Positions 1-64,000 of a stretch of 64,000 nt of DNA are shown in pieces; the stretch's first letter is position 1, and each line of letters begins with the position of its first letter. This DNA comes from Faecousia sp. GTDB taxonomy: Bacteria > Bacillota > Clostridia > Oscillospirales > Oscillospiraceae. Where the stretch lies: positions 4,137-68,136 of the forward strand of contig JAZRCV010000042.1 in assembly GCA_045659925.1 (NCBI GenBank). The letters are read 5' to 3'. Under the pieces are notes generated by a model. It saw only the letters and a program-made list of their open reading frames with translations. It was not told the origin of the DNA and did not search any database. The translations under genes and the position numbers were made by a program.

Positions 1-2
1 TT

Positions 3-317
3 GCGGAGCCTTCCATGCTGTTTGTGAAATACTGCCGTGTGGGTGCATCGGATGCGCTGGGTGAGATCACCGGATGCGAATGCGTGTGTATGCTGGTGGG
101 AGAGCGGCCAGGTCTTGTGACCAGTGAGTCCATGTCCTGCTATATCACCTACAATCCCCATCCCGGCATCCCGGAAAGCCAGCGCACTGTGATCTCCAAT
201 ATCCACCGTCAGGGCACCCCTGCGGTGGAAGCGGGGGCACACATTGCCCAGCTTCTACCGCAGATCCTCACCCAAAAGGCTTCCGGCATCTCCCTTCGCC
301 GGGAGGGCCGCGCATGA
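3..317 (+). CDS. eutC: Ethanolamine ammonia-lyase light subunit EutC, C-terminal part (5' end lies upstream of the window)
   Basis: The frame is open from the window edge. [21 protein letters not shown]...[10 protein letters not shown] resembles the conserved EutC C-terminus. ATGA stop/start overlap with the next gene. Confidence 0.85.
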
Positions 318-979
318 CAGGGGATCGCATCGGCGTCACAGTGCTGGCGGCGCAGCACATTGCAAATGTTTCCGAGGGTCTTGCCCGGCAGCTTGGCTTG
401 CCCCCTTCTCAGCGCTCCATCGCCCTGATCTCTACAGACTGCGACGATGTGACCTATATTGCACTGGATGAGGCAACAAAATCCGCCCAGGTAGAGGTGG
501 TGTACGCCAGAAGCCTTTATGCCGGGGCCGCCAATGCTTCCACCGCCTTAGCTGGTGAAGTGATCGGTATCTTAGCAGGGCCTGACCCGGCGGAGGTAGC
601 CAGCGGGCTTCGTGCTGCTCTGTCTGTCATTGAATCCGGCGTCAGCTTTCGCAGCGCAAGGCCGGACGATCAGGTGGTATACCTCGCCCACTGTGTGTCC
701 CGCTCTGGGGCCTACCTTTCCAAACAGGCGCATCTTCCTCAAGGCGCACCCCTTGCCTATCTCATTGCGCCACCGGTGGAGGCCATCGTTGGCCTTGACC
801 GGGCGCTGAAGGCGGCAGATGTGCACCTTTGCGAATTTTACGCACCGCCCAGTGAGACAAACTTCGCAGGTGGGCTGCTCACCGGAACAGAATCCGCCTG
901 CCGCATTGCCTGCGAAGCCTTCAAAGAAGCAGTAGAGGGCGTCGCAAATCACCCACAGGAGGTACTTCATGGAATTTGA
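314..979 (+). CDS. eutL: Microcompartment shell protein EutL (tandem-BMC, BMC-T type)
   Basis: 221 aa, with an N-terminus ([29 protein letters not shown]) and length typical of EutL. Sits between eutC and eutE as in Firmicute eut operons. Confidence 0.85.
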
Positions 980-2417
980 CCGCGATTTGGCATCCATACA
1001 GCGGATGCGTGATACCGTCGCCCATGCCGTCCGGGCACAGGAGGCACTGGGCAGGCTTTCTCAGGCCGAGACAGACCGGATCTGTCAGGCCATCAGCGAG
1101 GCTGGCATCCGTCATGCAGAAGAGCTTGCCGCCATGGCGGTGGAGGAAACCGGCTTCGGCAATACCCCGGATAAAACGCAAAAGAATACCTTTGCTGCCC
1201 GGCATGTCTGGGAATCTATCCAGGATATCAAGACCCGGGGCATCCTTGCTCGTGATGAAGCGAAGAAAACCATTGACATTGGTGTGCCCGTGGGTGTGGT
1301 GGCAGCCATCGTGCCTTCCACCAATCCTACCTCCACCGTCATCTATAAAGCCCTCATTTGCCTGAAAGCAGGCAACCCCGTGGTATTTTCTCCCCATCCC
1401 AAGGCGGCAAAATGCACCTGCCGCGCTGTTGCGGTACTGATGCAGGCAGCAAAAGCCGCAGGCTGCCCGGAAGGTGCCATCGGCTGCATTGAGCCCACCA
1501 TGGATGCCACCCAGGCTCTTTTGAAGCATCCGGATGTGCGCATGATTTTGGCTACCGGCGGCAGTGCCATGGTACGGGCCGCCTATTCCTCCGGCAAGCC
1601 CGCCATTGGTGTGGGCCCCGGCAACGGCCCTGCCTTTATCCATCGCACTGCAAATTTTGACAAGGCAGCAGAATGCATCATCCGCTCCAAAACCTTTGAC
1701 AACGGCACCATCTGTGCTGCGGAGCAAAGCGTGATCGTGGAATCCTGCTGCGCCGACAAGCTGCGGCAAGCCCTCAAAAACCACGGCGCTTATCTGATGA
1801 ACTGCGAAGAGGCCGGGAAGCTGGCAGACCTGCTGCTTCGGCCCAACGGCAGCATCAACCCCGCAGTGGTGGGAAAATCCGCCCATGAGTTGGCACAAAT
1901 GGCAGGCTTTACCGTCCCCGCGAAAACCACCGCACTGGTAGCAAAGGCCCATGAAGCAGGCCCCACGCGCCCATATTCCAGAGAAAAGCTGTGCCCCGTT
2001 CTCGCCTGCTTTGAAGCAGAAAACGAAGATGCAGTGCTGGAAAAGGTCTGTGAGGTTCTGGCGGTGGAGGGCAGCGGTCACACCTTCTCCATCCACGCTG
2101 AAGATCAGGCTGTGATTGAGAAATTTGCCCTGAAGGTGCCGGTATCCCGCTTCCTTGTGAACACACCGGCGGCTCTCGGTGGCATCGGCGCTACAACCAA
2201 CCTTTTCCCCGCCCTGACACTGGGCTGCGGCGCACTGGGCGGCAGCTCCTCTTCCAACAACATCGGCCCCATTGATCTCATCAATATTCGCCGTGTGGCA
2301 TGGGGCGTGCGGGATATGCCCGCCAAGACAGGGCAGACTAAGACTACGGTAATCCAAAATGACGCTCTCATAGAGCAGCTGACGGCACAAATTATGGAGA
2401 GACTTTCCAAAATGTAA
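969..2417 (+). CDS. eutE: CoA-acylating acetaldehyde dehydrogenase EutE
   Basis: 482-aa aldehyde dehydrogenase fold with catalytic Cys context FDNGTICAAEQS. Overlaps the eutL end by 11 nt and lies in eut operon context. Confidence 0.85.
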   Translation: MEFDRDLASIQRMRDTVAHAVRAQEALGRLSQAETDRICQAISEAGIRHAEELAAMAVEETGFGNTPDKTQKNTFAARHVWESIQDIKTRGILARDEAKKTIDIGVPVGVVAAIVPSTNPTSTVIYKALICLKAGNPVVFSPHPKAAKCTCRAVAVLMQAAKAAGCPEGAIGCIEPTMDATQALLKHPDVRMILATGGSAMVRAAYSSGKPAIGVGPGNGPAFIHRTANFDKAAECIIRSKTFDNGTICAAEQSVIVESCCADKLRQALKNHGAYLMNCEEAGKLADLLLRPNGSINPAVVGKSAHELAQMAGFTVPAKTTALVAKAHEAGPTRPYSREKLCPVLACFEAENEDAVLEKVCEVLAVEGSGHTFSIHAEDQAVIEKFALKVPVSRFLVNTPAALGGIGATTNLFPALTLGCGALGGSSSSNNIGPIDLINIRRVAWGVRDMPAKTGQTKTTVIQNDALIEQLTAQIMERLSKM

Positions 2418-2429
2418 GGAGGATCTATT

Positions 2430-2726
2430 ATGGCAAATACAAACGCACTGGGTATGATCGAAACGAAGGGCCTTGTGGGTGCAATCGAAGCAGCGGACGC
2501 AATGGTAAAATCCGCAAATGTGCAGCTTGTGGGCAAGGAGCAGGTAGGCGGCGGTCTGGTCACCGTCATGGTACGGGGTGATGTTGGCGCGGTAAAATCC
2601 GCCACGGACGCGGGTGCCGCCGCAGCGGAAAAGGTGGGCGAGCTGCTCTCCGTCCATGTCATTCCCCGTCCCCATGCAGAGGTGGACGCCATTCTGCCCC
2701 ACGGCAGCACCCATTCGGAGGCTTAA
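2430..2726 (+). CDS. eutM: Microcompartment shell protein EutM/PduA-type (single BMC domain, BMC-H)
   Basis: 98 aa. [32 protein letters not shown]...[13 protein letters not shown] is the canonical BMC-H signature. RBS aaggagg lies upstream. Confidence 0.9.
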
Positions 2727-2728
2727 TC

Positions 2729-3403
2729 GTGCTCTACACGGAACAAACGGTAAGAGACAGCATCCGCCATAAGAACGGTAAACGGGTGTTCTATCTCGGC
2801 CCGGAGGATCGGCTGACTCCTGCCGCCCGGAGCTTCCTGCGATTGGAGCACATTGAACTGTGCGAAAGCCAGGAAACCGGACGCAGGGAGCCACAGCCCC
2901 ACAAGCCGGAGCATATGACCCATCTGAATGCAGAAACTCTGGTAAACAAAGACCATCCCCGCATTGCACTGCGGGGTATGGTGGATGCTTTGGAGGCAGA
3001 GATCCTGCTGTGCCAGAAGGAGGCAGGCGGTGCACCGAAGATCTTTGCTGCATTGGGTGAAATTTTGAAGGCGGTTCGCCATGCCATGCGCTGTGAAGTG
3101 CTGGGTGAGCCCATGCCGGAAGTGAAGCTCTGCGGTATGAGCGCGGCAGATTTGCGGGAACGCAGCCACCACCCGGAAAAGTTCTATGGCCAGCCTCATT
3201 TCATGCCCCAGGTGCAGGACGATAAACTTCTCTTGCAGCTCAACCGTCTGCGGACACAGGTGCGGCAATGCGAGCTGGCAGCATACCGGGCATTTCAGAG
3301 AGGAAATGAAAAACCTGACAGAGAGGATCTGATCCTGTTCTGGAACCGACTTTCCAGCCTTCTTTGGATATTGATGATCCAGAGGAAAAAGGAGGGCGCA
3401 TGA
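2729..3403 (+). CDS. eutT: eut-associated ATP:cob(I)alamin adenosyltransferase
   Basis: 224 aa with a GTG start 2 nt after the eutM stop. The HMTHLNAETLVNKDHPRIALRGMVDALEAEIL region resembles the Firmicute eut adenosyltransferase family. Position between eutM and pduL fits. Confidence 0.65.
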   Translation: MLYTEQTVRDSIRHKNGKRVFYLGPEDRLTPAARSFLRLEHIELCESQETGRREPQPHKPEHMTHLNAETLVNKDHPRIALRGMVDALEAEILLCQKEAGGAPKIFAALGEILKAVRHAMRCEVLGEPMPEVKLCGMSAADLRERSHHPEKFYGQPHFMPQVQDDKLLLQLNRLRTQVRQCELAAYRAFQRGNEKPDREDLILFWNRLSSLLWILMIQRKKEGA

Positions 3404-4002
3404 TGGATACAGAACAACTGACACAGGAGCTCATGCACCGTCTTTTCGTGGAGGTGGAAGCCTCTGCCCGCCATGTGCATCTGACCCTTGAGGATGCCCA
3501 TACCCTCTTCGGCCATGACCTGACCCCGGCTCGTCCGCTATCCCAACCCGGACAATACCTTTGCAAGGAACGGGTATGGGTACGGGGGCCAAAGGGAGAA
3601 TTTTCCCGGGTGGCGGTACTCGGCCCCGTAAGAAAAGAAACACAGGTGGAGATTTCACTGACGGACTGCTTTGCTCTGGGCATTCAAGCCCCGGTACGGC
3701 TGAGCGGCGACACGAAAGACACCCCCGGCGTATGCATCGGCACGGATCGGGCACAGATTGCCCTGAAAAAGGGTGTGATCGTGGCGAAGCGCCATATCCA
3801 TATGCCACCGGAGGAAGCAAAGCGCCGGGGACTTCAGGATCGGCAAATGGTAAAGTTGCGCTGCCTTTCGCAGCGGCCTACCACCTATGAAAAGGTATGC
3901 GTCCGGGTGCATCCGGAGTTTGCAACCTATGCCCACATTGATCTGGACGAAGCCAACGCCTGCGGCCTGCGCCCCGGTGATTTGGCCCTGATCATCCCGT
4001 AA
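3400..4002 (+). CDS. pduL: Phosphotransacylase PduL (EutD-equivalent)
   Basis: Two PduL repeat signatures, SARHVHL and AKRHIHM. ATG at 3400 forms an ATGA overlap with the upstream stop, and RBS aaaaaggaggg lies upstream. I trimmed the upstream extension in the ORF track (3364). Confidence 0.85.
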   Translation: MMDTEQLTQELMHRLFVEVEASARHVHLTLEDAHTLFGHDLTPARPLSQPGQYLCKERVWVRGPKGEFSRVAVLGPVRKETQVEISLTDCFALGIQAPVRLSGDTKDTPGVCIGTDRAQIALKKGVIVAKRHIHMPPEEAKRRGLQDRQMVKLRCLSQRPTTYEKVCVRVHPEFATYAHIDLDEANACGLRPGDLALIIP

Positions 4003-4004
4003 TT

Positions 4005-4418
4005 ATGCCGGATACTCTGCTCATCGGCAATGAGCCGGAGACCCCGCTTGGCTTTTCCTATGTGGAAGTGCCGCCATATGATGTGGTAATGATTGGCTCT
4101 CTTCGGATCAGTGAGCTTCTGCGGTTTGATTATCCCGAGGCTCTGCGGGCGCTGCTGGAGGGAATCCCGGTGTATCTATGGCTTCCGGGATTGGAACATC
4201 GGCAGCTTGGCCCCGACTATGCCCCGACGTTGTATGCCGCTTGCCTGAGCGCAGAGCGAATGCTGTCGCAATGGGGCATGCACCTGATTCAGGATGTACC
4301 AAAACCACTTTTGATTACTGCAAAGGATGCCAAAAACTGCCGCATCAGAGGTCAAATGCCCCCAACCGGGGCACGGCTTACCCCCCTTGCACGGGATATA
4401 CTGGGAGGAACGCTATGA
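4005..4418 (+). CDS. Conserved eut-operon protein of unknown function
   Basis: 137-aa ORF between pduL and eutN, starting 2 nt after the pduL stop and overlapping eutN by ATGA. I recognised no catalytic motif. The C-terminus carries an RLTPLARDIL motif. Confidence 0.6.
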   Translation: MPDTLLIGNEPETPLGFSYVEVPPYDVVMIGSLRISELLRFDYPEALRALLEGIPVYLWLPGLEHRQLGPDYAPTLYAACLSAERMLSQWGMHLIQDVPKPLLITAKDAKNCRIRGQMPPTGARLTPLARDILGGTL

Positions 4419-4684
4419 AAATCGGCATGGTGACCGGCTCTGTCTGGTCCACAAAAAAAGCACAGGGCCTCACCGGGCAGATCCTGCTGACGGTACGGTG
4501 CGGCAACCACTGCATGGTGGCTGCGGATTTGGTTGGGGCAGGTGTGGGCGACTGGGTTCTGCTGTGCTTTGGCTCGTCGGCCCGAATTGCTGCGGACAAT
4601 GTGCCGGTGGATGCTGCCATTGTGGGCATTTTGGATCAAGGGATCCACGATATCGATCTGGAGGTGCCAAATGGGCGTCAATGA
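4415..4684 (+). CDS. eutN: Microcompartment vertex protein EutN/CcmL (BMC-P)
   Basis: 89 aa. MKIGMVTGSVWSTKK...LVGAGVGDWVL...DAAIVGILD is typical of the EutN/CcmL family. I chose the internal ATG at 4415 because of the ATGA coupling. Confidence 0.85.
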   Translation: MKIGMVTGSVWSTKKAQGLTGQILLTVRCGNHCMVAADLVGAGVGDWVLLCFGSSARIAADNVPVDAAIVGILDQGIHDIDLEVPNGRQ

Positions 4685-5750
4685 AATCATCATCTATCTC
4701 ATGCTTGCGTTTATGGTGCTGGGTGCCATTGACCGGATTTGGGGCAATCGGTTCGGTCTTGGGGCAGAATTTGAGAACGGCATTCTGGCCATGGGTTCCC
4801 TTGCATTGGCCATGCTGGGCATCATCGCATTGTCGCCTGTGCTGGCAGCGGTGCTAAAACCCTTACTTGTGCCGGTGTTCCGGCTGTTCCGTGCAGACCC
4901 TGCCATGTTCGCCGGTACCATCCTGGCCTGTGATATGGGCGGCGCTTCTCTGGCACAGGATTTGGCGCAATCGCCGGAGGCCGCACTGTTCGGCGGCATT
5001 TTGGTGGGCAGTACCCTTGGCCCCACCATTGTTTTCAACATTCCCGTTGCCCTTGGCATCATAGCAAAGGAAGACCAGCAACCTCTTGCCCAGGGTATTT
5101 TGTTCGGCCTTCTCACCATCCCGGTGGGCTGCTTCTTTGGTGGTCTGGTGGCAGGCTTTTCCATTGCAATGATCGTGCAAAATCTGATTCCCATTTTGAT
5201 CATTGCCCTGCTGATTGCGCTGGGATTGTGGCGGGCGGAAAATGCCATGATCCGTGGCTTTACCGTCTTTGGCAAGGTCATCATCGCCATCATCACACTG
5301 GGATTGGCTGCGGGCATCATTGAGCAGCTCACAGGCTTTGCCATAATTCCCGGCATGGCGCCCCTTTCTGACGGATTTGACACCGTGGGGGCCATCGCCA
5401 TCGTGTTGGCCGGGGCATTCCCTCTGGTTTTTGTCATCACAAAGCTCTTCAAAAAGCCTCTTACAAAACTTGGAGGGCTGCTTGGCATGAACGATGTGGC
5501 GGCAGCAGGACTGGTAGCCAGCCTTGCCAACTCTATCCCCATGTTTGGCATGATGAAGGATATGGATCAAAGGGGAAAGATTTTAAATGTGGCCTTTGCG
5601 GTGTCTGCTTCTTTCGTTTTCGGCGACCATCTGGGCTTCACTGCGGGTTTTGCCCCGGAAATGCTCACCGCCATGATCGTGGGAAAGCTGACCGGCGGCA
5701 TCAGCGCCATTGCAGTCGCCATGCTGGCAACCCGGCGCAAAAAGGCATAA
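4671..5750 (+). CDS. eutH: Ethanolamine transporter EutH
   Basis: 359-aa polytopic membrane protein beginning MGVNEIIIYLMLAFMVLGAIDRIWGNRFGLG, a typical EutH N-terminus. The ATG at 4671 overlaps the eutN end by 14 nt. Confidence 0.85.
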   Translation: MGVNEIIIYLMLAFMVLGAIDRIWGNRFGLGAEFENGILAMGSLALAMLGIIALSPVLAAVLKPLLVPVFRLFRADPAMFAGTILACDMGGASLAQDLAQSPEAALFGGILVGSTLGPTIVFNIPVALGIIAKEDQQPLAQGILFGLLTIPVGCFFGGLVAGFSIAMIVQNLIPILIIALLIALGLWRAENAMIRGFTVFGKVIIAIITLGLAAGIIEQLTGFAIIPGMAPLSDGFDTVGAIAIVLAGAFPLVFVITKLFKKPLTKLGGLLGMNDVAAAGLVASLANSIPMFGMMKDMDQRGKILNVAFAVSASFVFGDHLGFTAGFAPEMLTAMIVGKLTGGISAIAVAMLATRRKKA

Positions 5751-5757
5751 TACAACT

Positions 5758-5800
5758 AAGGCGCGGCAGAATGAGATGTTTCATTCTGCCGCGCCTTTAT
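5758..5800 (+). terminator. Rho-independent terminator closing the eut operon
   Basis: Perfect inverted repeat aaggcgcggcagaatga / tcattctgccgcgcctt, followed by a T-rich tail. Confidence 0.8.
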
Positions 5801-5808
5801 GCTTTGGC

Positions 5809-5837
5809 TTGTAATCGCCGCCGGTTCATGGTATAAT
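5809..5837 (+). promoter_or_regulatory. Sigma-A type promoter for dusB
   Basis: TTGTAA (5809-5814), 17-nt spacer, then TGgTATAAT extended -10 (TATAAT at 5832-5837). Confidence 0.55.
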
Positions 5838-5870
5838 CACGGCAAATATTTACGAAACTGAGGTTTTTCT

Positions 5871-6836
5871 ATGCAGCTTGGCTCTTTAAAAATTGAACAG
5901 GGCGCAGTGCTTGCCCCCATGGCAGGGGTAACGGACTATGCCTTCCGCACCATCTGTGCCGAGCTGGGCGCAGCCATCACTGTGACAGAGATGGTTTCCT
6001 CCCGCGCCCTTGTATATCAGGACAAAAAAAGTATCGGCTTGCTCCGCAAAAATCCCGGCTGTGTCTGCGGCGTACAGATCTTCGGCAATGATCCCGCGAT
6101 CATGGCGGAAGCTGCCGCAAGAGCCGTAGAACTCAGCGGTTGTGACTTCATTGACATCAATATGGGCTGCCCCATGCCGAAGATCGCCTGCAACGGCGAC
6201 GGTGCAGGGCTGATGCGAGAGCCGGAGCTGGCGGGCAAGATCGTGCGATCCGTCTGCGATGCGGTCAAGGTTCCCGTCACTGTGAAAATGCGAAAGGGCT
6301 GGGACAAGGGCAGCATCAACTGCGTGGAGCTGTCGAACATTGTGGAAGACAATGGCGCCGCCGCCATCACTTTACATGGTAGAACCAAAACCATGCTCTA
6401 CTCCGGTGTGGCTGACTGGGATATCATCCGAACGGTGAAAAATGCAGTATCCATCCCTGTTATCGCCAATGGCGATATCATGAGCGCAGAGGATGCGGTG
6501 CGCTGCATTGCAAGAAGCGGTGCGGACATGGTGATGGTGGGCAGAGGTGTCTTTGGTGATCCCTGGCTGGTGCAGCAGGTTGGCTGCGCCCTGCGGGGTG
6601 AACCGATCCCCGAACGGCCTGCCCTTGCACAAAGGGTGGATACCGTTGTGCGGCAGCTGGAGCTGGCCCAGGAGGACAAGGGTGAGCACATCGCCTGTCT
6701 GGAAGCACGAAAGCACTTTGCATGGTACCTGCGGGGCGTACCCTATGCGGGTTACTATAAAGAAAAAATCTCGCACATCAGCACCATGGAGGATGTTTAT
6801 ACCATCGCTGCTGCGGTCAAACGGGATTTGAGGTGA
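5871..6836 (+). CDS. dusB: tRNA-dihydrouridine synthase
   Basis: 321 aa. [20 protein letters not shown]...[10 protein letters not shown]...LHGRTK are Dus family motifs. Confidence 0.85.
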
Positions 6837-6840
6837 GAAC

Positions 6841-7455
6841 TTGGACGAAAAGCGACTGATTCAGCAAGCTGCCTCCGGAGATATGGCAGCTTTTGAAAAG
6901 CTGGTTCTGCGCTATCAGACCCAGGTGTACAGCCTTGCCTACCGCATGGTGGGCAACGAGGCAGACGCACAGGATCTGGCGCAGGAAGCCTTTGTGCGCT
7001 CCTGGCGTGCCCTTGGCTCCTTCCAGTTCTCTTCCCAGTTTTCCACCTGGCTGTATCGCCTGACCTCCAACATCTGCATTGACTTTCTCCGGGCGCAAAA
7101 GAAGAGAACTCATGTATCTCTCACTGTGCTGCAGGATGACGCGCAGCAGCAATGGGATATGCCGGATCATAGACCCCTTCCGGAGGAACAGATGATGGCG
7201 GCAGAAGAGCATGAAGCCCTTGCCAATGCCATTGCCTCTTTGGATCCGGAATACCGTCAGGTATTGATCCTCCGCATTATCAACGATTGCAGCTATCAGC
7301 AGATCAGCGAAATCATGGGCATTCGGGAAGGCACTGTGAAATCCCGCCTCTCCCGTGCAAGAGAACAACTCCGGAAAAAGCTCGCCCAAAGCGGGAACTT
7401 TTTCGCCGTATCATCGTCTAACTCTACGAAAGGAGGGCGATCTGATGTGCAGTGA
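6841..7455 (+). CDS. ECF-type RNA polymerase sigma factor
   Basis: 204 aa with region 2 (FSTWLYRLTSNICIDFLRAQKK) and a region 4 HTH (YRQVLILRIINDCSYQQISEIMGIREGTVKSRLSRAREQL). TTG start 4 nt after the dusB stop. Confidence 0.8.
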   Translation: MDEKRLIQQAASGDMAAFEKLVLRYQTQVYSLAYRMVGNEADAQDLAQEAFVRSWRALGSFQFSSQFSTWLYRLTSNICIDFLRAQKKRTHVSLTVLQDDAQQQWDMPDHRPLPEEQMMAAEEHEALANAIASLDPEYRQVLILRIINDCSYQQISEIMGIREGTVKSRLSRAREQLRKKLAQSGNFFAVSSSNSTKGGRSDVQ

Positions 7456-8194
7456 GCAAATGAATATCCTGATTACCGGTCATCTGGACGGCACCAACAC
7501 ACCAAAGCAGGAAGCACTCCTTGAAGAGCACCTTTGCAAATGCGATGCATGCCGCCGCCTTTTGAATGAATATAAGACCATTGACGCCGAGCTTTCCGAA
7601 ATGACCCTTACGCCCCCTGCTGGATTCTCCGCCTCCGTTATGAATGCCATTTCTCAGGAGGCTCCCCTTCAAAAAAAGACAAAAAAGCACCCATTCCGCT
7701 ATGGGACCATGATCGCTGCCGCTGCGGCTGTGCTGGTGCTGGCTGTGAGTGCAGGCCATATCTCCATGCCAAAGGGCGGTTCTGCCGCCATCTACTCAAT
7801 GTCAGATTCAGAAGCTGCAGCAGAAGAGCAGCATGCCCAAGTCGCTGACATGGTTATCCCTGAATCCGAATCATATTCTCTGACCACCGATAGCAAGCTG
7901 GAAACCAAGACAGCATCCGGCTCCATTGCCCGCCTTCCCGCAAATGTGGACTGCGCCGCACTGGCAAACACAGAAGAATGCTATGTGGGTCTGCTGTATG
8001 CCGACAGCGCCCCGGAGGCATTGAAGCACGCCTCTTCCCTGCCCTTGGATGGCGGCACCATGTATACCATTTCTCAAGAAACTCTGAACGAACTGAAGGC
8101 GCAGTATCCGGAGCTTCAAATTTATGCTCCTGAGGATGCTGCACCGGAGGAGAGCAAGGACGCATACCTCATCTTAGTGAACGATCCCGCATAA
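7445..8194 (+). CDS. Anti-sigma factor (zf-HC2 type, single-pass membrane)
   Basis: N-terminal H-x3-C-x2-C motif (EEHLCKCDACRRLL) and a TM segment (YGTMIAAAAAVLVLAVSAG). Overlaps the sigma gene by 11 nt. Confidence 0.75.
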   Translation: MCSEQMNILITGHLDGTNTPKQEALLEEHLCKCDACRRLLNEYKTIDAELSEMTLTPPAGFSASVMNAISQEAPLQKKTKKHPFRYGTMIAAAAAVLVLAVSAGHISMPKGGSAAIYSMSDSEAAAEEQHAQVADMVIPESESYSLTTDSKLETKTASGSIARLPANVDCAALANTEECYVGLLYADSAPEALKHASSLPLDGGTMYTISQETLNELKAQYPELQIYAPEDAAPEESKDAYLILVNDPA

Positions 8195-8205
8195 CAGAAT
8201 TCCCG

Positions 8206-8240
8206 CCGCACAGAAGGTTTCCTTCTGTGCGGTAACTTTT
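8206..8240 (+). terminator. Rho-independent terminator
   Basis: 12-bp stem ccgcacagaagg / ccttctgtgcgg with a 3-nt loop, followed by taactttt. Confidence 0.7.
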
Positions 8241-8255
8241 CAAGGGAAAAGCGGC

Positions 8256-8284
8256 TTGTAGATTGTTTCTTTTCGTGATATAAT
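8256..8284 (+). promoter_or_regulatory. Sigma-A type promoter for uvrA
   Basis: TTGTAG, 17-nt spacer, then TGaTATAAT extended -10. Confidence 0.55.
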
Positions 8285-8316
8285 AACAAGAACAGAATTT
8301 TTCAACAGGAGTCGCC

Positions 8317-11161
<2,845 letters not shown>

Positions 11162-11169
<8 letters not shown>

Positions 11170-11866
11170 TAAACCCAAGAATCCCCATACAGGCCACCGC
11201 AAACGCCTGAAGGAAGCCTACCTGCGGGGCGGCTTTGATGCCCTGTCGGATATAAACCGCCTGGAATTGCTGCTGTTTTATGCCATTCGGCAGGGTGATA
11301 CAAATCCTACCGCCCACAATCTGCTGGAGCATTTCGGCAATCTCAGCAGTGTGATGGATGCGGACATTGAGCAGCTGATGCAGGTGGAGGGCATTGGAGA
11401 GAGCAGTGCCGTTCTCATCCGCCTCATCGGTCAGCTTGCGTCTGCCGCTGAAAAGGAGCGGGTGCAAAACCGCACCAAGGGCATTCTGACAACCACAGCC
11501 CAGTGTGCCGAATATCTGATGCCCCACTTCTTTGGCCTGAACCGTGAGGCAGTGTATGTACTGTGCATGGACGGCAAATGCAAGGTGCTAACCTGCCGTC
11601 AGCTTGGGGAGGGCAGCGTGAATGCAGCAGATGTGTCCATACGGCGTATTGTGGAGATCGCACTGCACCACAATGCCAGCACCGTGATCCTTGCACATAA
11701 CCATCCCTGCGGCATCTGCAGTCCCTCGGACGAGGATTCCGCCACCACCATGCGGGTCTGGCAGGCACTGGATGCAGTGGGCATTCAGTTTGCCGACCAT
11801 ATCATCATTTCCGGCACGGAGTATCACTCCATGGCGGAGAGCGGATTCTTTGAATCCTTTATCTGA
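11162..11866 (+). CDS. radC: RadC-like JAB/MPN domain protein
   Basis: [12 protein letters not shown]-terminus, an HhH region, and the JAB motif [21 protein letters not shown] at 11162 overlaps the uvrA stop. Confidence 0.8.
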
Positions 11867-11878
11867 TGGGAGGCTACC

Positions 11879-12361
11879 ATGTTTTCAATCACACTTCTCA
11901 CTGTCGGTAAGCTGAAGGAAAAGTTTTTTCTTGCCGCCGCAGAGGAATATTCCAAGCGGCTGCGGGGTATGTGCAAATTTGATCTCATTGAGCTGCCGGA
12001 GCAGCGGCTTCCCGAGAACCCCTCCCCCGCCCAGATTGCGGACGGACTGCAAAAGGAAGCGGTGCAGATCTTCAGCAAAATTCCAAAGGGCGCATGGCTT
12101 TGCGTCATGACCCCGGAGGGAAAGCTCCTGTCCTCAGAAAAGCTGGCCTCCACCCTGTCCTCCATCAAGGCAGGAGGCAAAAGCAGCGCCTGCTTCGTCA
12201 TCGGTTCCTCCTTCGGGATGGCGCCGGAGGTGAAGGCCAAGGCGGATTTTCAGCTTTCCATGTCCCCCATGACCTTCCCCCATCACTTAGCCCGGATCAT
12301 GGTAATGGAACAACTCTACCGGGCTGAGTCCATTCAGGCGGGTACGAAATACCACAAATAA
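11879..12361 (+). CDS. rlmH: 23S rRNA (pseudouridine1915-N3)-methyltransferase
   Basis: 160-aa SPOUT fold with the C-terminus MTFPHHLARIMVMEQLYRA. RBS gggagg lies upstream. Confidence 0.85.
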   Translation: MFSITLLTVGKLKEKFFLAAAEEYSKRLRGMCKFDLIELPEQRLPENPSPAQIADGLQKEAVQIFSKIPKGAWLCVMTPEGKLLSSEKLASTLSSIKAGGKSSACFVIGSSFGMAPEVKAKADFQLSMSPMTFPHHLARIMVMEQLYRAESIQAGTKYHK

Positions 12362-12368
12362 ATGACTA

Positions 12369-12406
12369 CGGCGCCGTCCCAACATTTTGGGGCGGCGCCG
12401 TGTTTG
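12369..12406. terminator. Hairpin between convergent genes (bidirectional terminator)
   Basis: 12-bp stem cggcgccgtccc / ggggcggcgccg (one G-U pair) with an 8-nt loop. Lies between the rlmH stop and the stop of the minus-strand DUF3343 gene. Confidence 0.65.
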
Positions 12407-12408
12407 CA

Positions 12409-12651
12409 TTATTCAGAAATGATTCTGCACAGGAAATAGTCTTCGCCTTCCACCCGGTAGACGGCTTCGGTGTCTTCGTCCATGCAGTCATAGGAGGGAT
12501 CCTCAGCTTCATAGAATACACAGCTTCCGCAGGAGGAGCTGAGCTTCCTCGGCACCGGGGTCAGGGTGGCGGAAATTCCCGCCCGCTGCAGGGCTTTTCT
12601 CGTCAGGATGGCGGACAGGTGGGTGTGGAAGGTGGCAACGAAGCGCATCAT
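12409..12651 (-). CDS. DUF3343-like small protein (putative Se/S carrier-associated)
   Basis: 80 aa. MMRFVATFHTHLSAILTRKALQRAGI...PRKLSSSCG resembles the DUF3343 family that commonly accompanies yedE/yedF. ATGA overlap with the upstream gene. Confidence 0.6.
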   Translation of the reverse strand: MMRFVATFHTHLSAILTRKALQRAGISATLTPVPRKLSSSCGSCVFYEAEDPSYDCMDEDTEAVYRVEGEDYFLCRIISE

Positions 12652-12851
12652 TTTGTCATCCGCACCAGATAGTCGCCGTCCTGCTCCTGATTGGTCACCT
12701 GATAGCCGCTGTGGGTACCGAAGCGGGTGAGATTCTCCACTGCTGCCCGGTTATCCACCATGATTTCCAGCGTTGCCGGCTTTTCATCCCGGATGGCATT
12801 GCGGGCCATCACCACCGGCATGGGACATACCAAACCTCTTGCGTCAATCAT
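12648..12851 (-). CDS. TusA/SirA/YedF-like sulfur(selenium)-carrier protein
   Basis: 67 aa with the canonical CPxP active-site motif (DARGLVCPMPVV). ATGA overlaps on both sides. Confidence 0.8.
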   Translation of the reverse strand: MIDARGLVCPMPVVMARNAIRDEKPATLEIMVDNRAAVENLTRFGTHSGYQVTNQEQDGDYLVRMTK

Positions 12852-13939
12852 TTTGCAGCCTCCTTCTTATGGAATGTGTAAAGCACAGATACTGCCAAAA
12901 GGACAACGATGCCGATGCCCACCGCGATCTTACCGGGGAGGCCAATGCCGCCTGCACTGTCGGCAGAGGCTGCTGCACCCGCCAGAGAGAAATTATGGGA
13001 AAGAGCTGCGCCGCAGATCATACCAAAGACGGTAATGGCACTATCGCTGTTGCCCTCGCCTGCCAGCACAAGCTGACGCAGGGGGCAGCCACCCAGCAGC
13101 ACAGAACCCCAGCCAACCAGAGCCATACCGAGAAAATTCCAGATATGAACGCTGTGGGCCACAGGCTGAGAAGCGAAGCCAAGGTTAAACTTGGAGAAAA
13201 TCAGATTGCCGATCAGCACCACTGCAAAGATAGCGCCAAAACCATAGAGCAGATGACCGTCCCGGAACAGGATCAGGTCACGGAAGCCGCCCACCATGCA
13301 AAGTCTTGCCTTCTGGGCAGCTACGCCCGCTGCAATGGCAATCACAAAAGCGATCAGGGCAGGGGCATGCATGGAGCCGGGGCCTTCCGTGCTGGCCTTC
13401 AGGATGGTGGGAACCAGCAGGGCAAGGGCCATCAGGCCAAGCATCACCACAGGGAATGCACCGCCTTCGGTCTTTGCAGCAGGATAGGCACGGCGCAGGG
13501 TAAAGCCGCGGTTCAGGAACCAGACACCCACTGCAATACCGGGCACAAAGCCCAGCAGTGCCACCAGCGCATTCAGGTCACCGCCTGCAAGACGCAGCAC
13601 CATACGAAGGGGGCAGCCCAGGAATACCAGCGCGCCGATCATCACCACCGCGCCCAAAAGGAAGCGGATGACCGGGGAAGAACCGGATCGAGGCTTAAAC
13701 TCTTTGCCGATCAGGGCTGCCGCAAAAGCGCCAAGCACCAGGCCGGGGATCTCGGGGCGCAGATACTGCACCTTTGCCGCCCCATGCATTCCAAGAGCGC
13801 CCGCAATATCCCGCTCAAAGCAGGCAATGCAGAAGCCCATGTTCGCAGGGTTACCAAGCAATGTCAGCGCAATGGCCGCAAGACCAATGATACCGCCCGC
13901 GATCAGAATAGATAACGGAAATTTCTTTTTCATGATCAT
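12848..13939 (-). CDS. yedE: YedE-family putative selenium/sulfur-compound transporter
   Basis: 363-aa polytopic membrane protein with paired conserved Cys loops (GFCIACFERD, LGCPLRMVLRLAGGD, GGCPLRQLVLAGEG). Confidence 0.8.
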   Translation of the reverse strand: MIMKKKFPLSILIAGGIIGLAAIALTLLGNPANMGFCIACFERDIAGALGMHGAAKVQYLRPEIPGLVLGAFAAALIGKEFKPRSGSSPVIRFLLGAVVMIGALVFLGCPLRMVLRLAGGDLNALVALLGFVPGIAVGVWFLNRGFTLRRAYPAAKTEGGAFPVVMLGLMALALLVPTILKASTEGPGSMHAPALIAFVIAIAAGVAAQKARLCMVGGFRDLILFRDGHLLYGFGAIFAVVLIGNLIFSKFNLGFASQPVAHSVHIWNFLGMALVGWGSVLLGGCPLRQLVLAGEGNSDSAITVFGMICGAALSHNFSLAGAAASADSAGGIGLPGKIAVGIGIVVLLAVSVLYTFHKKEAAK

Positions 13940-14075
13940 CTTCTCCTTTTCATTATTCTTTTTTAAGAATAACGCATTTCCATATTCTCGTCAAGACTTT
14001 CATGTAGCACAAAAGAAATTCCAGCCGATCGGGTTCGACAGAACTCAGTTTTTTTCCCTTTTCTTCATTCTATTC

Positions 14076-14105
14076 TTGCATGCCATGCGCCCGGTATGAT
14101 ATAAT
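14076..14105 (+). promoter_or_regulatory. Sigma-A type promoter for the MBOAT/SGNH operon
   Basis: TTGCAT, 18-nt spacer, then TGaTATAAT extended -10, about 40 nt upstream of the GTG start. Confidence 0.55.
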
Positions 14106-14147
14106 GTTTTTGATCTTTGCATCCCCCGTGAAAGGAGAAACGCTGCC

Positions 14148-15566
14148 GTGGTATTCAGTTCTCTGGAGTTTATTTTCATCTTCCTACCCATCTTCCTGGC
14201 AATCTATTACTGGCTTCCGTCCCGTCTTCGGAATGCCAGCATCCTGCTGGGCAGCCTGATTTTCTATATTTATGGTTCCTGGCAGAACCCCTTCTACATT
14301 GCCCTTATGCTGCTGTCGATTATTCTGAACTGGATGCTGGCAATGTATGTTGCACCCACCCATAAGGATGGCCAAGGCAACAAGACGCTCCTGATCGTTG
14401 GCATCGTATATCATCTGGGACTTCTGTTCCTCTATAAATACTGCAACTTCCTGTTCACCAGCATCAATTCTCTGCTGGGCTTTGAAGCCGGCAAGGGCCT
14501 GCCCCAGATCACCTGGGCACTTCCCTTGGGCATCAGTTTCTATACCTTCATGCATCTGGCATATCTGATCGATGTATACCGTGGCAATATCAAGCCTGAA
14601 GCATCCCTCTTCCGCTATGCCACCTTTGCCACCTTCTTCCCCAAGCTCACCTCCGGCCCCATCACCACTTATCAGGAGCTGGACGGCCCCCTGTCCCGCC
14701 GCCGCATTGGAATGAAGCGTCTGGACAACGGCCTGCGTGATTTCATCATCGGCCTTGGCCTGAAGGTGCTGCTGGCCAACCAGATCGGCGGTCTGTGGAG
14801 TCAGCTTGGTATGATCGGCTACGAAAGCATTTCCACCCCCCTTGCATGGATGGGTTCTCTGGCCTACACCCTGCAGCTTTATTTCGACTTCTACGGCTAC
14901 AGCCTGATGGCCATCGGTGTTGGTAAGATGCTGGGCTTCCGTTTGCCGGATAACTTCCACCATCCCTACATTGCCCGCACCATGACAGACTTCTGGCGCC
15001 GCTGGCACATGACCCTGGGCGCCTGGTTCCGTAATTATCTCTACATTCCCCTTGGCGGCAACCGCTGCAGCCGCAACCGCCACACCCTGAACCTGTTGAT
15101 CGTGTGGCTGGCCACCGGCCTGTGGCACGGCGCAAGCTGGAACTTTGTGCTCTGGGGCCTGTTCCTGTTCGCCATTATCTATATCGAAAAGAACTATACC
15201 ATGAATGCCCTCACCGGCGATTCCACCCTGTCCCACATTGGTTCTCATGTTTACATGATCGTGCTGATCATGGTTCAGTGGACCATTTTCGCGGTTACGG
15301 ATCTTTCTCAGCTTGGTGTGTATCTTGGCAGACTCTTTGGTATCGGCGGCAATGTGATGGATCCCATGGACTTTACCCGCTATCTTGATACCTACGGCTG
15401 GAAGATGGCAATCGGCATTTTGTTTACCACTCCCCTGCCCCGCAAGCTCTTCAAGCCGATTCGCAACAGCTTCCTTGGCACACTGATCCTGTTTGCCATC
15501 TTTGTGGCAGCTATTTACTGCGTATCCATCGGTTCTAACGACCCGTTCATGTACTTCAATTTCTAA
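14148..15566 (+). CDS. MBOAT-family membrane O-acyltransferase (AlgI/PatA/DltB-like)
   Basis: 472-aa polytopic protein. DFWRRWHMTLGAWFRNYLYIPLGG and GLWHGASWNF contain the MBOAT conserved His. GTG start behind RBS aaaggag. Confidence 0.85.
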   Translation: MVFSSLEFIFIFLPIFLAIYYWLPSRLRNASILLGSLIFYIYGSWQNPFYIALMLLSIILNWMLAMYVAPTHKDGQGNKTLLIVGIVYHLGLLFLYKYCNFLFTSINSLLGFEAGKGLPQITWALPLGISFYTFMHLAYLIDVYRGNIKPEASLFRYATFATFFPKLTSGPITTYQELDGPLSRRRIGMKRLDNGLRDFIIGLGLKVLLANQIGGLWSQLGMIGYESISTPLAWMGSLAYTLQLYFDFYGYSLMAIGVGKMLGFRLPDNFHHPYIARTMTDFWRRWHMTLGAWFRNYLYIPLGGNRCSRNRHTLNLLIVWLATGLWHGASWNFVLWGLFLFAIIYIEKNYTMNALTGDSTLSHIGSHVYMIVLIMVQWTIFAVTDLSQLGVYLGRLFGIGGNVMDPMDFTRYLDTYGWKMAIGILFTTPLPRKLFKPIRNSFLGTLILFAIFVAAIYCVSIGSNDPFMYFNF

Positions 15567-15578
15567 GGAGGCGTCAAA

Positions 15579-16601
15579 ATGAGTTCCTTTTTCAAAAAAG
15601 AGCGCCTGCTTCTTTCGCTGATCGTTGTTTTCGGCATTTTCTTTGGTATCTTTGGCACAATCCTGAAGCATACCGCCTACGCAAATCAGAATATCGAAGC
15701 ACCCGGCATTGCTTTTGGCTTCCTTGCCATGCATGACGGCATTCTCACCGGCGACAGCACCCCTGTCTCCATGCAGCAGCCCCCGGCAGCGGAACCGGAA
15801 CCCGAACCGGAGCCCATTCCGGAACCGGAGCCGGATCCGGATACAACGCCCGAACCTGCCCCTGCTCCCGAACCTGAACCGGAACCCGAGCCTGAAGCTG
15901 CATTCCAGACTGTGCACGAGAGCTACTTCTCCGATGCTCTGTTCATCGGTGACTCCAGAACTGACGGTCTGCGGCTGTATGCCCCCTTTGACGGTGCGGA
16001 TTACTTCTGCAACACCGGCATGTCCGTCCTCAAGTGTTTGGATACCTCTGTGGAATCCGTGGAAGGTGTTGGCTCTGTAACCTTAGAGCAGCTGCTTGAT
16101 CAGCGGGATTACGGCAAGGTCTACATCAGCCTCGGCATCAACGATGTGGGCTATGATCATGAGTACCTTGTGGATTATTACGAGGAGATCTACGATCTGG
16201 TAAGAGAAAAAGAGCCGAACGCCCTTATATACATCATGTCCAGCATGCACGTTGCCAAAGGCCGCGCCATCAATGAGCCCATGTTCGAAAGTGAGAATGT
16301 GGATCACCTGAACGAGCTCTTCGGTGCACTGGCTGACGGTGTGCACAGCTTCTACATTGATGTCAACGAAGCATTCGACGATGAAGAGGGCTACCTCGTT
16401 TCCGATTACACCGGCGACAATGTCCATCTCTACGCAAAATACTATGAGATGTGGGATGAATGGCTGTGCGAGAACGCTGTGGTCGTGCCCGGCATGGCCA
16501 ACCCCGGCACCGAACCGGAGCCGGAGCCGGAACCTGAGCCTGAACCTGAATCCGAGCCTGAATCCGACCCCTCTGAGGACGAGGAACCCCAGGAAACCTG
16601 A
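15579..16601 (+). CDS. Membrane-anchored SGNH/GDSL-family esterase/acyltransferase (PatB/AlgJ-like partner of the MBOAT)
   Basis: N-terminal TM (LLLSLIVVFGIFFGIFGTIL), SGNH block I (LFIGDSRTDG) and block V (GDNVHLY). The catalytic domain is bracketed by Pro-Glu low-complexity linkers. Confidence 0.75.
   Translation: MSSFFKKERLLLSLIVVFGIFFGIFGTILKHTAYANQNIEAPGIAFGFLAMHDGILTGDSTPVSMQQPPAAEPEPEPEPIPEPEPDPDTTPEPAPAPEPEPEPEPEAAFQTVHESYFSDALFIGDSRTDGLRLYAPFDGADYFCNTGMSVLKCLDTSVESVEGVGSVTLEQLLDQRDYGKVYISLGINDVGYDHEYLVDYYEEIYDLVREKEPNALIYIMSSMHVAKGRAINEPMFESENVDHLNELFGALADGVHSFYIDVNEAFDDEEGYLVSDYTGDNVHLYAKYYEMWDEWLCENAVVVPGMANPGTEPEPEPEPEPEPESEPESDPSEDEEPQET
15780..15899 (+). repeat. In-frame degenerate hexanucleotide (gaaccg/gagccg) tandem repeat encoding a (PE)n linker
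   Basis: Translates as PPAAEPEPEPEPIPEPEPDPDTTPEPAPAPEPEPEPEPEA. Confidence 0.9.
16503..16598 (+). repeat. Second in-frame (PE)n/(SE)n coding tandem repeat at the C-terminus of the SGNH protein
   Basis: Translates as PGTEPEPEPEPEPEPESEPESDPSEDEEPQET. Confidence 0.9.
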
Positions 16602-16659
16602 TATCGCAAAAAATGCCGCCCGAAAGGATAGCGGGCGCACAAGGTGTGACAACAAAACT

Positions 16660-16698
16660 GGCGATACTTGCTTTTCACAAGCAGGTATCGCCTTTTTC
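16660..16698 (+). terminator. Rho-independent terminator
   Basis: 14-bp stem ggcgatacttgctt / aagcaggtatcgcc followed by tttttct. Confidence 0.8.
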
Positions 16699-16793
16699 TA
16701 TATGGTATTGCTAATTTCGTGATTTTTAAAAAGTGAGTTCTTATTATTAAAAATCTTTTGAAATTGAACTTTTGCATTTTTTAAGAAAAGCCC

Positions 16794-16822
16794 TTGTATT
16801 TTCACGAAAGCAGGTGTATAAT
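16794..16822 (+). promoter_or_regulatory. Sigma-A type promoter for the thiamine-related operon
   Basis: TTGTAT, 17-nt spacer, then TGtATAAT-type extended -10 (TATAAT at 16817-16822), directly upstream of the first riboswitch. Confidence 0.6.
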
Positions 16823-16837
16823 AATAAGGAACTAAAT

Positions 16838-16925
16838 ACAGGGGAGCTTGTGTTAGCAGGCTGAGAGGAAGTAACCAAACTTCGACCCTATAACCTGATG
16901 CGGATAATGCCGCCGTAGGAAGTCA
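16838..16925 (+). promoter_or_regulatory. TPP (THI-box) riboswitch aptamer, copy 1
   Basis: Contains GGGGAGC...GGCTGAGAGG...CGACCC...AACCTGATgcGGATAATGCCgcCGTAGGAAG. The CTGAGA and ACCTGAT..GGATAATGCC..CG cores are the conserved TPP-binding elements. Confidence 0.85.
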
Positions 16926-16941
16926 TACACAAAGATTTTTT

Positions 16942-16976
16942 ACAGGAGGCATCCGAAAGGTTGTCTCCTGTTTTTA
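16942..16976 (+). terminator. Expression-platform terminator of TPP riboswitch 1
   Basis: Stem acaggaggc / gtctcctgt followed by ttttta. Confidence 0.7.
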
Positions 16977-16991
16977 TTTCACAATCAAAAA

Positions 16992-17076
16992 GCTGGGGAG
17001 CCTGTATGAACAGGCTGAGAGGCAGGTAGTCCTGCGACCCAATAACCTGATCTGGATAATGCCAGCGTAGGGAGCA
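16992..17076 (+). promoter_or_regulatory. TPP (THI-box) riboswitch aptamer, copy 2
   Basis: Contains GGGGAGCC...GGCTGAGAGG...CGACCC..AACCTGATCTGGATAATGCCAGCGTAGGGAGC, a near-consensus THI element. Relative to copy 1 the helix changes ctgg/ccag to gcgg/ccgc, which is compensatory. Confidence 0.9.
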
Positions 17077-17106
17077 TCATCAAAGTGTAAAAAATAAGCA
17101 CTTTCA

Positions 17107-17149
17107 AATGCCTTCGCTGGGGTTTTCCGGCGGAGGCATTTTTATTTTT
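17107..17149 (+). terminator. Expression-platform terminator of TPP riboswitch 2
   Basis: 14-bp stem aatgccttcgctgg / ccggcggaggcatt (two G-U pairs) followed by tttatttttg. The RBS ggagg comes immediately after. Confidence 0.8.
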
Positions 17150-17162
17150 GGAGGTATAAATT

Positions 17163-17465
17163 ATGAAAACAAGTATTGCAATCCAAGTCCTTCCCGTAGC
17201 CCCTAATCAAGATGAACTGATTCGTATCGTCGATGAAGTGATCGCCTTTATTAAGAGCAGCGGCTTACACTGCCATGTAGGCCCCTTTGAAACCACCATT
17301 GAGGGAGAGGATTATGACCAGTTGATGGACATTGTCAAAGAGTGCCAGCACGTTGCCGTCAGAGCCGGTGCGGAGAAAGTTTCTGCTTATGTTAAGGTGG
17401 TTTATCACCCGGAAGGCGAAATACTAACCATCGACCAAAAGATTACAAAACATGCTGAAGCGTAA
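17163..17465 (+). CDS. MTH1187/YkoF-family small thiamine(-precursor)-binding protein
   Basis: 100 aa. MKTSIAIQVLPV...HVGPFETTIEGE...VKVVYH is typical of the DUF77/MTH1187 family. It is the first gene behind the TPP riboswitches. Confidence 0.7.
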   Translation: MKTSIAIQVLPVAPNQDELIRIVDEVIAFIKSSGLHCHVGPFETTIEGEDYDQLMDIVKECQHVAVRAGAEKVSAYVKVVYHPEGEILTIDQKITKHAEA

Positions 17466-18216
17466 TATACCGTCTATTACTGCAGTTGCTGCACTGTTGC
17501 TTCTTTGGCAGTTGGTTTGTGTGCTTGGACTGATCCCACCATATATGCTGCCATCCCCCATGAAAGTACTGCAGGCTTTTGTGGATGAATTACCCTTACT
17601 GTGGGAAAACTCTTTCATTACGCTGCAAGAGGCTTTTATCGGCTTATTGTTTGGGATTAGTGTAGGTTTTCTGGCAGCGGTGTTGATGGATGCCTTTGAT
17701 TTCTTGTATAAGGCATTTTATCCGTTACTTATCATCACGCAAACAATTCCGTCTGTTGCGATTGCGCCGCTTCTGGTGCTGTGGTTTGGCTATGAGATGA
17801 CGCCAAAGATCGTTTTGATTGTCATCTCCACATTCTTTCCTGTAACGGTAGGTCTGTTAGATGGTTTCCGTAGTGCAGATAAAGATGCGATTGGCTTACT
17901 TCGCTCCATGGGCGCAAATCGTCTGCAAATTTTCCGCTACATTAAATTTCCGACCGCTTTGCCCCAACTGTTTTCGGGAATGAGAATTGCAGCGGCATAT
18001 AGTGTAGTCGGCGCAGTGATCAGCGAATGGCTCGGAGGTTTTGGCGGCTTGGGCGTATATATGACGCGAGTGAAAAAAGCTTTTGCTTTTGATAAGATGT
18101 TTGCTGTGATTTTTCTGATCTCCGCTATTTCTCTGGCACTTATGGCTTTTGTGGAGTTTGCGGAGAAAAAATGTATGCCGTATCGACATTTGGATAGACG
18201 AATTAGGAGGAAATAA
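17452..18216 (+). CDS. thiX: ABC transporter permease (NitT/TauT-type, ThiX-like)
   Basis: 254 aa with six TM segments and an EAA-like loop (LRSMGANRLQIFRYIKFPTALPQL). Overlaps the upstream gene by 14 nt. Confidence 0.7.
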   Translation: MLKRNIPSITAVAALLLLWQLVCVLGLIPPYMLPSPMKVLQAFVDELPLLWENSFITLQEAFIGLLFGISVGFLAAVLMDAFDFLYKAFYPLLIITQTIPSVAIAPLLVLWFGYEMTPKIVLIVISTFFPVTVGLLDGFRSADKDAIGLLRSMGANRLQIFRYIKFPTALPQLFSGMRIAAAYSVVGAVISEWLGGFGGLGVYMTRVKKAFAFDKMFAVIFLISAISLALMAFVEFAEKKCMPYRHLDRRIRRK

Positions 18217-19212
18217 ATGAAAAAGTTGATTGCTATTTTTTTGTCCCTCGCACTTGTATTCAGTTTTGCAGGCTGTGGGAGAACTGCTGACAAGATCGAA
18301 GCAGATACTATAACGATTGTTCTGGACTGGACACCGAACACAAATCATACCGGCATCTTTGCAGCTCAGGCAAAGGGATATTTTGAAGATGCAGGACTGA
18401 ATGTCGAGGTAGTTCAGCCCCCCGAAGATGGTGCAGTCACATTGGTTGCATCCGGCAAAGCGCAGTTTGGCGTGTCCTTCCAGGATTCTCTGGCCCCCGC
18501 CTTTGCAGGCGATGCAGCGGTGCCGGTTACGGCAGTTGCTGCAGTGATCCAGCATAATACTTCCGGTATCGTTTCACGAGCCGGAGAAGGAATGGATACC
18601 CCAAAAGGACTCGAGGGTAAAAAATATGCTACTTGGGATTTGGATGTAGAGAAAGCAACCATTCGGGATGTCATGACAGCCGATGGCGGTAATTTCGATC
18701 TGGTGGAACTGATTCCCTCCACTGTTACCGATGAGGTATCTGCGCTGCAAAGTGGCTCTGTAGATGCCATTTGGATTTTCTATGGCTGGGCAGGTGTTGC
18801 ATGTCAGGTTGCCGGGCTGGATACGGATTACTTCGAATTTGCAGATATCGATCCCGTATTTGACTATTATACTCCGGTGATCATCGGCAACAACTCCTGG
18901 CTGGATGAAAACCCTGAAACAGCCAAGGCTTTTCTGTCTGCACTTTCCAAAGGATATACCTATGCAGTCCAAAATCCCAAAGAAGCCGCGGACATTCTGA
19001 TGGAAGCTGCGCCTGAACTGAAAAATAACCGTGATCTTGTATATGCAAGTCAGGAATATCTTGCCGCAGAATATATCGCTGACGCAGCTCGCTGGGGTGA
19101 ATTTGATGCTGAACGCTGGGCAGCTTTCTTTGGTTGGCTAAATGAAAACAATCTGCTTGAAGATGAAATCGACCCTGATTACGGCTTTACCAACGACTAT
19201 CTCCCCGATTGA
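18217..19212 (+). CDS. thiY: Lipoprotein substrate-binding protein, NMT1/THI5-like (ThiY-like pyrimidine-precursor binding)
   Basis: Lipobox LVFSFAGCG. The NMT1/THI5-like region is LDWTPNTNHTGIFAAQAKGYFEDAGLNVEV. Confidence 0.7.
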   Translation: MKKLIAIFLSLALVFSFAGCGRTADKIEADTITIVLDWTPNTNHTGIFAAQAKGYFEDAGLNVEVVQPPEDGAVTLVASGKAQFGVSFQDSLAPAFAGDAAVPVTAVAAVIQHNTSGIVSRAGEGMDTPKGLEGKKYATWDLDVEKATIRDVMTADGGNFDLVELIPSTVTDEVSALQSGSVDAIWIFYGWAGVACQVAGLDTDYFEFADIDPVFDYYTPVIIGNNSWLDENPETAKAFLSALSKGYTYAVQNPKEAADILMEAAPELKNNRDLVYASQEYLAAEYIADAARWGEFDAERWAAFFGWLNENNLLEDEIDPDYGFTNDYLPD

Positions 19213-19213
19213 T

Positions 19214-19948
19214 ATGGAAAAATTAGAAGTAAAACATGTAAGTAAAAGCTTTGACGGAAAACCAGTTTTGCAGGATATATCCATTGAACTGGGCCACGGA
19301 GAATTGGTTTGCTTGCTGGGTGTCAGCGGCGGAGGCAAAACCACGCTGTTTAATGTGATATCCGGACTATTGCGACCTGACCATGGCAAGGTTTTATTGG
19401 ACGGCTACGACATTACAAATCAGCCCGGTCATGTAAGCTACATGCTGCAGAAGGATTTGCTGTTGCCTTATCGAACGATAGAGGATAATGTGGCGCTGCC
19501 TTTGCTGCTGAAAGGCTTGAATAAAAAAGATGCACGCTTACAGGTTTCCCCAATGTTCACACAGTTCGGCTTGGATGGAACACAAGAGAACTACCCTGCA
19601 CAGCTCTCGGGAGGTATGCGCCAACGCGCAGCACTACTGCGAACCTATCTGTTTTCTCAGGATGTTGCCCTTCTGGACGAGCCTTTCTCTGCGTTGGATA
19701 CGCTGACCAAAAGTTCCATACACAGATGGTATTTGGATGTGATGGAGAAAATTCAACTATCAACCCTGTTTATTACCCATGACATTGATGAAGCGATTCT
19801 CCTGTCAGATCGCATCTATCTGTTATCTGGCTCTCCCGGAAAAATCACAGGAGAAATCATCATTCAAGAACCCAAACCTCGGCGCGATGATTTTAACCTG
19901 ACAGCAGAGTTCCTGGAGTACAAGCGTCAGATACTTGCCTTACTTTAA
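19214..19948 (+). CDS. thiZ: ABC transporter ATP-binding protein (ThiZ-like)
   Basis: Walker A GVSGGGKTT, signature LSGGMRQR and Walker B LLDEPFSALD. I chose the ATG at 19214, 1 nt after the thiY stop. Confidence 0.75.
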   Translation: MEKLEVKHVSKSFDGKPVLQDISIELGHGELVCLLGVSGGGKTTLFNVISGLLRPDHGKVLLDGYDITNQPGHVSYMLQKDLLLPYRTIEDNVALPLLLKGLNKKDARLQVSPMFTQFGLDGTQENYPAQLSGGMRQRAALLRTYLFSQDVALLDEPFSALDTLTKSSIHRWYLDVMEKIQLSTLFITHDIDEAILLSDRIYLLSGSPGKITGEIIIQEPKPRRDDFNLTAEFLEYKRQILALL

Positions 19949-20050
19949 AAGCAGGGAAATCCAGATTTTACAAATGCGTGTGTTTTTTCTATTGTCGAAG
20001 TTTTTTTGACCCAAAAGTTATCCACAGCTCTAAAATCGTCGCACAAATGA

Positions 20051-20086
20051 ACGGAGGACTCCATTTCTGGAATCCTCCGTCTTTCA
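20051..20086. terminator. Hairpin between convergent thiZ-like and rluD genes
   Basis: Stem acggaggactcc / ggaatcctccgt (one mismatch) with T-rich flanks on both strands. Confidence 0.55.
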
Positions 20087-20087
20087 A

Positions 20088-20987
20088 TTACAGCGGTGTC
20101 AGGCGGCTCAGTACCCGGAGGAAATCCTCAGGAAGGGGGGATTCCACCGTGACCGTTTCTCCTGTCCGGGGGTGAAGGAACTGAAGCTGCCTTGCGTGGA
20201 GGCACTGGGTATCCATGCCAAGCTCAGGAGTCTTGCGGCCATAGACGGGATCTCCTAAAATGGGATGGCTTCGCCAGGAAAGGTGGACTCGGATCTGGTG
20301 GGTGCGGCCGGTCTCCAAGCGGCATCGCAGGTGGGTATAGCCCCGATAGCGGGCAATTACCTCAAAATGGGTCACAGCTGAGCGACCATCCGGTACCACC
20401 GCCATCTTTTTGCGGTCATGGGGTGAGCGGCCAATGGGGGCATCAATGGTGCCGGAATCCTCCCGGATGCCGCCGCATACGATGCATTCATACACCCGGC
20501 TCAGGGTGTGATCCTGCAATTGTGCCGCCAGTGCCTGATGGGCAAAATCATTCTTTGCTACAATCAGAAGGCCGGAGGTATCCTTGTCGATGCGGTGAAT
20601 GATGCCGGGGCGAAGCTCTCCATTGATGCCGGAAAGCTCACTGCCGCAGTGATACATCAGGGCATTGACCAGGGTGCCGTCCCAATGACCGGCAGCGGGA
20701 TGCACCACCAAGCCCTTGGGCTTATTGATTACAAGGCAGTCGGCATCCTCCCAGACCACATCCAGTGCGATGTCCTGGGCTTCAATCTCCACCGGTTCAG
20801 CCTCCGGCAGAGTCAGCTCATATTCCTGCCCGGCCTTTGTTTTATCCTTCTTTCCCATCGGAACTCCATGGAGGGTCATGGCGCCCCGTTCCAGAAGCTT
20901 CTGGGCAGCATTGCGGCTCAGGCCTTCTACAGCGCCTGCCAGGTAAACATCCATCCGTTCTCCGGAGGTTTCAGGCTTCAGGATCAT
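20088..20987 (-). CDS. rluD: RluA-family 23S rRNA pseudouridine synthase (RluD-like)
   Basis: S4 domain (RMDVYLAGAVEGLSRNAAQKLL) and catalytic motif HRIDKDTSGLL. I chose the start at MILKPE (20987), which overlaps the lspA end. The ORF track extends to 21095. Confidence 0.85.
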   Translation of the reverse strand: MILKPETSGERMDVYLAGAVEGLSRNAAQKLLERGAMTLHGVPMGKKDKTKAGQEYELTLPEAEPVEIEAQDIALDVVWEDADCLVINKPKGLVVHPAAGHWDGTLVNALMYHCGSELSGINGELRPGIIHRIDKDTSGLLIVAKNDFAHQALAAQLQDHTLSRVYECIVCGGIREDSGTIDAPIGRSPHDRKKMAVVPDGRSAVTHFEVIARYRGYTHLRCRLETGRTHQIRVHLSWRSHPILGDPVYGRKTPELGMDTQCLHARQLQFLHPRTGETVTVESPLPEDFLRVLSRLTPL

Positions 20988-21462
20988 CTGCAATCTCCTC
21001 TTTGACTTTCTTTTCCCGGTCGAAAAACAGCACATATACCACCAGCGCCACAGCGCCGCAGGAAATAAAGGCGTCAGCCACATTGAACACGGCAAAGTTC
21101 ATAAACTCCACCTCGATCATATCCACCACATAGCCAAGTCTCACCCGGTCAATGAGGTTGCCAATGCCGCCGCCAAAAATGGCAGCAAGGCACCACAGCT
21201 CAAACCGATTGGTCAGCACCTTTTTTACCACCAGAATCACTGTAACCGCAAGACCGATCAGGCACACCGCAGCAAACAGCCAGCGGCCACCCTGCAGCAT
21301 GGAAAATGCCGCGCCGGTATTATGGAAATGAGTCCAGTGGAAAATTCCAGGAATGGCCGGGATCACATCCCCCAACGGAATATTTGCACTCACCACCGCC
21401 TTGACCACCTGATCCAGTACGGTTATGAGCACTATAAATGCAATCAATAAGCAATAGAGCAT
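20971..21462 (-). CDS. lspA: Lipoprotein signal peptidase II
   Basis: 163 aa with four TM segments. Motifs FHNTGAAFSM and GNLIDR...VVDMI...FNVAD are present. Shows the conserved lspA-rluD pairing. Confidence 0.9.
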   Translation of the reverse strand: MLYCLLIAFIVLITVLDQVVKAVVSANIPLGDVIPAIPGIFHWTHFHNTGAAFSMLQGGRWLFAAVCLIGLAVTVILVVKKVLTNRFELWCLAAIFGGGIGNLIDRVRLGYVVDMIEVEFMNFAVFNVADAFISCGAVALVVYVLFFDREKKVKEEIADDPEA

Positions 21463-21642
21463 GGTTGTCCTCCTGCTGAAAATACGAATATTGGTAAAAT
21501 TATATCACATCTTTTTCATCACGGCAACGAAAAGTTACTTGAACTGAATAATCCCAGAGATTGGGATTGCGCCGGAGCAAAAAAACTGATAAAATATGAT
21601 AATATAAAAAAGTGAGATCCCTTTCCCACAATCACAACAGAA

Positions 21643-21670
21643 GTTGGAACTTTCTTCCAACCATTTCGTC
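21643..21670 (+). promoter_or_regulatory. ECF-type promoter candidate (GGAAC-N16-CGTC) overlapping a 7-bp inverted repeat
   Basis: GGAAC at 21646-21650, exactly 16 nt of spacer, then CGTC at 21667-21670, about 35 nt upstream of the ATG of the sigma-fusion gene. The inverted repeat GTTGGAA/TTCCAAC spans 21643-21661. Confidence 0.5.
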
Positions 21671-21705
21671 AAATATACGATCATATATGACAGGAGGGGT
21701 TGACC

Positions 21706-24492
21706 ATGGATCAAAGACAATGGATCATCCGCGCTCTGGATGGTGATTACACCGCCAAAGCGCATCTGTTTGAAGTGAATATCGAACCCATTTACTATCT
21801 GTGCTGGAAGCTTACCGGAAGCGCCTCCCAGGCGGGAGAGCTGACCCGACGCACCTTTGCCCGCGCCTTTTCTCAGCTGACGCAGCTTCGCCCGGACGCC
21901 AGCTTTGACCGATGGGTCACTGCCATTGCTGTAAATCTCTGCCGCCAGTCGCTAAAGAAAAGCCAGAGCTGGCTGTTTACCACGAATGAACGGGAAATGG
22001 CCCTGCTGCGGGATACCTATGTGGCTGGGGAAGAATGCCTGCCGGAAAGCTGCCTGACGGAACCGGAGAAGCGTTCTCTGGCCCTTCGTACCATCAGTCT
22101 TCTGCCGCCGGAACAGCGCATCTGCATGATCCTGCGATATGTGGCCCATCTCAAGCCCCATCAGATTGCAAAGCTTATGGATGTGGATGAGATCACCGTG
22201 CTTGGCCGTCTCAACAGTGGGCGGCGAGCCCTGCTCACCACACTTCAGGATCCCCAGCCCAAGGCTCTGCTGACAGAGCTCTTTGCTCAGGAAGCCGCTG
22301 CCCTGCCGGTGCCGGAGCTGCTGCGGGAAAGCTGCATGCAGATGGTGCTGAATGCCCGTCCGGAGCCAGTCGCCCCCGAAGAGGAAGCAGCGGAAGATGA
22401 GGATGAACCGGAGCAGGAACAGGCCGGTTTCTTCGCAAATCTCTTTGCCAATCTGTCGAAAAAGCAGAAATATCTTCTGCTTGGCTGCGGCGGCCTTGCC
22501 GTGATCCTGATCGTCCTGATTCTGGCGCTGATGCTTCGTGGCTGCAGCCCGGAGGATGCGCCTGTGGTACTTCCGGAACCGGAGGATGCACCCGTTGAGG
22601 AAGTGGATGAAGATCTGGAATCTGCCGCACTTCTGGAAGAATACGGCGTTGAAGTCCTGCTGACTTATTCCCGCCGGGAAGCCCAGGAGCTTATGGACGC
22701 CTGGCAGAGCATCCTGCCGGAATATGTCGCCAGCGGCAATGCCGAAGATCTTGCCCTGCAAATTGAGACTGCCAATGACGAGGTCACAGAAGTGCGCCTC
22801 CGTCTGGAACAGGCGGAACTTGATATTACCCGGCTTCGTGAGCTGGGTGTTGGCGTGGAACCGGAGCTGCACCGTGCTTTGAATGCCATCCGGGAAAGCT
22901 ATCAGCTCGCCTGCTATGAGGGCGTTCCCCTGTTTGATCCCACGCCCCGGGCAGACCAGTCCGCCGCTGCCTATTCTGAGAACTACCGCTATGAGCTGCT
23001 GGACGACAACGGCGATGGCAGAGCGGAAGCGCTGTCCATCACCCGCACCGGTGCAAACTTCGACCCGGAGGCCGGCATATTCCGTCCCTATGGCGAAAGT
23101 CTCAGCGAAACCCTTGGTCTGCGCCGAGACGATGCCCAAGTATTGTTCGGCGAAGGCGGCTATGAAGGTGAAGGGGTAGACTTCTACTCCATGAGCAAAA
23201 CCGGCGTCACCGCCGATGATGCGCCCATTACGGTTTCCGCCATCATGGAAGCCCGCGCAGAAATGGATGCCGCACGCCAGCGTGTTACCGCCCTGACCTT
23301 CACGGTGGAAGGCTGCTTTGCGCAGCTGCTGCCGGAGCTGCAGCTGCCGGACACTGCCATTTCCCTCAACCAGCTCAATCGCAAGCTGCAGGGCACGGAT
23401 GGTCACATCGGCCTTCTTCCCGGAGATGTCTTCGCACCCCTTCATCTGCGCACTGACGATGATTTTCTGGTTTACTACAGCGGCGCTACCCGCTATCTCT
23501 TCAGTGCAAGCGATATGGACAGCCCCGTAAGCAATATTGAGGTTCTGGATCTCTCTGACTGCCGCCTTTGGGACGCCAAAGCTCTGGAATTCCGTCAGGA
23601 TGGCTTTGACTTGGAAAAGCTGCTGGGACTTGACCGTTATACCGCCTACAGCGATTACGGCATCCGCTCCTATTCCGGCGAGAATTTTGCCGGATCTGCA
23701 CTTGGTCTTTGGGAATCCAACGGCACCATCCGCACCGTGCATAATTCCAGCGATCCCAGAGCCCTGTGGGGAATCTCTCTGGGAGACAGCCGTGAAGACA
23801 TTGAAGCAAAAGTGGAGTCCGTGGAAGGCTACTGCTGCCAGGCCGATGATACCTCCGCCCGGTATGTGCTGCCGAACAAGCGGGAGCTTGCTGTCACCTA
23901 TGAAGGCAGCAGTGCAAAAACACTGCAGCTGGAAGATCACAGCCACCAGGCAGACTATAAAGCACCCGAGCCCCTGAAGAAGCCTGCGGAAGAACTGTTC
24001 CGTGAATTCCTGGAAGGGCTTTCCGATGTGAAAGCCTCCTGGTACGGCGACCTCACCCATGATCAGACCGGTGATCTTCTGGTATGCCGTCCCAGCGGTA
24101 CGGACTGTCTGATTCAGCTTTATGTCATCAAAGATGACGCCGTCAATGAAACGCCGATCTACAGCATGAGCCTTAGCGCCTCGGCTGGTGTAGATTATTA
24201 TATCTATTCCCACGAAAGCGGCCCCTGCCTGCTGGCACACACTGCCACCGAAACGGTTACCGAACAAAAAATCAGCTGGAAGCTCTTCAGCATCAATGCC
24301 GCCGGCGGCGAAGTGGTTCTGGATCAGAATGAAGCCAGTCTGAATCTGCTCGAAATGTTCCTGGGCGATGAAGACGCCTACGACACCGTGAAGAAAGAAG
24401 CCGCTTCCTACTGCGCCGAAGGCAAGTACCTGTGCGGCACCCAGAGCGGCAAGATTGATTACTCCGATATGACCGCAAACTTTGGAGAATAA
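21706..24492 (+). CDS. ECF sigma factor fused to a transmembrane helix and a large (~650 aa) extracytoplasmic domain of unknown function
   Basis: Region 2 (FDRWVTAIAVNLCRQSLKK), region 4 HTH (LPPEQRICMILRYVAHLKPHQIAKLMDVDEITVLGRLNSGRRAL), an acidic linker, a TM helix (YLLLGCGGLAVILIVLILALML) and then about 650 aa with no motif I recognise. ATG at 21706 lies 8 nt after AGGAGG. The TTG at 21700 is too close to the RBS. Confidence 0.75.
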   Translation: MDQRQWIIRALDGDYTAKAHLFEVNIEPIYYLCWKLTGSASQAGELTRRTFARAFSQLTQLRPDASFDRWVTAIAVNLCRQSLKKSQSWLFTTNEREMALLRDTYVAGEECLPESCLTEPEKRSLALRTISLLPPEQRICMILRYVAHLKPHQIAKLMDVDEITVLGRLNSGRRALLTTLQDPQPKALLTELFAQEAAALPVPELLRESCMQMVLNARPEPVAPEEEAAEDEDEPEQEQAGFFANLFANLSKKQKYLLLGCGGLAVILIVLILALMLRGCSPEDAPVVLPEPEDAPVEEVDEDLESAALLEEYGVEVLLTYSRREAQELMDAWQSILPEYVASGNAEDLALQIETANDEVTEVRLRLEQAELDITRLRELGVGVEPELHRALNAIRESYQLACYEGVPLFDPTPRADQSAAAYSENYRYELLDDNGDGRAEALSITRTGANFDPEAGIFRPYGESLSETLGLRRDDAQVLFGEGGYEGEGVDFYSMSKTGVTADDAPITVSAIMEARAEMDAARQRVTALTFTVEGCFAQLLPELQLPDTAISLNQLNRKLQGTDGHIGLLPGDVFAPLHLRTDDDFLVYYSGATRYLFSASDMDSPVSNIEVLDLSDCRLWDAKALEFRQDGFDLEKLLGLDRYTAYSDYGIRSYSGENFAGSALGLWESNGTIRTVHNSSDPRALWGISLGDSREDIEAKVESVEGYCCQADDTSARYVLPNKRELAVTYEGSSAKTLQLEDHSHQADYKAPEPLKKPAEELFREFLEGLSDVKASWYGDLTHDQTGDLLVCRPSGTDCLIQLYVIKDDAVNETPIYSMSLSASAGVDYYIYSHESGPCLLAHTATETVTEQKISWKLFSINAAGGEVVLDQNEASLNLLEMFLGDEDAYDTVKKEAASYCAEGKYLCGTQSGKIDYSDMTANFGE

Positions 24493-24521
24493 ACCATAAA
24501 ACGAAAGGAGAAATCGTCGTA

Positions 24522-25010
24522 ATGTATCAACCCAATGACAGTTTAATTTCTGTGGAAACTGACCTTCCCATGCGCTGGTTCCGTTTCCTGACCCGGTACG
24601 GCCTCTGGATTGCCGGAGTTGGCATGATCCTTTTGGGCTGCTTCATCCTGCTGGGTCTTCAGCACCTCTTGGTGGGAATTGATCCTTCTGTGCTGTATAT
24701 GCAGAATCATGCTCTGCTCCTTGCCGACTTTGCTTACGGCCTCATCTGCATTGGCATCGGCATCTGCTGCATTATCACCCGCTTCCGCCTTGTTCAGCTC
24801 CGCAAGGGCTCTCCCATGCTGGTGTATATCACCCACGCAATGCTGGTGCTCACTCCCATGATCTACACTGTTTTCTCCGGAATCTGCATTGGCGAAAGCC
24901 TGTCCAGTCTCCTGAATCTGCAGTTAGCAGCCCAGTTTGCAGGTCTGATCGCAGGCATCGTGCTGCATGTGATCTACTTCAACAAGCGCAGCCATCTTTT
25001 TTACAATTGA
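24522..25010 (+). CDS. Small integral membrane protein, unknown function
   Basis: 162 aa with about four hydrophobic segments and RBS aaaggag. Starts 29 nt after the sigma-fusion gene, so it is probably co-transcribed. Confidence 0.55.
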   Translation: MYQPNDSLISVETDLPMRWFRFLTRYGLWIAGVGMILLGCFILLGLQHLLVGIDPSVLYMQNHALLLADFAYGLICIGIGICCIITRFRLVQLRKGSPMLVYITHAMLVLTPMIYTVFSGICIGESLSSLLNLQLAAQFAGLIAGIVLHVIYFNKRSHLFYN

Positions 25011-25012
25011 TC

Positions 25013-25058
25013 AAAAAAATGGTACCTGTACACCTTTGGGATGTACAGGTACTTTTTT
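25013..25058. terminator. Bidirectional rho-independent terminator
   Basis: A-tract, then stem ggtacctgtaca / tgtacaggtac, then T-tract. The T-tract overlaps the stop codon of the convergent rnj gene. Confidence 0.8.
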
Positions 25059-26715
25059 ATATTTCCATGATGACCGGAAGGATCATGGGGTTTCGTCTGG
25101 TATTCTTATAGAGGAAATTGGAAAGATCGCCCTTCATAGCCGCCTTTATGGTGGCCCAATCGCTGATGCCCTTATTCTGGCAAGTAAACAGCGATTCCAG
25201 ACAGATCATCCGCATGGCTTCGATCAGATCTTCATTTTCCTTCACATGGACAAAGCCGCGGGTGATAATATCCGGGCCTGTGATCAGCTCGCCATCCTCT
25301 GCGGAAAGAATGACGCACACCACGATCATGCCATCCTGGGCAAGATGTCTGCGGTCCCGGAGAACCACAGCGCCCACATCGCCCACGCCGGTGCCATCCA
25401 CAAAGACGCTGCCCGCCGTTACTGTATTGTCTGTGAGCTTGCAGGTCTTGGAGGTGCATTCGATGACACTGCCAAGATCCGCCACAATAATGCGCTTGGG
25501 GCTCATGCCCATCATTTTTGCAAGCTGGGCATGCTTCTGAAGGTGGCGCTGTTCGCCGTGGACGGGAATGAAATACTTGGGCTTTGTCAGGGCATGGACG
25601 ATCTTCAGCTCCTCCTGACAGGCATGGCCGGAGGCATGCAGGCCTTCCAGCTTGTCATGCACCACATCTGCACCCTTGCGATAGAGCTCATTGATGATGC
25701 GGGAAACCGCCTTCTCATTGCCGGGAATGGCAGAGGCGGAGATAATGATACGGTCGCCGGGCTGAATGTCGATCTGCTTGTGGCTTGAAAAGGCCATGCG
25801 GTACAGTGCCGACATATTTTCGCCCTGGGAGCCAGTGGATACCACCACAACCTTGTTCTTCGGAAGGCTTTTGATCTGCGCCAGATCAATCAGGGTATTG
25901 GCAGGAGGCTTGATATAGTCAAGCTCCGAGGCAACCTTCAGCATATTTTCCATGCTGCGCCCGGTAACGGCCACCTTGCGGCCATAGCGGTGAGCAGTCT
26001 GCAAAACAGACTGGAGGCGATGAAGGTTCGACGCAAAAGTGGTGATGATAATTCTCTGGTCGCAATTCTTAAACTGCCGATCCAGACTATCTGCCACACT
26101 CATTTCTGATGTAGTGTAGCCTTGCCGCTCCACATTGGTGGAGTCGCACAGCAGCGCCAGAACCCCTTCCTTTCCCAGCTCACCGAGACGGGTCAGATCC
26201 ATCATACCCTCACTGTCTGTGGGGTCAATTTTGAAGTCGCCGGTCATAACGACATTGCCCACCGGGGTTTTGATGGCAAAGGCCACTGCGTCCGCAATTG
26301 AATGGTTCACATGGATGAACTCCACGCTGAAGCAGCCCGCCTGCACCACATCGCCGGGTTTATGGGTAATCAGCTTCACCTTGTCCCGCAGCTTATGCTC
26401 CTCCAACTTCAGCTCAATGAGGCCGTTGGTGAGGCGGGTGCCATGGATCGGGGCGTTTACCGCCTGCAGCACATAGGGGATCGAGCCAATATGATCCTCA
26501 TGACCATGGGTAATGAAAAAGCCACGCATTTTCTTTGCGTTCTTGACAAGATAGGTAACATCGGGAATGACAAGGTCTACGCCGTACATATCCTCTTCCG
26601 GGAAGGCAATGCCGCAGTCGATCACAATCATGTCCTTGCCATATTCCAGCACTGTCATATTCTTGCCGATCTCATTCAAACCGCCAATGGGAATAATTTT
26701 CAGTTTTTCAGCCAA
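25057..26715 (-). CDS. rnj: Ribonuclease J
   Basis: Metallo-beta-lactamase/beta-CASP fold: IIPIGGLNEIGKNMTVLEY, HGHEDHIG, and HASGHACQEEL near the C-terminus. A TTG start at 26715 sits 11 nt after aaaggag. The ORF-track ATG at 26799 adds a non-conserved extension. Confidence 0.9.
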   Translation of the reverse strand: MAEKLKIIPIGGLNEIGKNMTVLEYGKDMIVIDCGIAFPEEDMYGVDLVIPDVTYLVKNAKKMRGFFITHGHEDHIGSIPYVLQAVNAPIHGTRLTNGLIELKLEEHKLRDKVKLITHKPGDVVQAGCFSVEFIHVNHSIADAVAFAIKTPVGNVVMTGDFKIDPTDSEGMMDLTRLGELGKEGVLALLCDSTNVERQGYTTSEMSVADSLDRQFKNCDQRIIITTFASNLHRLQSVLQTAHRYGRKVAVTGRSMENMLKVASELDYIKPPANTLIDLAQIKSLPKNKVVVVSTGSQGENMSALYRMAFSSHKQIDIQPGDRIIISASAIPGNEKAVSRIINELYRKGADVVHDKLEGLHASGHACQEELKIVHALTKPKYFIPVHGEQRHLQKHAQLAKMMGMSPKRIIVADLGSVIECTSKTCKLTDNTVTAGSVFVDGTGVGDVGAVVLRDRRHLAQDGMIVVCVILSAEDGELITGPDIITRGFVHVKENEDLIEAMRMICLESLFTCQNKGISDWATIKAAMKGDLSNFLYKNTRRNPMILPVIMEI

Positions 26716-26890
26716 ATAGATCACAACTCCTTTTCTGCGCACCCGCATTTTGGTGGCTGACCTCAGCGGGCAGAGATTCAATATACTGTGCAGGGCCAAA
26801 TGCCCTTACATTATGGATTTCCTGAAGTGCATGAGCGCACACTTGGTTTATTATAGCACAATCATATGGCAAAGTATACCTTTTTCTTTT

Positions 26891-26919
26891 TTGCAAAATA
26901 TCAGGGTGTATGTTATAAT
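26891..26919 (+). promoter_or_regulatory. Sigma-A type promoter for the LysE-family gene
   Basis: TTGCAA, 17-nt spacer, then TATAAT. Confidence 0.6.
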
Positions 26920-26966
26920 AAATATCATGCAAACAACAGCAAATTCTGTGTTTAAGGGAGGTTTCT

Positions 26967-27548
26967 ATGTTTCCCTGGTTCAGCTTTATTTCCTATGCCC
27001 TGATCACCGCAGCCACCCCAGGGCCAAATAACATTATGTCCATGTCCAATGCAGCCAATCGGGGACTTCGAAAGGGTTTTCCCTTTCAGCTTGGCATCTT
27101 AAGCGGCTTTACCCTCGTTATTCTGCTTTGCACCTTTTTCTGCAATGCTCTGTCGGAAATGATTCCAAAGATCAAGCTGCCCATGATGATTGCAGGTGCT
27201 CTTTATATGCTCTGGCTGGCATGGAACATGCTGCGCAGCACTGGCCTGCTGGAGGATCACCATGCAAAAGGCAGCTATCTTTCCGGCTTGATTTTCCAGT
27301 TCATCAATCCAAAGCTCTATCTTTACTGCATTGTCTCCCTGGAAGCCTACATCCTGCCCTATTATCACGGGCAGTGGGTTTCTCTGATTTTCTTTGCCCT
27401 GCTGCTGGCGCTGTTTTGCTTTGCTTCCAATCTGTGCTGGGCCATGTTCGGCACGGTATTCCGGGCGCTGTTTTCCAAATATGCCAGAATCACCAACACC
27501 ATTATGGCGGCGCTTCTGGTTTACTGCGCTGTTTCCCTATTCCTATAA
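26967..27548 (+). CDS. LysE/RhtB-family amino-acid (cysteine/O-acetylserine-type) exporter
   Basis: 193 aa with six TM segments and the N-terminal signature ALITAATPGPNNIMSMSNA. Confidence 0.75.
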   Translation: MFPWFSFISYALITAATPGPNNIMSMSNAANRGLRKGFPFQLGILSGFTLVILLCTFFCNALSEMIPKIKLPMMIAGALYMLWLAWNMLRSTGLLEDHHAKGSYLSGLIFQFINPKLYLYCIVSLEAYILPYYHGQWVSLIFFALLLALFCFASNLCWAMFGTVFRALFSKYARITNTIMAALLVYCAVSLFL

Positions 27549-27563
27549 CATAATACAGTCAAA

Positions 27564-27596
27564 CAGGAGGCTGACCGTTTGCCGGTCAGCCTCCTG
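27564..27596. terminator. Strong hairpin between convergent genes
   Basis: 14-bp stem caggaggctgaccg / cggtcagcctcctg. The U-tracts are weak on both strands. Confidence 0.5.
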
Positions 27597-27615
27597 CTCA
27601 ATATAAATATCAAAA

Positions 27616-29904
27616 TCAAATCTTTTCCAGGAAATTTTTCAGCATTTGCGCAACCTGTGCACGGCTGGCTTTGCCGGAGGGATCCAGTCTCCCGTCACCG
27701 GTGCCATTGATGACGCCCTTTTCATTGGCCCAGGACATTGCCTCCCGGGCATAGCCACTAATCTTAGCGCTATCGCTGAAATGGCCAAGGGAATGGTTGC
27801 TCTTCGGACTGCCGCAATAGCGCCAGAGCATCACAGCAAGCTGCTCTCTTGTGATATCATCATTGGGACCGTAGAGGCCATTGCTATAGCCGGATACAAT
27901 CCCCTCACCCGCAGCCCATAAAACCGCAGTCTCATACCAGCTGCCCTGCTTTACATCAGGAAAACTGCCATTAAACTCGGGATTCGGATTTCCTTCCAGA
28001 TTATGCAGTACCTTCGCCAGCATGCCGCGGGTCATCGTGCCATCCGGGGCAAAGGTGGTTTCGCTGGTACCGCTGAACAGAAGATGACTGCTTGCAAATG
28101 CAACGGCGTCATAATACCACACAGCCGTACTGACATCAGTGAAGTTCTTCGTATTCTCTCCCCGCACTATGGTGGCGGAGCCGTCCAGCGGAATGCAAAG
28201 CACACCGTTCACCGTAACTGCTTTGCGAATCACTTCGCGGCTGCCGTCCTCCCGGACCAGCATCGCCACTGTAGCGGGTGTGGGATTGGTGCAGGGAATC
28301 TGCAGCGTGATACCGCCGTCCAATGCTGCAACAGCTGCATCATCCACTGTGATATTCACAGAAATCCGGTCGCCGTCTTTTTCGATTCCAACAACTACCG
28401 TGCCCGTCTTTCCTGCAAAAGCGGAAAGGGCACTGTTGGGGATCGTCACATTGCCAAAGGAAGTGCGAAGGATTACATCTGCATTGGTTTCACTGCCAAG
28501 GGTGGCCAAAAACGCCCCACTCATGGAAACCTGCAAATTTTTTACGCCATTTCCGGCAACAGGAGCAAGCACAACAGGCATACCCTTGCTCTTTTCTGCC
28601 TGCTTCAGAATATTCTCCGCAAGACTGTCGGAGATTTCCGCGATGGCAGCACCATCCTGTTCAGCAGCGACGAGCTCTACCACAATCTGTTCACCCACAG
28701 ACAGTTCCGTATCCCGGTAGTCCTCTTCATGCAGGCTAAGGATCCCTGTGCCACCCAGCGCAGCCAGTACATCCGCACTGTATGCATATCTGACACTGTG
28801 GGCTTTTGAAAACACATAGCCCTGCGCTTCGCTGCCGCCGGCATCCGGCGCTTTCAAGAACAGCTTATCCTCTTTGCCGATGGATTTGTCATCACAGTTT
28901 GTCACATCCACCAGATAGCTGCAGCCATTGAGCACCAGAATATTCCACATATGATCCTTGCTGGAAGGAACTGATTCGTTGTCTCCCGGTGTGCGCATTG
29001 TGCCGCTAACAAGATAATTCTCAATGCCGATGCCGTCGCACAGATATTTAAACGCCTTTGCATAACCCTCGCAAACAACATTGGTGGAATCATCCTGGTC
29101 AAATACCCATATCATCTGCCATGTGTTCAGATTATTGTGCTGAGAATCATCATAGGAAACACTATTTTTAATGAACTCGAAGCAATGGCGCAGCTGCTGC
29201 TCCACGCCCCATTCTTCTCGGTGATCCAGTACATTCTGAATCACAGCATCCGCATTTGCTTTTGCTGCCTGCGCCGTTTTTACCGCCTTTGCAGACACTG
29301 TGTGCTGGGGATCTTCCCCCTTCTCATCCTGAAAGGCTACCGCCACAGGAAAGGTAAACACCAGCGTCTTCAGCGCGATCACGGTACCCGGTTCTTTTCC
29401 AACGGGGATGCCATCCGTCGTACCGAAGGACAGTTCCCGCATCAGATCATACCAGTAAAGGTCATAGGGAAAATCGTTCTGCAGAGAAAGAATAATCTGT
29501 TCTGCATCCAGACAGAATTTGCCGATGTATCTGCCAGTCTCATCCGTGCCAAGAATTTCAAAATTGACGCCTTTTCCGGTCACATCCAGTGTAAAGACCG
29601 TTTTGCCGCCGTTGGCCGCAACCTTCTGAATCTGCTCTGCCAGAGCATCATAGACTGCCCGCTCTGCCGGGGGCAAAAAATCCCCACGAAGCGCAGCAGC
29701 AGGAGCAGCCAGACTATCTGCTGTAAAGATCCGCTGTGCAAGATAAGCATCCAGCAGTGCATCATTATCCTGCAATCCTTCCGCATCAAGACGGAAGCTT
29801 TCAAATGCTGCGCTAAGCCCCGGAGTATCCGCAGAATAGGCAGCAGGCATCAGCATCAGCAGTATGGCGACTGCCAGAATGCTGACGAGAACACGCTTGA
29901 ACAT
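27616..29904 (-). CDS. Secreted transglutaminase-like (Cys-His-Asp) protein anchored by three C-terminal SLH domains
   Basis: Signal peptide MFKRVLVSILAVAILLMLMPAAYSA. Transglutaminase-core-like triad contexts VVCEGYAKAF, DHMWNILV and LVDVTNCD. Three SLH repeats are present: FTDVSTAVWYYDAV..., FPDVKQGSWYETAV... and FSDSAKISGYAREAMSWA.... Confidence 0.7.
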   Translation of the reverse strand: MFKRVLVSILAVAILLMLMPAAYSADTPGLSAAFESFRLDAEGLQDNDALLDAYLAQRIFTADSLAAPAAALRGDFLPPAERAVYDALAEQIQKVAANGGKTVFTLDVTGKGVNFEILGTDETGRYIGKFCLDAEQIILSLQNDFPYDLYWYDLMRELSFGTTDGIPVGKEPGTVIALKTLVFTFPVAVAFQDEKGEDPQHTVSAKAVKTAQAAKANADAVIQNVLDHREEWGVEQQLRHCFEFIKNSVSYDDSQHNNLNTWQMIWVFDQDDSTNVVCEGYAKAFKYLCDGIGIENYLVSGTMRTPGDNESVPSSKDHMWNILVLNGCSYLVDVTNCDDKSIGKEDKLFLKAPDAGGSEAQGYVFSKAHSVRYAYSADVLAALGGTGILSLHEEDYRDTELSVGEQIVVELVAAEQDGAAIAEISDSLAENILKQAEKSKGMPVVLAPVAGNGVKNLQVSMSGAFLATLGSETNADVILRTSFGNVTIPNSALSAFAGKTGTVVVGIEKDGDRISVNITVDDAAVAALDGGITLQIPCTNPTPATVAMLVREDGSREVIRKAVTVNGVLCIPLDGSATIVRGENTKNFTDVSTAVWYYDAVAFASSHLLFSGTSETTFAPDGTMTRGMLAKVLHNLEGNPNPEFNGSFPDVKQGSWYETAVLWAAGEGIVSGYSNGLYGPNDDITREQLAVMLWRYCGSPKSNHSLGHFSDSAKISGYAREAMSWANEKGVINGTGDGRLDPSGKASRAQVAQMLKNFLEKI

Positions 29905-30102
29905 TATATTTCCTCCCTTACGGCAAGTTTTTGGCAATTTTCAAAACCAAACGATATACATCATCATATTAACAGATTATTCGAAGAATAACAATATGGT
30001 TTTTAAAACGATCGCCCCCCTTTCATCATTATTTTGTATGATACCTACCGGGGTAGCCCATGCATTGATCCCGTATATTTCCCGAAAAGCTCGTACTGGC
30101 AC

Positions 30103-30132
30103 TTGCAGAAAGTACCCCATCTGTGGTATAAT
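30103..30132 (+). promoter_or_regulatory. Sigma-A type promoter for gdpP
   Basis: TTGCAG, 18-nt spacer, then TGgTATAAT extended -10. Confidence 0.55.
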
Positions 30133-30195
30133 ACCATATCAAAATGTGTCCAATTTTCACACATGCTGTATTCGCCGAAACGGAGGGATGTCCCC

Positions 30196-32178
30196 GTGAA
30201 TAAAAAGCTCAATCGCCTGCTGCAGCCCAACACCATGATGTACTATATCATTCTGGTATTCTTCATTGCAGCAAGTGTAGCATTCCGTCAGTATGATCTG
30301 GCGATCATAGAAGGCCTTGTTCTTCTGCTCACTTTTGTCATTCTTCGATTTCACCGCAGACGGCGTCGCAAGGCACTGGCTGAGTATGTCTCAACCGCCT
30401 GCGAATCACCGGAAGCCATCAGCGCAATTCCCTTCCCCGCTGTGCTGCTGCAGCCCCAAAGCAGCGAGATCCTCTGGTACAACAAGCAGTTCCAAAACAT
30501 CGCCGGGCTGAAGGATCGTCCGAACCCCTACCATTTTTCCGAACTCTTCCCCAACAATTCTCTCACTTGGCTGCATGAAGGAAAGCTGGAAGCTCCGGAG
30601 CCTCTGGTTCTGGAAACCCAGCGTTATCGTGTTTCCGGCAGCCTGATTCAGCCCGAAGATTCTCCCGAGGTGGCACTGGCTGCGCTGTATCTTGTGGATG
30701 AGACGCAGCTTCTTCTGCTCAAGGATGAGTATACTGCATCCCGACCCGTGGTCAGTGTGATCCTGGTGGATAACTATGATGAACTGACCAACAATCTTCC
30801 GGATTCCAATGTTTCCAATTTGAATGCTGCCATCGATACCCGCATCAAATACTGGACCGATGGCATCGGCGGCTTACTCCGTAAGGTGGAGCGCAACCGT
30901 TATCTGTTTATCTTTGAGGTACGAAACCTGCACACCGCAGTGACGCAAAAATTCTCTATTCTTGAATCCATCCGCACAATCACCAACCCCAAGGGCATCC
31001 ATGCCACCATCTCTCTTGGTATTGGTGTAGATGGCGCCAATTTCGCCGAGGGCTATACTTTCGCTAACCTTGCGATTGAAATGGCCTTGGCCAGAGGCGG
31101 CGATCAGGCAGTCATTAAGGATCGCAATCATTTCACTTTCTACGGTGGGCGAAATAAAGAAACCGAACGCCGCACCACTGTGAAAGCCCGTGTTACCGCC
31201 AACTCACTGTCGGAACTGATTAAGCAATCCAGCCATGTTTTCATCATGGGCCACAAAAACGCCGACCTTGACTCCGTAGGTGCTGCCTGTGGCGTGGCAT
31301 GTATTTGCCGCAAGCTGGGAAAAAAGCCCCAGATTGTGATTGATCGGGAACGAAATGCCTCTCAAACCCTTCTGAAAAAGCTGGAACGCCAGCAGGAATA
31401 CAAAGGCTGTTTCATCTCCGGGCAGGATGCTCTGCTGATGGCTGACACCAAAAGCCTTTTGATCGTGGTGGATACCAACCGCCCGGATCAGTTGGAATGC
31501 AAACCATTGTTGGAATGTGTCAGCAGAATCTGCGTCATTGATCATCACCGCCGCGCTGCAGATTATATTGACACAGAAGCTGCAATCAGCCTTCATGATC
31601 CCTTTGCATCCTCCGCTTCTGAACTGGTGACAGAGCTTCTGCAGTATGCAGTAGACGCCAGCGACCTTCTGCCCATTGAAGCGCAAGCCCTTCTCAGCGG
31701 TATCGTGCTGGATACAAAGAATTTTGGTATGCGCACTTCCAGCAAAACCTTTGAGGCCGCTGCTTTCCTGCGCCGCCTTGGTGCAGATACGGTGGATGTA
31801 AAGATGATTCTGCAAAATGATAAGGAAACCACCCTGGAGCGTTACCGCATCGTGCAGGAGGCGCAGATTTATCGTGATCACATTGCCATCGCGGCACTCA
31901 CGATGCCCACTTCCCGCATTGTTGCAGCTCAGGCAGCGGATGAACTGCTGACCCTCACCGGCGTCACCACATCCTTTGTCATGTATCCGGATACCGCAAC
32001 GGAGCAGGTCATCATCTCTGCCCGCAGCTTTGGTGATACCAATGTTCAGATGATTCTGGAGCCTCTGGGCGGCGGCGGCAATGCAGCCATCGCCGGTGCA
32101 CAGGTGAAGGATAAGCCCACCGCGACAGTGCTCACAGAACTGATCGCTTCCATTGACCAGTATTTTGAAGCCTCTTGA
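30196..32178 (+). CDS. gdpP: Cyclic-di-AMP phosphodiesterase GdpP (2 TM, PAS-like, degenerate GGDEF, DHH/DHHA1)
   Basis: Two N-terminal TM helices and DHH motifs (GHKNADLDSVGAA, VIDHHRR). Shows the conserved gdpP-rplI-dnaB synteny. GTG at 30196 lies 8 nt after ggaggg. Confidence 0.85.
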   Translation: MNKKLNRLLQPNTMMYYIILVFFIAASVAFRQYDLAIIEGLVLLLTFVILRFHRRRRRKALAEYVSTACESPEAISAIPFPAVLLQPQSSEILWYNKQFQNIAGLKDRPNPYHFSELFPNNSLTWLHEGKLEAPEPLVLETQRYRVSGSLIQPEDSPEVALAALYLVDETQLLLLKDEYTASRPVVSVILVDNYDELTNNLPDSNVSNLNAAIDTRIKYWTDGIGGLLRKVERNRYLFIFEVRNLHTAVTQKFSILESIRTITNPKGIHATISLGIGVDGANFAEGYTFANLAIEMALARGGDQAVIKDRNHFTFYGGRNKETERRTTVKARVTANSLSELIKQSSHVFIMGHKNADLDSVGAACGVACICRKLGKKPQIVIDRERNASQTLLKKLERQQEYKGCFISGQDALLMADTKSLLIVVDTNRPDQLECKPLLECVSRICVIDHHRRAADYIDTEAAISLHDPFASSASELVTELLQYAVDASDLLPIEAQALLSGIVLDTKNFGMRTSSKTFEAAAFLRRLGADTVDVKMILQNDKETTLERYRIVQEAQIYRDHIAIAALTMPTSRIVAAQAADELLTLTGVTTSFVMYPDTATEQVIISARSFGDTNVQMILEPLGGGGNAAIAGAQVKDKPTATVLTELIASIDQYFEAS

Positions 32179-32208
32179 CAGGCGTTCCATAGAAAGGAGC
32201 TATACACT

Positions 32209-32655
32209 ATGAAGGTTATTCTGCAGCAGGATGTAAAAGGAAAGGGCAAAAAGGGCCAGATGATCGAAGTATCCGACGGCTATGCCCGCAACTATATGCT
32301 CCCCCGCAAGATTGCGGTGGAAGCAACCGCTGACAATATCAACACCATGCGCATGACGGATAAGGCACGCATTGATCGCGAAACCCGCGAACGTGCCGAA
32401 GCCATTGCCACCCGCGACCGCATGAAGGAAATCGTGGTCAATCTCAAGGCCAAGGGCGGCGGTGCCGGCAAGCTGTTTGGCTCTGTCACCACCCAGGAAA
32501 TCGCAGATGCCCTGCAGGCACAGGAGGGCATTGCCCTTGACAAGCGCCGTATCATCATGGATGAGCCTGTGAAGAGTGTCGGCATCTATACCATTCGCTG
32601 CAAGCTGGGCTACGAGGTCATCGGCAGCTTCCGGCTGGATGTGAAGGAACTGTAA
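32209..32655 (+). CDS. rplI: 50S ribosomal protein L9
   Basis: 148 aa. MKVILQQDVKGKGKKGQMIEVSDGYARNYMLPRK is the canonical L9 N-terminus. Confidence 0.95.
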   Translation: MKVILQQDVKGKGKKGQMIEVSDGYARNYMLPRKIAVEATADNINTMRMTDKARIDRETRERAEAIATRDRMKEIVVNLKAKGGGAGKLFGSVTTQEIADALQAQEGIALDKRRIIMDEPVKSVGIYTIRCKLGYEVIGSFRLDVKEL

Positions 32656-32700
32656 TCCCCGCATACCCCACTAAAAAGAGACGAACGGAGGTGGATCAAG

Positions 32701-34041
32701 ATGGATGAGCTGCTGCAGCGGCAGATGCCGCAATCTCTGGAAGCAGAACAGGCCGTACTGGGCGCAATGCTGATCGACAGCCGATGCATCAATGATGTGA
32801 TCGGTATGCTGCAGCCGGGTGACTTCTATCTGCAGCAAAATCGCGAGATCTATGAGACAATTTATTCCATGTTCCATTACTCAGAGGTCATCGACCCGGT
32901 GACGGTTCTGGATAAAATGAAGGAACGAGGTGTTTTCACTGAAAACTCCACCCCTTATCTGATGCAGCTCATGGAGATCACGCCCACGGCAGCCAACGCC
33001 CGGCAGTATGTGCAGATCGTGCGGGATAAAGCGCTGCTTCGTTCCATCTCCGAAGCCGCCACCGATATCAATGAATCCGTATACGAGGGCACCGGTACCG
33101 CCCGCGATATTCTCGAAGGCGCCGAAAAGCGGATCTTTTCCCTTAGAAAGGGCAATTCCGGCGACTCTTTAGAGCACATCGGCACGGTACTTCTGAAGGT
33201 TTTCGATCATCTGACAGAGCTTGCAGAAAGCGGAAACGCTTTCCCCGGTCTGCCCACCGGTCTGATTGACTTAGATCGCAAGATCAACGGTCTGAACAAA
33301 TCTGACCTTGTGCTGATCGCCGCCCGGCCCGGTATGGGTAAAACCTCCATCGCCCTGAATATCACCCTGAATACCGCAAAAAAGAGCGGTAAGACCATCG
33401 CCTTTTTCTCCCTGGAAATGTCCAGAGAGCAGCTCGGTATGCGCCTGATGGCCAACGAAAGCTTTGTGGACAACCAGAAGCTGGTCACAGGACAGCTCAG
33501 CGAAGAGGAATGGGGCAAAATCGGCCTTGCCTCCTCTGCCCTGTCACAGACCGACATCCGAGTGGATGACAATCCCACCATCACCGTTGCCGAAATTAAC
33601 GCAAAATGCCGCAGGCTCGACAATCTGGGCCTTGTGGTCATCGACTATCTGCAGCTCATGACCTCCTCCGGCGGCAAAAGTACCGCGGGTGAAAACCGTC
33701 AGCAGATCGTATCCGACATCTCCCGTGCCCTGAAGATTATGGCGAAGGAGCTGAATGTGCCGGTCATCTGCCTGAGCCAGCTCTCCCGTGCCAACGAAAG
33801 CAGACAGGACAAGCGCCCCATGCTTTCTGATCTGCGTGAATCCGGCGCCATCGAACAGGACGCAGACGTGGTCATGTTCCTTTACCGTGATGACTATTAT
33901 AACGAAAATTCACCGGAAAAGAATGTGGCGGAATGCATCGTAGCCAAAAACCGCCACGGCGAAACCGGTACCGTCAAGCTGCAGTGGCTGCCGCAGTTTA
34001 CCACCTTTGCCAACCGGGAGTGGCAGCATGATGAAGGATAA
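32701..34041 (+). CDS. dnaB: Replicative DNA helicase
   Basis: 446 aa. PQSLEAEQAVLGAMLID N-terminus, Walker A ARPGMGKTS, and Walker B-type VVIDYLQLM. Confidence 0.95.
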   Translation: MDELLQRQMPQSLEAEQAVLGAMLIDSRCINDVIGMLQPGDFYLQQNREIYETIYSMFHYSEVIDPVTVLDKMKERGVFTENSTPYLMQLMEITPTAANARQYVQIVRDKALLRSISEAATDINESVYEGTGTARDILEGAEKRIFSLRKGNSGDSLEHIGTVLLKVFDHLTELAESGNAFPGLPTGLIDLDRKINGLNKSDLVLIAARPGMGKTSIALNITLNTAKKSGKTIAFFSLEMSREQLGMRLMANESFVDNQKLVTGQLSEEEWGKIGLASSALSQTDIRVDDNPTITVAEINAKCRRLDNLGLVVIDYLQLMTSSGGKSTAGENRQQIVSDISRALKIMAKELNVPVICLSQLSRANESRQDKRPMLSDLRESGAIEQDADVVMFLYRDDYYNENSPEKNVAECIVAKNRHGETGTVKLQWLPQFTTFANREWQHDEG

Positions 34042-35377
34042 GCTGCTGCACTTCATCCGGGAGCACCACCTGGTCTCGCCGGGTGATACCCTTACCTGTG
34101 CCGTCTCCGGCGGCGCAGACTCTATGGCAATGCTCTGGGCACTGTACTGTCTGAGAAACACACTGGAAATCCAAGTCCAATGTGCCCATTTTAACCACGG
34201 TATGCGGGAAAATGCCGCAAAAGACGAAGCCTTTGTGGCACAATTCTGCCAAAAGCATGGCATTCCCTTTTACTGCTGCCATGGTCATGTGGAAACAGAC
34301 GCCCTACCCGGGGAAAGCTTAGAGCTGGCAGCACGGCGGCTTCGATATGATTATTTGAAAATGACCGCAGGGAATTCCCTTCTGGCCACCGCCCATACAG
34401 CGGATGATAATTTGGAAACCCTGCTTCTTCGTCTGACCCGAGGCACCTCCCTGCGAGGTCTTGGAGGCATCCCGGTTCGTCATGGTTCGATCATTCGGCC
34501 GGTTCTTTTCGCCACCCGTGGGGAAATTCTGACTTTTTTAATAGAAGAAGGCATTGACTTTCGGGAGGATGAAAGCAATCAGACGGATTTCTGCCCACGC
34601 AACCGTATCCGCCACCATGTAACACCCCATCTGCGGGAGGAAAACCCGGCGATTGCATACTCTGCGCTTTCCCTCTCCTGCGTTTTGCGGGAGGAAGACG
34701 CATTTCTCTCAGACCTTGCACAAAAGGCTCTTTCAGAGTGTTGTGATGAGCAGGGCTGCCGCTGTGAAGTCCTTGCGGCGCTGCATCCGGTGCTGCAAAG
34801 GCGGGTGCTGTTCTCCATTTTACAGCAAGCCGGAGTCCCACAACCCACCCAGCGGCATCTGACCCAGCTTTCTGCGCTGCTGAATTCTGACAGCCCATCG
34901 GCGAAAGCAGATTTCCCCGGCGGTGTAGTTATTATGAGGCGTTATGGGCATTTGTGTATCGCGGATAACGATTCCCGATCCATTCCTCCCACCCCTCTGA
35001 AAATTCCCGGCATTACTTCCATTCCCGGTATGGGACTGCGAATTGTGTGCTCGGAACCAAAAAAAATTGAAAAAACGGAAAATTCCCCTACCAATTTCCA
35101 GCTCCGTTGTGATATGATAGGCTGTGGCGGCTTAATGGTTCGCTCCCGTCAAACCGGTGACCGGATTCGCCTTCCCGGTGGCAGCCGCAGTCTCAAGCGC
35201 CTAATGATCGATAGAAAAATACCCGCCTCCCAGCGTGCACTCATGCCGGTACTGGCGGATGAAAGAGGCATTGCAGCCGTGGTTGGTATCGGAGCAGATT
35301 TGCTCTATTCAGCCCAGCCCGGCATGGATGCCATACAAATAAAGATAGAGAAAGAGGAAATTAACTATGATGCATGA
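34028..35377 (+). CDS. tilS: tRNA(Ile)-lysidine synthetase
   Basis: PP-loop SGGADS (CAVSGGADSMAM), with tilS-hpt-ftsH synteny. The start at MMKDKL overlaps the dnaB end. Confidence 0.85.
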   Translation: MMKDKLLHFIREHHLVSPGDTLTCAVSGGADSMAMLWALYCLRNTLEIQVQCAHFNHGMRENAAKDEAFVAQFCQKHGIPFYCCHGHVETDALPGESLELAARRLRYDYLKMTAGNSLLATAHTADDNLETLLLRLTRGTSLRGLGGIPVRHGSIIRPVLFATRGEILTFLIEEGIDFREDESNQTDFCPRNRIRHHVTPHLREENPAIAYSALSLSCVLREEDAFLSDLAQKALSECCDEQGCRCEVLAALHPVLQRRVLFSILQQAGVPQPTQRHLTQLSALLNSDSPSAKADFPGGVVIMRRYGHLCIADNDSRSIPPTPLKIPGITSIPGMGLRIVCSEPKKIEKTENSPTNFQLRCDMIGCGGLMVRSRQTGDRIRLPGGSRSLKRLMIDRKIPASQRALMPVLADERGIAAVVGIGADLLYSAQPGMDAIQIKIEKEEINYDA

Positions 35378-35900
35378 CATGGAAAGAATCCTGCTGTCGG
35401 AAGAAGAAATCAAGGAATGTGTTGCAAAGCTTGGCAAGCAGCTTGTTGAAGAATATGAAGGCAAGAATCCTGTATTTCTTGGCATTCTGAAAGGCGTTGT
35501 TGTTTTCTTTGCAGATATGATTCGTGCCGTTCCCATTCCTTGCGACATCGACTTCCTTGCAGTCAGCTCCTATGGCTCCGGTACGAATTCCGGTCAGCTC
35601 AAGTTCCACAAGGATGTTTCTGTCCCCATCAAGGGTCGCCATGTTGTCATTCTGGAAGACATTCTCGATAGCGGCAGAACCCTCAGCCATGTGGTCGCCC
35701 ATCTCAATGAGATGGAGCCCGCCTCTTTGAAGATCTGCACCCTTCTGAATAAGCCCTCCCGCCGCGAAGCCCCCATTGATGCAGACTATGTAGGCTTTAC
35801 CATTCCCAATGAATTTGTTGTGGGTTATGGCCTGGACTTTGCCGAACGCTATCGCAATCTTCCCTTTATCGGGGTACTGAAGCCCGAAATCTATGGATAA
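35367..35900 (+). CDS. hpt: Hypoxanthine phosphoribosyltransferase
   Basis: 177 aa with the PRPP-binding motif VVILEDILDSGRTL. Confidence 0.9.
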   Translation: MMHDMERILLSEEEIKECVAKLGKQLVEEYEGKNPVFLGILKGVVVFFADMIRAVPIPCDIDFLAVSSYGSGTNSGQLKFHKDVSVPIKGRHVVILEDILDSGRTLSHVVAHLNEMEPASLKICTLLNKPSRREAPIDADYVGFTIPNEFVVGYGLDFAERYRNLPFIGVLKPEIYG

Positions 35901-35915
35901 TCGAAGGAGGTTTCC

Positions 35916-37802
35916 TTGAAAAAGCAACCGAAATTTGGAATTATCATCATCTATCTGCTGATATTCGGCGCTACCTTCATGCTCATCAACTATCTCTCCC
36001 AGCAGCAGAGGCCGGATGAACTGCAGTATTCCGAGATTGTCAGCCTGTTTGAAACAGAGCAGGTAGAGTCCTTCATTATCAAAGACAACAAGGTCACGCT
36101 GAAGCTCAATACGCCTTACAAAGATATGCAAAAGGTCTGGGCAGAAATCGTGGATTTCTCCGTGTTCTATACCGATCTGAACGATTTGGTGCGGGAACAG
36201 TATGCTGATGGCATCCTGAAGGAATACAACTATCCTCCCAATTCTGAGCCCTCCCTTTTCGTCTCCATGCTGCCCTACCTGCTTATCGCAGGCGTGTTCC
36301 TGGTGCTGATGTTTATTCTGATGAACCGGGCAAACGGCGGCCAGAGTGCCATTCGATTTGGTAAGGCAGGCGCCCGGGTGGCGAACGACAAGGATAAAGT
36401 TACTTTCCAGGATGTGGCAGGCGCCGAAGAAGAGAAAACGGAACTGGCAGAAATCGTGGATTTCCTTCAGGATCCGGACAAATACACCAAAATGGGTGCC
36501 AAAATTCCCAAGGGCGTCCTGCTTGTGGGCCCTCCGGGTACCGGTAAAACCCTCATCGCCCGAGCCGTAGCCGGGGAAGCCAATGTGCAGTTCCTGTCCA
36601 TTTCCGGCTCTGAATTTGTAGAGCTCTATGTGGGTGTTGGTGCCAGCCGTGTGCGTGATCTGTTTGATCAGGCAAAGAAAATGGCGCCCTCCATCATCTT
36701 CATTGATGAGATCGATGCCGTTGGCCGCAGAAGAGGCGCAGGTCTCGGCGGCGGTCACGATGAACGCGAACAGACCTTGAACCAGCTGCTTGTGGAAATG
36801 GACGGCTTTGGTAAGAACACCGGCGTCATCGTCATGGCAGCCACCAACCGTAAGGACATTCTGGATCCCGCACTGCTGCGTCCCGGTCGTTTTGACCGTC
36901 AGATTTATATCGGCGCACCGGATTCTAAAGGTCGTGAGGCTATTTTGAAGGTGCATTCCAAGGATAAGCCGCTGGCTGAGGATGTGGATCTTCCCACCAT
37001 CGCCAAGGCTACCACCGGCTTCACCGGTGCGGATATCTCCAACCTTCTCAACGAAGCTGCCCTGCTGTCCGCCCGCAGAAACCGCCGTTTCATCACCATG
37101 GCAGAAATGGAAGAAGCGCTGATGAAGATTGTGGCAGGCCCTGAAAAGCGCAGCCGCGTCATCACCCCCCATGAGCGCCGCCTGACTGCAGTGCATGAAG
37201 CAGGCCACGCCATTGCGATGTACCATCTTCCCACCTGTGATCCGGTGCATCAGATCACCATCATTCCCCGGGGTCACGCAGGCGGCATGACCATCAGCCT
37301 GCCCCAGGAGGATCGCTGGTACGCCACACGGCGGGAAATGTTTGAGGACATCGTCTCCTTCCTTGGTGGCCGAATTGCCGAGCAGCTTCGCCTGAACGAC
37401 ATTTCCACCGGCGCTTCCAGCGACATCGAGCGGGCCACCGCCATCGCAAGAGATATGGTCGCCCGTTACGGTATGAGTGAGCGCATCGGCACTGTCTCCT
37501 ATTCCGACGGCAATGAAATCTTCATCGGCCGGGATTATGAGAAGACCAAGACCTATTCCGAGCATACCGCCGGAGAAATTGATGCCGAGGTGAAGGCCAT
37601 TCTGGACGAAGCCTACGCCCTGTGCACCAAGATCCTCACAGAGCATGGCGACAAGCTGGACGAAGTGACTGCCTTCCTTTTGGAGCATGAGCATATGTCT
37701 AAAAATCAGTTCCTTGCCTGCATGGAAGGACGGGAGATCATTGTGGACGAGGACAGCTCCATTTTTGACAGCTTCCGAGCCAACGAAGAATCCCAGAATT
37801 AA
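35916..37802 (+). CDS. ftsH: ATP-dependent zinc metalloprotease FtsH
   Basis: Two TM helices, AAA Walker A GPPGTGKT, an SRH region, and the zinc motif HEAGHA. TTG start. Confidence 0.95.
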
Positions 37803-37819
37803 GAATCATAGTTGCTTTT

Positions 37820-37843
37820 GGCTGCCTTCTTCGGAAGGCAGCC
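37820..37843 (+). terminator. Terminator hairpin after ftsH
   Basis: 10-bp stem ggctgccttc / gaaggcagcc with a tetraloop, followed by an A/T-rich tail. Confidence 0.6.
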
Positions 37844-37860
37844 ATTATTATAACTTTTCC

Positions 37861-37889
37861 TTGCTGTCAGGCCCTGTGCATAGTATAAT
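37861..37889 (+). promoter_or_regulatory. Sigma-A type promoter for ymdB and the sbcCD-like operon
   Basis: TTGCTG, 17-nt spacer, then TATAAT. Confidence 0.6.
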
Positions 37890-37928
37890 GAATTCAAGCA
37901 AATAACGATTATGAAAGGAGCGGTGTCC

Positions 37929-38705
37929 ATGGATTTTCGACTTCTGACCATCGGTGATGTGGTTTCTTCTAACGGACTGCAGTTTGTGTGCCGCAATCTT
38001 CGCAAACTCAAGAGCCAGTACCATATCGATTTTTGTATTGTGAATGGAGAAAATGCCGCCAACATTGGCATCAATCCCGACCAGGCTGACCGACTGTTTG
38101 ATGCCGGTGCGGATATCATTACCCTTGGCAACCATGCCTTTGGGCAGCGCAATATTGTGCCCATGGTGGAGGATTGCCCCTACCTTCTGCGCCCGGAGAA
38201 TTTTTCTCCCGTGTCTCCCGGTCGTGGCTTTGGCATTTTCGATACCAAGGCAGGCCCTGCCGCCGTGCTGGTGCTGACCGGTCGTGTAGGTATGGACTAT
38301 ACCCCGGACAACCCTTTCCTTGCAGCTGAGCGGATTCTGAAAACCGTGGATTGTAAGCTAATCTTTGTGGAAATGCACGCGGAAGCCACTTCTGAGAAGC
38401 TCGCCATGGGCTATCATCTCGATGGCCGCATCAGCGCCCTGTGGGGTACCCACACCCATGTGCCCACTGCCGACCTGCAAATCCTGCCCAAGGGTACCGG
38501 CTATGTGACCGACCTTGGTATGAGCGGCCCGAAGCACAGTGTCCTCGGCATCAAACCGGAGCTTTCCATTGGAAAATTCCGTGGGGAATTGTACCGTCGC
38601 TACGAACCGGCACCCGGCCCCTGCAAGATCGAGGGTGCTGTATTCACTATCGACACGACAACCGGACTCTGCCGCGATGTAGAAAGGGTGTTCTTGTATG
38701 ATTAA
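37929..38705 (+). CDS. ymdB: YmdB-family metallophosphoesterase (2',3'-cyclic-nucleotide phosphodiesterase-like)
   Basis: LTIGDVVSSNGL...VNGENAANIGI...TLGNHAF...VEMHAEATSEK...GTHTHVPTAD are YmdB/TIGR00282-type metal-binding motifs. ATG at 37929 lies 8 nt after aaaggag. Confidence 0.8.
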   Translation: MDFRLLTIGDVVSSNGLQFVCRNLRKLKSQYHIDFCIVNGENAANIGINPDQADRLFDAGADIITLGNHAFGQRNIVPMVEDCPYLLRPENFSPVSPGRGFGIFDTKAGPAAVLVLTGRVGMDYTPDNPFLAAERILKTVDCKLIFVEMHAEATSEKLAMGYHLDGRISALWGTHTHVPTADLQILPKGTGYVTDLGMSGPKHSVLGIKPELSIGKFRGELYRRYEPAPGPCKIEGAVFTIDTTTGLCRDVERVFLYD

Positions 38706-39792
38706 CTTCCTTCATGCAGCAGACCTGCATCTGGATTCCCCTTTTTCCGGCCTGAGCCCCCAGCAGGCATCTGAATTGCGGCAGGCGCAGCGGCAGCTCC
38801 TGAGGATGATCTCCTCACTGTGTAAGGAGCATAACTGCCAGCTGCTCCTCCTCTCCGGCGACCTGTTCGACGGTCAGCGGGTTTACCGTGAGACGCTGGA
38901 AGCGCTCCGGGATACCCTGTCCGACTGCGGCGCTCAAGTGTTTATCGCCCCGGGTAATCATGACCATCTCAGCCCCACCTCCCCCTATCTGACGGAGGCG
39001 TGGCCTGAAAATGTGCATATTTTTATCTCTCCGGAACCGGAAGGCATCTTCCTTGAGCATCTTGGCTGCATGGTCTATGGCGCAGCTTTTACTGCACCTA
39101 CCAAGGAGCCGATCCTGCGAGGTTTTCATGTGCCGCAAGAGAATAAAAATTATGTAAATCTAATGGTGCTTCATGGGGATGCTACCCTGTCTTCTTCCCC
39201 CTATAATGCAATTTCAAAAGAAGAAATCGCCCAGAGCGGCCTTGACTATCTGGCTTTGGGGCACATCCATCAGACTATGCCCCTGTCTTCTGCCGGAAGC
39301 ACACACTTTGCATGGCCCGGATGCCCCATGGGTCGCGGCTTTGATGAAACAGGCCCAAAGGGCGTATATATCGGAAGGGTCGAAAAAGGCAAAGTCAGCT
39401 GTCAGTTCCATCCCCTTGCACTGCGGCAGTATGAAAACATTTCTGTGGAAGCAGGACGGGATCCTCTATCGAGCATTCTTTCCGCACTGCCGGAGCACAC
39501 CGAATCCCATATCTATCGCATCACCTTAACGGGAGAAAGCGAAGCGGTGCAGCTTTCCACTTTGTACAGTGCGCTAAATGACCGCTTTTACGCCCTGCAG
39601 CTTCGTGATCAAACCGTCCCTCCGCTGGAACTTTGGACTCGCTGCGGTGAAGACACACTGGAGGGCATGAGCCTTCATACCCTTCACATGGCACTGGATC
39701 GCTGCGAGACTTCAGCGCAGCGCCGCTGTGTGGAATTGGCTGCCCGACGCATTGTGGAAATATGCGAAGGAAGAGAGGTGCCCCCGCTGTGA
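38698..39792 (+). CDS. SbcD/Mre11-like DNA repair exonuclease (YhaO-like metallophosphoesterase)
   Basis: FLHAADLHLDSPF, LLLSGDLFD, APGNHD and LALGHIH are calcineurin-like nuclease motifs. Overlaps ymdB by 8 nt. Confidence 0.8.
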   Translation: MINFLHAADLHLDSPFSGLSPQQASELRQAQRQLLRMISSLCKEHNCQLLLLSGDLFDGQRVYRETLEALRDTLSDCGAQVFIAPGNHDHLSPTSPYLTEAWPENVHIFISPEPEGIFLEHLGCMVYGAAFTAPTKEPILRGFHVPQENKNYVNLMVLHGDATLSSSPYNAISKEEIAQSGLDYLALGHIHQTMPLSSAGSTHFAWPGCPMGRGFDETGPKGVYIGRVEKGKVSCQFHPLALRQYENISVEAGRDPLSSILSALPEHTESHIYRITLTGESEAVQLSTLYSALNDRFYALQLRDQTVPPLELWTRCGEDTLEGMSLHTLHMALDRCETSAQRRCVELAARRIVEICEGREVPPL

Positions 39793-41987
39793 GAATCGAA
39801 TCCATGACCGCCACCTTTGGCAAACTGCAGGCGGACACCCTGACCCTAAAACCCAGCCTCAATGTGCTGCAGATGCCAAATGAGACGGGCAAATCCACTT
39901 GGTGCGCATTTCTTCTGTGTATGCTCTATGGTGTTGACACCTCAGAGCGAGAGACCCGCACCAATTTCCCCATCAAAAAGCACTATCTGCCCTGGTCTGG
40001 CAAGGCCATGGAGGGGCAGCTTCAGATCGTCCACGAAGGACGCCGCATCACCATCGAGCGCAGCAGCACTGCCAGAGCACCCCTTGGGGTCTTCCGGGCG
40101 TATGACACAGATAGCGGTCTTGCCATCAAGGAACTGACCGCACAAAATTGCGGGCAAACTCTTTTGGGTATCCCCCGTCAGGTGTTTGAACGAAGTGCAT
40201 TCCTTCGTCAGGACGGCATGACCATTCAGATGGAAGCCACGCTGGAGCAGCGCCTTGGAGCCCTCGTCACCACCGGCGACGAAACCATCAGCTATCAGGA
40301 GGCAGAGCGGCTGCTGCGAGAGCGCCGCAACCGCTGCCGGCATAATAAAACAGGCCTCATCCCCCAGACAGAAGCAGCTCTCGAAGGTGTCAAAGAGCGG
40401 CTTTCCCGCCTTCGCCAGCTGCATGAGGAAATGACGCAAGCCCGTCTGGATGAACAGCGGCTGCGTGGTGAACTTGGCACCCTCCGTGCACAGCTTGCCA
40501 CCCTACAGGCACAGCAAGCCCAGGAGAGCCAGGATCAGCTTGCAAAGGCCAAGGCGGAAGCCTCAGATAAGATTGAAACCGCCAATCAACTGAAGTCCGA
40601 ATGCAGTAATCTTCCTCCCATGCAAGAGCTGCAAAACTGGGAAGCCAAGCTCAATGCCCTTGTGTCCCAGCAGCATACCCTGGCACTGGATGCAGCAAGC
40701 ATTCCCCAACCCACAAGTACCCCCGCATTCCCTCCTGCCCTTTCCGGGCTTTCCGGGGAAGATATGCTGCAAAAAGCCAATGTGGATGCCTCGCAGATGC
40801 GTTTGCTGCAGACGCAAAAAAAGCCCACCCTTCTTCCCTGGCTGATTCCTGCGCTGCTGCTATGCCTGCTTGGTGCCTGCATGCTTGGGCAGATGTTTGT
40901 GTACGCGGCCGTTGCCATCGGTCTCGGCTTGGCCCTTGGGATCATCGGCATCATCAACTACAATACAAAGCACCGTGCATGGCAAACGGCGCAGCATGAC
41001 CTCAATGTCCTTTATAACGGCTACGGCGTACACACTCCGGAAGAAGTGCAGGCCCTTGCTCATCGCTGCTGTGAGGATTATGGCCGTTGGCTCCATGCCT
41101 GCAAAAACCGGGAAGAAGAACTGCGAACCTTGAAAACTCGCAGAGTCCGGCTGGATGCCGACTGCGAAGAGCTGTTCCAGATCATCTGCCCTGTACTGAA
41201 GTGTGCAGCCTCTTTGTCAGAAGCCTCTGTTAAGGTGCGTCAGGCCATGGAGGTGCAGCTTCGTGCAGAATCTGCCCATAGAAGCGCAGAGCAGGCCTAT
41301 CGTCATTACCGCACCCTGAAGGAAGCCATTGGCACGGTGCATACCCCCACCGCAGCCCAGCAGACCCATGTTCCGGTAGGAAAGACCATCCACAGCATTC
41401 ATGCAGAGATCGTCACCGCAGAGCGGGAGCTGCAGAACCTGCGCTCCACACTGGATCGCGGCGAAGGTCAATCCAGCACTTTGGGCGATCCCATCGAACT
41501 GGAAGCCCGCCGTCAACAGCTCACCGAGCGACTTGCTGCACTCAACGAAGAGTATGATGCCCTCGACATGGCCCTGAAGGTGCTTGGCAAGTCCAACGAA
41601 GCTTTGCAGAACCGTTTCTCTCCCCAGCTTACCGCGCTAGCCACCAAATATCTGAGCCGCCTGACCGATGGCACTTATAGCCGCCTGATGCTGGATCAGA
41701 ATTTGGGCGCAAGCCTGTATCCCGCCCAGGTGCCCGCCAGTAAGGAAGCCTCATACTTCAGCGGCGGAACGAAGGATCAGCTTTATTTTGCGGTGCGTCT
41801 TGCTGTCAGCCAGCTGCTTGCCCCCGGAACCCCCCTGATTCTGGATGATGCACTGGTTCGGTTTGACGATGACCGCCTGCAAAAGGCCATGCAGGTGCTG
41901 CAGGAGGAGTCGAAGGATCGGCAGGTGCTTCTATTTACTTGCCAGAACCGCGAGAACGCTGCTCTACAGGCCATGCAACACAAATAA
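39789..41987 (+). CDS. SbcC/Rad50-like ABC ATPase (YhaN-like) with a predicted TM hairpin in mid coiled coil
   Basis: Walker A QMPNETGKST. Long heptad-rich Q/E/L/R segments. Two hydrophobic helices (LLPWLIPALLLCLLGACMLG and FVYAAVAIGLGLALGIIGII). C-terminal signature SGGTKDQ and Walker B LILDDA. GTG at 39789 gives a GTGA overlap. ATG at 39804 is an alternative start. Confidence 0.75.
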   Translation: MRIESMTATFGKLQADTLTLKPSLNVLQMPNETGKSTWCAFLLCMLYGVDTSERETRTNFPIKKHYLPWSGKAMEGQLQIVHEGRRITIERSSTARAPLGVFRAYDTDSGLAIKELTAQNCGQTLLGIPRQVFERSAFLRQDGMTIQMEATLEQRLGALVTTGDETISYQEAERLLRERRNRCRHNKTGLIPQTEAALEGVKERLSRLRQLHEEMTQARLDEQRLRGELGTLRAQLATLQAQQAQESQDQLAKAKAEASDKIETANQLKSECSNLPPMQELQNWEAKLNALVSQQHTLALDAASIPQPTSTPAFPPALSGLSGEDMLQKANVDASQMRLLQTQKKPTLLPWLIPALLLCLLGACMLGQMFVYAAVAIGLGLALGIIGIINYNTKHRAWQTAQHDLNVLYNGYGVHTPEEVQALAHRCCEDYGRWLHACKNREEELRTLKTRRVRLDADCEELFQIICPVLKCAASLSEASVKVRQAMEVQLRAESAHRSAEQAYRHYRTLKEAIGTVHTPTAAQQTHVPVGKTIHSIHAEIVTAERELQNLRSTLDRGEGQSSTLGDPIELEARRQQLTERLAALNEEYDALDMALKVLGKSNEALQNRFSPQLTALATKYLSRLTDGTYSRLMLDQNLGASLYPAQVPASKEASYFSGGTKDQLYFAVRLAVSQLLAPGTPLILDDALVRFDDDRLQKAMQVLQEESKDRQVLLFTCQNRENAALQAMQHK

Positions 41988-41992
41988 TTGCA

Positions 41993-42029
41993 AAAACGCG
42001 AACGATGAAGCTTTCACCGTTCGCGTTTT
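41993..42029. terminator. Bidirectional terminator
   Basis: Stem aaaacgcgaacg / cgttcgcgtttt, with A/T tracts built into both arms. Lies between convergent genes. Confidence 0.75.
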
Positions 42030-42034
42030 CCTTT

Positions 42035-42274
42035 TTATACTTCCCGATACATGGCGGCTGCATCGTCCTTGCGGACATTGTCCCCCACCTGCAGCACCTC
42101 TACCCGCACAGTGCGGGCACCGAACTGCAGTTCGATCACATCCCCCACCTTCACATCGTAGGATGCCTTGGCCTGTCTGCCATTGACATTGACTCTGGCA
42201 TTATCACAGGCTTCATTGGCAACGGTGCGGCGTTTAATCAACCGGGATACCTTCAAATACTTATCCAAACGCAT
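42035..42274 (-). CDS. S4-domain RNA-binding protein (YabO/RqcP-like)
   Basis: 79 aa. MRLDKYLKVSRLIKRRTVANEA...VNGRQAKASYDVKVGD is a classic S4 domain. Synteny resembles the Bacillus yabM-yabN-yabO region. Confidence 0.8.
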   Translation of the reverse strand: MRLDKYLKVSRLIKRRTVANEACDNARVNVNGRQAKASYDVKVGDVIELQFGARTVRVEVLQVGDNVRKDDAAAMYREV

Positions 42275-42276
42275 GT

Positions 42277-42552
42277 TTATTCCTCCACGATACCCTTCAG
42301 GCTGCTGCCTGCCCGGAAGCAGACACTTTTCATTGCAGGAATCTCCACAGGCTCCAGACTTTTGGGATTATGCCCCTGTCTGGCAGGACGGGACTTGGGT
42401 TCAAACACGCCAAAGCCGGTAAGCTGCACCTTTTCCCCGTCGTTCAGAGCATCGGTCATGGTTTCCAGCAGGGTGTTGATGATTTTTCCGGCCTGTGCCT
42501 TGGAGATGCCGTTCTTTCTTGCAACTTCCTGAATGAGGTCGGTTTTGTTCAT
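42277..42552 (-). CDS. hup: DNA-binding protein HU
   Basis: 91 aa. MNKTDLIQEVARKNGISKAQAGKIINTLLETMTDAL...GFGVFEPKSRPARQGHNP. I chose the internal ATG at 42552. Confidence 0.9.
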   Translation of the reverse strand: MNKTDLIQEVARKNGISKAQAGKIINTLLETMTDALNDGEKVQLTGFGVFEPKSRPARQGHNPKSLEPVEIPAMKSVCFRAGSSLKGIVEE

Positions 42553-42568
42553 GTTCTTTCCTCTATTC

Positions 42569-43345
42569 TTATTCAGATTCTCTCCAACATTTTTCCAGCA
42601 TTTCCGCAGGGATCTCCTGCATTCCCGCTGCAGCGGACGCCTGCTCAATGGCCTCGAAACGGCGGATAAACCGTTCAGACGCTTCATTCAGAGCATCCTC
42701 AGGATCAAGCTTTGCCTGTCTTGCCACGCCGGCTGCGGCAAAGAGCAGATCGCCGTAGGCTTCTGCGGCATCCTCTTCTGCCTCCAATGCTTTACGAAGG
42801 CGGGCGGTTTCCTCTTCCAACGCTGCAAGGGCTGCCATGGCATTTTCCCGGCGAAGGCCGGCCTTTTCTGCCTTGCCCAGAAGCTTTTCCGCCCGCCAGA
42901 GGGAGGGCAGGGTTCTTGACACACTGTCCATAGCCTGAGTATGGGTGCGATGTCCATTGAGATTGCGCTTCACATTGTCCCAGCGATCCAGTGCATCCTC
43001 CGCATCGGAGGCTGTTTCATTGGCAAACAGGAAGGGATGGCGGGCAACCAGCTTCTTGCACACCTCGTCGCATACGGTGTCGATGTCGAACCGACCTGCC
43101 TCCCGCTCCATATCCGCATGGAACATCACCTGATACAGCACATCGCCCAATTCCTCGCACATATGCACCGGGTCGTCCTGATCGATGGCTTCGCAGACTT
43201 CGTAAACTTCCTCAATGAAGTTGCGGCGTACACTTTCGTGGGTCTGCACACTGTCCCAGGGGCAGCCGCCGGGAGAGCGGAGAAAGCGGGTCAATGCTGC
43301 AAGATCTTCCATTGTATAGTGTTCTTTGATGATAAACTGTTTCAT
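42569..43345 (-). CDS. mazG: MazG-family nucleoside triphosphate pyrophosphohydrolase
   Basis: 258 aa with tandem MazG repeats. EEVYEVCEAID...EELGDVLYQVMFHA. Confidence 0.85.
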   Translation of the reverse strand: MKQFIIKEHYTMEDLAALTRFLRSPGGCPWDSVQTHESVRRNFIEEVYEVCEAIDQDDPVHMCEELGDVLYQVMFHADMEREAGRFDIDTVCDEVCKKLVARHPFLFANETASDAEDALDRWDNVKRNLNGHRTHTQAMDSVSRTLPSLWRAEKLLGKAEKAGLRRENAMAALAALEEETARLRKALEAEEDAAEAYGDLLFAAAGVARQAKLDPEDALNEASERFIRRFEAIEQASAAAGMQEIPAEMLEKCWRESE

Positions 43346-43349
43346 TGTA

Positions 43350-44951
43350 TTATTCCTTTATTCTAAGAATCTTTGCAATTTTATCGCCCTTGGGGAGCAG
43401 CTTGCAGTCGTCGGAGGTAATCACCTTCAGAACTGCCACAAGTACCAGATAAGCAACACCTGCCACACAGATGGCACCAAGGCAGCTCAGGGTCTGGGAA
43501 GGAATCACCCGCTGCAGCAGCGCATAGCCGCCGTAAGCCGCCACGCCCATAACAAGAGAGGCAAGCAGAGGCTTGAGCATGGTACGCACAAAGGAGGGAG
43601 GCGTGGTGCTGCGGCGCATGGCAACGACATTCAATGTGGTGATGCACACATAGCAGCACAGGGTGCCGATGGGAGCGCCGATGATATGGATGTTGGGGCT
43701 GCCCACCAGGATGTAGTTCACAATGACCTTCACGATGCCGCCGATGACCATGTTGATCACAGGGGTCTTCACATCACCATGGGCCTGCATGATGGCATTG
43801 GTGACCAGCACCAGAGAATTGAATACCACTGCAATGCCCAAAATTGCCAGAATCGCAGAGCCGGTGACAAGTGCTTCACCGCTGTAATCCCGCAGGAGCT
43901 GCAGAATGGGGCCTGCCAGCACGGCCAGTCCAACCGCACAGGGCATGGCAAGCAGCGCCATGATACGCACCGCGGATTCCTCCACCATCTTGGCACTCTT
44001 CTTGTCCTTCAGGGTCAGATGGGCCGTAACAGCGGGAATGGCGGAGATGGTGATGGGGGTAATAAATGCACAGGGCAGATTGAAAATGGTCTGGCAGAAG
44101 TTATAGATGCCCTTGAGCACATCTGCCTCAGACTGCAGGAAGCCTGCCGCACCAATGAGCCGTCCCATGACGATCTTGGCGTCGATCAGATTGATGATCT
44201 GCAGGCCCGCGGAGCCAAGGGTGATGGGCACTGCAATGGCAAGAAGCTGCTTGGCAGTATCAGAGGTGGATTTTACCGGGCCGCCAAGATCTTCCAGATG
44301 GCGATCTGCCTGACGATGCTTGAAACCCAGATAGACGGCAGAAATTACCGTGCCAATGGTAACGCCGATGATAGCACCGCCCGCTGCCATGGGGACACTG
44401 TCGAACTGCTCCATAATGATCCATGCGGCACCGAAGCCGATCACCAGCTTACTCAGCGCTTCAAATACCTGGCTGACAGAGGTGGGCACCATGTTGCCCT
44501 GTCCCTGGAAATAGCCGCGATAGGCGGAAATGATGCAGATGAACAGCAAAGACGGAGCCAGCGCCAGAATGGCATACCAGGAATCCGGCGAATTCATAAA
44601 CCGAGCAAGCTGGCGGCAGAAAATCAACATGCCACCTGCGCCCACAAAGCCAATGGTCAGGAAGACAATCAGGGCTGTATGGTAGATCTTGCGGATCTGC
44701 CGACCCTGCTCGAGGGCCTGGGCTTCAGAGATCATGCGGCTCATGGCCACGGGAAGACCGGTGGTAGCAATCATGAGAAGCACGGAGTAAATGTCGTAGG
44801 CTGTGGTAAAATAGCCGAAGCCTGCATCGCCGATCAGATTGCCAAGTGGAATTTTATAGCAGGCACCAATGAGCTTGACAATGGCTGTGGACAGGGCAAG
44901 CACCGCCGCACCGCCTAAGAAGGTTTGCTTTTTCAAGGGTTTTTCGTTCAA
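43350..44951 (-). CDS. MOP-superfamily flippase (YabM/SpoVB/MurJ-like polysaccharide or lipid II flippase)
   Basis: 533 aa with about 14 TM segments. N-terminus FLGGAAVLALSTAIVKLIGACYKIPLGNLIGDAGFGYF. Position upstream of mazG matches Bacillus yabM. Confidence 0.75.
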   Translation of the reverse strand: MNEKPLKKQTFLGGAAVLALSTAIVKLIGACYKIPLGNLIGDAGFGYFTTAYDIYSVLLMIATTGLPVAMSRMISEAQALEQGRQIRKIYHTALIVFLTIGFVGAGGMLIFCRQLARFMNSPDSWYAILALAPSLLFICIISAYRGYFQGQGNMVPTSVSQVFEALSKLVIGFGAAWIIMEQFDSVPMAAGGAIIGVTIGTVISAVYLGFKHRQADRHLEDLGGPVKSTSDTAKQLLAIAVPITLGSAGLQIINLIDAKIVMGRLIGAAGFLQSEADVLKGIYNFCQTIFNLPCAFITPITISAIPAVTAHLTLKDKKSAKMVEESAVRIMALLAMPCAVGLAVLAGPILQLLRDYSGEALVTGSAILAILGIAVVFNSLVLVTNAIMQAHGDVKTPVINMVIGGIVKVIVNYILVGSPNIHIIGAPIGTLCCYVCITTLNVVAMRRSTTPPSFVRTMLKPLLASLVMGVAAYGGYALLQRVIPSQTLSCLGAICVAGVAYLVLVAVLKVITSDDCKLLPKGDKIAKILRIKE

Positions 44952-44990
44952 AACAGGTTCATTCCTTTCAGAATATTGCAGATGTTTTTC

Positions 44991-46301
44991 TCATTCCTCG
45001 TCAGAAAATACATGAGGGATGGCGTATTCCGTCAGCTCCCGTACCACGGCGTTGAGATCAATGGTGGTAAACTGACCGTTCATGTACAGGATCTTGCCTC
45101 GTACCATGGTCATCACCACATCGCTGCCGTGGGCGCTGTAGACAAGGTTCGACAGCACATCATGACAGGGAATCAGATGAGGCTGGGTGAAGTCCAGAAG
45201 AATCAGGTCGGCGTCCATACCCACACGGATCTGGCCGCACTCCCCTTCTCTGCCCTGTGCCCTAGCGCCGCATACCGTTGCCATGGTGAGCACAGCAGCG
45301 GGAGGCAGCACGCCCGGCTTCTGATAAAGGCCGTTGGCGCTCAGGGAAGCGGCCTTCATCTCCTCAAACATATCAAGGTTATTATTGGAAGAATCGCCGT
45401 CGGTACCCAGAGCCACATTCATGCCCGCCTTCACCATGGCCATCACATCGGCGCAGCCGCTGCCCAGCTTGAGGTTGGAGATGGGATTGTGAACCGCGGT
45501 CACATGGTGGGCCGCCAGAAGCCGGCGATCTTCTTCATCCAGCCAGACGCAATGGGCGGCAATGGTACGGGCATCAAAGACATGGTGGCAGTTCAGTACC
45601 TGTGCAGGAGTCAGACCGTTGCGCTCCAGACTTTCTTCATGCTCTGCCTTGGTCTCGGACAGATGGATGTGCATACCAAGGCCATTGCTGATGGCATACT
45701 CACTCAGGGCATCCCAAAGGCGATAATCGGAGGTGTACTCGCCATGAATGGAGACCTCAGCCTTGATGCGGCCATCGTCATGACCGTGCCACTTCTGATG
45801 CAGCTCCATCATTTCCACGCAGGCGGGATACTCCTCTACATCGAATTCATCGGCAAACAGCAAAGTACCACGGGAGAGATTGGCCTTGATGCCGCTTTCG
45901 CTGACTGCCTGGGCGATCTCATCGCAGAAATTATACATATCCGACACAGAGGTGGTGCCGAAGCGCAGGCACTCCGCAATGGCGAGGAGTGTCGCTGCCT
46001 TGACCGCGCGGCCATCCAGCTTGGCTTCCCGGGGGAAGATATACTCATTGAGCCAGGTCTGCAGGTCATGACCGTCGGCATAGCCGCGGAGAATGGTCAT
46101 GGGCAGATGGGTGTGGCAGTTGATCAGGCCGGGCATCAGCACCATGCCGGTGCCATCAATGATTTTTTCCGGCTTTTCCTCCGGGGCACACTTGCCCACA
46201 TGACTGATCTTTCCATCCGTTACGCCCACAAAGGCATTGGGATAGACATGAAGCTCCGCGTCCATGGTGACGCAGGTGACATTAGAAAACAAAATATCCA
46301 T
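44991..46301 (-). CDS. mtaD: 5-methylthioadenosine/S-adenosylhomocysteine deaminase-like amidohydrolase
   Basis: 436 aa. LMPGLINCHTHLPMT and HLSETKAEHE are metal-dependent deaminase motifs. Confidence 0.75.
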   Translation of the reverse strand: MDILFSNVTCVTMDAELHVYPNAFVGVTDGKISHVGKCAPEEKPEKIIDGTGMVLMPGLINCHTHLPMTILRGYADGHDLQTWLNEYIFPREAKLDGRAVKAATLLAIAECLRFGTTSVSDMYNFCDEIAQAVSESGIKANLSRGTLLFADEFDVEEYPACVEMMELHQKWHGHDDGRIKAEVSIHGEYTSDYRLWDALSEYAISNGLGMHIHLSETKAEHEESLERNGLTPAQVLNCHHVFDARTIAAHCVWLDEEDRRLLAAHHVTAVHNPISNLKLGSGCADVMAMVKAGMNVALGTDGDSSNNNLDMFEEMKAASLSANGLYQKPGVLPPAAVLTMATVCGARAQGREGECGQIRVGMDADLILLDFTQPHLIPCHDVLSNLVYSAHGSDVVMTMVRGKILYMNGQFTTIDLNAVVRELTEYAIPHVFSDEE

Positions 46302-46315
46302 GTTAAACTCCTTTG

Positions 46316-47791
46316 TTATTCGCCGCTGAATTCAGGAAATGACTTGAGCTGCGTGAACACAGCATCCTTCTGGCAAAGGGTATCGTCGATGCGGCTGAGG
46401 TACTGCTGGGGTGCCTTGGGGTTATGCTGCCGCTCCAGATGGCCGTCGGGCAGCATGATCTTGGTCATACCGCCGCCACCAAGGGAAATGATGGTGTGGA
46501 TCTCCTCCATCATATAAATATTGTAGAGGCAGTCAAAACCGGGTTTCGTCCAGCCCACATTTTCAAAGCTGCCGGACATATATTTCTGGCGATAAAGGTA
46601 GTAAGGTACATAGCCCGCTTCCCGCAGGGCATCTTCCGCATCCTGGAGCATTTTTGCCACATCTCCGGCAGTAGGAAGATCGCACCGCTCCTGAAACAGC
46701 GTTGCACCCTTCTTGAGGGCCAGTGTATGCACTGTAATATTCTCAGGTTCCAGAGAAATGATCTTTCTCAGGGTGTCGGCAAAGGTCTGGGTAGTGTCTG
46801 CTGGCAGACCTGCAATGAGATCCATGTTGACGGCATGGAAACCAACCTTCTTTGCTTGTTCATAAGCCCGCAGGGTATCCGCAGCACTGTGGCGGCGGCC
46901 AATGGCCATAAGGGCTTCATCGTTCATGGTCTGGGGATTGATACTGATGCGGTCGCAGCCGTTCTCCCGAAGCACCCGGAGTTTTTCCTCATCCAGAGTG
47001 TCGGGTCTGCCACCCTCTACGGTATATTCCAAAAGCTGGGAAAGATCAAAGCTCTCCCGGATGGTCTTCATCAGCCGGTCAAGCTGGGATGCGCTAAAGG
47101 TGGTGGGGGTACCGCCGCCAATATAAAGGGTGCGGACGGTGCAGCCGGTTTCCTGCATGCGCATGCCCACATGGCGAACCTCCCGCAGAAGGCACTCAAG
47201 GTATTCTTCCAAAAGTCCCCCACAGCGCTCAATAGACTGGCTGACGAAGCTGCAATAGCTGCAGCGGGTGGGACAGAAGGGGATGCCCACATACACAGAG
47301 ACATCCCGGGGCCGAAGCTGGTCCATAGAGCGCACGGTGGCATCCGATGCATCCACACACAGTGCCCGGCGCTGGGGCGTGACAAAATAGGTATCCCGCA
47401 GCATGCGGTCGGCAGAGGCCTTTGTGCCCCCCGCTAAAAGATGGCGGGTGGTCAGCTTGGTGGGACGCACCCCAGACAGGGCACCCCAGGGCGGAACCTC
47501 AGGCAAAAGCTGCCGCGCCGCCAGATAATAGCTCCTTGCCAATGCCTGACGCCGCAGCGGAACCGATTCCCGCTGCGCCAATAGGCGGCAAGCCGCCCTT
47601 GCGCTCTTGCCCCGCCAGGTAATATGGGCGGTGGCAGTGAGCCATGTTTTGCCCCGATGCAGGGCAGAAACCGCCCCATCACCGGAAAAAGATGCAGTTT
47701 CAACCTGCTCCATTTCCTCCTCGGAAAACAGGGCAAGCTGCAGCTGCTCTATAGAATAGCGGTCGTCATGACCGCTGAGAAATAGCTTCAT
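46316..47791 (-). CDS. hemZ: Radical-SAM coproporphyrinogen-dehydrogenase-like protein (HemZ/HemN family)
   Basis: 491 aa with a CxxxCxxC cluster motif (IPFCPTRCSYCSF) and the HemZ-like N-terminus MKLFLSGHDDRYSIEQL. Confidence 0.7.
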   Translation of the reverse strand: MKLFLSGHDDRYSIEQLQLALFSEEEMEQVETASFSGDGAVSALHRGKTWLTATAHITWRGKSARAACRLLAQRESVPLRRQALARSYYLAARQLLPEVPPWGALSGVRPTKLTTRHLLAGGTKASADRMLRDTYFVTPQRRALCVDASDATVRSMDQLRPRDVSVYVGIPFCPTRCSYCSFVSQSIERCGGLLEEYLECLLREVRHVGMRMQETGCTVRTLYIGGGTPTTFSASQLDRLMKTIRESFDLSQLLEYTVEGGRPDTLDEEKLRVLRENGCDRISINPQTMNDEALMAIGRRHSAADTLRAYEQAKKVGFHAVNMDLIAGLPADTTQTFADTLRKIISLEPENITVHTLALKKGATLFQERCDLPTAGDVAKMLQDAEDALREAGYVPYYLYRQKYMSGSFENVGWTKPGFDCLYNIYMMEEIHTIISLGGGGMTKIMLPDGHLERQHNPKAPQQYLSRIDDTLCQKDAVFTQLKSFPEFSGE

Positions 47792-48384
47792 TATGTTATC
47801 GCTCCACGCATATAGGGGTTAAGCTTTCGTTCCCGGTCCAGTGTGGTGGCCTCGCCATGGCCGGGAAATACGGAATAATCCCCCTCTAATTCATACAGTT
47901 TTCGCAGCGACCGGTACATTTCCCGATAATCGCCGCCGGGTAAGTCCACCCTGCCGCAGGTATCCCGGAACAGGGTATCGCCGCTGAAGAGCCACTGCCC
48001 CGCCAGAAGGCAGCTGGATCCCGGCGTATGGCCGGGGGTGTGCAAAACCTTCATGACAATGGGGCCAAAGGTGATGGTTTCTCCATCCTGAAGGAAATTT
48101 GTGCAGGCAATGGGGCCAAGGGTGTATTCCGGCGGCAGCTTGGTATCCTCTTCAGCAAGGTACACCGGGCAGCCATAGGCCTGCACCAGTCCCTTCACCG
48201 CTCCCACATGGTCAAAATGGCCATGGGTCAGCACCACCCCACGGGGCACCACATTTAATTCCTCCAAGCGGGCAAGAATACGCTCGGCATAGTAACCGGG
48301 ATCAATGACAACACCGTCATTCCCATCCCAGATGATATAACAGTTGGTCTGATACAGGCCCAACGCCATGGTTTCCATCTGCAT
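47791..48384 (-). CDS. MBL-fold metallo-hydrolase (glyoxalase II-like)
   Basis: 197 aa with the LTHGHFDHVG motif. Confidence 0.8.
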   Translation of the reverse strand: MQMETMALGLYQTNCYIIWDGNDGVVIDPGYYAERILARLEELNVVPRGVVLTHGHFDHVGAVKGLVQAYGCPVYLAEEDTKLPPEYTLGPIACTNFLQDGETITFGPIVMKVLHTPGHTPGSSCLLAGQWLFSGDTLFRDTCGRVDLPGGDYREMYRSLRKLYELEGDYSVFPGHGEATTLDRERKLNPYMRGAIT

Positions 48385-48398
48385 GGCTGCTTCTCCCG

Positions 48399-48860
48399 TT
48401 ATCTTCTTGACTCCATCAGCTCATTCGAATCCAGAATGAGGGTGACGGGGCCATCGTTGAGGGATTCCACCTTCATATCCGCGCCGAATTCACCATGCTG
48501 CGGCGGGAAACCCAGTTCTTCACAGTCTGCAAGGAACTGCTCATACAAGGGGATTGCAATCTCGGGGGGTGCTGCGCCCACAAAGCTGGGACGGCGACCC
48601 TTGCGGCAATCGCCATAAAGGGTGAACTGGCTCACCACCAGCACACTGCCCCCAATATCGGCAAGGCCAAGATTCATCTTGCCGTTTTCATCCTCGAAAA
48701 CCCGAAGACCAAGGATCTTTTCTGCCAATTTTCTGCCGTGCTGAGGGGTATCGTTGGGGCCGACACCCAAAAGGATCAGAAATCCACGGTCAATGCTGCC
48801 GTTGACAGTGCCGTCAATGGTAACGCTTGCACTGGATACTCTGGTAACAACTGCTTTCAT
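48399..48860 (-). CDS. dtd: D-aminoacyl-tRNA deacylase
   Basis: 153 aa. MKAVVTRVSSASVTIDG...VSQFTLYGD...GRRPSF...NDGPVT. Confidence 0.9.
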   Translation of the reverse strand: MKAVVTRVSSASVTIDGTVNGSIDRGFLILLGVGPNDTPQHGRKLAEKILGLRVFEDENGKMNLGLADIGGSVLVVSQFTLYGDCRKGRRPSFVGAAPPEIAIPLYEQFLADCEELGFPPQHGEFGADMKVESLNDGPVTLILDSNELMESRR

Positions 48861-48923
48861 AATGCAGCCTCCTGATAGTCATAATATGTGTTTTTCATTG
48901 CCGCCATGCCGGGCGGCACAATG

Positions 48924-51119
48924 TCATTGCTGGCCTCTTCTTACATCCAGCACACCGGAAATGCAGCGGATGCGATAAAGCACCGCTTCCAGGCCCTTGA
49001 CATTATTGACCTCAAAGGTCACGGTAAACAGCACCTTGCCGTCAGGCAGGTTCTTGCCGGTGATCTCAGAAACATGCACCTTGGAGGTGGAAAGCACTGT
49101 GGCAAGATCCAGCAGCATATTGGTGCGGTCCAGGGTGCGCACCTCCAGAGAGGTGGAGAAGACCTTGCTGCTGTCGCAGGACCATTCCACATTCACCCAG
49201 CGGCCCGCATTCTGGGGATCCGCCATGGAACGCACATTGACGCAGTCCCGGCGATGAACGGAAACGCCGTTGCCTTTGGTGATAAAGCCCACGATATCGT
49301 CTCCCGGTACCGGGGTGCAGCAGCGGGAGAATTTGATCATGCAGGAATCCACACCATCGACAATGATGCCCGAGTCCTTGTGCCGATCCTTGGTGGTTGC
49401 AGTGTTTTCCCGTACGGCCTCTTTGGCAGCCTCCCGGGCTGCATCCTTCGCTGCCCGATTGGCATGAAGCAGGTCATCCCGGATGCGGTTCACCGCCTTG
49501 ACAGCGGACAGGCCGCCATAGCCGATGGCTGCAAACATATCATCCAGGGAATCAAAGCTGCTGCGCTTGAGAAGTAATGCAATCAGCTCCTCATCCTGCC
49601 AAAGAACATTGGGCTGTATGCTCATATGCCGCAATTCGCCCTCAAAGCTGGCGCGGCCATGCATAATATTCTCATCTCTGCGCTCCCGCTTGAACCACTG
49701 CTTGATTTTAATGCGTGCCTGGTTGGAATGGCAAACCTTCAGCCAGTCACGGCTGGGGCCCCGGGCACTCTTGGAGGTGATGACCTCGCAGATATCGCCG
49801 TTTTTCAGGCGCTGGTCATAGGGCGCAATGCGATTGTTGATCTTGGCACCCACCATGGTATTGCCGATGGCGGAGTGAATGGCATAGGCAAAGTCGATGG
49901 GCGTGGAACCGGAGGGCAGGGAGATGACCTTGCCCTTGGGGGTAAAGACAAACACCTCATCGTCAAACATATCCACCTTCAAAGAGTGGATATAGTCCTC
50001 CGCATCCACTTCCTGCTGATTTTCAAGCAGGCGGCGTACCCATTCGAATTCCTTCTCGTCCCCACGGCCTGCAATGCCGTCTTTGTACTTCCAGTGGGCA
50101 GCAATGCCGTATTCTGCCGTCTCATGCATCTCCCAGGTGCGGATCTGCACCTCAAAGGGAATGCCTTGCCGGCCGATGACCGTGGTATGAAGGGACTGGT
50201 ACATATTGGGCTTGGGGGTAGAAATATAGTCCTTGAATCTACCCGGTACGATGTTATACAAATCGTGAATATGGCCCAGCACATTATAGCAATCGGGAAT
50301 GGTGTCCACGATGACCCGGAAAGCAAAGAGATCATAGAGCTCATCGATGGACTTGTTCTGGCTCTTCATCTTGCGATAGATGGAGTAAACATGCTTAACG
50401 CGGCCACTGATGGAACCGCGAATGCCTGCCTCAGTAAGGCGCTGGGAAATGTTCTCCTGAATGGCCTGAACGAATTCCTCAGATTCAGAATGATGGGCAT
50501 CCAGATAATCGATCAGTTCCTGATAACCCTTGGGATCCAGATACTTTAAGCTGGTATCCTCCAGTTCCCACTTGATCCTCTGCATACCAAGGCGATGTGC
50601 CAGGGGGGCATAAATATCCATCGTCTCCATAGATTTGGAGATCTGCTTGGCAGGGGTTTGGTACTGCATGGTGCGGGTATTGTGCAGACGGTCTGCGATC
50701 TTGATAAGGATCACACGGATGTCCTTGCTCATGGCCATGAACATCTTGCGAAGATTCTCCATCTGCTGCTCTTCCAAAGAGGAATACTCCACTCTCGTCA
50801 GCTTGGTAACCCCCTCCACAAGATCCGCCACGGCGGGTCCAAAGAGGTGGGAGATATCACTGTGATTGGTGTCGGTATCCTCAATGCAGTCATGCAGCAG
50901 TGCACCTAAAATCGAATCTGTATCCAGACCGTTTTCCACCACGATCTGGGCCACTGCCAGAGGGTGGATAATATAGGGAGAGCCATCCTTGCGCTTCTGG
51001 TTGCAATGCTTCTTATCGGCATATTCCACCGCGCGGTTGATCCGCTCCATGTCCACATTGGGCGTATATTTTGCTATGGCTTCCAGCAAAGAGTCATAAT
51101 GCTCCTGAAAAGTTTCCAT
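48924..51119 (-). CDS. relA: Bifunctional (p)ppGpp synthetase/hydrolase
   Basis: 731 aa with an HD domain (HPLAVA...HDCIEDT), a synthetase domain (YRSLHTTV-like QSLHTTVIG), TGS and ACT regions. Confidence 0.95.
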   Translation of the reverse strand: METFQEHYDSLLEAIAKYTPNVDMERINRAVEYADKKHCNQKRKDGSPYIIHPLAVAQIVVENGLDTDSILGALLHDCIEDTDTNHSDISHLFGPAVADLVEGVTKLTRVEYSSLEEQQMENLRKMFMAMSKDIRVILIKIADRLHNTRTMQYQTPAKQISKSMETMDIYAPLAHRLGMQRIKWELEDTSLKYLDPKGYQELIDYLDAHHSESEEFVQAIQENISQRLTEAGIRGSISGRVKHVYSIYRKMKSQNKSIDELYDLFAFRVIVDTIPDCYNVLGHIHDLYNIVPGRFKDYISTPKPNMYQSLHTTVIGRQGIPFEVQIRTWEMHETAEYGIAAHWKYKDGIAGRGDEKEFEWVRRLLENQQEVDAEDYIHSLKVDMFDDEVFVFTPKGKVISLPSGSTPIDFAYAIHSAIGNTMVGAKINNRIAPYDQRLKNGDICEVITSKSARGPSRDWLKVCHSNQARIKIKQWFKRERRDENIMHGRASFEGELRHMSIQPNVLWQDEELIALLLKRSSFDSLDDMFAAIGYGGLSAVKAVNRIRDDLLHANRAAKDAAREAAKEAVRENTATTKDRHKDSGIIVDGVDSCMIKFSRCCTPVPGDDIVGFITKGNGVSVHRRDCVNVRSMADPQNAGRWVNVEWSCDSSKVFSTSLEVRTLDRTNMLLDLATVLSTSKVHVSEITGKNLPDGKVLFTVTFEVNNVKGLEAVLYRIRCISGVLDVRRGQQ

Positions 51120-51122
51120 GGC

Positions 51123-53189
51123 TTACCTTCTTTCCATACACTCGTTGAGATAGCGGATGACGCTGCTCTGATTCAGGTCAACCTTGCTTCCATCTGAGGT
51201 AATGCGAATATGTAAATATTTGGGATGGAGCTGCAATTCAATCAGCCCCATTTCATGAAATGCATCCAGACATACGCGGGTACGCATCAGAGAACACATG
51301 GTACCGGCGCCGTGGGCAATCTTCCGGCACAGGCACTCCGCATTTTCCACCACAACACCGGCGCTGTGGTTGGAAATGAGATAGCGCCACACCAGAGCAA
51401 ACTCACCCCGGCTGGGAAGCAGCATTCTCGCCTCTTCCGGGGAGATTCTCTGGCGATCCCGGCAGCGGCTATATACCGCGTCCTCCGCCTGATTATTTTC
51501 CCGCTCATTTCGGCAGGGCCGCAGATCAACAACATTGAGCTGCACAGAGCTCATGCCCCGGAACTCATTTACCTGCGGGGTAAAGGCCACATCAATGTAG
51601 TCGCCCTGTGCCACCGCAGCCTGACGGGCCGTGGTGGAGAAGAAGATAGCTGCAATGCTCATACCTTGGTCTGTGCGAAGGCGCAGACGCAGATGCTTGC
51701 CGCCTCCCACCTCGCTGAGCTGCTCCACATACAAATGCTCCATGCAGAATATCGGCCGGGGACAGCCGCAGCCGCAGGGCTCCAGCTGTGCAAGTGAGGC
51801 CACATTATCAAGGGTCAGAAGCTGGGGAGAAATGCTGCAGTCGATTTCCAGTGCAGCCTTTGCCTCGCCGGATTCCACAAACTCCCAGGCAAGGCGGGAA
51901 ACTTCATTTCTAAAATCATCAATTCTATCCCGGCGGATGGTAAAGCCTGCCGCCAGCTCATGGCCGCCATAGCTCTCCAAAAGGCCTGAAAGTGTCGTCA
52001 GACCGGCAAAGAGGTTAAACCCGCCGTAAGAGCGGGAGGACGCCTTGCCTTTGTCTCCATCGAGACAAATCAGGAAAGTGGGGCAGGAATATTCCTCTGC
52101 CATGCGGGAAGCTACAATACCCACCACACCCTGATGCCAGTTTTCTCCCGCAAGCACAATGGCATTGGGCTTTTCGGTGGCATTGAGGCGGGCAACTGCA
52201 TCCTGATAAATTTCAGATTCAATGGCCTGCCGCTGACGATTCAGGCGGCAGAGGGTGGCTGCCTTCTTTGCCGCACATGCCGGATCATTGGTCATAAACA
52301 GCTCTACAGCCACTTCCACCTGACCCATACGCCCTGCTGCATTGATGCGGGGTGCCAGCACATAGCCTACGGTACCTGCCGTCACACTGCCCGGCTCACA
52401 GCCGCATTCTTTCAAAAGCGCTGCAATGCCCGCCCGCTTGGGGTGGGACAGGGCTTCAAGACCTTTGGCGACGAAGGTGCGGTTCTCGCCCCGCAGATTC
52501 ATCACATCCGCAATCACACCAAGGCACACCAGATCGCCATAGCGTTCCAGCATCGCCTCCTGATCTCCTGCAAGGGCAGCCGCCAGCTTGAAGGCCACAC
52601 CAACGCCACAAAGATCCGTGTGGGGATAGGTGCGATCCAAACGATGGGGGTTCACCACCGCGCAGGCATCGGGCAGATCCAGCTTGCATTCATGGTGATC
52701 TGTAATGATCAGATCAATGCCCAATTCCCGGCATAGCTCCGCCTCTGCTGTGGCAGTGATGCCGCAGTCAACTGTAATAATCAGTTTCACCTGCTCCCGG
52801 TGGAGATGGCGCACCGCCATTTCATTGAGGCCGTAGCCCTCTTCCAGGCGGCCGGGGATATAGCTGATGCAATGTGCCCCCTGACTGCGCAGAAAATCCA
52901 CCAGCAAACAGGTCGCAGTGATGCCGTCTACATCATAGTCGCCGTAAACTGCAATTTTTTCCCCTCTGCGAAGGGCCTCACGGACACGGGCTACCGCCCG
53001 GTCCATTTCACGAAGGGCAAAGGGATCACACAAAGGCAGATCGCAGCGCAGGAAATTGCGGGCTGACTCCGCTGTGTTGTAGCCCCTGCTGGACAGCACC
53101 CGGGCTGTCAGAGGTGAAAAACCAGCTCTGCACAGACCCTTTACCGCTTCGGATTCATAAAACGATATATCCCAGATTCCGTACTTCAT
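51123..53189 (-). CDS. recJ: Single-stranded-DNA-specific exonuclease RecJ
   Basis: 688 aa with DHH motifs (VYGDYDVDGITA, ITDHH) and DHHA1 (YGGHELAAG). Confidence 0.95.
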   Translation of the reverse strand: MKYGIWDISFYESEAVKGLCRAGFSPLTARVLSSRGYNTAESARNFLRCDLPLCDPFALREMDRAVARVREALRRGEKIAVYGDYDVDGITATCLLVDFLRSQGAHCISYIPGRLEEGYGLNEMAVRHLHREQVKLIITVDCGITATAEAELCRELGIDLIITDHHECKLDLPDACAVVNPHRLDRTYPHTDLCGVGVAFKLAAALAGDQEAMLERYGDLVCLGVIADVMNLRGENRTFVAKGLEALSHPKRAGIAALLKECGCEPGSVTAGTVGYVLAPRINAAGRMGQVEVAVELFMTNDPACAAKKAATLCRLNRQRQAIESEIYQDAVARLNATEKPNAIVLAGENWHQGVVGIVASRMAEEYSCPTFLICLDGDKGKASSRSYGGFNLFAGLTTLSGLLESYGGHELAAGFTIRRDRIDDFRNEVSRLAWEFVESGEAKAALEIDCSISPQLLTLDNVASLAQLEPCGCGCPRPIFCMEHLYVEQLSEVGGGKHLRLRLRTDQGMSIAAIFFSTTARQAAVAQGDYIDVAFTPQVNEFRGMSSVQLNVVDLRPCRNERENNQAEDAVYSRCRDRQRISPEEARMLLPSRGEFALVWRYLISNHSAGVVVENAECLCRKIAHGAGTMCSLMRTRVCLDAFHEMGLIELQLHPKYLHIRITSDGSKVDLNQSSVIRYLNECMERR

Positions 53190-53222
53190 TCCAAATCCTC
53201 ATCCGAATTTTTATTTTTTAAT

Positions 53223-53251
53223 ATTATAGCAATTTTTGCAGCATTTCTCAA
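53223..53251 (-). promoter_or_regulatory. Sigma-A type promoter for the recJ-relA-... operon
   Basis: On the minus strand: TTGAGA, 17-nt spacer, then TATAAT, about 35 nt upstream of the recJ ATG. Confidence 0.6.
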
Positions 53252-53283
53252 GACGGCCAAGGTGCTTTTTTATATCCAAATTA

Positions 53284-53318
53284 TAAAAAATCGCCTCCGG
53301 ATCTGATCCGAAGGCGAT
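53284..53318 (-). terminator. Rho-independent terminator (minus strand)
   Basis: The minus strand reads atcgccttcggatc aga tccggaggcgat followed by tttttta. Lies downstream of the 118-aa gene. Confidence 0.75.
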
Positions 53319-53347
53319 AAGATTTGTCTTGATTTCAAAGGGAAAAC

Positions 53348-53704
53348 TCATTTCGACTCATGCAGCAGCATCAGCGACAGCGCCATAGATGCCGCAGACG
53401 CAGCCAGCAGTGCTGCACGGCGGTAAAAACCGGTGCGAATGCGCTCTGCCCGGATGCTTCCTCTGCGCTCTTCCTGGGTAACAGGCTGTGCCAGAAGGGC
53501 CATCATCTGCTCGATACGAGCCTCGTCACCGGTCAGTGCAAAGCAGGCCTGGAGCAGGTCTTCGTCATAGTCATAGGTAAATTCAAAGCTGCCAAAGGCA
53601 TCGTCCCCGGCTGCTTTTTCAACGCGTCCCCGCAGCACACGGGCAGAAACGGGATCAGTTTCAACAAAAACCGTTTTCGTGGTCAGAACCGTAATGGGAT
53701 TCAT
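53348..53704 (-). CDS. Hypothetical tail-anchored small protein
   Basis: 118 aa with a soluble acidic N-domain and a single C-terminal hydrophobic helix (AALLAASAASMALSLMLL). I recognised no family. Confidence 0.45.
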   Translation of the reverse strand: MNPITVLTTKTVFVETDPVSARVLRGRVEKAAGDDAFGSFEFTYDYDEDLLQACFALTGDEARIEQMMALLAQPVTQEERRGSIRAERIRTGFYRRAALLAASAASMALSLMLLHESK

Positions 53705-53731
53705 AGGATAACACTCCTTGTCTCTTTGTGT

Positions 53732-54163
53732 TTATTTCTCATTTGCAGTATTACCGGCACATTTTCTCTCACGGAACCGTTGAAAAAGCCACAGCAAAAC
53801 TGCCGCCGCCAGAATTCCGGAAAAATCCACCCAGACATCGCTCACCTGACTGCTTCGTCCCATCACAAACAGCTGGATGGTCTCATCGCAAAGCGCACAC
53901 AGCAGCCCCGCCAGAAGCATCTGCACATTCGGGCCCTTCAAACTTTTCCCAAGAAAGACGCCTAAAATCGCAAATTCCCCAAAATGCGCCAGTTTTCTCA
54001 AAAGATGCTCGGTCAAAAAAGGAAAAATCTGCACCAAAAGGTAGAGCAGCCCTCCGCTTTCCGCCTGACTGACCGGCGCCGGCATGGCCGACTGGGAGAA
54101 AATCAGCAGCAGCCAAAGCCCACAGGCAAGCCGCCAAAGCCACAATGGACAGGTATTTTTCAA
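53732..54163 (-). CDS. VanZ-like family membrane protein
   Basis: LRKLAHFGEFAILGV and CDETIQLFVMGRSSQVSDVWVDFSG match VanZ motifs. A TTG start at 54163 sits behind ggaaggagggg. The ORF-track ATG at 54292 has no RBS. Confidence 0.6.
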   Translation of the reverse strand: MKNTCPLWLWRLACGLWLLLIFSQSAMPAPVSQAESGGLLYLLVQIFPFLTEHLLRKLAHFGEFAILGVFLGKSLKGPNVQMLLAGLLCALCDETIQLFVMGRSSQVSDVWVDFSGILAAAVLLWLFQRFRERKCAGNTANEK

Positions 54164-54445
54164 ATACAGCCCCTCCTTCCGGTCGCCAATCTGCGGCTTC
54201 TTTACTCTATCATGAAACACTGCAAATTTCCACCGTTTTTTCCGGTACCGGAAGAAATCCCTCCCCCGCCCTTCCCACAGCTCGCCATCCATAGATATAG
54301 AGCTTAACAGGATATTTTGGCACAGTTCCCTGCATTTCCCGCACTTTTTCGATGTAAATCAAAAGAAGCTCCGTTTTTCCTTTTCTCTTTTGTCCGTCAT
54401 TTTTCCGCATCACCAAAAGAAATACAGCTTTTTTCTAAAAAATCA

Positions 54446-54474
54446 TTGATTTTACACGCCATTTGGAGTATGAT
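54446..54474 (+). promoter_or_regulatory. Candidate sigma-A promoter for the hydrogenase operon
   Basis: TTGATT, 17-nt spacer, then TATGAT. Leaves a leader of about 120 nt. Confidence 0.35.
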
Positions 54475-54574
54475 AATATCGGTATGGCTTATTCGATAAA
54501 AATCATTCGATATGACCACTTCTGGGCCCGCTTTTCGTCAACTGAAGCCCGCGCAGAACCATACCACCCGATTC

Positions 54575-54594
54575 GTGTGAAAAACTTTTTACAG
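54575..54594 (+). promoter_or_regulatory. Candidate Rex-type operator (imperfect palindrome) abutting the hydC RBS
   Basis: GTGTGAA-AAACTT-TTTACAG compared with the published Rex consensus TTGTGAA-N6-TTCACAA, giving 11 of 14 specified positions. Confidence 0.3.
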
Positions 54595-54599
54595 GAGGA

Positions 54600-55103
54600 A
54601 TGATGAAAAGTATGGCTTGCAAACATGAAACGGTTCCCTTCCGTGGGACAAAGGAGCAGGAAGCTGCCCTGATGGCTGTCATCAACGAGTATAAGGACAC
54701 TCCCGGTGCTCTGATGCCCATCTTGCAGAAAGCACAGGACATTTATGGTTATCTCCCCATTGAGGTTCAGACCATGATCTCCGACGAAACCGGTATCCCC
54801 ATGGAGAAGATCTATGGCGTTGCCACCTTCTACGCTCAGTTCTCTCTGGAGCCCAAGGGCAAGTACCGCATCTCTGTCTGCCTCGGTACCGCTTGCTACG
54901 TCAAGGGCGCTCAGGAAATCTACGACAAGCTCAAGGAGCTGCTGGGTGTTGGTGACGGCGGCTGCACCCCCGACGGCAAGTTCTCTCTGGATGCCTGCCG
55001 CTGCATCGGTGCCTGCGGTCTGGCTCCCGTTATGACGATCAATGACGATGTCTACGGTCGTCTCACCACGGATATGCTTCCGGACATTCTGGCTAAGTAT
55101 TAA
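54600..55103 (+). CDS. hydC: NuoE-like [2Fe-2S] subunit of HydABC-type hydrogenase (HydC)
   Basis: 167 aa with a thioredoxin-like 2Fe-2S motif: VCLGTACYVKG...LDACRCIGACGLAPV. The start is ambiguous between ATG at 54600, 54603 and 54612. Confidence 0.85.
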   Translation: MMKSMACKHETVPFRGTKEQEAALMAVINEYKDTPGALMPILQKAQDIYGYLPIEVQTMISDETGIPMEKIYGVATFYAQFSLEPKGKYRISVCLGTACYVKGAQEIYDKLKELLGVGDGGCTPDGKFSLDACRCIGACGLAPVMTINDDVYGRLTTDMLPDILAKY

Positions 55104-55117
55104 TTTGGTGGCATTTT

Positions 55118-55465
55118 ATGAAGTTTGAACAGATCAGACAGATTCTCAATGCGCAGGTTGTGTGCTGTGAGGAGCATATGGCTACAGAAGCCAGTGCTGC
55201 TGCCTATGCCAGCGATATGATGAGCGATGTGCTGGCCTTCGTTACCGACCAGACCGTTCTGCTGACCGGTCTTGTCAACGAGCAGGTCATCCGCACCGCC
55301 GCCATGCTGGACATGCGCTGCATCATTCTGGTTCGCAGCAAGCAGCCTACTCCCGGCATGATTCAGCTTGCAAAGCAAAATGACATTGCAATCATGACCA
55401 CCGGATTCAATCTCTATGAATCCTGCGGTATGCTTTACAGCAACGGTCTGAAGGAAGGTTGTTGA
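55118..55465 (+). CDS. DRTGG-domain protein (copy 1)
   Basis: 115 aa. ASDMMSDVLAFVTDQTVLLTGLVNEQVIRTAAMLDMRCIILVRSKQP is the DRTGG-type pattern. The canonical DRTGG residues read as LLTGL here. Confidence 0.65.
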   Translation: MKFEQIRQILNAQVVCCEEHMATEASAAAYASDMMSDVLAFVTDQTVLLTGLVNEQVIRTAAMLDMRCIILVRSKQPTPGMIQLAKQNDIAIMTTGFNLYESCGMLYSNGLKEGC

Positions 55466-55469
55466 AGCA

Positions 55470-55892
55470 ATGTCGGATGCGTTGAAGTTTGAGTATAAGA
55501 TCAGCGGCGAAAATTTTGCCTCCGCAGGTGAAGCCACCATGCGGATCAAAAAAGAACTTCGCTCGCTCGGCTTTTCCCCTGCACTGATCCGTCGCGTCTC
55601 CATCGCAATGTATGAAGGCGAGATCAATATGGTCATCCATGCCGGAGGCGGTGTGGCCACCGTGCTGGTCGATCCCCAGTGCGTTGAGATTACATTGGCA
55701 GACCAGGGTCCCGGCATCGCTGACATCAGCCTTGCCATGCAGGAAGGCTACACCACCGCACCCGATGCCATCCGCTCCTTTGGCTTTGGCGCAGGCATGG
55801 GCCTGCCCAACATGAAGAAGTACACCGATGACATGAGGATCGAATCCGAACTGAACAAAGGTACCACCGTATACATGAAAATCAATGCCTGA
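55470..55892 (+). CDS. Small GHKL-superfamily ATPase resembling anti-sigma Ser/Thr kinases (RsbW/SpoIIAB-like)
   Basis: 140 aa with N-box EGEINMVIHA, G1 DQGPGI and G2 GFGAGMGLPN. There is no HisKA/dimerisation domain. Confidence 0.7.
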   Translation: MSDALKFEYKISGENFASAGEATMRIKKELRSLGFSPALIRRVSIAMYEGEINMVIHAGGGVATVLVDPQCVEITLADQGPGIADISLAMQEGYTTAPDAIRSFGFGAGMGLPNMKKYTDDMRIESELNKGTTVYMKINA

Positions 55893-55930
55893 TCACGCTC
55901 TTGTGGCGTTTTTGGGCCGAATGAGGACAT

Positions 55931-57229
55931 ATGGCAAAATACAATCACTCGGTTTTACTGGATTTCAGCAAATGCAAGGGCTGCACCCACTGTCTAAAAC
56001 GCTGTCCTACCGAAGCGATCCGTATCCGCAACGGTCATGCGCAGATTTCTGCGACCAGTTGTATCGACTGCGGCGAGTGCATCCGCCTTTGCCCCTACAA
56101 TGCGAAAACGGCCATCTGCGATAAGCTGGAGGCCATCGAGTCCTTCCGCTACAAAATTGCCCTGCCGCCCCCCAGCCTCTACGGTCAGTTTGACCATCTG
56201 GACGATATCGACTATCTGCTCCAGGGTCTGCGTGATTATGGCTTTGACGAGGTATTTGAGGTAGCACAGGCTGCGGAGATCGTATCCGGCTATACCCGCA
56301 GATATCTGCGCCGTCCCGATGTCATAAAGCCTGCCATCAGCTCCGCGTGTCCTGCGATCTCGCATCTGATTGAGCAGCGCTTCCCCAATCTGATTGATAA
56401 TGTCATTCCGCTGCTGCCCCCTGTGGATGTGGCGGCGAGAATGGCCCGCGAAAAGGCGCTGGCTGAGCATCCTGAGCTCAAAAGCGAGGACATTGGCATC
56501 TGCTTCATTTCGCCTTGCCCCGCCAAAGTCAGCTACCTGAAAAACGAAATTGCAAAAGGCCGGTCCAATGTGGACTGCGTCGTTTCCATGGGAGATATGT
56601 ATTTCTCCCTAGTCAATATCATGAGCCGTGCCATTGAGCCTGAGGTAAATTCTCAGACCGGCATCATCGGCGTCAGCTGGGCTTCCAGCGGCGGCGAAGC
56701 CAGTGCACTGTTCAACGACCGCTATCTGGCAGCGGACGGCATCGAAAATGTCATCCGTGTGCTGGAAAACATTGATAACGGCTCCTTCCCGGAGCTGGAA
56801 TTCATCGAGCTCAATGCCTGCAGCGGTGGCTGTGTCGGCGGCGTACTGACGGTGGAAAATGCGTTCATCGCCAAGGCCCGTCTGCAAACCGTCCGCCACT
56901 ATCTACCCGTATCCCGCAACTGGAATGTCGCCGGTGATGCCAAATCGGATATTTCCATTCCGGACACTCTGTTTATGAGTGAGCCTCTGGAATATACCCC
57001 CCACGGCAGTCTGGCCGACAATATGATGGAAGCTTTCCGCAAGCGCGCCAAAATTCAGGAAATCGTCGATCGGCTTCCTGCACTGGATTGCGGTTCCTGC
57101 GGCTCTCCCACCTGCCTCGCCTTTGCAATGGACATTGTCAACGGCAACGCCACGGAGGATGAATGCATCGTAAAGATGCGGGATAGAATGCATGAGCTTT
57201 TGGGAGGATCTGACCATGACAGTCCGTGA
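55931..57229 (+). CDS. HydS-like (putative sensory) [FeFe]-hydrogenase paralogue lacking the proton-relay cysteine
   Basis: Two N-terminal 4Fe-4S motifs (CKGCTHCLKRCP, CIDCGECIRLCP). H-domain motifs are L1 SSACPAI, L2 SPCPAKVSY and L3 ELNACSGGCVGG. An extra C-terminal motif CGSCGSPTC...C is present. I saw no PAS domain. Confidence 0.75.
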   Translation: MAKYNHSVLLDFSKCKGCTHCLKRCPTEAIRIRNGHAQISATSCIDCGECIRLCPYNAKTAICDKLEAIESFRYKIALPPPSLYGQFDHLDDIDYLLQGLRDYGFDEVFEVAQAAEIVSGYTRRYLRRPDVIKPAISSACPAISHLIEQRFPNLIDNVIPLLPPVDVAARMAREKALAEHPELKSEDIGICFISPCPAKVSYLKNEIAKGRSNVDCVVSMGDMYFSLVNIMSRAIEPEVNSQTGIIGVSWASSGGEASALFNDRYLAADGIENVIRVLENIDNGSFPELEFIELNACSGGCVGGVLTVENAFIAKARLQTVRHYLPVSRNWNVAGDAKSDISIPDTLFMSEPLEYTPHGSLADNMMEAFRKRAKIQEIVDRLPALDCGSCGSPTCLAFAMDIVNGNATEDECIVKMRDRMHELLGGSDHDSP

Positions 57230-57542
57230 ACTTTGTGACGCCGCCGGCTTTGCCCCTCTGGCACTGCCGGATCCTGACCGTGAAATTGAAGGCTGCTATG
57301 TGGGCGACCTTCTGAGCTGGGTCATGGGCAATGCGTCCTATGGCTGCGCCTGGGTCACGATCATGACCAACCGTAATATCATCGCCGTAGCTACCCTCAT
57401 CGATATGGCCTGCATCCTTCTGGCAGAAGGCTGCACCCTGCCGGAGGATCTGACAGAGCTGGCAATGAGCCAGAATGTCAATGTGCTCACCAGCGCAAAG
57501 CCCGCGTATGAAACCTGCGCGGCACTGGCGGGGCTGCTATGA
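57216..57542 (+). CDS. DRTGG-domain protein (copy 2)
   Basis: 108 aa. VGDLLSWVMGNASYGCAWVTIMTNRNIIAVATLIDMACILLAEG parallels copy 1. ATG at 57216 sits behind gggagga and overlaps the upstream gene by 14 nt. Confidence 0.6.
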   Translation: MTVRELCDAAGFAPLALPDPDREIEGCYVGDLLSWVMGNASYGCAWVTIMTNRNIIAVATLIDMACILLAEGCTLPEDLTELAMSQNVNVLTSAKPAYETCAALAGLL

Positions 57543-58267
57543 GGCGCGTCTACTGCGACTTCCACATCCACTCGTGTCTGTCCCCCTGCGGTGACGACAG
57601 CATGACCCCGGCTCTGGCCGCCGGTCTTTTGAAGCTGTCGGGCTACGATGTGGCAGCCCTCACCGACCACAACGCCACAGGCAACTGCCCGGCCTTCTTC
57701 CGCGCCTGCGAAAGCTATGGCCTGACGCCTCTGGCCGGAATGGAGCTGACCACGGCGGAAGACATCCATCTGGTATGTCTGCTGAGAACCTGCGAGGAGG
57801 CTGAAGCCTTCGGGCAGGCAGTGCAGCAGCATCGGATGCTGATCCGCAATCGTCCCCAGTTTTTTGGACGGCAGCTTCTGATGGATGCGGAGGACAATAT
57901 TCTGGGTGAAGAACCGAATCTGCTTCCCAATGCCACGGATCTGTCCCTGGAGGATGCCTACGCATTGGCCACCGATTTTGGTGCCATCTGCTATCCCGCC
58001 CATGTGGACCGGGAAAGCAACGGCATTTTGGCCATCCTCGGTGATATGCCGGAATTGCCCTCCTTTTCCCACGCGGAATTCCGCGAACCGGAAAACCGGG
58101 ACAACTACTGCATCCACTATCCCCGCCTGAAGGGTCTGCGTCCCCTCTTTGGTTCCGACGCTCATCGACCCGACGCCATCTGCGATGCACAGTTCTCCAT
58201 TGAGATCGCGCAGACCGGCGATGTGGCGGCGGCAGTCATGGAAGCATTGCAAGGAGGAAGCCGATGA
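57539..58267 (+). CDS. PHP-family metal-dependent phosphoesterase
   Basis: 242 aa. CDFHIHSCLSPCGDD...LTDHNA...AGMELTT...PAHVD are PHP His/Asp metal ligands. ATGA overlap with the upstream gene. Confidence 0.75.
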   Translation: MRRVYCDFHIHSCLSPCGDDSMTPALAAGLLKLSGYDVAALTDHNATGNCPAFFRACESYGLTPLAGMELTTAEDIHLVCLLRTCEEAEAFGQAVQQHRMLIRNRPQFFGRQLLMDAEDNILGEEPNLLPNATDLSLEDAYALATDFGAICYPAHVDRESNGILAILGDMPELPSFSHAEFREPENRDNYCIHYPRLKGLRPLFGSDAHRPDAICDAQFSIEIAQTGDVAAAVMEALQGGSR

Positions 58268-58812
58268 AAGAGCTGTCACTCAACATTTTGGACATCGCCA
58301 TGAATTCCGTCAAAGCCGGTGCCAATCATCTTGGCATTGAACTGAACGAGACGGAAGAGCCTCTGCTCACCATTATCATTCGTGATGATGGCTGCGGTAT
58401 GAGTGAGGAATTTGTCCGGCGTCTGTCGGATCCCTTCTGCACCACCCGCACCACACGAAAGGTGGGTCTGGGCGTTCCCTTCTACCTGCTGGCAGCAGAG
58501 CAGACGGGCGGCGGCGTCACCATTGAATCCACCCCCGAGCCCGATCCCAATCACGGTACCACGGTAACTGCCGTGTTCCGCAAGGATCACATCGATTTTA
58601 CGCCCCTGGGCGATATCATCTCCACCATCACTACCCTGATCCACGGCTACCCGGACATTGCGCTGGAGTTTTCCCACCGCTTCCCTACCCACGCGGTAGA
58701 ATTGTCCACAGTTGAGATCAAGGCGATGCTTGGGGACATTCCCATCAACACTCTGGAAATCCTCAACTGGATCAGGGACTTTCTGGAAGAACAATACGAT
58801 CACCAATCATAG
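58264..58812 (+). CDS. GHKL-superfamily ATPase (HATPase_c-like, copy 2)
   Basis: 182 aa with an N-box-like LNILDIAMNSVKAGA, G1 RDDGCGM and G2 VGLGVPF. ATGA overlap with the PHP gene. Confidence 0.65.
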   Translation: MKELSLNILDIAMNSVKAGANHLGIELNETEEPLLTIIIRDDGCGMSEEFVRRLSDPFCTTRTTRKVGLGVPFYLLAAEQTGGGVTIESTPEPDPNHGTTVTAVFRKDHIDFTPLGDIISTITTLIHGYPDIALEFSHRFPTHAVELSTVEIKAMLGDIPINTLEILNWIRDFLEEQYDHQS

Positions 58813-58828
58813 AAGGAAGGATAACATC

Positions 58829-59197
58829 ATGAAAACACTCGAAGAACTTGCTCAGCTCAGAGAGCAAATGAAGGCGAAGATGGCAATCCGCACCACCGAA
58901 GGCAAGCTCCGTGTAGTAGTCGGCATGGCTACCTGCGGCATTGCTGCCGGCGCAAGACCCGTCCTCAACACCCTTGCCGACGAAGTCAGCAAGGAAGGCC
59001 TGACGGAAAAGGTTTCCGTTTCCCAGACCGGCTGCATTGGCATCTGCCAGTTTGAGCCCGTCATCGAAGTCTTTGACGGCGACTCCAAGGTCACCTATGT
59101 CAAGATGACCCCCGACAAGGCAAAGCGCATCGTTGCCGAGCACCTCAAGGGTGGCAAGGTTGTTCAGGAATACACCATCGGCAATTCTAATGTTTAA
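58829..59197 (+). CDS. Thioredoxin-like [2Fe-2S] ferredoxin
   Basis: 122 aa. VVGMATCGIAAG...QTGCIGICQFEP has four Cys in the NuoE/HydC-like spacing. Confidence 0.75.
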   Translation: MKTLEELAQLREQMKAKMAIRTTEGKLRVVVGMATCGIAAGARPVLNTLADEVSKEGLTEKVSVSQTGCIGICQFEPVIEVFDGDSKVTYVKMTPDKAKRIVAEHLKGGKVVQEYTIGNSNV

Positions 59198-59217
59198 TCA
59201 CGGAGGAGCAGTATAGT

Positions 59218-61005
59218 ATGATTCGTTCTCATGTTATGATTTGTGCCGGTACCGGTTGTACCGCATCCGGCAGTGCTACTCTGCAGGCTTCCCTGCAGAA
59301 AGAGCTGGAAGCAAAGGGTCTGCAGGAAGAAGTCCGCATCGTCCCGACCGGCTGCTTCGGCCTTTGTGCCCTTGGCCCCATCATGATCATCTACCCCGAA
59401 GGCGTGTTCTATGCCAACGTTGAGGCATCTGATATTCCCGAAATCGTGGAAGAGCACCTGCTGAAGGGCCGTATCGTTCAGCGCCTCGTCCATACCGATG
59501 AGACCACCAAGGAACTCGTCACCAACCTGGCTGACACCAGCTTCTACAAGATCCAGCAGCGTGTTGCTCTGCGTAACTGCGGCGAAATCGACCCCGAAAA
59601 CATCGACGAATACATTGCCAAGGACGGCTATGCAGCCCTTGCCAAGGTTCTGACCCAGATGTCTCCTGAAGATGTCATCCAGACCCTGCTTGACTCCGGT
59701 CTTCGCGGCCGCGGCGGCGCAGGCTTCCCCACCGGCCTGAAGTGGAAGTTTGCCAGAGGCTATCAGGATGATCAGAAGTACGTCTGCTGCAACGCTGACG
59801 AAGGCGACCCCGGTGCATTCATGGACCGCTCCATCCTGGAAGGCGACCCCCATGCACTTCTCGAAGCTATGACCATCGCCGGTTACACCATCGGCGCAAA
59901 TCAGGGCTACATCTACGTTCGTGCTGAATATCCCATCGCTGTTCAGCGTCTGGACATCGCCATCAAGCAGTCCAGAGAATACGGCCTGCTGGGCGACAAC
60001 ATCCTCGGCACCGGCTTCAAGTTCAACATCGACCTGCGTCTGGGCGCTGGCGCATTCGTCTGCGGCGAAGAAACTGCTCTGATGACCTCCATCGAAGGCA
60101 ACCGCGGCGAACCCCGTCCCCGTCCTCCCTTCCCCGCTGAAAAGGGTCTGTACAACAAGCCCTCCATCCTGAACAACGTAGAAACCTACGCCAACATCCC
60201 CCAGATCATCCTCAAGGGCGCTGACTGGTTCGCCTCCATGGGCACCGAACAGTCCAAGGGCACCAAGGTCTTCGCTCTGGGCGGCAAGATCGAGCACACC
60301 GGCCTGGTGGAAGTCCCCATGGGCACCACCCTGCGCCAGATCGTTGAAGAAGTTGGCGGCGGCATCCCCAACGGCAAGAAGTTCAAGGCTGCTCAGACCG
60401 GCGGTCCTTCCGGCGGCTGCATCCCCATTGAACACTTCGACGTTCCCGTTGGCTACGAACACCTGGCAGAGCTGGGCTCCATCGTTGGTTCCGGCGGTCT
60501 GATCGTCATGGACGAAGACAACTGCATGGTCGACATCGCTAAGTTCTTCCTCGAATTCACCGTTGATGAATCCTGCGGTAAGTGCACTCCCTGCCGTATC
60601 GGCACCCGCCGTATGCTGGAGCTGCTCGACAAGATCACCGAGGGCAACGGCACCATGGAAGATCTGGAAAAGCTCGAAGAGCTGTGCTACTATGTCAAGG
60701 AAAACTCCCTGTGCGGTCTGGGCCAGACGGCTCCCAACCCCGTTGTTTCCACCCTCCGCTTCTTCCGCGATGAGTACATTGCCCATATCGTTGACAAGCG
60801 CTGCCCCGCTGGCGTCTGCAAGAGCCTGATGCAGTATGTCATCGATGCCGACAAGTGCAAGGGCTGCTCCCTCTGCGCAAGAAAGTGCCCCGTTGGCGCA
60901 ATCTCCGGTTCCGTCAAGAATCCCCATGTGATCGATCCTGTCAAGTGCATCAAGTGCGGCGCCTGCGAAGCAGCCTGCAAGTTCGATGCAATCAGCAAGA
61001 AGTAA
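59218..61005 (+). CDS. hydB: NuoF-like NAD(P)H/FMN-binding subunit of HydABC-type hydrogenase (HydB)
   Basis: 595 aa with an N-terminal 2Fe-2S (CAGTGC...GCFGLC), an FMN site GRGGAGFPTGLKW, a nucleotide site CNADEGDPGAF, the N3-type cluster ESCGKCTPCR, and two C-terminal 4Fe-4S motifs. Confidence 0.9.
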   Translation: MIRSHVMICAGTGCTASGSATLQASLQKELEAKGLQEEVRIVPTGCFGLCALGPIMIIYPEGVFYANVEASDIPEIVEEHLLKGRIVQRLVHTDETTKELVTNLADTSFYKIQQRVALRNCGEIDPENIDEYIAKDGYAALAKVLTQMSPEDVIQTLLDSGLRGRGGAGFPTGLKWKFARGYQDDQKYVCCNADEGDPGAFMDRSILEGDPHALLEAMTIAGYTIGANQGYIYVRAEYPIAVQRLDIAIKQSREYGLLGDNILGTGFKFNIDLRLGAGAFVCGEETALMTSIEGNRGEPRPRPPFPAEKGLYNKPSILNNVETYANIPQIILKGADWFASMGTEQSKGTKVFALGGKIEHTGLVEVPMGTTLRQIVEEVGGGIPNGKKFKAAQTGGPSGGCIPIEHFDVPVGYEHLAELGSIVGSGGLIVMDEDNCMVDIAKFFLEFTVDESCGKCTPCRIGTRRMLELLDKITEGNGTMEDLEKLEELCYYVKENSLCGLGQTAPNPVVSTLRFFRDEYIAHIVDKRCPAGVCKSLMQYVIDADKCKGCSLCARKCPVGAISGSVKNPHVIDPVKCIKCGACEAACKFDAISKK

Positions 61006-61018
61006 GGAGGAACAGAGC

Positions 61019-62773
61019 ATGGATATTACGATCAAAATCAATGGTTTCGAAGTGACCGCTCCCCGTGGCACTACGATCCTTCAGGCCGCAAGAATGGCCC
61101 ACATCGACATCCCCACCCTTTGCTACATGAAGGAAATCAATGCAATCGGCGCCTGCCGTCTGTGCGTTGTTGAAGCAAAGGAAGGCCCCCGTCCGGCAAA
61201 GCTGGTCGCCGCCTGTGTATACCCCATCTCCAACGGCATGGAAGTCGTTACCAACAGCCCCAAGGTCATCGAAGCAAGAAAGACCAACCTTGAGCTTCTC
61301 CTCTCCAACCACAATCGCTCCTGCCTGAGCTGCGTGCGCAGCGGCAGATGCGAACTGCAGACCCTCTGCCGTGAATACGGTGTCACCGAGGAAGGCAGAT
61401 ACGACGGCGTCAAGACTCCCAGCGAAATCGACGAGTCCGCCACCCATATGATCCGCGACAACTCCAAGTGCATCCTCTGCCGCCGCTGCGTGGCAGTTTG
61501 CGAGAAGAATCAGGCTGTCGGCGTCATCGGCGCCAACGAGCGTGGCTTCAAGACCAACATCGGCAGCGCCTTTGAAATGGGTCTGGGCGAAACCAGCTGC
61601 GTGGCCTGCGGCCAGTGCATCAACGTCTGCCCCACCGGCGCTCTGCATGAAAAGGAATCCATTGACGACGTTCTCGCCGCCATTGCCGATCCCACCAAGT
61701 ATGTCGTGGTTCAGACTGCTCCCGCTGTCCGTGCTGCTCTGGGCGAATGCTTCGGCCTGCCCATCGGCACCAACGTAGAAGGCAAGATGGTCGCTGCTCT
61801 GCGCCGTCTCGGCTTCGACCGCGTCTTCGATACCGACTTCTCCGCTGACCTCACCATCATGGAAGAAGCCAACGAGTTCATCGAACGCGTACAGAATGGC
61901 GGCAAGCTGCCCCTCATCACCTCCTGCAGCCCCGGCTGGATCAAGTACTGCGAACACTACTTCCCCGAAATGGTCGAGAACCTGTCCTCCTGCAAGTCTC
62001 CCCAGCAGATGCTCGGCGCTGTCATCAAGACCTACTTCGCAGAGACCATGGGCATTGATCCCAAGAACATCGTTTCTGTTTCCGTCATGCCCTGCACCGC
62101 TAAGAAGTTCGAGATCGGCCGCGACAATCAGAACGCTGCCGGTGTTGCCGACGTGGACTTTGCTCTCTCCACCCGTGAACTCGGCCGCATGATCGAGAAG
62201 GTCGGCATCCGCTTCCTGGATCTGCCCGATGAAGAGTACGACTCTCCCCTGGGTGAAGACACCGGCGCAGCTGTCATCTTCGGCGCCACCGGCGGTGTTA
62301 TGGAAGCTGCTCTGCGTACTGCAGTGGAAACCCTCACCGGCACCGAGCTGGAAAGCGTTGACTTCCACGAAGTCCGCGGCCTGGCTGGCATCAAGGAAGC
62401 TACCTACAACGTCAACGGCATGGACGTCAACGTTGCTGTCGCTTCCGGCCTGAAGAATGCTCATGACCTGCTCATGCGTGTCCAGAACGGCGAAGCCAAC
62501 TATCACTTCATCGAGATCATGGGTTGCCCCGGCGGCTGCATCAACGGCGGCGGCCAGCCCCAGCAGCCTGCTTCCGTCCGCAACTTTGTGGATGTTCCCG
62601 CTCTGCGCGCCAAGGTTCTGTACGATCAGGATGCAGCAATGCCCCTGCGTAAGTCCCACGCAAATCCCTCTATCCAGAAGCTGTACGCTGAGTACTTCGA
62701 GAAACCCGGCAGCCACAAGGCTCACGAGTATCTCCACACCACTTACGTCAAGCGTACCATCAACCACAACTAA
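61019..62773 (+). CDS. hydA: [FeFe]-hydrogenase catalytic subunit HydA (M3 architecture) with non-canonical L1 motif
   Basis: 584 aa with an N-terminal 2Fe-2S (CYMKEINAIGACRLC), a His-ligated cluster and two 4Fe-4S motifs. L1 is TSCSPGW, L2 is MPCTAKKFE and L3 is EIMGCPGGCINGGGQP. ATG at 61019 sits behind aaggagg. Confidence 0.9.
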   Translation: MDITIKINGFEVTAPRGTTILQAARMAHIDIPTLCYMKEINAIGACRLCVVEAKEGPRPAKLVAACVYPISNGMEVVTNSPKVIEARKTNLELLLSNHNRSCLSCVRSGRCELQTLCREYGVTEEGRYDGVKTPSEIDESATHMIRDNSKCILCRRCVAVCEKNQAVGVIGANERGFKTNIGSAFEMGLGETSCVACGQCINVCPTGALHEKESIDDVLAAIADPTKYVVVQTAPAVRAALGECFGLPIGTNVEGKMVAALRRLGFDRVFDTDFSADLTIMEEANEFIERVQNGGKLPLITSCSPGWIKYCEHYFPEMVENLSSCKSPQQMLGAVIKTYFAETMGIDPKNIVSVSVMPCTAKKFEIGRDNQNAAGVADVDFALSTRELGRMIEKVGIRFLDLPDEEYDSPLGEDTGAAVIFGATGGVMEAALRTAVETLTGTELESVDFHEVRGLAGIKEATYNVNGMDVNVAVASGLKNAHDLLMRVQNGEANYHFIEIMGCPGGCINGGGQPQQPASVRNFVDVPALRAKVLYDQDAAMPLRKSHANPSIQKLYAEYFEKPGSHKAHEYLHTTYVKRTINHN

Positions 62774-62785
62774 TCATTGCAACAA

Positions 62786-62818
62786 CCGCCCCTGCTCCGG
62801 CAGGGGCGGGTCTGTATT
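62786..62818 (+). terminator. Terminator hairpin after hydA
   Basis: 10-bp GC-rich stem ccgcccctgc / gcaggggcgg with a tetraloop and a weak U-tail. Confidence 0.55.
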
Positions 62819-62824
62819 GAACAA

Positions 62825-62858
62825 CGCAAAAACAGGCAGCGCTTGAGCGCTGCCTGTT
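62825..62858 (-). terminator. Rho-independent terminator of groEL (minus strand)
   Basis: 12-bp stem aacaggcagcgc / gcgctgcctgtt. The minus strand continues with tttttgcg. Confidence 0.8.
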
Positions 62859-62878
62859 GCTATTTGATTGGGTATCGA

Positions 62879-64000
62879 TTAATACATGCCGCCCATGCCG
62901 CCGCCTGCGCTGGCTGCTGCCAGAGCTGCTTCTGCTGCGGGATCGGGCTTGTCGGTCACGAGGGATTCGGTGGTGAGGACGCAGGATGCGATAGAAGCTG
63001 CGTTCTCCAGAGCGCTGCGGGTCACCTTGGTGGGATCCACGATGCCGTTGGCGATCATTTCCACATATTCCTCGGTGTAGGCGTAGAAGCCGTAGCCGGG
63101 CTTGCCGCTGTAGCGGATCTTCTCGAAGATCACAGAGCCGTCAACACCGGCATTCTCCGCAATCTGGCGGATGGGTGCCTGCAGTGCCTTGGCAATGATC
63201 TGAGCGCCGGTCTTCTCGTCACCCTTCAGGGTGTCCACCAGAGCCTCTACAGCGGGGATGGCGTTGACATAAGCAGTGCCGCCGCCTGCTACGATGCCTT
63301 CTTCAACGGCTGCCTTGGTGGCGTTGAGGGCGTCCTCGATGCGGAGCTTCTGTTCCTTCATGGCAACTTCAGTCTGAGCGCCGACGCGGATGACAGCTAC
63401 GCCGCCTGCCAGCTTGGCAAGACGCTCCTGCAGCTTTTCACGGTCGTAATCGGAAGTGGTGATCTCGATGGCAGTCTTGATCTCCAGGGTACGGGCTGCA
63501 ATGGCATCTTCACTGCCTGCGCCGTCCACGATGGTGGTGTTGTCCTTGCCGATCTTGATCTTATGGGCACGGCCCAGATCGCTGAGCTGAGCTTCCTTGA
63601 GATCCATGTTCAGATCGCTGGAAATCACAGTGCCGCCGGTGAGGATGGCGATATCCTGCAGCATTTCCTTTCTGCGGTCGCCATAGCCGGGAGCCTTAAC
63701 AGCAACGCAGGTGAAGGTACCGCGCAGACGGTTGACAAGGATGGTAGCCAGAGCGTCGCCCTCTACATCCTCTGCGATGATGACCATCTTCTGGCCCATC
63801 TTCACGATCTGCTCCAGAATGGGCAGAATGTCCTGAATGCTGGAAATCTTCTTATCGGTGAACAGGATGAAAGGATCGTCGATGACTGCTTCCATCTTGT
63901 CGGTATCGGTGATCATATAGGGGGAGATATAGCCGCGATCAAACTGCATACCCTCAACTACATCCAGAGAGGTCTCGCCGGTCTTGGATTCTTCAATGGT
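62879..64000 (-). CDS. groL: Chaperonin GroEL, C-terminal ~370 aa (5' end beyond the window)
   Basis: [23 protein letters not shown] and the C-terminal GGMGGMY tail. The frame stays open to the window edge. Confidence 0.95.

Follow-up and report, generated by a model that had tools for sequence, protein, structure and literature searches.

The question raised by this locus is whether an ECF-type sigma domain, a transmembrane (TM) helix and a large region lying outside the cell are carried by one polypeptide, as an earlier note on this DNA had claimed, and how such a protein might be expected to work. We found that a gut bacterium of the Oscillospiraceae does encode such a membrane-tethered ECF sigma factor in one polypeptide, with sigma activity predicted from sequence; the architecture is already known in a few other bacteria, and this is a new, conserved Gram-positive version of it. 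The locus lies in a window of 64,000 nucleotides, by which we mean the whole stretch of DNA analysed. An ORF scan returned a frame at 21700–24492 (+ strand) with a TTG start and 930 aa; the true start of what we refer to here as the fusion gene is almost certainly the ATG at 21706, giving a protein of 928 aa, because this codon is found 8 nt after an AGGAGG sequence and all of the orthologues begin M-D/E-Q-R-Q-W at the same position. Four parts make up the protein: the ECF-type sigma domain, a pair of helices plus an acidic linker, a TM helix and an outside region of ~650 residues. The gene has the following features:

21692–21697, + strand: Shine-Dalgarno sequence AGGAGG, seen in the sequence and invariant in the upstream alignment (A3)
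21706–24492, + strand: fusion gene (sigma–TM–ectodomain, 928 aa), an ORF with 33 full-length orthologues
21766–21966, + strand: sigma region 2 (aa 21–87) with invariant R48–R49, from Pfam and alignments to SigW and M. tuberculosis SigE
22084–22233, + strand: sigma region 4 (aa 127–176), from Pfam Sigma70_r4_2
22270–22353, + strand: two conserved post-sigma-4 helices (aa 189–216), modelled by AF2 at 189–199 and 204–216
22363–22470, + strand: acidic Pro/Glu-rich disordered cytoplasmic linker (aa 220–255; pLDDT < 50) ending GFFANL..KKQK
22471–22539, + strand: single TM helix (aa 256–278), from hydropathy and alignment
22540–24489, + strand: extracytoplasmic region (aa 279–928, 650 aa), modelled by AF2 as a 20-aa disordered linker followed by several alpha/beta domains
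23971–24489, + strand: C-terminal module D7 (aa 756–928) with an FG-GAP-like DLTHDxxGDLLV loop, from profile matches

The sigma and membrane parts remain joined in all 33 orthologues identified in ENA, Logan and NCBI assemblies (47–90% identity, 921–959 aa, 100% query coverage), each of which is full length and has the same architecture, with the linker and TM helix alignable throughout. The exact 928-aa protein is also found in a public collection, on an NCBI contig. It should be noted that a frameshift or assembly error that had fused separate genes for a sigma factor and a membrane protein was the refutation which the earlier note itself had put forward; as 33 of 33 independent orthologues are full length this refutation fails, and an artefactual fusion, for which we found no supporting point and whose probability we regard as negligible, is ruled out.

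The N-terminal part holds the complete two-domain ECF sigma factor that had been described. Both Pfam regions (Sigma70_r2 at aa 21–87, 27.9 bits against a cut-off of 24; Sigma70_r4_2 at aa 127–176, 28.7 bits against 25.7) and the NCBIfam sigma70-ECF model TIGR02937 (53.4 against 42.9) score above cut-off and no r3 or r1 match was returned by the Pfam search; with sigma-2 and sigma-4 present and regions 1.1 and 3 absent, the protein is of the ECF (group 4) type. The PDB sequence matches of this domain were all ECF sigmas, the closest named relative being SigW (PDB 5wuq/5wur, E = 3e-15, 22% identity), and SigW, SigY and RpoE were the top NCBIfam sigma types. The equivalog cut-offs for SigW were, however, not reached (PRK09641, 73.4 vs 209; TIGR02948, 65 vs 243), and on these comparisons SigW / ECF30 is the nearest relative of the fusion sigma rather than the group to which it belongs. 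AF2 was confident for the sigma domain, which superposed best on anti-sigma-bound SigW (5wur, TM-score 0.66; RNAP-bound ECF sigmas, 0.33–0.47), and we give this little weight because AF2 models of ECF sigmas are commonly compact. Mean pairwise identity in the family alignment was 0.82 for aa 1–90 and 0.80 for aa 126–180, compared to 0.34 for the linker and 0.56–0.65 for the ectodomain, indicating that the sigma part is under the strongest selection. Conservation within the protein peaks in sigma-2 and sigma-4, including the recognition helix (T164, L166, G167, R168, L169, N170 and R173 are invariant) and the region 2.3/2.4 motif F-x-x-W-x-x-x-I-A-x-N.

Two putative promoters were identified upstream of the fusion gene:

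21567–21595, + strand: P1, sigma-A-like promoter (TTGCGC, 17-nt spacer, extended -10 TGa-TAAAAT), conserved in 12 of 13 loci
21646–21670, + strand: P2, ECF-type promoter GGAAC-N16-CGTC (extended consensus CGTC-A/C-A/T-AT), exact in 11 of 13 loci

P2 had been proposed from the window sequence and is now footprinted by the orthologous loci, where it always sits 35–37 nt ahead of the start codon and the spacers are unrelated, and the window holds two matches to GGAAC-N16-CGTC against 0.21 expected. Its conservation is indirect evidence that the sigma domain may initiate at promoters of the AAC/CGT type. The statement that the gene lies behind its own ECF promoter is nonetheless only part of the picture, as P1 follows the pattern TTGCnn-N17 with TGn-TAnnAT in the 12 loci (alignment A3 shows no variation in TTGC or in TG-TA-AAT) and was missed by a generic promoter scanner because its -35 matches at only 3/6 positions. 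Expression of the fusion gene is probably not purely self-driven, because this sigma-A-like promoter is conserved upstream, and in this respect the condition under which the earlier note would have doubted its own proposal, transcription from a sigma-A promoter, is partly realised. Autoregulation also appears to be dispensable, because the P0030 and P0033 orthologues have no ECF promoter. The inverted repeat noted over P2, GTTGGAA (21643–21649) / TTCCAAC (21655–21661), does exist in the window, but it is not conserved and the spacers of the orthologues differ. P2 could also be readable by the second ECF sigma of the window (at 6841).

This second sigma factor (6841–7455; Pfam 75.9 bits for r2 and 69 bits for r4_2) is followed by an anti-sigma gene (7445–8194, ATG at 7445) whose zf-HC2 match at E = 6e-4 is under the Pfam cut-off, and the conventional pair with which the fusion had been contrasted is present. 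Compared to this sigma factor, the fusion sigma regions pass the Pfam cut-offs narrowly (~28 bits vs 69–76 bits), and region 2.2 of the fusion family is E-L-T-R-R-T-F, with R48 and R49 invariant in 34 of 34 sequences and the ECF motif D-[LV]-x-Q-[ED]-x-F absent; the corresponding pair is Q-E in SigW, M. tuberculosis SigE and the conventional sigma of the window, and Q-E or Q-D in several further ECF sigmas compared. The region 2.2 surface touches the beta-prime clamp helices of RNAP, and as the R-R pair sits on this surface, core binding may be altered. Both observations would suit a sigma-like domain which acts as a membrane decoy, following the anti-anti-sigma logic of PhyR, and not as an initiation factor; it would titrate the zf-HC2 anti-sigma or another partner and, as a corollary, the freed conventional sigma would read GGAAC-N16-CGTC before both the anti-sigma and the fusion genes. 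The other such site in the window (the 7394 site) precedes the anti-sigma start codon by 27 nt, and its boxes are kept across a diverged spacer in the L004 locus (two genomes compared), where dus, the sigma and anti-sigma genes and the fusion gene lie side by side. However, the 7394 site lies inside coding sequence and its extended -10 is unlike that of the fusion promoter (PWM score < 14 vs 30–50), and the conventional pair is 14 kb from the fusion gene in the window and does not occur in the flanking sequence retrieved for the remaining loci. Given also that the fusion protein has no match to the Pfam PhyR sigma-like models and that sigma-2 and sigma-4 are its best conserved parts, we consider this decoy scheme to be unlikely.

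A Pfam search of the fusion protein for an anti-sigma domain gave no zf-HC2, RsgI_N, FecR or RskA match, and an H-x3-C-x2-C motif is impossible in aa 181–255 because this stretch has a single Cys (C210) and no His. The two post-sigma-4 helices, which have no Pfam match, were modelled with pLDDT values of 74–90 per 10-residue block over aa 181–220 and contain invariant residues in the family alignment (V202, P203, E204, S209, C210 and Q212), and on the basis of the model we regard them as a candidate intramolecular anti-sigma-like element. They are followed by the acidic linker recognised earlier (EEEAAEDEDEPEQEQ), which varies in length among the orthologues, and then by the TM helix, which was borne out by a Kyte-Doolittle 19-mer mean of 3.0 and by the lack of a second TM candidate in the hydropathy scan. 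With KKQK preceding it and an acidic stretch following it, the helix fits an N-in/C-out topology, and the disorder in the AF2 models falls exactly at both juxtamembrane linkers (aa 220–264 and 276–300). The helix has a conserved Gly-rich N-terminal half, a helix-destabilising feature of the sort favoured by site-2 proteases, and then L-[RK]-[GS]-C. We note that this sequence does not fit a lipoprotein (Lgt/LspA substrate), in which the lipobox [LVI][ASTVI][GAS]C closes the hydrophobic segment and has no charged residue, whereas here Arg or Lys is found at position -2; the P0033 orthologue lacks the Cys.

The outside region is, as had been suggested, without any recognisable motif. No Pfam match was found for aa 279–928 whether searched whole or as seven pieces, no internal repeats were found in the ectodomain, and a PDB fold search of the model using Foldseek gave no meaningful match (TM-score ≤0.14) to what is a confident alpha/beta fold (mean pLDDT ~80–82 in both AF2 models, with most ectodomain blocks at 85–93). 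For the SEAL domain of RsgI-type mechanotransducers, a juxtamembrane domain with an autoproteolytic beta-hairpin, there was no Pfam match in aa 296–385, and no SEAL or SEA structure was among the best 50 Foldseek PDB matches of the undivided model. Profile matches to the D7 module came from BlaR1/M56 proteins (two copies in P0040, three in P0050 and one in P0058), other sigma–TM fusions, and small lipoproteins of about 190–240 aa. Because D7 recurs on such proteins, it appears to sit outside the cell in signalling proteins, and this supports an extracellular sensor role for the ectodomain; D7 may be an extracytoplasmic domain for sensing or binding that is reused in different proteins, BlaR1-type proteolytic signal transducers among them. 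For BlaR1, it is proteolysis that carries the outside signal through to gene expression. The BlaR1/MecR1-type M56 proteins are also membrane signal transducers, but their output is a zinc protease acting on a repressor whereas that of the fusion would be a sigma factor, and no M56 domain was found in the fusion protein using Pfam.

TM-tethered sigma factors had been called barely characterised, but they are less obscure than that, as the release of IutY by Prc and RseP has been shown (PMC5411451) and groups ECF48, 52 and 53 have been described (PMC8999054). In IutY from Pseudomonas putida, one TM segment links a cytosolic sigma domain to a periplasmic domain, and the sigma domain is released by Prc (site-1) and then RseP (site-2) (PMC5411451, PMC8999054); the fusion likewise combines a cytosolic sigma domain, a single TM helix and an extracytoplasmic domain in one polypeptide. 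However, IutY is a 374-aa, Gram-negative, FecI-like ECF243 protein of TonB-dependent cell-surface signalling with a FecR-type periplasmic domain, whereas the fusion is a 928-aa protein of the Gram-positive-type Oscillospiraceae with a SigW-like sigma domain and a 650-aa ectodomain unrelated to anything named. No FecR or DUF4880 match was found in it using Pfam, and the neighbours of the locus are lspA–rluD and RNase J, with no TonB-dependent transducer.

ECF48, 52 and 53 are predicted to act like IutY (PMC8999054), and SCO4117 (ECF52) regulates one of its own promoters, with activation by proteolysis having been proposed (PMC5826349, PMC8999054). These proteins share with the fusion the order of sigma domain, cytoplasmic segment, TM helix or helices and extracytoplasmic extension, but in them sigma-4 is followed by a zinc-finger (ZAS-like) domain, to which ECF52 adds a Pro-rich region and a carbohydrate-binding domain. 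The fusion has no H-x3-C-x2-C and no Pfam zinc finger or CBM and comes from a Firmicute (an Oscillospiraceae MAG), while ECF52 has been described as exclusive to Actinobacteria (PMC5826349). SigW–RsiW of Bacillus subtilis (ECF30) has the sigma most similar to that of the fusion in both sequence and structure, and the same AAC-N16-CGT promoter architecture. There, the anti-sigma RsiW is a protein of its own with a ZAS domain, whereas here the sigma (at 73 vs 209 bits for the SigW cut-off) is covalently joined to a TM segment, and the gene at +1 encodes a protein with four hydrophobic segments instead of a separate ZAS anti-sigma. SigW is freed from RsiW via regulated intramembrane proteolysis (RIP) involving a site-1 protease, RasP and Clp. 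By comparison with these systems, we regard the fusion as a functional counterpart of IutY, the sigma/anti-sigma hybrid.

The explanation we prefer, and to which we would give a probability of roughly 0.55, is that of an IutY-like one-polypeptide sigma factor in which a membrane-held sigma domain is released by RIP and fires GGAAC-N16-CGTC promoters. At rest, the sigma domain would be kept at the membrane, and may also be masked by the post-sigma-4 helices and/or a small membrane partner. On sensing a signal, the ectodomain would be trimmed within the disordered outer linker; cleavage of the Gly-rich TM helix by a site-2 protease would follow, and the freed sigma domain would bind core RNAP and fire its target promoters including its own, resulting in positive feedback, with the sigma-A-like P1 giving a basal supply and P2 acting as the ECF-type promoter. 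We infer release by proteolysis, as we do every dynamic step of this scheme.

Alternatively, the sigma domain might act from the membrane, much as ToxR or CadC does, with a flexible linker of 35–70 residues allowing it to bring RNAP to DNA close by and an ectodomain or small partner that switches it allosterically without proteolysis, but we know of no tethered sigma factor shown to act without release. The linker is indeed a long disordered stretch whose length varies, the operon yielded neither a dedicated site-1 protease gene nor an autoproteolytic domain, the conserved membrane partner could gate activity, and the released IutY sigma domain stays membrane-associated (PMC5411451). Against this, IutY is the one characterised case of the architecture and needs RseP cleavage (PMC5411451), and the Gly-rich half of the TM helix is a destabilising feature; we therefore think a permanently tethered sigma factor improbable.

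The membrane partner referred to in our preferred explanation is encoded immediately downstream:

24522–25010, + strand: operon partner gene (162-aa protein, four hydrophobic segments, no zinc ribbon), 41% identity to the copy at the L002 locus
25022–25052, unstranded: bidirectional intrinsic terminator (13-bp stem, T runs on both strands) shared by the two-gene operon and the RNase J gene that converges on it

The fusion gene had been said to be followed by only a 162-aa membrane protein; the length and the membrane character stand, but the gene is a conserved operon partner rather than incidental, as it comes next after the fusion gene in 9 of the 11 loci in which that position was inspected. 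Because it is separated from the fusion gene by a 29-nt gap and the terminator is common to both, the pair is read as a co-transcribed two-gene operon. The partner family is narrow and unnamed, with no Pfam, NCBIfam or zf-HC2 match for the partner protein, but it has the conserved basic motifs TRFRL..FRK and YFKKR, and most of the nine copies in alignment A4 have an N-terminal CxxC...CxxC zinc ribbon which is wholly absent from the window and L004 copies. We regard the protein as a candidate regulator. It might even be the actual anti-sigma or gatekeeper, holding the sigma domain or shielding the TM helix from the site-2 protease, with the ectodomain having a structural role (e.g. as a cell-wall or surface anchor), and this would be a variant of our preferred explanation and not an alternative to the architecture. 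The conservation of the gene beside the fusion gene, the cytoplasmic zinc ribbon of most copies, basic motifs which would face the acidic linker, and the absence of the ECF promoter from the two loci without the partner gene are all consistent with such a role. However, the protein lacks the zinc ribbon in the window and L004, shows no similarity to any anti-sigma family in Pfam or NCBIfam, and is dispensed with by two orthologues, and we consider this variant very unlikely. Finally, one further strong site with the same extended -10 as P2 (GGAAC-N16-CGTCAAATAGCT) was found elsewhere in the L005 genome, and is a possible second target of the fusion sigma.

The ORF is listed as 21700..24492, and we consider ATG 21706 to be the most likely true start, giving a protein of 928 aa, because it is preceded at a distance of 8 nt by AGGAGG (21692–21697) and because all orthologues begin with M-D/E-Q-R-Q-W at this point. 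The Pfam domains Sigma70_r2 (aa 21–87) and Sigma70_r4_2 (aa 127–176) each barely exceed their gathering scores, and the protein passes TIGR02937, the general ECF model in NCBIfam (53.4 versus a cut-off of 42.9), while the top named NCBIfam models are of the SigW, SigY and RpoE types and all score well under their equivalog cut-offs. The nearest solved structure by sequence is Bacillus subtilis SigW (E = 3e-15, aa 9–182). There is a sole hydrophobic segment at aa 256–278 (22471–22539; Kyte–Doolittle 19-mer mean of 3.0), preceded by KKQK and followed by an acidic stretch, an arrangement that puts the sigma domain in the cytoplasm and the final 650 residues outside. The sigma domains, acidic linker, transmembrane (TM) helix, GGAAC-N16-CGTC motif and inverted repeat described in the earlier note were all borne out.

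Searching a set of 5.8 billion clustered proteins recovered 33 relatives of 921–959 aa with 100% query coverage and 47–90% identity, amongst which the linker, TM helix and ectodomain can all be aligned end to end, and the identical protein is also recorded on a 68-kb NCBI contig. An assembly artefact or frameshift joining two separate genes, which the earlier note had allowed for, is excluded by these full-length orthologues and the fusion is genuine. When the sigma domain alone was used as the query to seek close unfused relatives, only incomplete pieces of the same family were returned. Clustered at 90% identity, the family amounts to some 33 groups, and all of its hosts (gut and rumen Oscillospiraceae) are uncultured; the GTDB species genomes gave a single match, an Oscillospiraceae MAG, and a metagenome scan added one orthologue (locus L012), with the remaining matches being ordinary ECF sigmas. 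The family is narrow, as only one family representative fell below 1e-30 when the ectodomain profile was run against 1.84 billion representatives. Mean pairwise identity is highest in sigma-2 (0.82) and sigma-4 (0.80), followed by the two post-sigma-4 helices (0.66) and the ectodomain (0.56–0.65), and is lowest in the acidic linker (0.34). We also note that four cysteines of the cytoplasmic part (within 21706–22335) are invariant in 34/34 family members, with C33 in sigma-2.1, C79 in sigma-2.4, C111 in the sigma-2/sigma-4 linker and C210 in the post-sigma-4 helix; conceivably they form a split metal or redox site.

AlphaFold2 modelling from the 34-sequence alignment (mean pLDDT 81.9) was confident for the sigma domain, for helices 189–199 and 204–216 and for most of the ectodomain, with disorder predicted at aa 220–264 and 276–300, on both sides of the membrane helix. 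The best Foldseek match of the sigma domain in the PDB was the compact, RsiW-bound SigW (5wur, TM 0.66), with a poorer fit to RNAP-bound ECF sigmas (TM 0.33–0.47), and this likeness hints that the modelled resting conformation may be an inhibited one. The Pseudomonas putida sigma/anti-sigma hybrid IutY has the same three-part topology and is released by Prc and RseP (PMC5411451), and the same release is predicted for ECF48, ECF52 and ECF53 (reviewed in PMC8999054). The most economical reading of our analysis, to which we give a probability of about 0.55, is that the fusion acts in the same way, with the sigma domain being freed from the membrane by regulated intramembrane proteolysis as IutY is by its two proteases. 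Disordered linkers on both membrane faces, a TM helix with a Gly-rich cytoplasmic half (LLGCGGLA, LFGGGGLAL) and the sigma domain being under the strongest selection all fit an IutY-like release. A sigma that acts while still tethered seems rather improbable.

The region that presumably contacts core RNA polymerase is unusual. The region 2.2 sequence shared by the family is E-L-T-R-R-T-F, in which R48 and R49 do not vary across 34/34 sequences, and the residues at these positions are Q-E in SigW, Mycobacterium tuberculosis SigE and the conventional sigma of the window, and Q-E or Q-D in several further ECF sigmas we fetched. We take the two positions to correspond to sigma-70 Q406 and E407, on the surface which binds the beta-prime clamp helices. 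The R-R pair could possibly signify altered core binding, or alternatively a surface fitted to a partner within the same protein, for example the helix with the invariant V202-P203-E204. It is unlikely, in our estimation, that core binding has been lost or changed such that the protein is a tethered decoy (an anti-anti-sigma) titrating the zf-HC2 anti-sigma of the conventional ECF system nearby, or an unreleased sigma working at the membrane. If true, either would be a signalling logic so far undescribed for Firmicutes, using a sensing module common to BlaR1-type receptors.

Directly after the TM helix, on the outer membrane face, is a conserved L-[RK]-[GS]-C (22540–22548, aa 279–281; alignment A1) in which the Cys is near-invariant, being missing from the orthologue P0033, and disulphide dimerisation is one possibility for its role. 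This Cys and the divergent upstream lspA had suggested a lipoprotein with a ‘giant signal peptide’ cleaved by LspA, an idea we rejected as the residue at –2 is invariably basic (Arg or Lys), which violates the lipobox, P0033 has no Cys, and the lspA adjacency is not universal (besides the window, at least six of the 12 other loci have it, probably by coincidence).

No Pfam family was matched by the last 650 residues, either whole or divided into seven pieces of ectodomain and linker (E values up to 10). The earlier note had proposed structure prediction with Foldseek on the ectodomain, and here no meaningful PDB neighbour was found: the ectodomain-only AlphaFold2 model agrees with the full-length one, and for this region both returned only beta-propeller-like noise from the PDB (TM ≤0.14, rmsd 25–38 Å). 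Pairwise hhalign comparison of seven ectodomain segments found no internal repeats (best probability 46%). An autoproteolytic SEAL/SEA juxtamembrane domain, an idea taken from 10.1101/2023.06.27.546760, was also sought, with no Pfam match in aa 296–385 and no SEAL or SEA structure amongst the top 50 Foldseek PDB matches. Distant partial relatives of the ectodomain were collected by profile search and scanned both against Pfam and with an HMM covering the C-terminal 173 residues. This C-terminal module (aa 756–928), which contains a DLTHDxxGDLLV loop of the FG-GAP type, was found amongst these relatives (carriers P0040, P0050, P0058 and P0046–P0062) in four contexts: as the sole module of many small lipoproteins (~190–240 aa, with canonical lipoboxes), as tandem copies in larger proteins, on the BlaR1-type M56 sensor proteases P0040, P0050 and P0058, where it forms the extracytoplasmic end, and in two other, unrelated sigma–TM fusions, P0039 (912 aa) and P0049 (669 aa). 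These contexts show an unnamed extracytoplasmic unit that has been attached repeatedly to membrane signal transducers in evolution, and we consider that this nameless domain family merits a definition of its own.

We collected 12 orthologous loci, making 13 with the window, and the GGAAC-N16-CGTC motif (21646–21670 in the window) is exact in 11 of these, always 35–37 nt upstream of the start codon and with unrelated spacers. The –10 element extends to CGTC-A/C-A/T-AT, giving GGAAC-N16-CGTCAAAT in full, and at the sequence level this conservation is a clear phylogenetic footprint of a putative ECF-type promoter. Further upstream, TTGCnn-N17 followed by an extended –10, TGn-TAnnAT, is found in 12/13 loci (21567–21595 in the window), and from the conservation of both elements the fusion gene would appear to have a housekeeping-type and an ECF-type promoter, a pair that is common for ECF sigma genes. 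The inverted repeat GTTGGAA/TTCCAAC is indeed present and overlaps the ECF-type motif in the window as the earlier note had described, but it is confined to the window sequence and not conserved in the orthologues. The ECF-type promoter is absent from the loci of P0033 (L006, 1–110) and P0030 (L009, 9930–10000), the latter keeping a GGAAC-N6-CGTC remnant which resembles a 10-bp deletion; both loci are also without the small downstream gene, and with n = 2 this joint loss may be due to chance.

We hypothesise that the fusion gene is autoregulated. There are only two ECF sigma genes in the window, and the conventional sigma (6841–7455), which has 25% identity to the sigma domain of the fusion, overlaps the start of its zf-HC2 anti-sigma gene (ATG 7445). 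The sole other GGAAC-N16-CGTC in the window lies within the final codons of the conventional sigma (7394–7418), 27 nt before this ATG, and with a second ECF sigma and a shared motif in the window, cross-recognition of the promoter is possible. In the orthologous locus L004, the same block of dus, sigma and anti-sigma is found immediately upstream of the fusion gene with a counterpart of the motif at 3941–3965; the boxes are conserved between the two sites and the spacer differs at 7/10 positions, a comparison of two genomes within coding sequence. The 7394–7418 site may be an internal promoter for the anti-sigma alone, and could connect the two ECF systems. That the sigma-like domain has a decoy or cross-regulated role, on which both this shared motif and the R-R pair bear, seems to us as improbable as action while tethered.

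Searching the window and the 12 loci for the motif gave as the only extra sites 7394 and its L004 counterpart plus two in locus L005, at 8774 and at 623–665. We derived a PWM from the 11 promoters; the bare GGAAC-N16-CGTC at 8774 falls below its threshold, and the one further strong site it returned is L005 623–665 (GGAAC-N16-CGTCAAATAGCT), whose extended –10 is that of the fusion-gene promoters and which is unlikely to have arisen by chance in the ~170 kb scanned. Lying behind a terminator hairpin and 4.3 kb upstream of the L005 fusion gene, it is directed across an antisense tRNA gene to an ABC transporter operon with its own sigma-A promoter, and is a candidate second regulon member. As the motif is so sharply defined, a complete genome of any clade member should allow the regulon to be read off.

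The small gene at 24522–25010 begins 29 nt past the fusion-gene stop codon with its own Shine–Dalgarno, and encodes a protein of 162 aa with four hydrophobic segments. The operon is followed by:

25022–25052, both strands, bidirectional terminator, a perfect 13-bp hairpin bordered on either side by A and T runs
25057–26799, minus strand, RNase J gene, convergent to the operon, with the terminator between them

A homologue of the small partner follows the fusion gene in 9/11 loci where the downstream gene was examined, and the partner family, whose members are unnamed, is as narrow as that of the fusion. A CPxC...CxxC zinc ribbon is found at the N terminus of most copies but not of those from the window and L004 (alignment A4), which have either lost it or never possessed it; in these two, the four hydrophobic segments are retained, as are the motifs TRFRL..FRK and YFKKR. 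As a variant of the proposed release, the small partner might be the real gate, and to this we assign what probability remains after the readings already weighed.

We conclude that the fusion probably works like an IutY-type hybrid and is outside the described groups. It scores too low to be a member of the SigW equivalog; in contrast to IutY/ECF243 it lacks both a FecR domain and a TonB-dependent transducer; unlike ECF52, ECF48 and ECF53 it has no zinc finger or CBM and its host is not actinobacterial; no SEAL match was found that would place it with RsgI; and it differs from bacterial lipoproteins in violating the lipobox. A one-polypeptide sigma/anti-sigma hybrid is the simplest transmembrane path by which an external signal can determine promoter choice, and to our knowledge the only one to have been dissected experimentally is IutY, from a Gram-negative. 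Our full-text literature search for tethered or fused sigma factors found no Firmicute case described. What is new here is a Gram-positive version with a large new ectodomain and without a recognisable anti-sigma domain, together with the conserved small membrane partner and the unusual R-R in the core-binding region. The system is clean, conserved and testable, the concept is already established, and as the family is narrow and its hosts uncultured, practical impact is limited until the ligand or regulon is known.

Elsewhere in the window, 14148–16598 encodes an MBOAT acyltransferase followed by a GDSL-type esterase with a Pro/Glu-rich acidic repeat (a Trypan_PARP-like match). This is probably a cell-envelope O-acylation module whose tie to the sigma is not obvious, and the same MBOAT and partner pair is located upstream of rluD–lspA in the orthologous locus L011.

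Follow-up and report, generated by a model that had tools for sequence, protein, structure and literature searches.

Genes for group D (M2e) [FeFe]-hydrogenases, together with one for a "histidine kinase", had already been placed upstream of those for bifurcating HydABC enzymes in 2012-2013, in papers giving credit to Calusinska 2010, and again in a 2020 paper. Published tables (PMC3561251, PMC3608648) list a group D gene with a neighboring 'histidine/serine kinase', both upstream of A1-type HydABC, in Caldicellulosiruptor, C. thermocellum, Caldanaerobacter, C. phytofermentans and Thermoanaerobacter, and the same arrangement was noted for the group D enzyme TamHydS (PMC8163306). In Clostridia, the accessory module usually sits just upstream of the HydABC operon. 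TamHydS is catalytically competent, though slow, and is adjoined by an AraC-type regulator (Land 2020); a 2026 study of the same protein found that H2 does not reduce its C-terminal cluster and that catalysis is hardly affected by this cluster. HydE of A. woodii was found outside the purified enzyme, and its proposed role is 'assembly or signalling' (PMC3315566). The first-pass annotation called the cassette studied here uncharacterized; given these published clusters it is not a new find, although the literature has paid little attention to its DRTGG and PHP genes. What is added here are natural protein fusions, a minimal gene triad, contexts beside NuoEF-formate dehydrogenase and Rnf, the kinship of the PHP protein, and the finding that the second GHKL ATPase lacks a DHp domain and carries an extra domain.

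The window is a 64,000-nucleotide stretch of a Faecousia sp. contig, and all positions refer to it. It contains a widely conserved gene set around a sensor-like hydrogenase copy, inside the NADH/ferredoxin-coupled hydrogenase operon of a gut Clostridia-type bacterium. Inspection of the open reading frames from 54600 to 62773 on the plus strand shows a single ten-gene unit in the order hydC, DRTGG-1, GHKL-1, HydS-like, DRTGG-2, PHP, GHKL-2, HydD-like, hydB, hydA, with all ten frames at the coordinates, on the strand and with the tiny gaps and overlaps first described for them. Together with the accessory module, the genes of an electron-bifurcating HydABC(D) [FeFe]-hydrogenase of the A. woodii type form one operon here. 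The structural genes are hydC (54600-55103), for a NuoE-type thioredoxin-like [2Fe-2S] subunit (PF01257, 176 bits, with NuoE and HoxE models also matching); hydB (59218-61005), for a NuoF-type FMN/NADH subunit (Complex1_51K, NADH_4Fe-4S and two Fer4 domains; TIGR01959, 493 bits); and hydA (61019-62773), for the catalytic hydrogenase of the A. woodii HydA1 type (NF040763, 900 bits against a cutoff of 765; 724 bits against HydA1 of 7Q4V). The small gene before hydB (58829-59197) was initially called a 2Fe-2S ferredoxin. Its product has only three invariant Cys, and is instead a thioredoxin-fold protein (PF01257, 31.3 bits) which matches A. woodii HydD and is closest to the domain at the N-terminus of HoxF- and HydB-type subunits (8OH5_B, E 2e-20).

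The sensor-like copy is a group D (M2e) HydS-like paralogue (55931-57229; two Fer4 domains, Fe_hyd_lg_C and PF04060) from a family of more than 8000 clusters at 90% identity. It shares the M2e architecture and all the sensory-type features of group D with TamHydS (Land 2020). The H-cluster ligands C140, C196, C297 and C301 are invariant, and eight N-terminal Cys would hold two [4Fe-4S] clusters. As the first reading had it, the relay Cys is missing: it is replaced by A139 (ISSACP, against TSCSPGW in the window's HydA). K199 is retained, Ser194 takes the position of M353 in CpI (CpI numbering from Land 2020), and a Cx2Cx4Cx16C motif is present at the C-terminus (C387, C390, C395, C412). No PAS domain was found in the protein.

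The domain assignments of the other cassette proteins were borne out by profile searches, in one case through profile-profile comparison. DRTGG-1 (55118-55465) is a single-domain DRTGG protein (PF07085, 34.1 bits, cutoff 25.2), always directly 5' of GHKL-1 in the relatives surveyed; across 76 sequences, S36, D37, T50, G51, N54, R59, T60, R73 and K75 are among its residues with at least 95% conservation. DRTGG-2 (57216-57542) is a divergent paralogue which scores 21.0 bits, under the Pfam cutoff, and was matched to the DRTGG-1 family with hhalign (probability 99.2%, E 1.8e-19); its invariant residues are Y28, G30, D31, S34, W46 and T48, with N52 and N54 almost as strictly kept. DRTGG domains are not known to be phospho-acceptors, and CBS domains are present in some DRTGG homologues.

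GHKL-1 (55470-55892; HATPase_c_2 and HATPase_c) is a SpoIIAB/RsbW-type protein, a putative Ser/Thr kinase or binding partner, whose best PDB relative is SpoIIAB (1TH8, E 4e-12). It was rejected as a SpoIIAB orthologue, scoring 57.7 bits against the cutoff of 135 for TIGR01925. At least 95% of sequences retain its N-box (E49, N53), G1 (D78xGxG82) and G2 (G105-G111) motifs. The order DRTGG-1, GHKL-1, HydS parallels that of spoIIAA-spoIIAB-sigF, which is antagonist, kinase, target.

The PHP gene (57539-58267) encodes a metal-dependent phosphoesterase (PF02811, 35.5 bits; AlphaFold2 model pLDDT 95) with invariant metal-ligand motifs H9xH11, D43-H44, E69, H77, H155 and D207xH209. Its nearest relatives in sequence and structure are EndoQ, TrpH/RNase AM, pAp-phosphatase-like enzymes and Pol III PHP domains, with the AMP-bound 2YB1 and 3E0F also among the nearest structures; there is no known PHP protein phosphatase among them, and its casting as the phosphatase of a partner switch was therefore an assumption. 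GHKL-2 (58264-58812; HATPase_c, 45 bits) corresponds to A. woodii HydE (PMC3315566). It consists of a histidine-kinase-type CA domain, matching that of KinB over residues 9-101, and a C-terminal alpha/beta domain of about 75 amino acids; N14, D41xG43xG45 and G68xG70 are invariant. The earlier call of a second GHKL ATPase holds for the domain. It fares less well for a kinase role: DHp domain and His site are absent from the protein, and the best whole-chain Foldseek matches of its model (pLDDT 87) are the N-terminal regions of MutL, PMS2 and TopoVI-B. Since the ATP-binding motifs of the GHKL proteins and the metal ligands of PHP are at least 95% conserved, both GHKLs and PHP are predicted to be active proteins rather than relics.

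Gene order around the HydS-like cassette was surveyed in the 80 closest species genomes. All ten genes occur in the same order in 42 of them; another 31 are cut by contig ends only, yet are consistent with that order; in five, hydC is relocated after PHP; and two are exceptions. The cassette order is thus kept in 78 of 80, and the tight co-conservation with hydABC which a neighbourhood survey had been proposed to check is observed; the ten-gene order is far beyond chance. The five relatives with hydC after PHP have the order of the published C. thermocellum and Thermoanaerobacter genomes, judged by locus tags. The cassette does lie inside hydABC in this window, as first described, and this merely reflects hydC standing first. 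Under both orders GHKL-2 is fixed in place before the small protein, hydB and hydA. All six cassette genes stand as annotated; they are better read as a five-gene HydS module and a HydE-like ATPase which belongs with HydD.

Natural fusions (HydS~DRTGG, DRTGG~HydS and GHKL-1~HydS) recur on many independent contigs, DRTGG-2 is fused to the HydS C-terminus in several lineages, and one homologue is a CBS~GHKL-1 fusion. The recurrence of these fusions shows that HydS is functionally linked with GHKL-1 and the DRTGG proteins. DRTGG, GHKL and HydS also form a minimal triad which stands alone, next to CheW and GGDEF genes and away from redox complexes. When complete with GHKL-2 and the HydD-like gene, the cassette adjoins three kinds of ferredoxin/NAD(H) machine: HydABC, NuoEF-formate dehydrogenase and Rnf.

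Based on these observations, we tentatively favor, while falling short of confidence in it, a three-layer H2-responsive regulatory device which resembles a partner switch and has its output at the protein level on the neighboring complex. In the sensor core, composed of DRTGG-1, GHKL-1 and the relay-less HydS, HydS would bind or slowly oxidize H2 at its H-cluster and, touching GHKL-1 and the DRTGG proteins directly, pass on to them the resulting redox or conformational state. GHKL-1, through binding or phosphorylation that depends on ATP, would toggle which partner is engaged (DRTGG-1, DRTGG-2 or HydS). DRTGG-2 and PHP would form a reset or modifier pair, in which PHP reverses the mark made by GHKL-1. 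GHKL-2 and HydD, a pair always encoded beside a NuoF-type subunit, would lie closest to the effector, a ferredoxin/NAD(H)-coupled complex, here HydABC. Direct post-translational control of HydABC, as first proposed, is a possibility; the cassette also occurs with NuoEF-formate dehydrogenase, with Rnf or as the free triad. The behavior of the TamHydS C-terminal cluster weakens the simplest relay idea. The original suggestion of partner switching is plausible and has partial support, from the SpoIIAB-like GHKL-1, the fusions, the co-conservation and the absence, confirmed by profile searches, of any HisKA, receiver, STAS, PP2C or DNA-binding domain from the operon. Counting against it, the nearest relatives of PHP act on nucleotides or nucleic acids rather than phosphoproteins, and the modeled chain of GHKL-2 resembles MutL-type ATPases.

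The same sensor may instead have a transcriptional output, which is unlikely but a serious contender. GHKL-1 would then act as an anti-sigma-type kinase, or the cassette as a whole would signal to an unlinked regulator such as a sigma factor or an AraC- or Rex-type protein, and hydABC and fermentation genes would be expressed under the control of H2, along the lines suggested for group C HydS/HfsB systems. SpoIIAB-type proteins, the closest to GHKL-1, classically target sigma factors, and the host, which has sporulation genes (spoVB among them), probably has several. Expression of adhE and hydrogenase has been linked to group C HydS in R. albus and to HfsB in T. saccharolyticum. The AraC-family neighbor of TamHydS, together with the Rex-like boxes that 13 of 64 relatives (0.8 expected) carry upstream of the operon, indicates that transcriptional control also exists around such operons. 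Against this, the window has no Rex box, the operon has neither a sigma factor gene nor a DNA-binding domain, and no flanking regulator or other neighbor is conserved in the 80 relatives. GHKL-1, besides falling far below the orthologue cutoff, is fused to HydS and not to a sigma factor.

Two other readings move the cassette away from H2 signaling. One, which seems clearly improbable, is that the cassette uses ATP to assemble, repair or activate bifurcating complexes of the NuoEF type: HydS would supply H2-derived low-potential electrons, the GHKL ATPases would be clamps or chaperones, and a nucleotide or cofactor, such as a flavin- or nucleotide-linked intermediate, would be handled by PHP and the DRTGG proteins. 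The varied catalytic partners do share NuoE/NuoF-type or Rnf flavin/Fe-S modules, the whole-chain fold of GHKL-2 is like clamps of the MutL, TopoVI-B and Hsp90 class, and the nucleotide-directed relatives of PHP, the suggested assembly role of HydE and the catalytic competence of TamHydS, slow as it is, would all fit. However, HydABC of A. woodii and of T. maritima is active with no group D cassette adjoining, the triad occurs away from redox complexes, and GHKL-1 clearly belongs with the regulatory SpoIIAB proteins. The other, which we consider highly improbable, is that the cassette serves mainly to integrate metabolite levels or energy charge: adenine nucleotides or NADH would be ligands of the DRTGG proteins, PHP would hydrolyze a small nucleotide signal, and the contribution of HydS would be a redox input and no more. 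In family II pyrophosphatases, DRTGG domains occur alongside nucleotide-binding CBS pairs (weak matches), and the CBS~GHKL-1 homologue and the kinship of PHP with 2YB1 and RNase AM point the same way; yet the cassette encodes no nucleotide cyclase or synthase, and the fusions join DRTGG proteins to HydS and not to a metabolic enzyme. Chance juxtaposition, or insertion of an unrelated mobile cassette, either one functionally unconnected with the hydrogenase, could draw on the shifting position of hydC and on two genomes (L028, L086) with HydS and no hydABC, but it is effectively refuted by the 80-genome survey; no mobility genes were found at the cassette, its flanks are not conserved, and its junctions are tight.

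These junctions begin with gaps of 14 nt (hydC/DRTGG-1), 4 nt (DRTGG-1/GHKL-1) and 38 nt (GHKL-1/HydS). The HydS 3' end then overlaps the DRTGG-2 start (57216/57229; the start at 57216, MTVxEL, is the one conserved in relatives), and ATGA overlaps follow at DRTGG-2/PHP (57539/57542) and PHP/GHKL-2 (58264/58267). These overlaps of stop with start codons make translational coupling likely enough to suggest it. No convincing terminator lies inside the operon: the sole plus-strand hairpin there, at 57608-57624 in the PHP gene, has 5 pairs and matches no better than chance. A candidate sigma-70-like promoter for the ten genes, two overlapping hexamer pairs which match the consensus, lies at 54446-54479 on the plus strand, about 120 nt 5' of the hydC ATG. 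The leader between them (54480-54599) matches nothing in Rfam and is predicted to form a long-range stem (MFE -33.9 kcal/mol, z = -2.8) whose halves are kept in the closest relative. Downstream of hydA, a plus-strand hairpin resembling an intrinsic terminator (62786-62809; 10-bp stem, nine G-C pairs) closes the operon.

Ten plus-strand ORFs run from 54600 to 62773. The first is the hydrogenase gene hydC (54600-55103), which is followed by DRTGG-1 (55118-55465), the GHKL-type ATPase GHKL-1 (55470-55892), a hydrogenase paralogue referred to as HydS-like (55931-57229), DRTGG-2 (57216-57542), a PHP-domain protein (57539-58267) and a second GHKL ATPase, GHKL-2 (58264-58812). A small thioredoxin-fold protein (58829-59197), hydB (59218-61005) and hydA (61019-62773) complete the series. 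Intergenic gaps are 4-38 nt and three gene pairs overlap, two of them through ATGA. This layout and the domain names had been put forward by the first-pass annotation, and the ORF coordinates and the Pfam and NCBIfam searches agree with them, with DRTGG-2 as the only domain below threshold. No convincing terminator was found in the operon interior, where the sole plus-strand hairpin (57608-57624) is a weak 5-pair match. A promoter-like site is found 5' of hydC (54446-54479) and a strong hairpin 3' of hydA (62786-62809). The 5' leader (54480-54602, about 120 nt) is predicted to form a long-range stem, CGGUAUGG...CCAUACC, around two hairpins, with an MFE of -33.9 kcal/mol and z = -2.8. Both halves of the stem are retained, with changes, in L001, the closest relative. 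An Rfam scan of 53000-64000, leader included, gave zero matches at E <= 1.

The conservation of this order was evaluated in the best 80 loci from one scan of species-representative genomes, in which the HydS homologue is 55-86% identical. Nearly all are titled Oscillospiraceae, Acutalibacteraceae or unclassified Clostridia MAGs, and the top match is a Faecousia sp. The ten window proteins were mapped onto these loci to read the gene order. Of the 80 loci, 42 have the complete set of ten in the same order as the window, another 31 are consistent with that order but end at a contig edge, and in five hydC has moved to between PHP and GHKL-2. Two loci are exceptions, one of which (L028, 57-1382) has a HydS orthologue of 58% identity with unrelated genes downstream, and neither the downstream cassette nor hydABC. 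Within 4 kb of the cluster in the 80 loci, no flanking regulator, sigma factor, maturase or other gene was common to more than six, and none of the window ORFs scanned encodes the maturases hydE, hydF or hydG. Since the order is kept and no other family is conserved within 4 kb, the cassette is co-conserved with hydABC, as the first-pass annotation had proposed to check by a neighborhood survey, and the unit is self-contained. A chance juxtaposition of the cassette and the hydrogenase genes is effectively excluded.

The operon has NuoE-, NuoF- and HydA-type subunits, and genes resembling hydD and hydE lie between hydC and hydB. On sequence grounds it is an A. woodii-type HydABCD(E) operon and is predicted to encode a bifurcating enzyme. 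For the window's HydA the nearest match is A. woodii HydA1 (7Q4V, 724 bits). In H-cluster motif L1, HydA (61019-62773, residues ~301-307) and 50 of 50 relatives carry TSCSPGW where the textbook motif is TSCCPGW, and an extra Cys about 20 residues past L1, in (S/T)CKSP (residues ~321-326), is also present in all of them. A. woodii HydA1 shows the same pattern, so the combination is a clade trait.

The A. woodii operon consists of five genes, hydA1 to hydE, with hydC first (Poehlein et al. 2012, PMC3315566). In its order, hydC-hydE-hydD-hydB-hydA1, the HydE and HydD positions correspond to those of GHKL-2 and the small protein in the window. From these positions and the HydA match, GHKL-2 is the counterpart of HydE and the small protein the counterpart of HydD. 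HydE resembles the domains with which histidine kinases bind ATP, is missing from the enzyme and may play a role in "assembly or signalling" (PMC3315566). HydS, DRTGG and PHP genes are lacking in the A. woodii operon as it has been described, whereas in the window this HydS module (DRTGG-1, GHKL-1, HydS-like, DRTGG-2 and PHP) separates hydC from the hydE-like gene. The small protein (58829-59197) had been labeled a 2Fe-2S ferredoxin. It has only three invariant Cys, its nearest match is the thioredoxin-like domain at the N-terminus of HoxF/HydB-type subunits (8OH5_B, E 2e-20), and it is better described as a HydD-like thioredoxin-fold protein. It may lack a canonical cluster, as has been said of A. 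woodii HydD.

The HydS-like protein was expected to be a hydrogenase paralogue with four H-cluster Cys and no relay Cys, and this was borne out. Throughout the alignment C140, C196, C297 and C301 do not vary, and they line up with motifs L1-L3 of the window's HydA, while the relay position (C299 in CpI) is an invariant Ala139, in ISSACP versus TSCSPGW in HydA. The position of CpI M353 is an invariant Ser194 (FISPCPAK), in agreement with the description of TamHydS, the characterized protein from Thermoanaerobacter mathranii, and Lys199 is kept. The N-terminus has eight Cys for two [4Fe-4S] clusters (two Fer4 domains), and the C-terminus has a Cx2Cx4Cx16C motif (PF04060, residues 382-413) with C387, C390, C395 and C412 invariant. 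Pfam gave no PAS match. At 90% identity this very large family comprises over 8000 clusters. Judged by its motifs, the architecture is exactly that of M2e (group D) as described for TamHydS, which shares the two N-terminal clusters, the replaced relay Cys, the Ser, the C-terminal motif and the lack of PAS, and which is also encoded with a histidine-kinase-like ATPase beside a bifurcating HydABC (Land et al. 2020, PMC8163306). The two differ in that hydC precedes the cassette in the window, which places the cassette within the operon; in that the M497 equivalent is Asn295 here but was reported as Leu in TamHydS; and in that TamHydS adjoins an AraC gene, whereas no AraC-type gene was found among the operon domains or in the flanks of up to 4 kb in the 80 loci.

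Two other kinds of hydrogenase sensor are useful for comparison. The group C (M2f) proteins HydS/HfsB, from T. maritima, R. albus (Zheng et al. 2014, as described in PMC5707799) and the hfsABCD operon of T. saccharolyticum, are also relay-less sensory-type hydrogenases with a C-terminal [4Fe-4S] cluster. They are encoded with Ser/Thr kinase- or phosphatase-type genes, HfsC being homologous to serine phosphatases (PMC11837493), and genetics indicates a regulatory role. Group C proteins, however, have a PAS domain that the window's protein lacks, and the window has DRTGG proteins and a PHP protein rather than a PP2C-type phosphatase. The [NiFe] system HoxBC-HoxJ-HoxA of Cupriavidus necator shares the concept of a kinase-bound, low-activity hydrogenase paralogue that reports H2, but its metalloenzyme family is unrelated, and HoxJ, a genuine histidine kinase of PAS-HisKA type, is paired with a response regulator, whereas the operon here has neither HisKA nor receiver.

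The first-pass annotation called the cassette uncharacterized, but this type of cluster is already published. In Caldicellulosiruptor, C. thermocellum (Cthe_0335 / Cthe_0340-0342), Caldanaerobacter (TTE0887 / TTE0892-0894), C. phytofermentans and Thermoanaerobacter, Carere et al. 2012 (PMC3561251) recorded group D M2e "sensory" hydrogenases at a constant spacing of five genes upstream of bifurcating enzymes of the A1 TR(M3) type, and Verbeke et al. 2013 found the same arrangement across all Thermoanaerobacter strains (PMC3608648). Cthe_0339, within Cthe_0338-0342, is annotated as a histidine kinase. The five genes of the HydS module in the window are those of the published "upstream" module, and the hydC-first order is the sole difference. 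The cluster is thus a gene-order variant of a published type which occurs in thousands of Clostridia, tractable models included; as another example the window adds little and will not surprise a specialist. The DRTGG and PHP genes are scarcely touched on in the literature searched, which yielded no relevant paper on DRTGG or PHP genes in a hydrogenase context, or on a sensory hydrogenase with an anti-sigma factor, a PHP domain or partner-switching. Group D gene context does not come up in the Morra 2022 review, and as late as 2024 the group was described as "functionally undefined" (PMC11216029). A 2026 study found that the C-terminal cluster of TamHydS is not reduced by H2, which weakens the idea that this cluster relays the signal (PMC13104023).

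The small proteins around HydS were compared with known families. DRTGG-1 matches PF07085 at 34.1 bits, above the cutoff of 25.2, and DRTGG-2 scores 21.0 bits, below it. Profile-profile alignment with hhalign places DRTGG-2 with the DRTGG-1 family (probability 99.2%, E 1.8e-19), which shows it to be a paralogue at the level of sequence profiles. In the PDB, DRTGG-1 has weak DRTGG matches alone, 2IOJ and 3L2B. GHKL-1 is closest to SpoIIAB (1TH8, E 4e-12), and its ATP-site residues, N-box E49/N53, G1 D78xGxG and G2 G105-G111, are present in at least 95% of sequences. It scores 57.7 bits against TIGR01925, whose cutoff is 135, and so is of SpoIIAB type but not an orthologue.

The arrangement recalls SpoIIAA-SpoIIAB-sigmaF and RsbV-RsbW-sigmaB, which also have a SpoIIAB-homologous GHKL Ser-kinase-type protein with intact ATP motifs, a small alpha/beta protein directly upstream of it and a putative binding target next. 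In contrast to the spoIIA and rsb modules, no STAS, PP2C or sigma gene was found in the operon or in the conserved flanks of the 80 loci, and DRTGG, PHP and HydS occupy those positions. The cassette may work like a partner switch, yet it is not a member of the PP2C-STAS-GHKL family.

An exhaustive search of 50%-identity representatives for longer HydS homologues, with fusions identified by Pfam, found proteins in which these genes are joined. HydS is followed by DRTGG in P0138, P0152, P0234 and P0218, DRTGG precedes HydS in P0153 and P0215, and P0156 is a GHKL (HATPase_c_2)-HydS fusion. One locus (L084) has the order 116 aa, GHKL-1, fused HydS-DRTGG, 220 aa, GHKL-2, 123 aa. Gene-calling artefacts were ruled out as the source of the fusions, as there are several full-length members per type, on independent contigs, including one isolate genome, and in the expected neighborhoods. 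As Rosetta-stone evidence, the fusions indicate that the DRTGG proteins and GHKL-1 are physical working partners of HydS.

The PHP protein and GHKL-2 also have well-conserved sites, though their relatives do not match the roles first given to them. In PHP, the metal-ligand motifs H9xH11, D43-H44, E69, H77, H155 and D207xH209 are invariant, and the AF2 model (pLDDT 95) is a (beta/alpha)7 barrel that matches PHP-superfamily structures. A single-sequence PDB search gave zero matches, and relatives emerged only by profile search; the nearest by profile and fold are EndoQ, TrpH/RNase AM, the AMP-bound 2YB1, 3E0F and Pol III PHP domains. Neither the profile-PDB matches nor the Foldseek matches at E <= 1e-3 named a CpsB/YwqE-type or other protein phosphatase, so the closest homologues give no backing to the phosphatase label. 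In GHKL-2, residues N14, D41xG43xG45 and G68xG70 are conserved at 95% or more, many of them invariant. The AF2 model (pLDDT 87) has a histidine-kinase-type CA domain, as in KinB, without DHp, followed by an alpha/beta domain of about 75 aa at the C-terminus. The best whole-chain Foldseek matches are the N-terminal regions of MutL, PMS2 and TopoVI-B (E 2e-6 to 1e-4, TM 0.45-0.6), and by sequence GHKL-2 is nearer to histidine-kinase CA domains (KinB, Pfam HATPase_c) than to MutL-type proteins. Its designation as a kinase is likewise not backed by its closest homologues, and a true histidine kinase was rejected because there is no DHp/HisKA domain. Pfam and NCBIfam found no HisKA in either GHKL protein and no receiver in the operon, and the earlier observation that the operon lacks HisKA, receiver and STAS holds. 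Judged by this conservation, the catalytic residues of GHKL-1, GHKL-2 and PHP are under selection.

More distant relatives carry the cassette in other settings. A bare unit of CheW, DRTGG, GHKL and HydS lies near GGDEF genes (L086, 6676-9261), and together with L028 this means the HydS core is separable from the hydrogenase operon. The full cassette lies between NuoE and NuoF in L089 (451-10730), followed by a molybdopterin/GltD (formate-dehydrogenase-like) protein and no HydA, and the DRTGG-GHKL-HydS triad lies behind a NuoE-NuoF-FdhA-like operon in L091 (463-10323). In L093 (7718-16764) the full cassette adjoins rnfCDGEA and GHKL-1 is fused to an N-terminal CBS domain, and in L095 the cassette is ahead of NuoE-NuoF-HydA with divergent formate-dehydrogenase genes. 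The genomic partners of the cassette are all ferredoxin/NAD(H)-coupled redox machines, and these contexts show the system to be modular. Along with the fusions, they mark GHKL-1 and the DRTGG proteins out as candidate direct contacts of HydS, and NuoEF- or Rnf-type redox complexes as likely targets.

By analogy with TamHydS and TmHydS, group D HydS would be the sensor of H2, touching the SpoIIAB-like GHKL-1 and both DRTGG paralogues directly. Partner change would be driven by ATP-dependent binding or phosphorylation, with the DRTGG proteins, which may themselves be phosphorylated, in the place of STAS and HydS in the place of the sigma factor of spoIIAA-spoIIAB-sigF. PHP, perhaps acting on protein phosphate, would reset the state, and the HydE-like ATPase and HydD would link the module to the NuoF-type module of the adjoining complex, so that the output would be at the protein level. 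A conserved accessory regulatory module centered on HydS is proposed with much higher confidence than this whole picture of an H2-responsive module, which we hold tentatively, as slightly more apt to be wrong than right. The sensor-plus-kinase idea of the first-pass annotation fits, and its PHP-phosphatase and GHKL-2-kinase labels are the part that homologues do not back; "kinase/phosphatase partner switch" and "post-translational control of HydABC" are to be read as hypotheses.

How the signal would leave the module can be read in several ways. In its boldest form the picture is of a non-canonical partner switch that gates flavin-based electron-bifurcating and Fd:NAD(H) complexes (HydABC, NuoEF-FDH, Rnf) at the protein level when H2 is present, with the DRTGG proteins as functional analogues of STAS antagonists, GHKL-1 holding HydS in place of its usual sigma factor, PHP as the reset phosphatase and the HydE-like ATPase taking part; this fullest version is unlikely. 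The output could also run through a sigma factor or transcription factor encoded elsewhere in the genome, a reading that we hold clearly less likely than the main picture and that would fit the homology of GHKL-1 to SpoIIAB, the AraC gene adjoining TamHydS and the group C precedents. It would also fit the Rex-like boxes (TTGTTAAnnnnTTAACAA or TTGTGAAnnnnTTCACAA, <=2 mismatches) that 13 of 64 relatives (L003, L007, L010, L017, L018, L022, L024, L026, L038, L039, L059, L074 and L076) carry no more than 350 nt upstream of the operon, versus 0.8 expected from shuffles. However, no such regulator gene lies in or near the 80 clusters, and a search upstream of hydC in the window, using two forms of the consensus and tolerating as many as 3 mismatches, found no Rex operator. 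An ATP-dependent assembly or reactivation system, which seems quite improbable, could instead be suggested by the resemblance of GHKL-2 to MutL, by a PHP of nucleotide type and by the diversity of partner enzymes. Still less probable is a metabolite-integrating device, a reading suggested by the CBS fusion in L093 and by the association of DRTGG with CBS.

In Clostridia of the gut, the rumen and biofuel production, the balance of fermentation is steered by H2 partial pressure. The proposed HydS-centered module, once worked out, would explain how bifurcating hydrogenases are tuned, and the same cluster is present in the genetically tractable C. thermocellum and Thermoanaerobacter. To our knowledge TamHydS is the sole characterized member of group D, and we know of no signalling partner for it; the cluster bears on the real question of how group D hydrogenases signal, which the fusions and contexts sharpen.

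The flanks of the operon (48924-53189 and 62879-63949) are ordinary chromosome. The upstream flank has RelA/SpoT-type and RecJ-type ORFs on the minus strand, assigned by reading translations alone, and the downstream flank has a GroEL-like fragment, also on the minus strand. Farther upstream in the window are uvrA, RNase J, a spoVB-like gene (under the NCBIfam cutoff) and hemZ.

Follow-up and report, generated by a model that had tools for sequence, protein, structure and literature searches.

[FeFe] hydrogenases of group D (M2e) are defined by a C-terminal Cx2Cx4Cx16C motif, which has been described for both M2e and M2f, by the lack of a PAS domain, a C299 position that is not conserved, and the replacement of M353 by Ser or Thr (PMC8163306), and their genes are found with, or 5' of, those for a multimeric bifurcating hydrogenase of group A (PMC8163306, PMC11803613). 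TamHydS from Thermoanaerobacter mathranii serves as the model enzyme of the group and has been the subject of several papers between 2020 and 2026 (PMC8163306, PMC10407848, PMC11803613, PMC13104023); its semisynthetic maturation combined with FTIR and EPR spectroscopy, as well as a C-terminal Cys mutant, are already published (PMC8163306, PMC13104023). The enzyme binds the H-cluster, shows low and irreversible turnover, stabilises the Hred state and tolerates CO (PMC8163306, PMC11803613). A survey from 2024 lists group D as functionally undefined (PMC11216029), and the group goes unmentioned in the Morra 2022 review. The group D enzymes, also named HydS, are putative sensors of H2 rather than producers of it. 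To our knowledge, regulation by a group D enzyme has been demonstrated experimentally in no organism.

The related group C (M2f), exemplified by TmHydS (Thermotoga maritima), the HydS of Ruminococcus albus and HfsB (Thermoanaerobacterium), resembles the protein described here in its two N-terminal clusters, an altered active-site pocket in the H-domain and the C-terminal Cx2Cx4Cx16C motif, and signalling to Ser/Thr kinase and phosphatase partners has been proposed there too. However, in group C the C-terminal cluster is followed by a PAS domain, the proteins reach about 560-580 aa, and their partner genes are unlike the DRTGG, GHKL and PHP set of group D. Among [NiFe] enzymes, it is established for HoxBC/HoxJ of Cupriavidus necator that a low-turnover paralogue reports H2 to a kinase controlling energy-converting hydrogenases (PMC5707799). 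Metal site and protein family of HoxBC are, however, unrelated to those of our protein, and HoxJ, a PAS histidine kinase, acts together with the known response regulator HoxA, whereas the module described below encodes neither a response regulator nor a DNA-binding output.

The window analysed here, the whole stretch of DNA of 64,000 nucleotides, carries a gene, hydS, whose product very probably is a group D (M2e) [FeFe] hydrogenase and an orthologue-level relative of TamHydS. It shares an operon with hydC, hydB and hydA.

Domain architecture and active-site motifs of HydS

The hydS gene (Table 1) starts with ATG and has the sequence GAGGA on the 5' side of this codon. Direct reading of the translation recovered the two N-terminal CxxCxxCxxxCP motifs claimed in a preliminary description of the window, namely C15-x2-C18-x2-C21-x3-C25-P26 and C44-x2-C47-x2-C50-x3-C54-P55, with 8/8 cysteines invariant among 80 group D sequences. 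The readings given there for L1 (SSACPAI), L2 (SPCPAK) and L3 (ACSGGC) were likewise found in the translation, as was the C-terminal four-cysteine motif, which counts as Cx2Cx4Cx16C and matches PF04060. The absence of a PAS domain was also upheld, as Pfam returned no such match in HydS and just 20 residues follow the last cysteine of the C-terminal cluster (C412), leaving no room for one.

Table 1 Features of the hydS locus (positions in the window; residue numbers refer to HydS)
Feature	Position	Strand	Details
Promoter-like site	54446-54479		ahead of hydC
hydC, NuoE-like [2Fe-2S] subunit, first operon gene	54600..55103	+	PF01257, E 5e-52
DRTGG-domain protein 1	55118..55465	+	115 aa; PF07085, E 2.5e-8
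GHKL ATPase 1, SpoIIAB/RsbW-like anti-sigma serine-kinase type	55470..55892	+	140 aa; HATPase_c_2
hydS, putative sensory [FeFe] hydrogenase, very probably group D (M2e)	55931..57229	+	432 aa; two Fer4, PF02906 and PF04060
F-domain, two N-terminal [4Fe-4S] motifs	55973..56095	+	Fer4 Pfam matches
L1 SSACPAI	56339..56359	+	S137-S138-A139-C140-P141-A142-I143; C140, [4Fe-4S]H ligand
L2 SPCPAKVSY	56510..56536	+	S194-P195-C196-P197-A198-K199; C196, ligand; K199 kept
E256, proposed group D proton relay	56696..56698	+	TamHydS E252
L3 ELNACSGGCVGG	56807..56842	+	E293-L-N-A-C297-S-G-G-C301-V-G-G304; ligands C297, C301
C-terminal Cx2Cx4Cx16C [4Fe-4S] domain	57074..57169	+	PF04060 'FeS', E 2.5e-12; C387, C390, C395, C412
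DRTGG-domain protein 2	57192..57542	+	PF07085, 20.9 bits, under its cut-off; kept 3' of hydS
PHP-domain phosphoesterase	57539..58267	+	242 aa; PF02811
GHKL ATPase 2	58264..58812	+	182 aa; PF02518, E 1.6e-11
hydD-like [2Fe-2S] ferredoxin, hydB (NuoF-like), hydA (bifurcating-type group A)	58829..62773	+	Pfam; NF040763, 899.9 bits, above cut-off
Terminators	62786-62858		3' of hydA; terminator scan

The homology of L1-L3 to H-cluster motifs is evident from Pfam, phmmer and Foldseek alike. The Fe_hyd_lg_C domain (PF02906) matches HydS residues 92-304 with an E-value of 2.5e-27, and phmmer comparison with the Desulfovibrio desulfuricans enzyme placed ISSACPAI opposite FTSCCPGW, ISPCPAK opposite IMPCIAKK and ELNACSGGCVGG opposite EYMACPGGCVCG. 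Thereby C140, C196, C297 and C301 align with the [FeFe] hydrogenase ligands (C300, C355, C499 and C503 in CpI) and K199 with the L2 lysine. An AlphaFold2 model of HydS (pLDDT 91.9) retrieved solved [FeFe] hydrogenases (DdHydAB) in a Foldseek search with an E-value of 1e-19. Alignment of L1 to the TSCCP motif of DdH and to the window's own HydA revealed that A139 takes the place of the relay cysteine (CpI C299; TamHydS A137), and alanine occupies this position in 121/121 and 80/80 homologues. S194 stands in place of CpI M353, with serine in 121/121 homologues, and N295 in place of CpI M497, so that Ser and Asn replace both Met residues framing the diiron site. A139, S194, E256, D269, E293 and all 16 cluster cysteines are invariant in both homologue sets (80 and 121 sequences). 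Read from the sequence, HydS retains everything predicted to be needed to bind the H-cluster as well as two [4Fe-4S] clusters at its N-terminus and one at its C-terminus.

Phylogenetic placement and comparison with TamHydS

For comparison at the sequence level, a stand-in for TamHydS was used: the supplement of PMC13104023 gives the coding sequence of TamHydS in a machine-read form with many frameshifts, and one clean stretch of 107 residues led to an orthologue from Thermoanaerobacter thermocopriae (L004) that is 99% identical to it. In a maximum-likelihood tree of 51 sequences (IQ-TREE), in which the group A, B and C references were assigned by domain architecture and not from a curated set, HydS fell into the group D clade together with this orthologue (support 100/100). 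PAS-bearing proteins resembling group C form the sister clade of group D (98/90), and group A forms a separate clade (100/100) far from group D. The retrieved group C-like paralogues contain a PAS domain (PF00989) and lie in a clade apart from HydS. The NCBIfam models point the same way, HydS reaching 82.4 bits where the group A model (TIGR02512) has its cut-off at 405.95, and 150 bits where the B1 model has it at 450. Alignment and phylogeny, the checks proposed at the outset, thus place HydS outside catalytic group A, apart also from groups B and C, and in the clade of the TamHydS orthologue, and the initial claim of a sensory-type paralogue lacking PAS can be narrowed on the basis of motifs, domain architecture and phylogeny to group D (M2e). 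Its treatment of this architecture as unusual was not borne out, as the combination corresponds to the published definition of the M2e subclass: HydS is an ordinary member of a described class, and the listed features are its published hallmarks.

The likeness to TamHydS extends over the same domain order at nearly the same length (432 aa in HydS, 435 aa in TamHydS), the exchange of the relay cysteine for alanine (A139 and A137) and of M353 for serine (S194 and S191), the aspartate directly before Cx2Cx4Cx16C in both proteins, and the conserved residues R31, R33 and K59. Differences are seen in the overall identity of 47% (HydS against the T. thermocopriae orthologue), in N295, which corresponds to L291 in TamHydS at the M497 position, variable within the group, and in E122 of TamHydS (CpI E282), which is Arg in HydS. 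R42 and E392 of TamHydS, predicted to form an inter-domain salt bridge, are replaced by Ser43 and Met400 in HydS and its closest relatives. A sequencing error as the cause of this loss was rejected, the exchange being common to the nine closest database relatives. Furthermore, hydC precedes the module here and follows PHP there, and the host is a mesophilic, gut-derived metagenome-assembled genome (MAG) of the Oscillospirales type, while that of TamHydS is a thermophile. No solved group C or D structure was found in the PDB copy searched by phmmer and with a profile of 80 group D sequences, which gave only partial group A matches.

With group A enzymes (CpI, DdHydAB and the HydA of its own operon) HydS has in common the H-domain fold, the four H-cluster cysteine ligands and the L2 lysine, but it lacks the relay cysteine, the E279/E282/S319 path, Met353 and Met497, and at its C-terminus the small-subunit-like part is replaced by an additional cluster. 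The view that loss of the relay cysteine is a hallmark of groups C and D holds for group D, with alanine in 201/201 sequences, but fails for two retrieved PAS-bearing group C-like paralogues, which have Cys-Cys.

Proton transfer and catalytic capacity

When CpI numbering was carried over to HydS through an alignment with the HydA of the window, no classical group A proton path was found in HydS, as the positions of E279, E282 and S319 are taken by Tyr, Arg and Ile/Pro. An alternative pathway has been proposed for group D (PMC10407848, PMC11803613), and its residues recur in HydS as E256, S253, D269 and E293 (E252, S249, D265 and E289 in TamHydS), with E256, D269 and E293 invariant in 80/80 and 121/121 sequences.

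Such invariance among roughly 200 homologues suggests selection on proton transfer, as would be expected if HydS were no sensor but a slow, genuine catalytic hydrogenase that exchanges electrons with ferredoxin via its N-terminal clusters and moves protons along the alternative pathway. One such role would be that of a CO-tolerant H2 valve of low flux beside HydABC. TamHydS indeed interconverts H+ and H2 in both directions, and the N-terminal F-domain is the standard route of electron transfer (PMC8163306). However, the rate of TamHydS lies about 1000-fold under that of group A enzymes, with a large overpotential (PMC11803613), hydS is a single-copy gene beside a fully competent HydABC, and its flanks are nearly always made up of kinase-like and phosphatase-like genes and not of redox partners. 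We therefore regard a slow catalytic role as unlikely, while leaving it some weight because TamHydS turns over H2 and the residues of the second proton route never vary.

The C-terminal cluster

The C-terminal sequence of HydS reads L385-D-C387-G-S-C390-G-S-P-T-C395-(16 residues)-C412, and the PF04060 region has a further match in the large subunit of CFeSP, at the N-terminus that binds the cluster there. In the group D alignment C387, C390, C395 and C412 are invariant, together with D386 and D401. The preliminary description had proposed this cluster as a redox-coupled interface, in which case it would be reduced upon H2 oxidation and its redox state would constitute the signal to the neighbouring proteins. 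Such a role could account for a motif that is invariant and common to the putative sensory groups C and D, and for the two charged, invariant aspartates beside the cluster. The behaviour of the model enzyme speaks against it: H2 fails to reduce the C-terminal cluster of TamHydS at pH 6-8, and the C379A variant is near wild-type in catalysis and behaviour (PMC13104023). We consider redox signalling by this cluster quite improbable, and a structural or docking function more likely than that of a redox switch.

Gene neighbourhood and prevalence

The DRTGG and GHKL neighbours named in the preliminary description were identified by Pfam on both sides of hydS (Table 1). GHKL ATPase 1 scored 57.7 bits against the spIIAB model TIGR01925, under its cut-off, and its ATP-binding boxes (N, G1 and G2) recur throughout 81 orthologues. 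DRTGG-domain protein 2 likely starts at 57216 or 57222, overlapping the end of hydS, and shares with DRTGG-domain protein 1 a D-[LM]-[LM]-S motif. The PHP protein has conserved metal-ligand motifs (D.H.H, DHN, AH and SDAH). GHKL ATPase 2 travels with hydC and hydD, being placed between both in HydABC-carrying loci. The single promoter-like site ahead of hydC and the terminators behind hydA are consistent with one ten-gene operon. The motif TSCSPGW in the window's HydA was considered as an error and this was rejected, since it is normal in this HydA family and in the solved HydA1 of A. woodii.

Of 80 related loci, nearly all retain the module DRTGG-GHKL-HydS-DRTGG-PHP, including that of the TamHydS orthologue, where it likewise adjoins HydABC. 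DRTGG1 and GHKL1 precede hydS in 75/75 loci with room for both genes, and DRTGG2 and PHP follow it in 70 of 73 loci. HydABC adjoins the module in 43/80 loci, and 18 related loci, each with at least 5 kb on both sides, hold the module with no adjacent HydABC. The HydS architecture occurs in at least 8000 protein clusters, and a HydS-type gene was found in 61 of the 121 sampled genomes of the same order. The genome itself contains only two PF02906 genes, hydA and hydS, and HydABC is its sole catalytic hydrogenase. In a metatranscriptome (X20), short contigs of 90-96% identity derived from relatives span some of the module's genes, hydS among them; contig depth in this data set is no measure of expression, and it was not counted as support.

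Proposed route of H2 signalling

By analogy with TamHydS, for which these properties are known, HydS would bind H2, turn it over slowly and stabilise a one-electron-reduced state of the H-cluster, and its secondary structure may shift under H2 as does that of the model enzyme. Judged from synteny, a signal output via the neighbouring DRTGG and GHKL proteins is plausible. The order of the genes suggests that the H2 status could be passed by protein contact to the SpoIIAB-like GHKL ATPase, the two DRTGG proteins and the PHP phosphoesterase, that these may form a relay of the kinase/phosphatase type, and that this relay would adjust how strongly the electron-bifurcating HydABC next to it is expressed or how active it is.

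As a tentative proposal, possible rather than probable, the five-gene module would represent the machinery, so far missing, by which group D enzymes transduce their signal, with HydS gating the SpoIIAB-like serine kinase and the PHP phosphatase, both acting on the DRTGG proteins with their invariant D-[LM]-[LM]-S motif. Given that none of its genes encodes a DNA-binding protein, the output would be a post-translational control of HydABC, and it may perhaps run through the second GHKL ATPase between hydC and hydD. The same lack of any DNA-binding or sigma-factor gene in the module weighs against a sensor relay, as do the 18 loci in which no HydABC adjoins the module, and with a Rex-like operator and a Rex gene the operon already has a conventional means of being controlled at transcription. 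In the literature library searched, DRTGG and hydrogenase occurred together in two unrelated papers, and no paper was found that ties DRTGG or PHP proteins to hydrogenases.

Absence of HydG

Neither an HMM search nor tblastn detected HydG in the MAG, and the protein was absent from 8/8 other genomes of the same genus, including one that is 99% complete, as well as from 34 of the 61 genomes with HydS that the sample of the order contains. The maturation of the H-cluster in such genomes is a difficulty for reading HydS as a group D H2 sensor. Because HydG is absent, HydS might here lack the [2Fe] subcluster and act as an iron-sulfur sensor of redox state or of the ferredoxin pool, or as a scaffold, and not as a sensor of H2. 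However, HydE and HydF are present, the catalytic HydA is intact in the HydG-less genomes and would need the same cofactor, and the [2Fe]-site residues K199 and S194 and the bridging cysteine C301 are invariant in the HydG-less genus. A HydS devoid of the [2Fe] subcluster thus appears very improbable to us.

Implications for group D hydrogenases

As a gene call, hydS adds one orthologue to a class that is widespread and already published, and in which the features initially flagged are to be expected. The absence of HydG from many genomes with intact hydA and hydS, if confirmed, may deserve more interest. The near-universal order DRTGG-GHKL-HydS-DRTGG-PHP, which recurs in T. thermocopriae around the orthologue of TamHydS, provides concrete candidate signalling partners for group D enzymes.

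Assignment of HydS to group D

Translation of hydS confirmed every motif quoted in the preliminary description, together with its position (Table). That L1–L3 are true homologues of H-cluster motifs, and not look-alikes, is supported by three comparisons: residues 92–304 match Pfam Fe_hyd_lg_C (E 2.5e-27), a phmmer search against the PDB paired L1, L2 and L3 of HydS with the Desulfovibrio desulfuricans sequences TSCCPGW, MPCIAKK and MACPGGCVCG, with the top two matches being C178A variants that read SACP themselves, and an AlphaFold2 model for which 80 homologues served as input (pLDDT 91.9, pTM 0.89) had solved [FeFe] hydrogenases as its closest Foldseek matches (E 1e-19 to 1e-15). The PDB contains no group C or group D structure. 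The C-terminal motif corresponds to Pfam PF04060 'FeS' (E 2.5e-12); no PAS domain was detected, as originally noted, and just 20 residues follow the last Cys.

M2e/group D enzymes are defined in the literature by a pair of clusters at the N-terminus, an H-domain that lacks the relay Cys, a Cx2Cx4Cx16C motif at the C-terminus, the absence of a PAS domain and a location adjoining a bifurcating group A enzyme; their model enzyme is TamHydS of Thermoanaerobacter mathranii (PMC8163306). Judged by its sequence features, hydS presents this same combination and its product belongs to a known class. For phylogenetic placement, every PF02906 paralogue in ten genomes with a group D gene was sorted by Pfam architecture into group A type (~580-600 aa), B-like (~460-540 aa, several ferredoxin domains), C-like (~556-578 aa, C-terminal cluster and PAS) and D-like proteins (~430-460 aa, C-terminal cluster without PAS). 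In the resulting IQ-TREE phylogeny (LG+C20, 51 sequences), the D-like proteins, including HydS and a TamHydS orthologue, formed a single clade (100/100) that was sister to the C-like clade (98/90), while group A formed a clade apart (100/100). HydS fell short of the NCBIfam cut-offs, with 82 bits for group A (cut-off 406) and 150 bits for B1 (cut-off 450), and the neighbouring HydA cleared its own model with 900 bits. Tree and scores thus place HydS outside group A, contrary to the branching that would have refuted the sensory-type affiliation proposed earlier. The architecture recurs in 8000 or more clusters formed at 90% identity, and in a sample of 121 genomes from the same order the group D gene occurred in 61 (48/87 genera), in one copy each.

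The accompanying claim that loss of the relay Cys marks groups C and D held for group D but not throughout group C, as two of the three C-like paralogues examined keep the residue; unlike in group D, its loss is no universal hallmark of group C.

Residue equivalences

As a stand-in for TamHydS, the natural orthologue from Thermoanaerobacter thermocopriae (435 aa) was used; it shares 99% identity with a clean stretch of TamHydS 107 residues long, and its numbering matches the published C20, A137, S191, E252 and C379. Positions were converted to the numbering of CpI, the group A reference, through the HydA encoded in the window. A139, S194, E256, D269, E293 and all 16 cluster Cys were invariant among 80 genome-derived and 121 database homologues. 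Group D membership of HydS is demonstrated here, as is the integrity of its cofactor-binding and relay residues. HydS differs from TamHydS at R42, which is Ser in HydS and its nine closest database relatives, and at E392, which is Met in HydS and Met, Leu or Gln across the same set; Arg and Glu are kept in sister lineages and in ~85% of other group D sequences. Both residues are part of an N- to C-domain salt-bridge network predicted by the TamHydS authors, and their joint loss would fit a real contact between the two sites, the association (Fisher p 1e-5) stemming mostly from the change in one clade.

The L1 motif of the window's HydA reads TSCSPGW rather than TSCCPxW. This variant is found in all retrieved bifurcating-type HydA orthologues and in the solved A. 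woodii HydA1 (PDB 7Q4V), and is evidently ordinary for the family.

Table. Features of the HydS locus, residue equivalences and related loci
Feature	Location	Strand	Motif or remark
hydS	55931-57229	+	432 residues; ATG start with GAGGA upstream
HydS ferredoxin-type motif 1	C15-x2-C18-x2-C21-x3-C25-P	+	translation
HydS ferredoxin-type motif 2	C44-x2-C47-x2-C50-x3-C54-P	+	translation
HydS L1	A139, C140	+	SSACPAI; translation
HydS L2	C196, K199	+	SPCPAK; translation
HydS L3	C297, C301	+	ELNACSGGCVGG; translation
HydS C-terminus	C387, C390, C395, C412	+	LDCGSCGSPTC-x16-C; translation
CpI C299	A139		
CpI M353	S194		
CpI M497	N295		
CpI E279			Tyr in HydS
CpI E282			Arg in HydS
CpI S319			Ile/Pro in HydS
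Tam E252	E256		group D relay
Tam S249	S253		
Tam D265	D269		
Tam E289	E293		
Tam R42	S43, 56057-56059		
Tam E392	M400, 57128-57130		
Rex-like palindrome	54575-54594		TGTGAA-N6-TTTACA
DRTGG1	55118-55465		
DRTGG2	57192-57542		frame from first ATG
GHKL2	58264-58812		
HydA L1	61919-61939		TSCSPGW
Transcript contigs (X20)	55610-59417		
C-like PAS paralogue, L1	L106:1285-3012		TTCCPS
C-like PAS paralogue, L1	L114:1464-3131		TSCCHS
C-like PAS paralogue, L1	L107:685-2391		GTACSS
HydE and HydF	L121:3412-8201 (C95)		own genome
ABC transporter	L121:4640-7092 (C95)	-	between hydF and hydE
Rex homologue	C46:703-846		PF06971, 54.5 bits; own genome

Gene neighbourhood

The gene lies in a ten-gene same-strand unit (hydC, DRTGG1, GHKL1, hydS, DRTGG2, PHP, GHKL2, a hydD-like [2Fe-2S] protein gene, hydB, hydA) with a single promoter-like site 5' of hydC and terminators 3' of hydA; hydA and hydS are the sole PF02906 genes of the 1.75-Mb MAG. 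The comparison covered 80 related loci, drawn from named Bacillota and a single Coprothermobacterota MAG. DRTGG1 and GHKL1 preceded hydS in all 75 loci with room, and DRTGG2 and PHP followed it in 70/73; the T. thermocopriae locus carries the same DRTGG-GHKL-HydS-DRTGG-PHP module. The bifurcating HydABC genes adjoin it in 43/80 loci (28 on the same strand after the module, 9 divergent, 6 as in the window with hydC first). The module was present with no HydABC genes nearby in 18 loci whose flanks extend 5 kb or more to either side (e.g. L007, L008, L010, L013, L018, L020), and the HydS module is thus not strictly bound to the HydABC operon.

GHKL1 is similar to SpoIIAB, an anti-sigma serine kinase (57.7 bits, under the cut-off), with the N, G1 and G2 boxes intact, and the PHP metal ligands are likewise kept. 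DRTGG1 and DRTGG2 are paralogues sharing an invariant D-[LM]-[LM]-S motif. Read from its first ATG, the DRTGG2 frame has a 38-nt overlap with the end of hydS (4 nt in T. thermocopriae); a start at 57216 (ATG) or 57222 (GTG) is more likely. GHKL2 always lies between hydC and the small hydD-like gene (window; loci L003-L082), even where the HydABC operon is divergent from the HydS module, and is part of the HydABC gene set rather than of the module. Short contigs of metatranscriptome X20 with 90-96% identity cover GHKL1, hydS, the hydS/DRTGG2 junction, GHKL2 and hydD, a weak hint at transcription of the HydS module in a close relative.

Proposed signalling

TamHydS turns over H2 slowly and in an irreversible-type manner, with a stabilised Hred state; it has a high affinity for H2, tolerates CO and changes its secondary structure in response to H2. 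All of these properties are known solely from the TamHydS literature. The kinase-like, phosphatase-like and DRTGG proteins encoded alongside HydS may read its H2 state, and this readout would then adjust HydABC. No gene for a DNA-binding protein lies in the HydS module. A Rex-like palindrome abuts the hydC ribosome-binding site, and together with the Rex gene of the same genome it offers a putative separate, conventional transcriptional control of the ten-gene unit.

The suggestion that the C-terminal cluster acts as a redox-coupled interface is disfavoured by the TamHydS data, in which this cluster was not reduced by H2 and the C379A variant behaved almost like the wild type (PMC13104023). 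The acidic residues surrounding the cluster are still conserved, which suggests that the C-terminal domain has some role. Overall, the initial observation is confirmed and its interpretation partly supported.

Maturation genes

The own genome encodes HydE and HydF, with an ABC transporter (NMT1/THI5-like binding protein, ATPase, permease) between their genes. HydG was found neither by HMM search nor by tblastn with a same-family HydG in this MAG, and was missing from 8/8 further genomes of this genus (one of them 99% complete and carrying HydE) and from 34 of the 61 HydS-positive genomes of the order sample. In ten HydG-negative genomes of that sample, with completeness of 98% or more, hydA and hydS are intact without exception; in three of them (G013, G014, G017) HydE was also unseen at E<=1e-50. 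From these absences, the canonical H-cluster maturation set looks incomplete in many such gut bacteria. Together with the conserved DRTGG-GHKL-DRTGG-PHP partner module, the HydG gap represents a lead of moderate interest.
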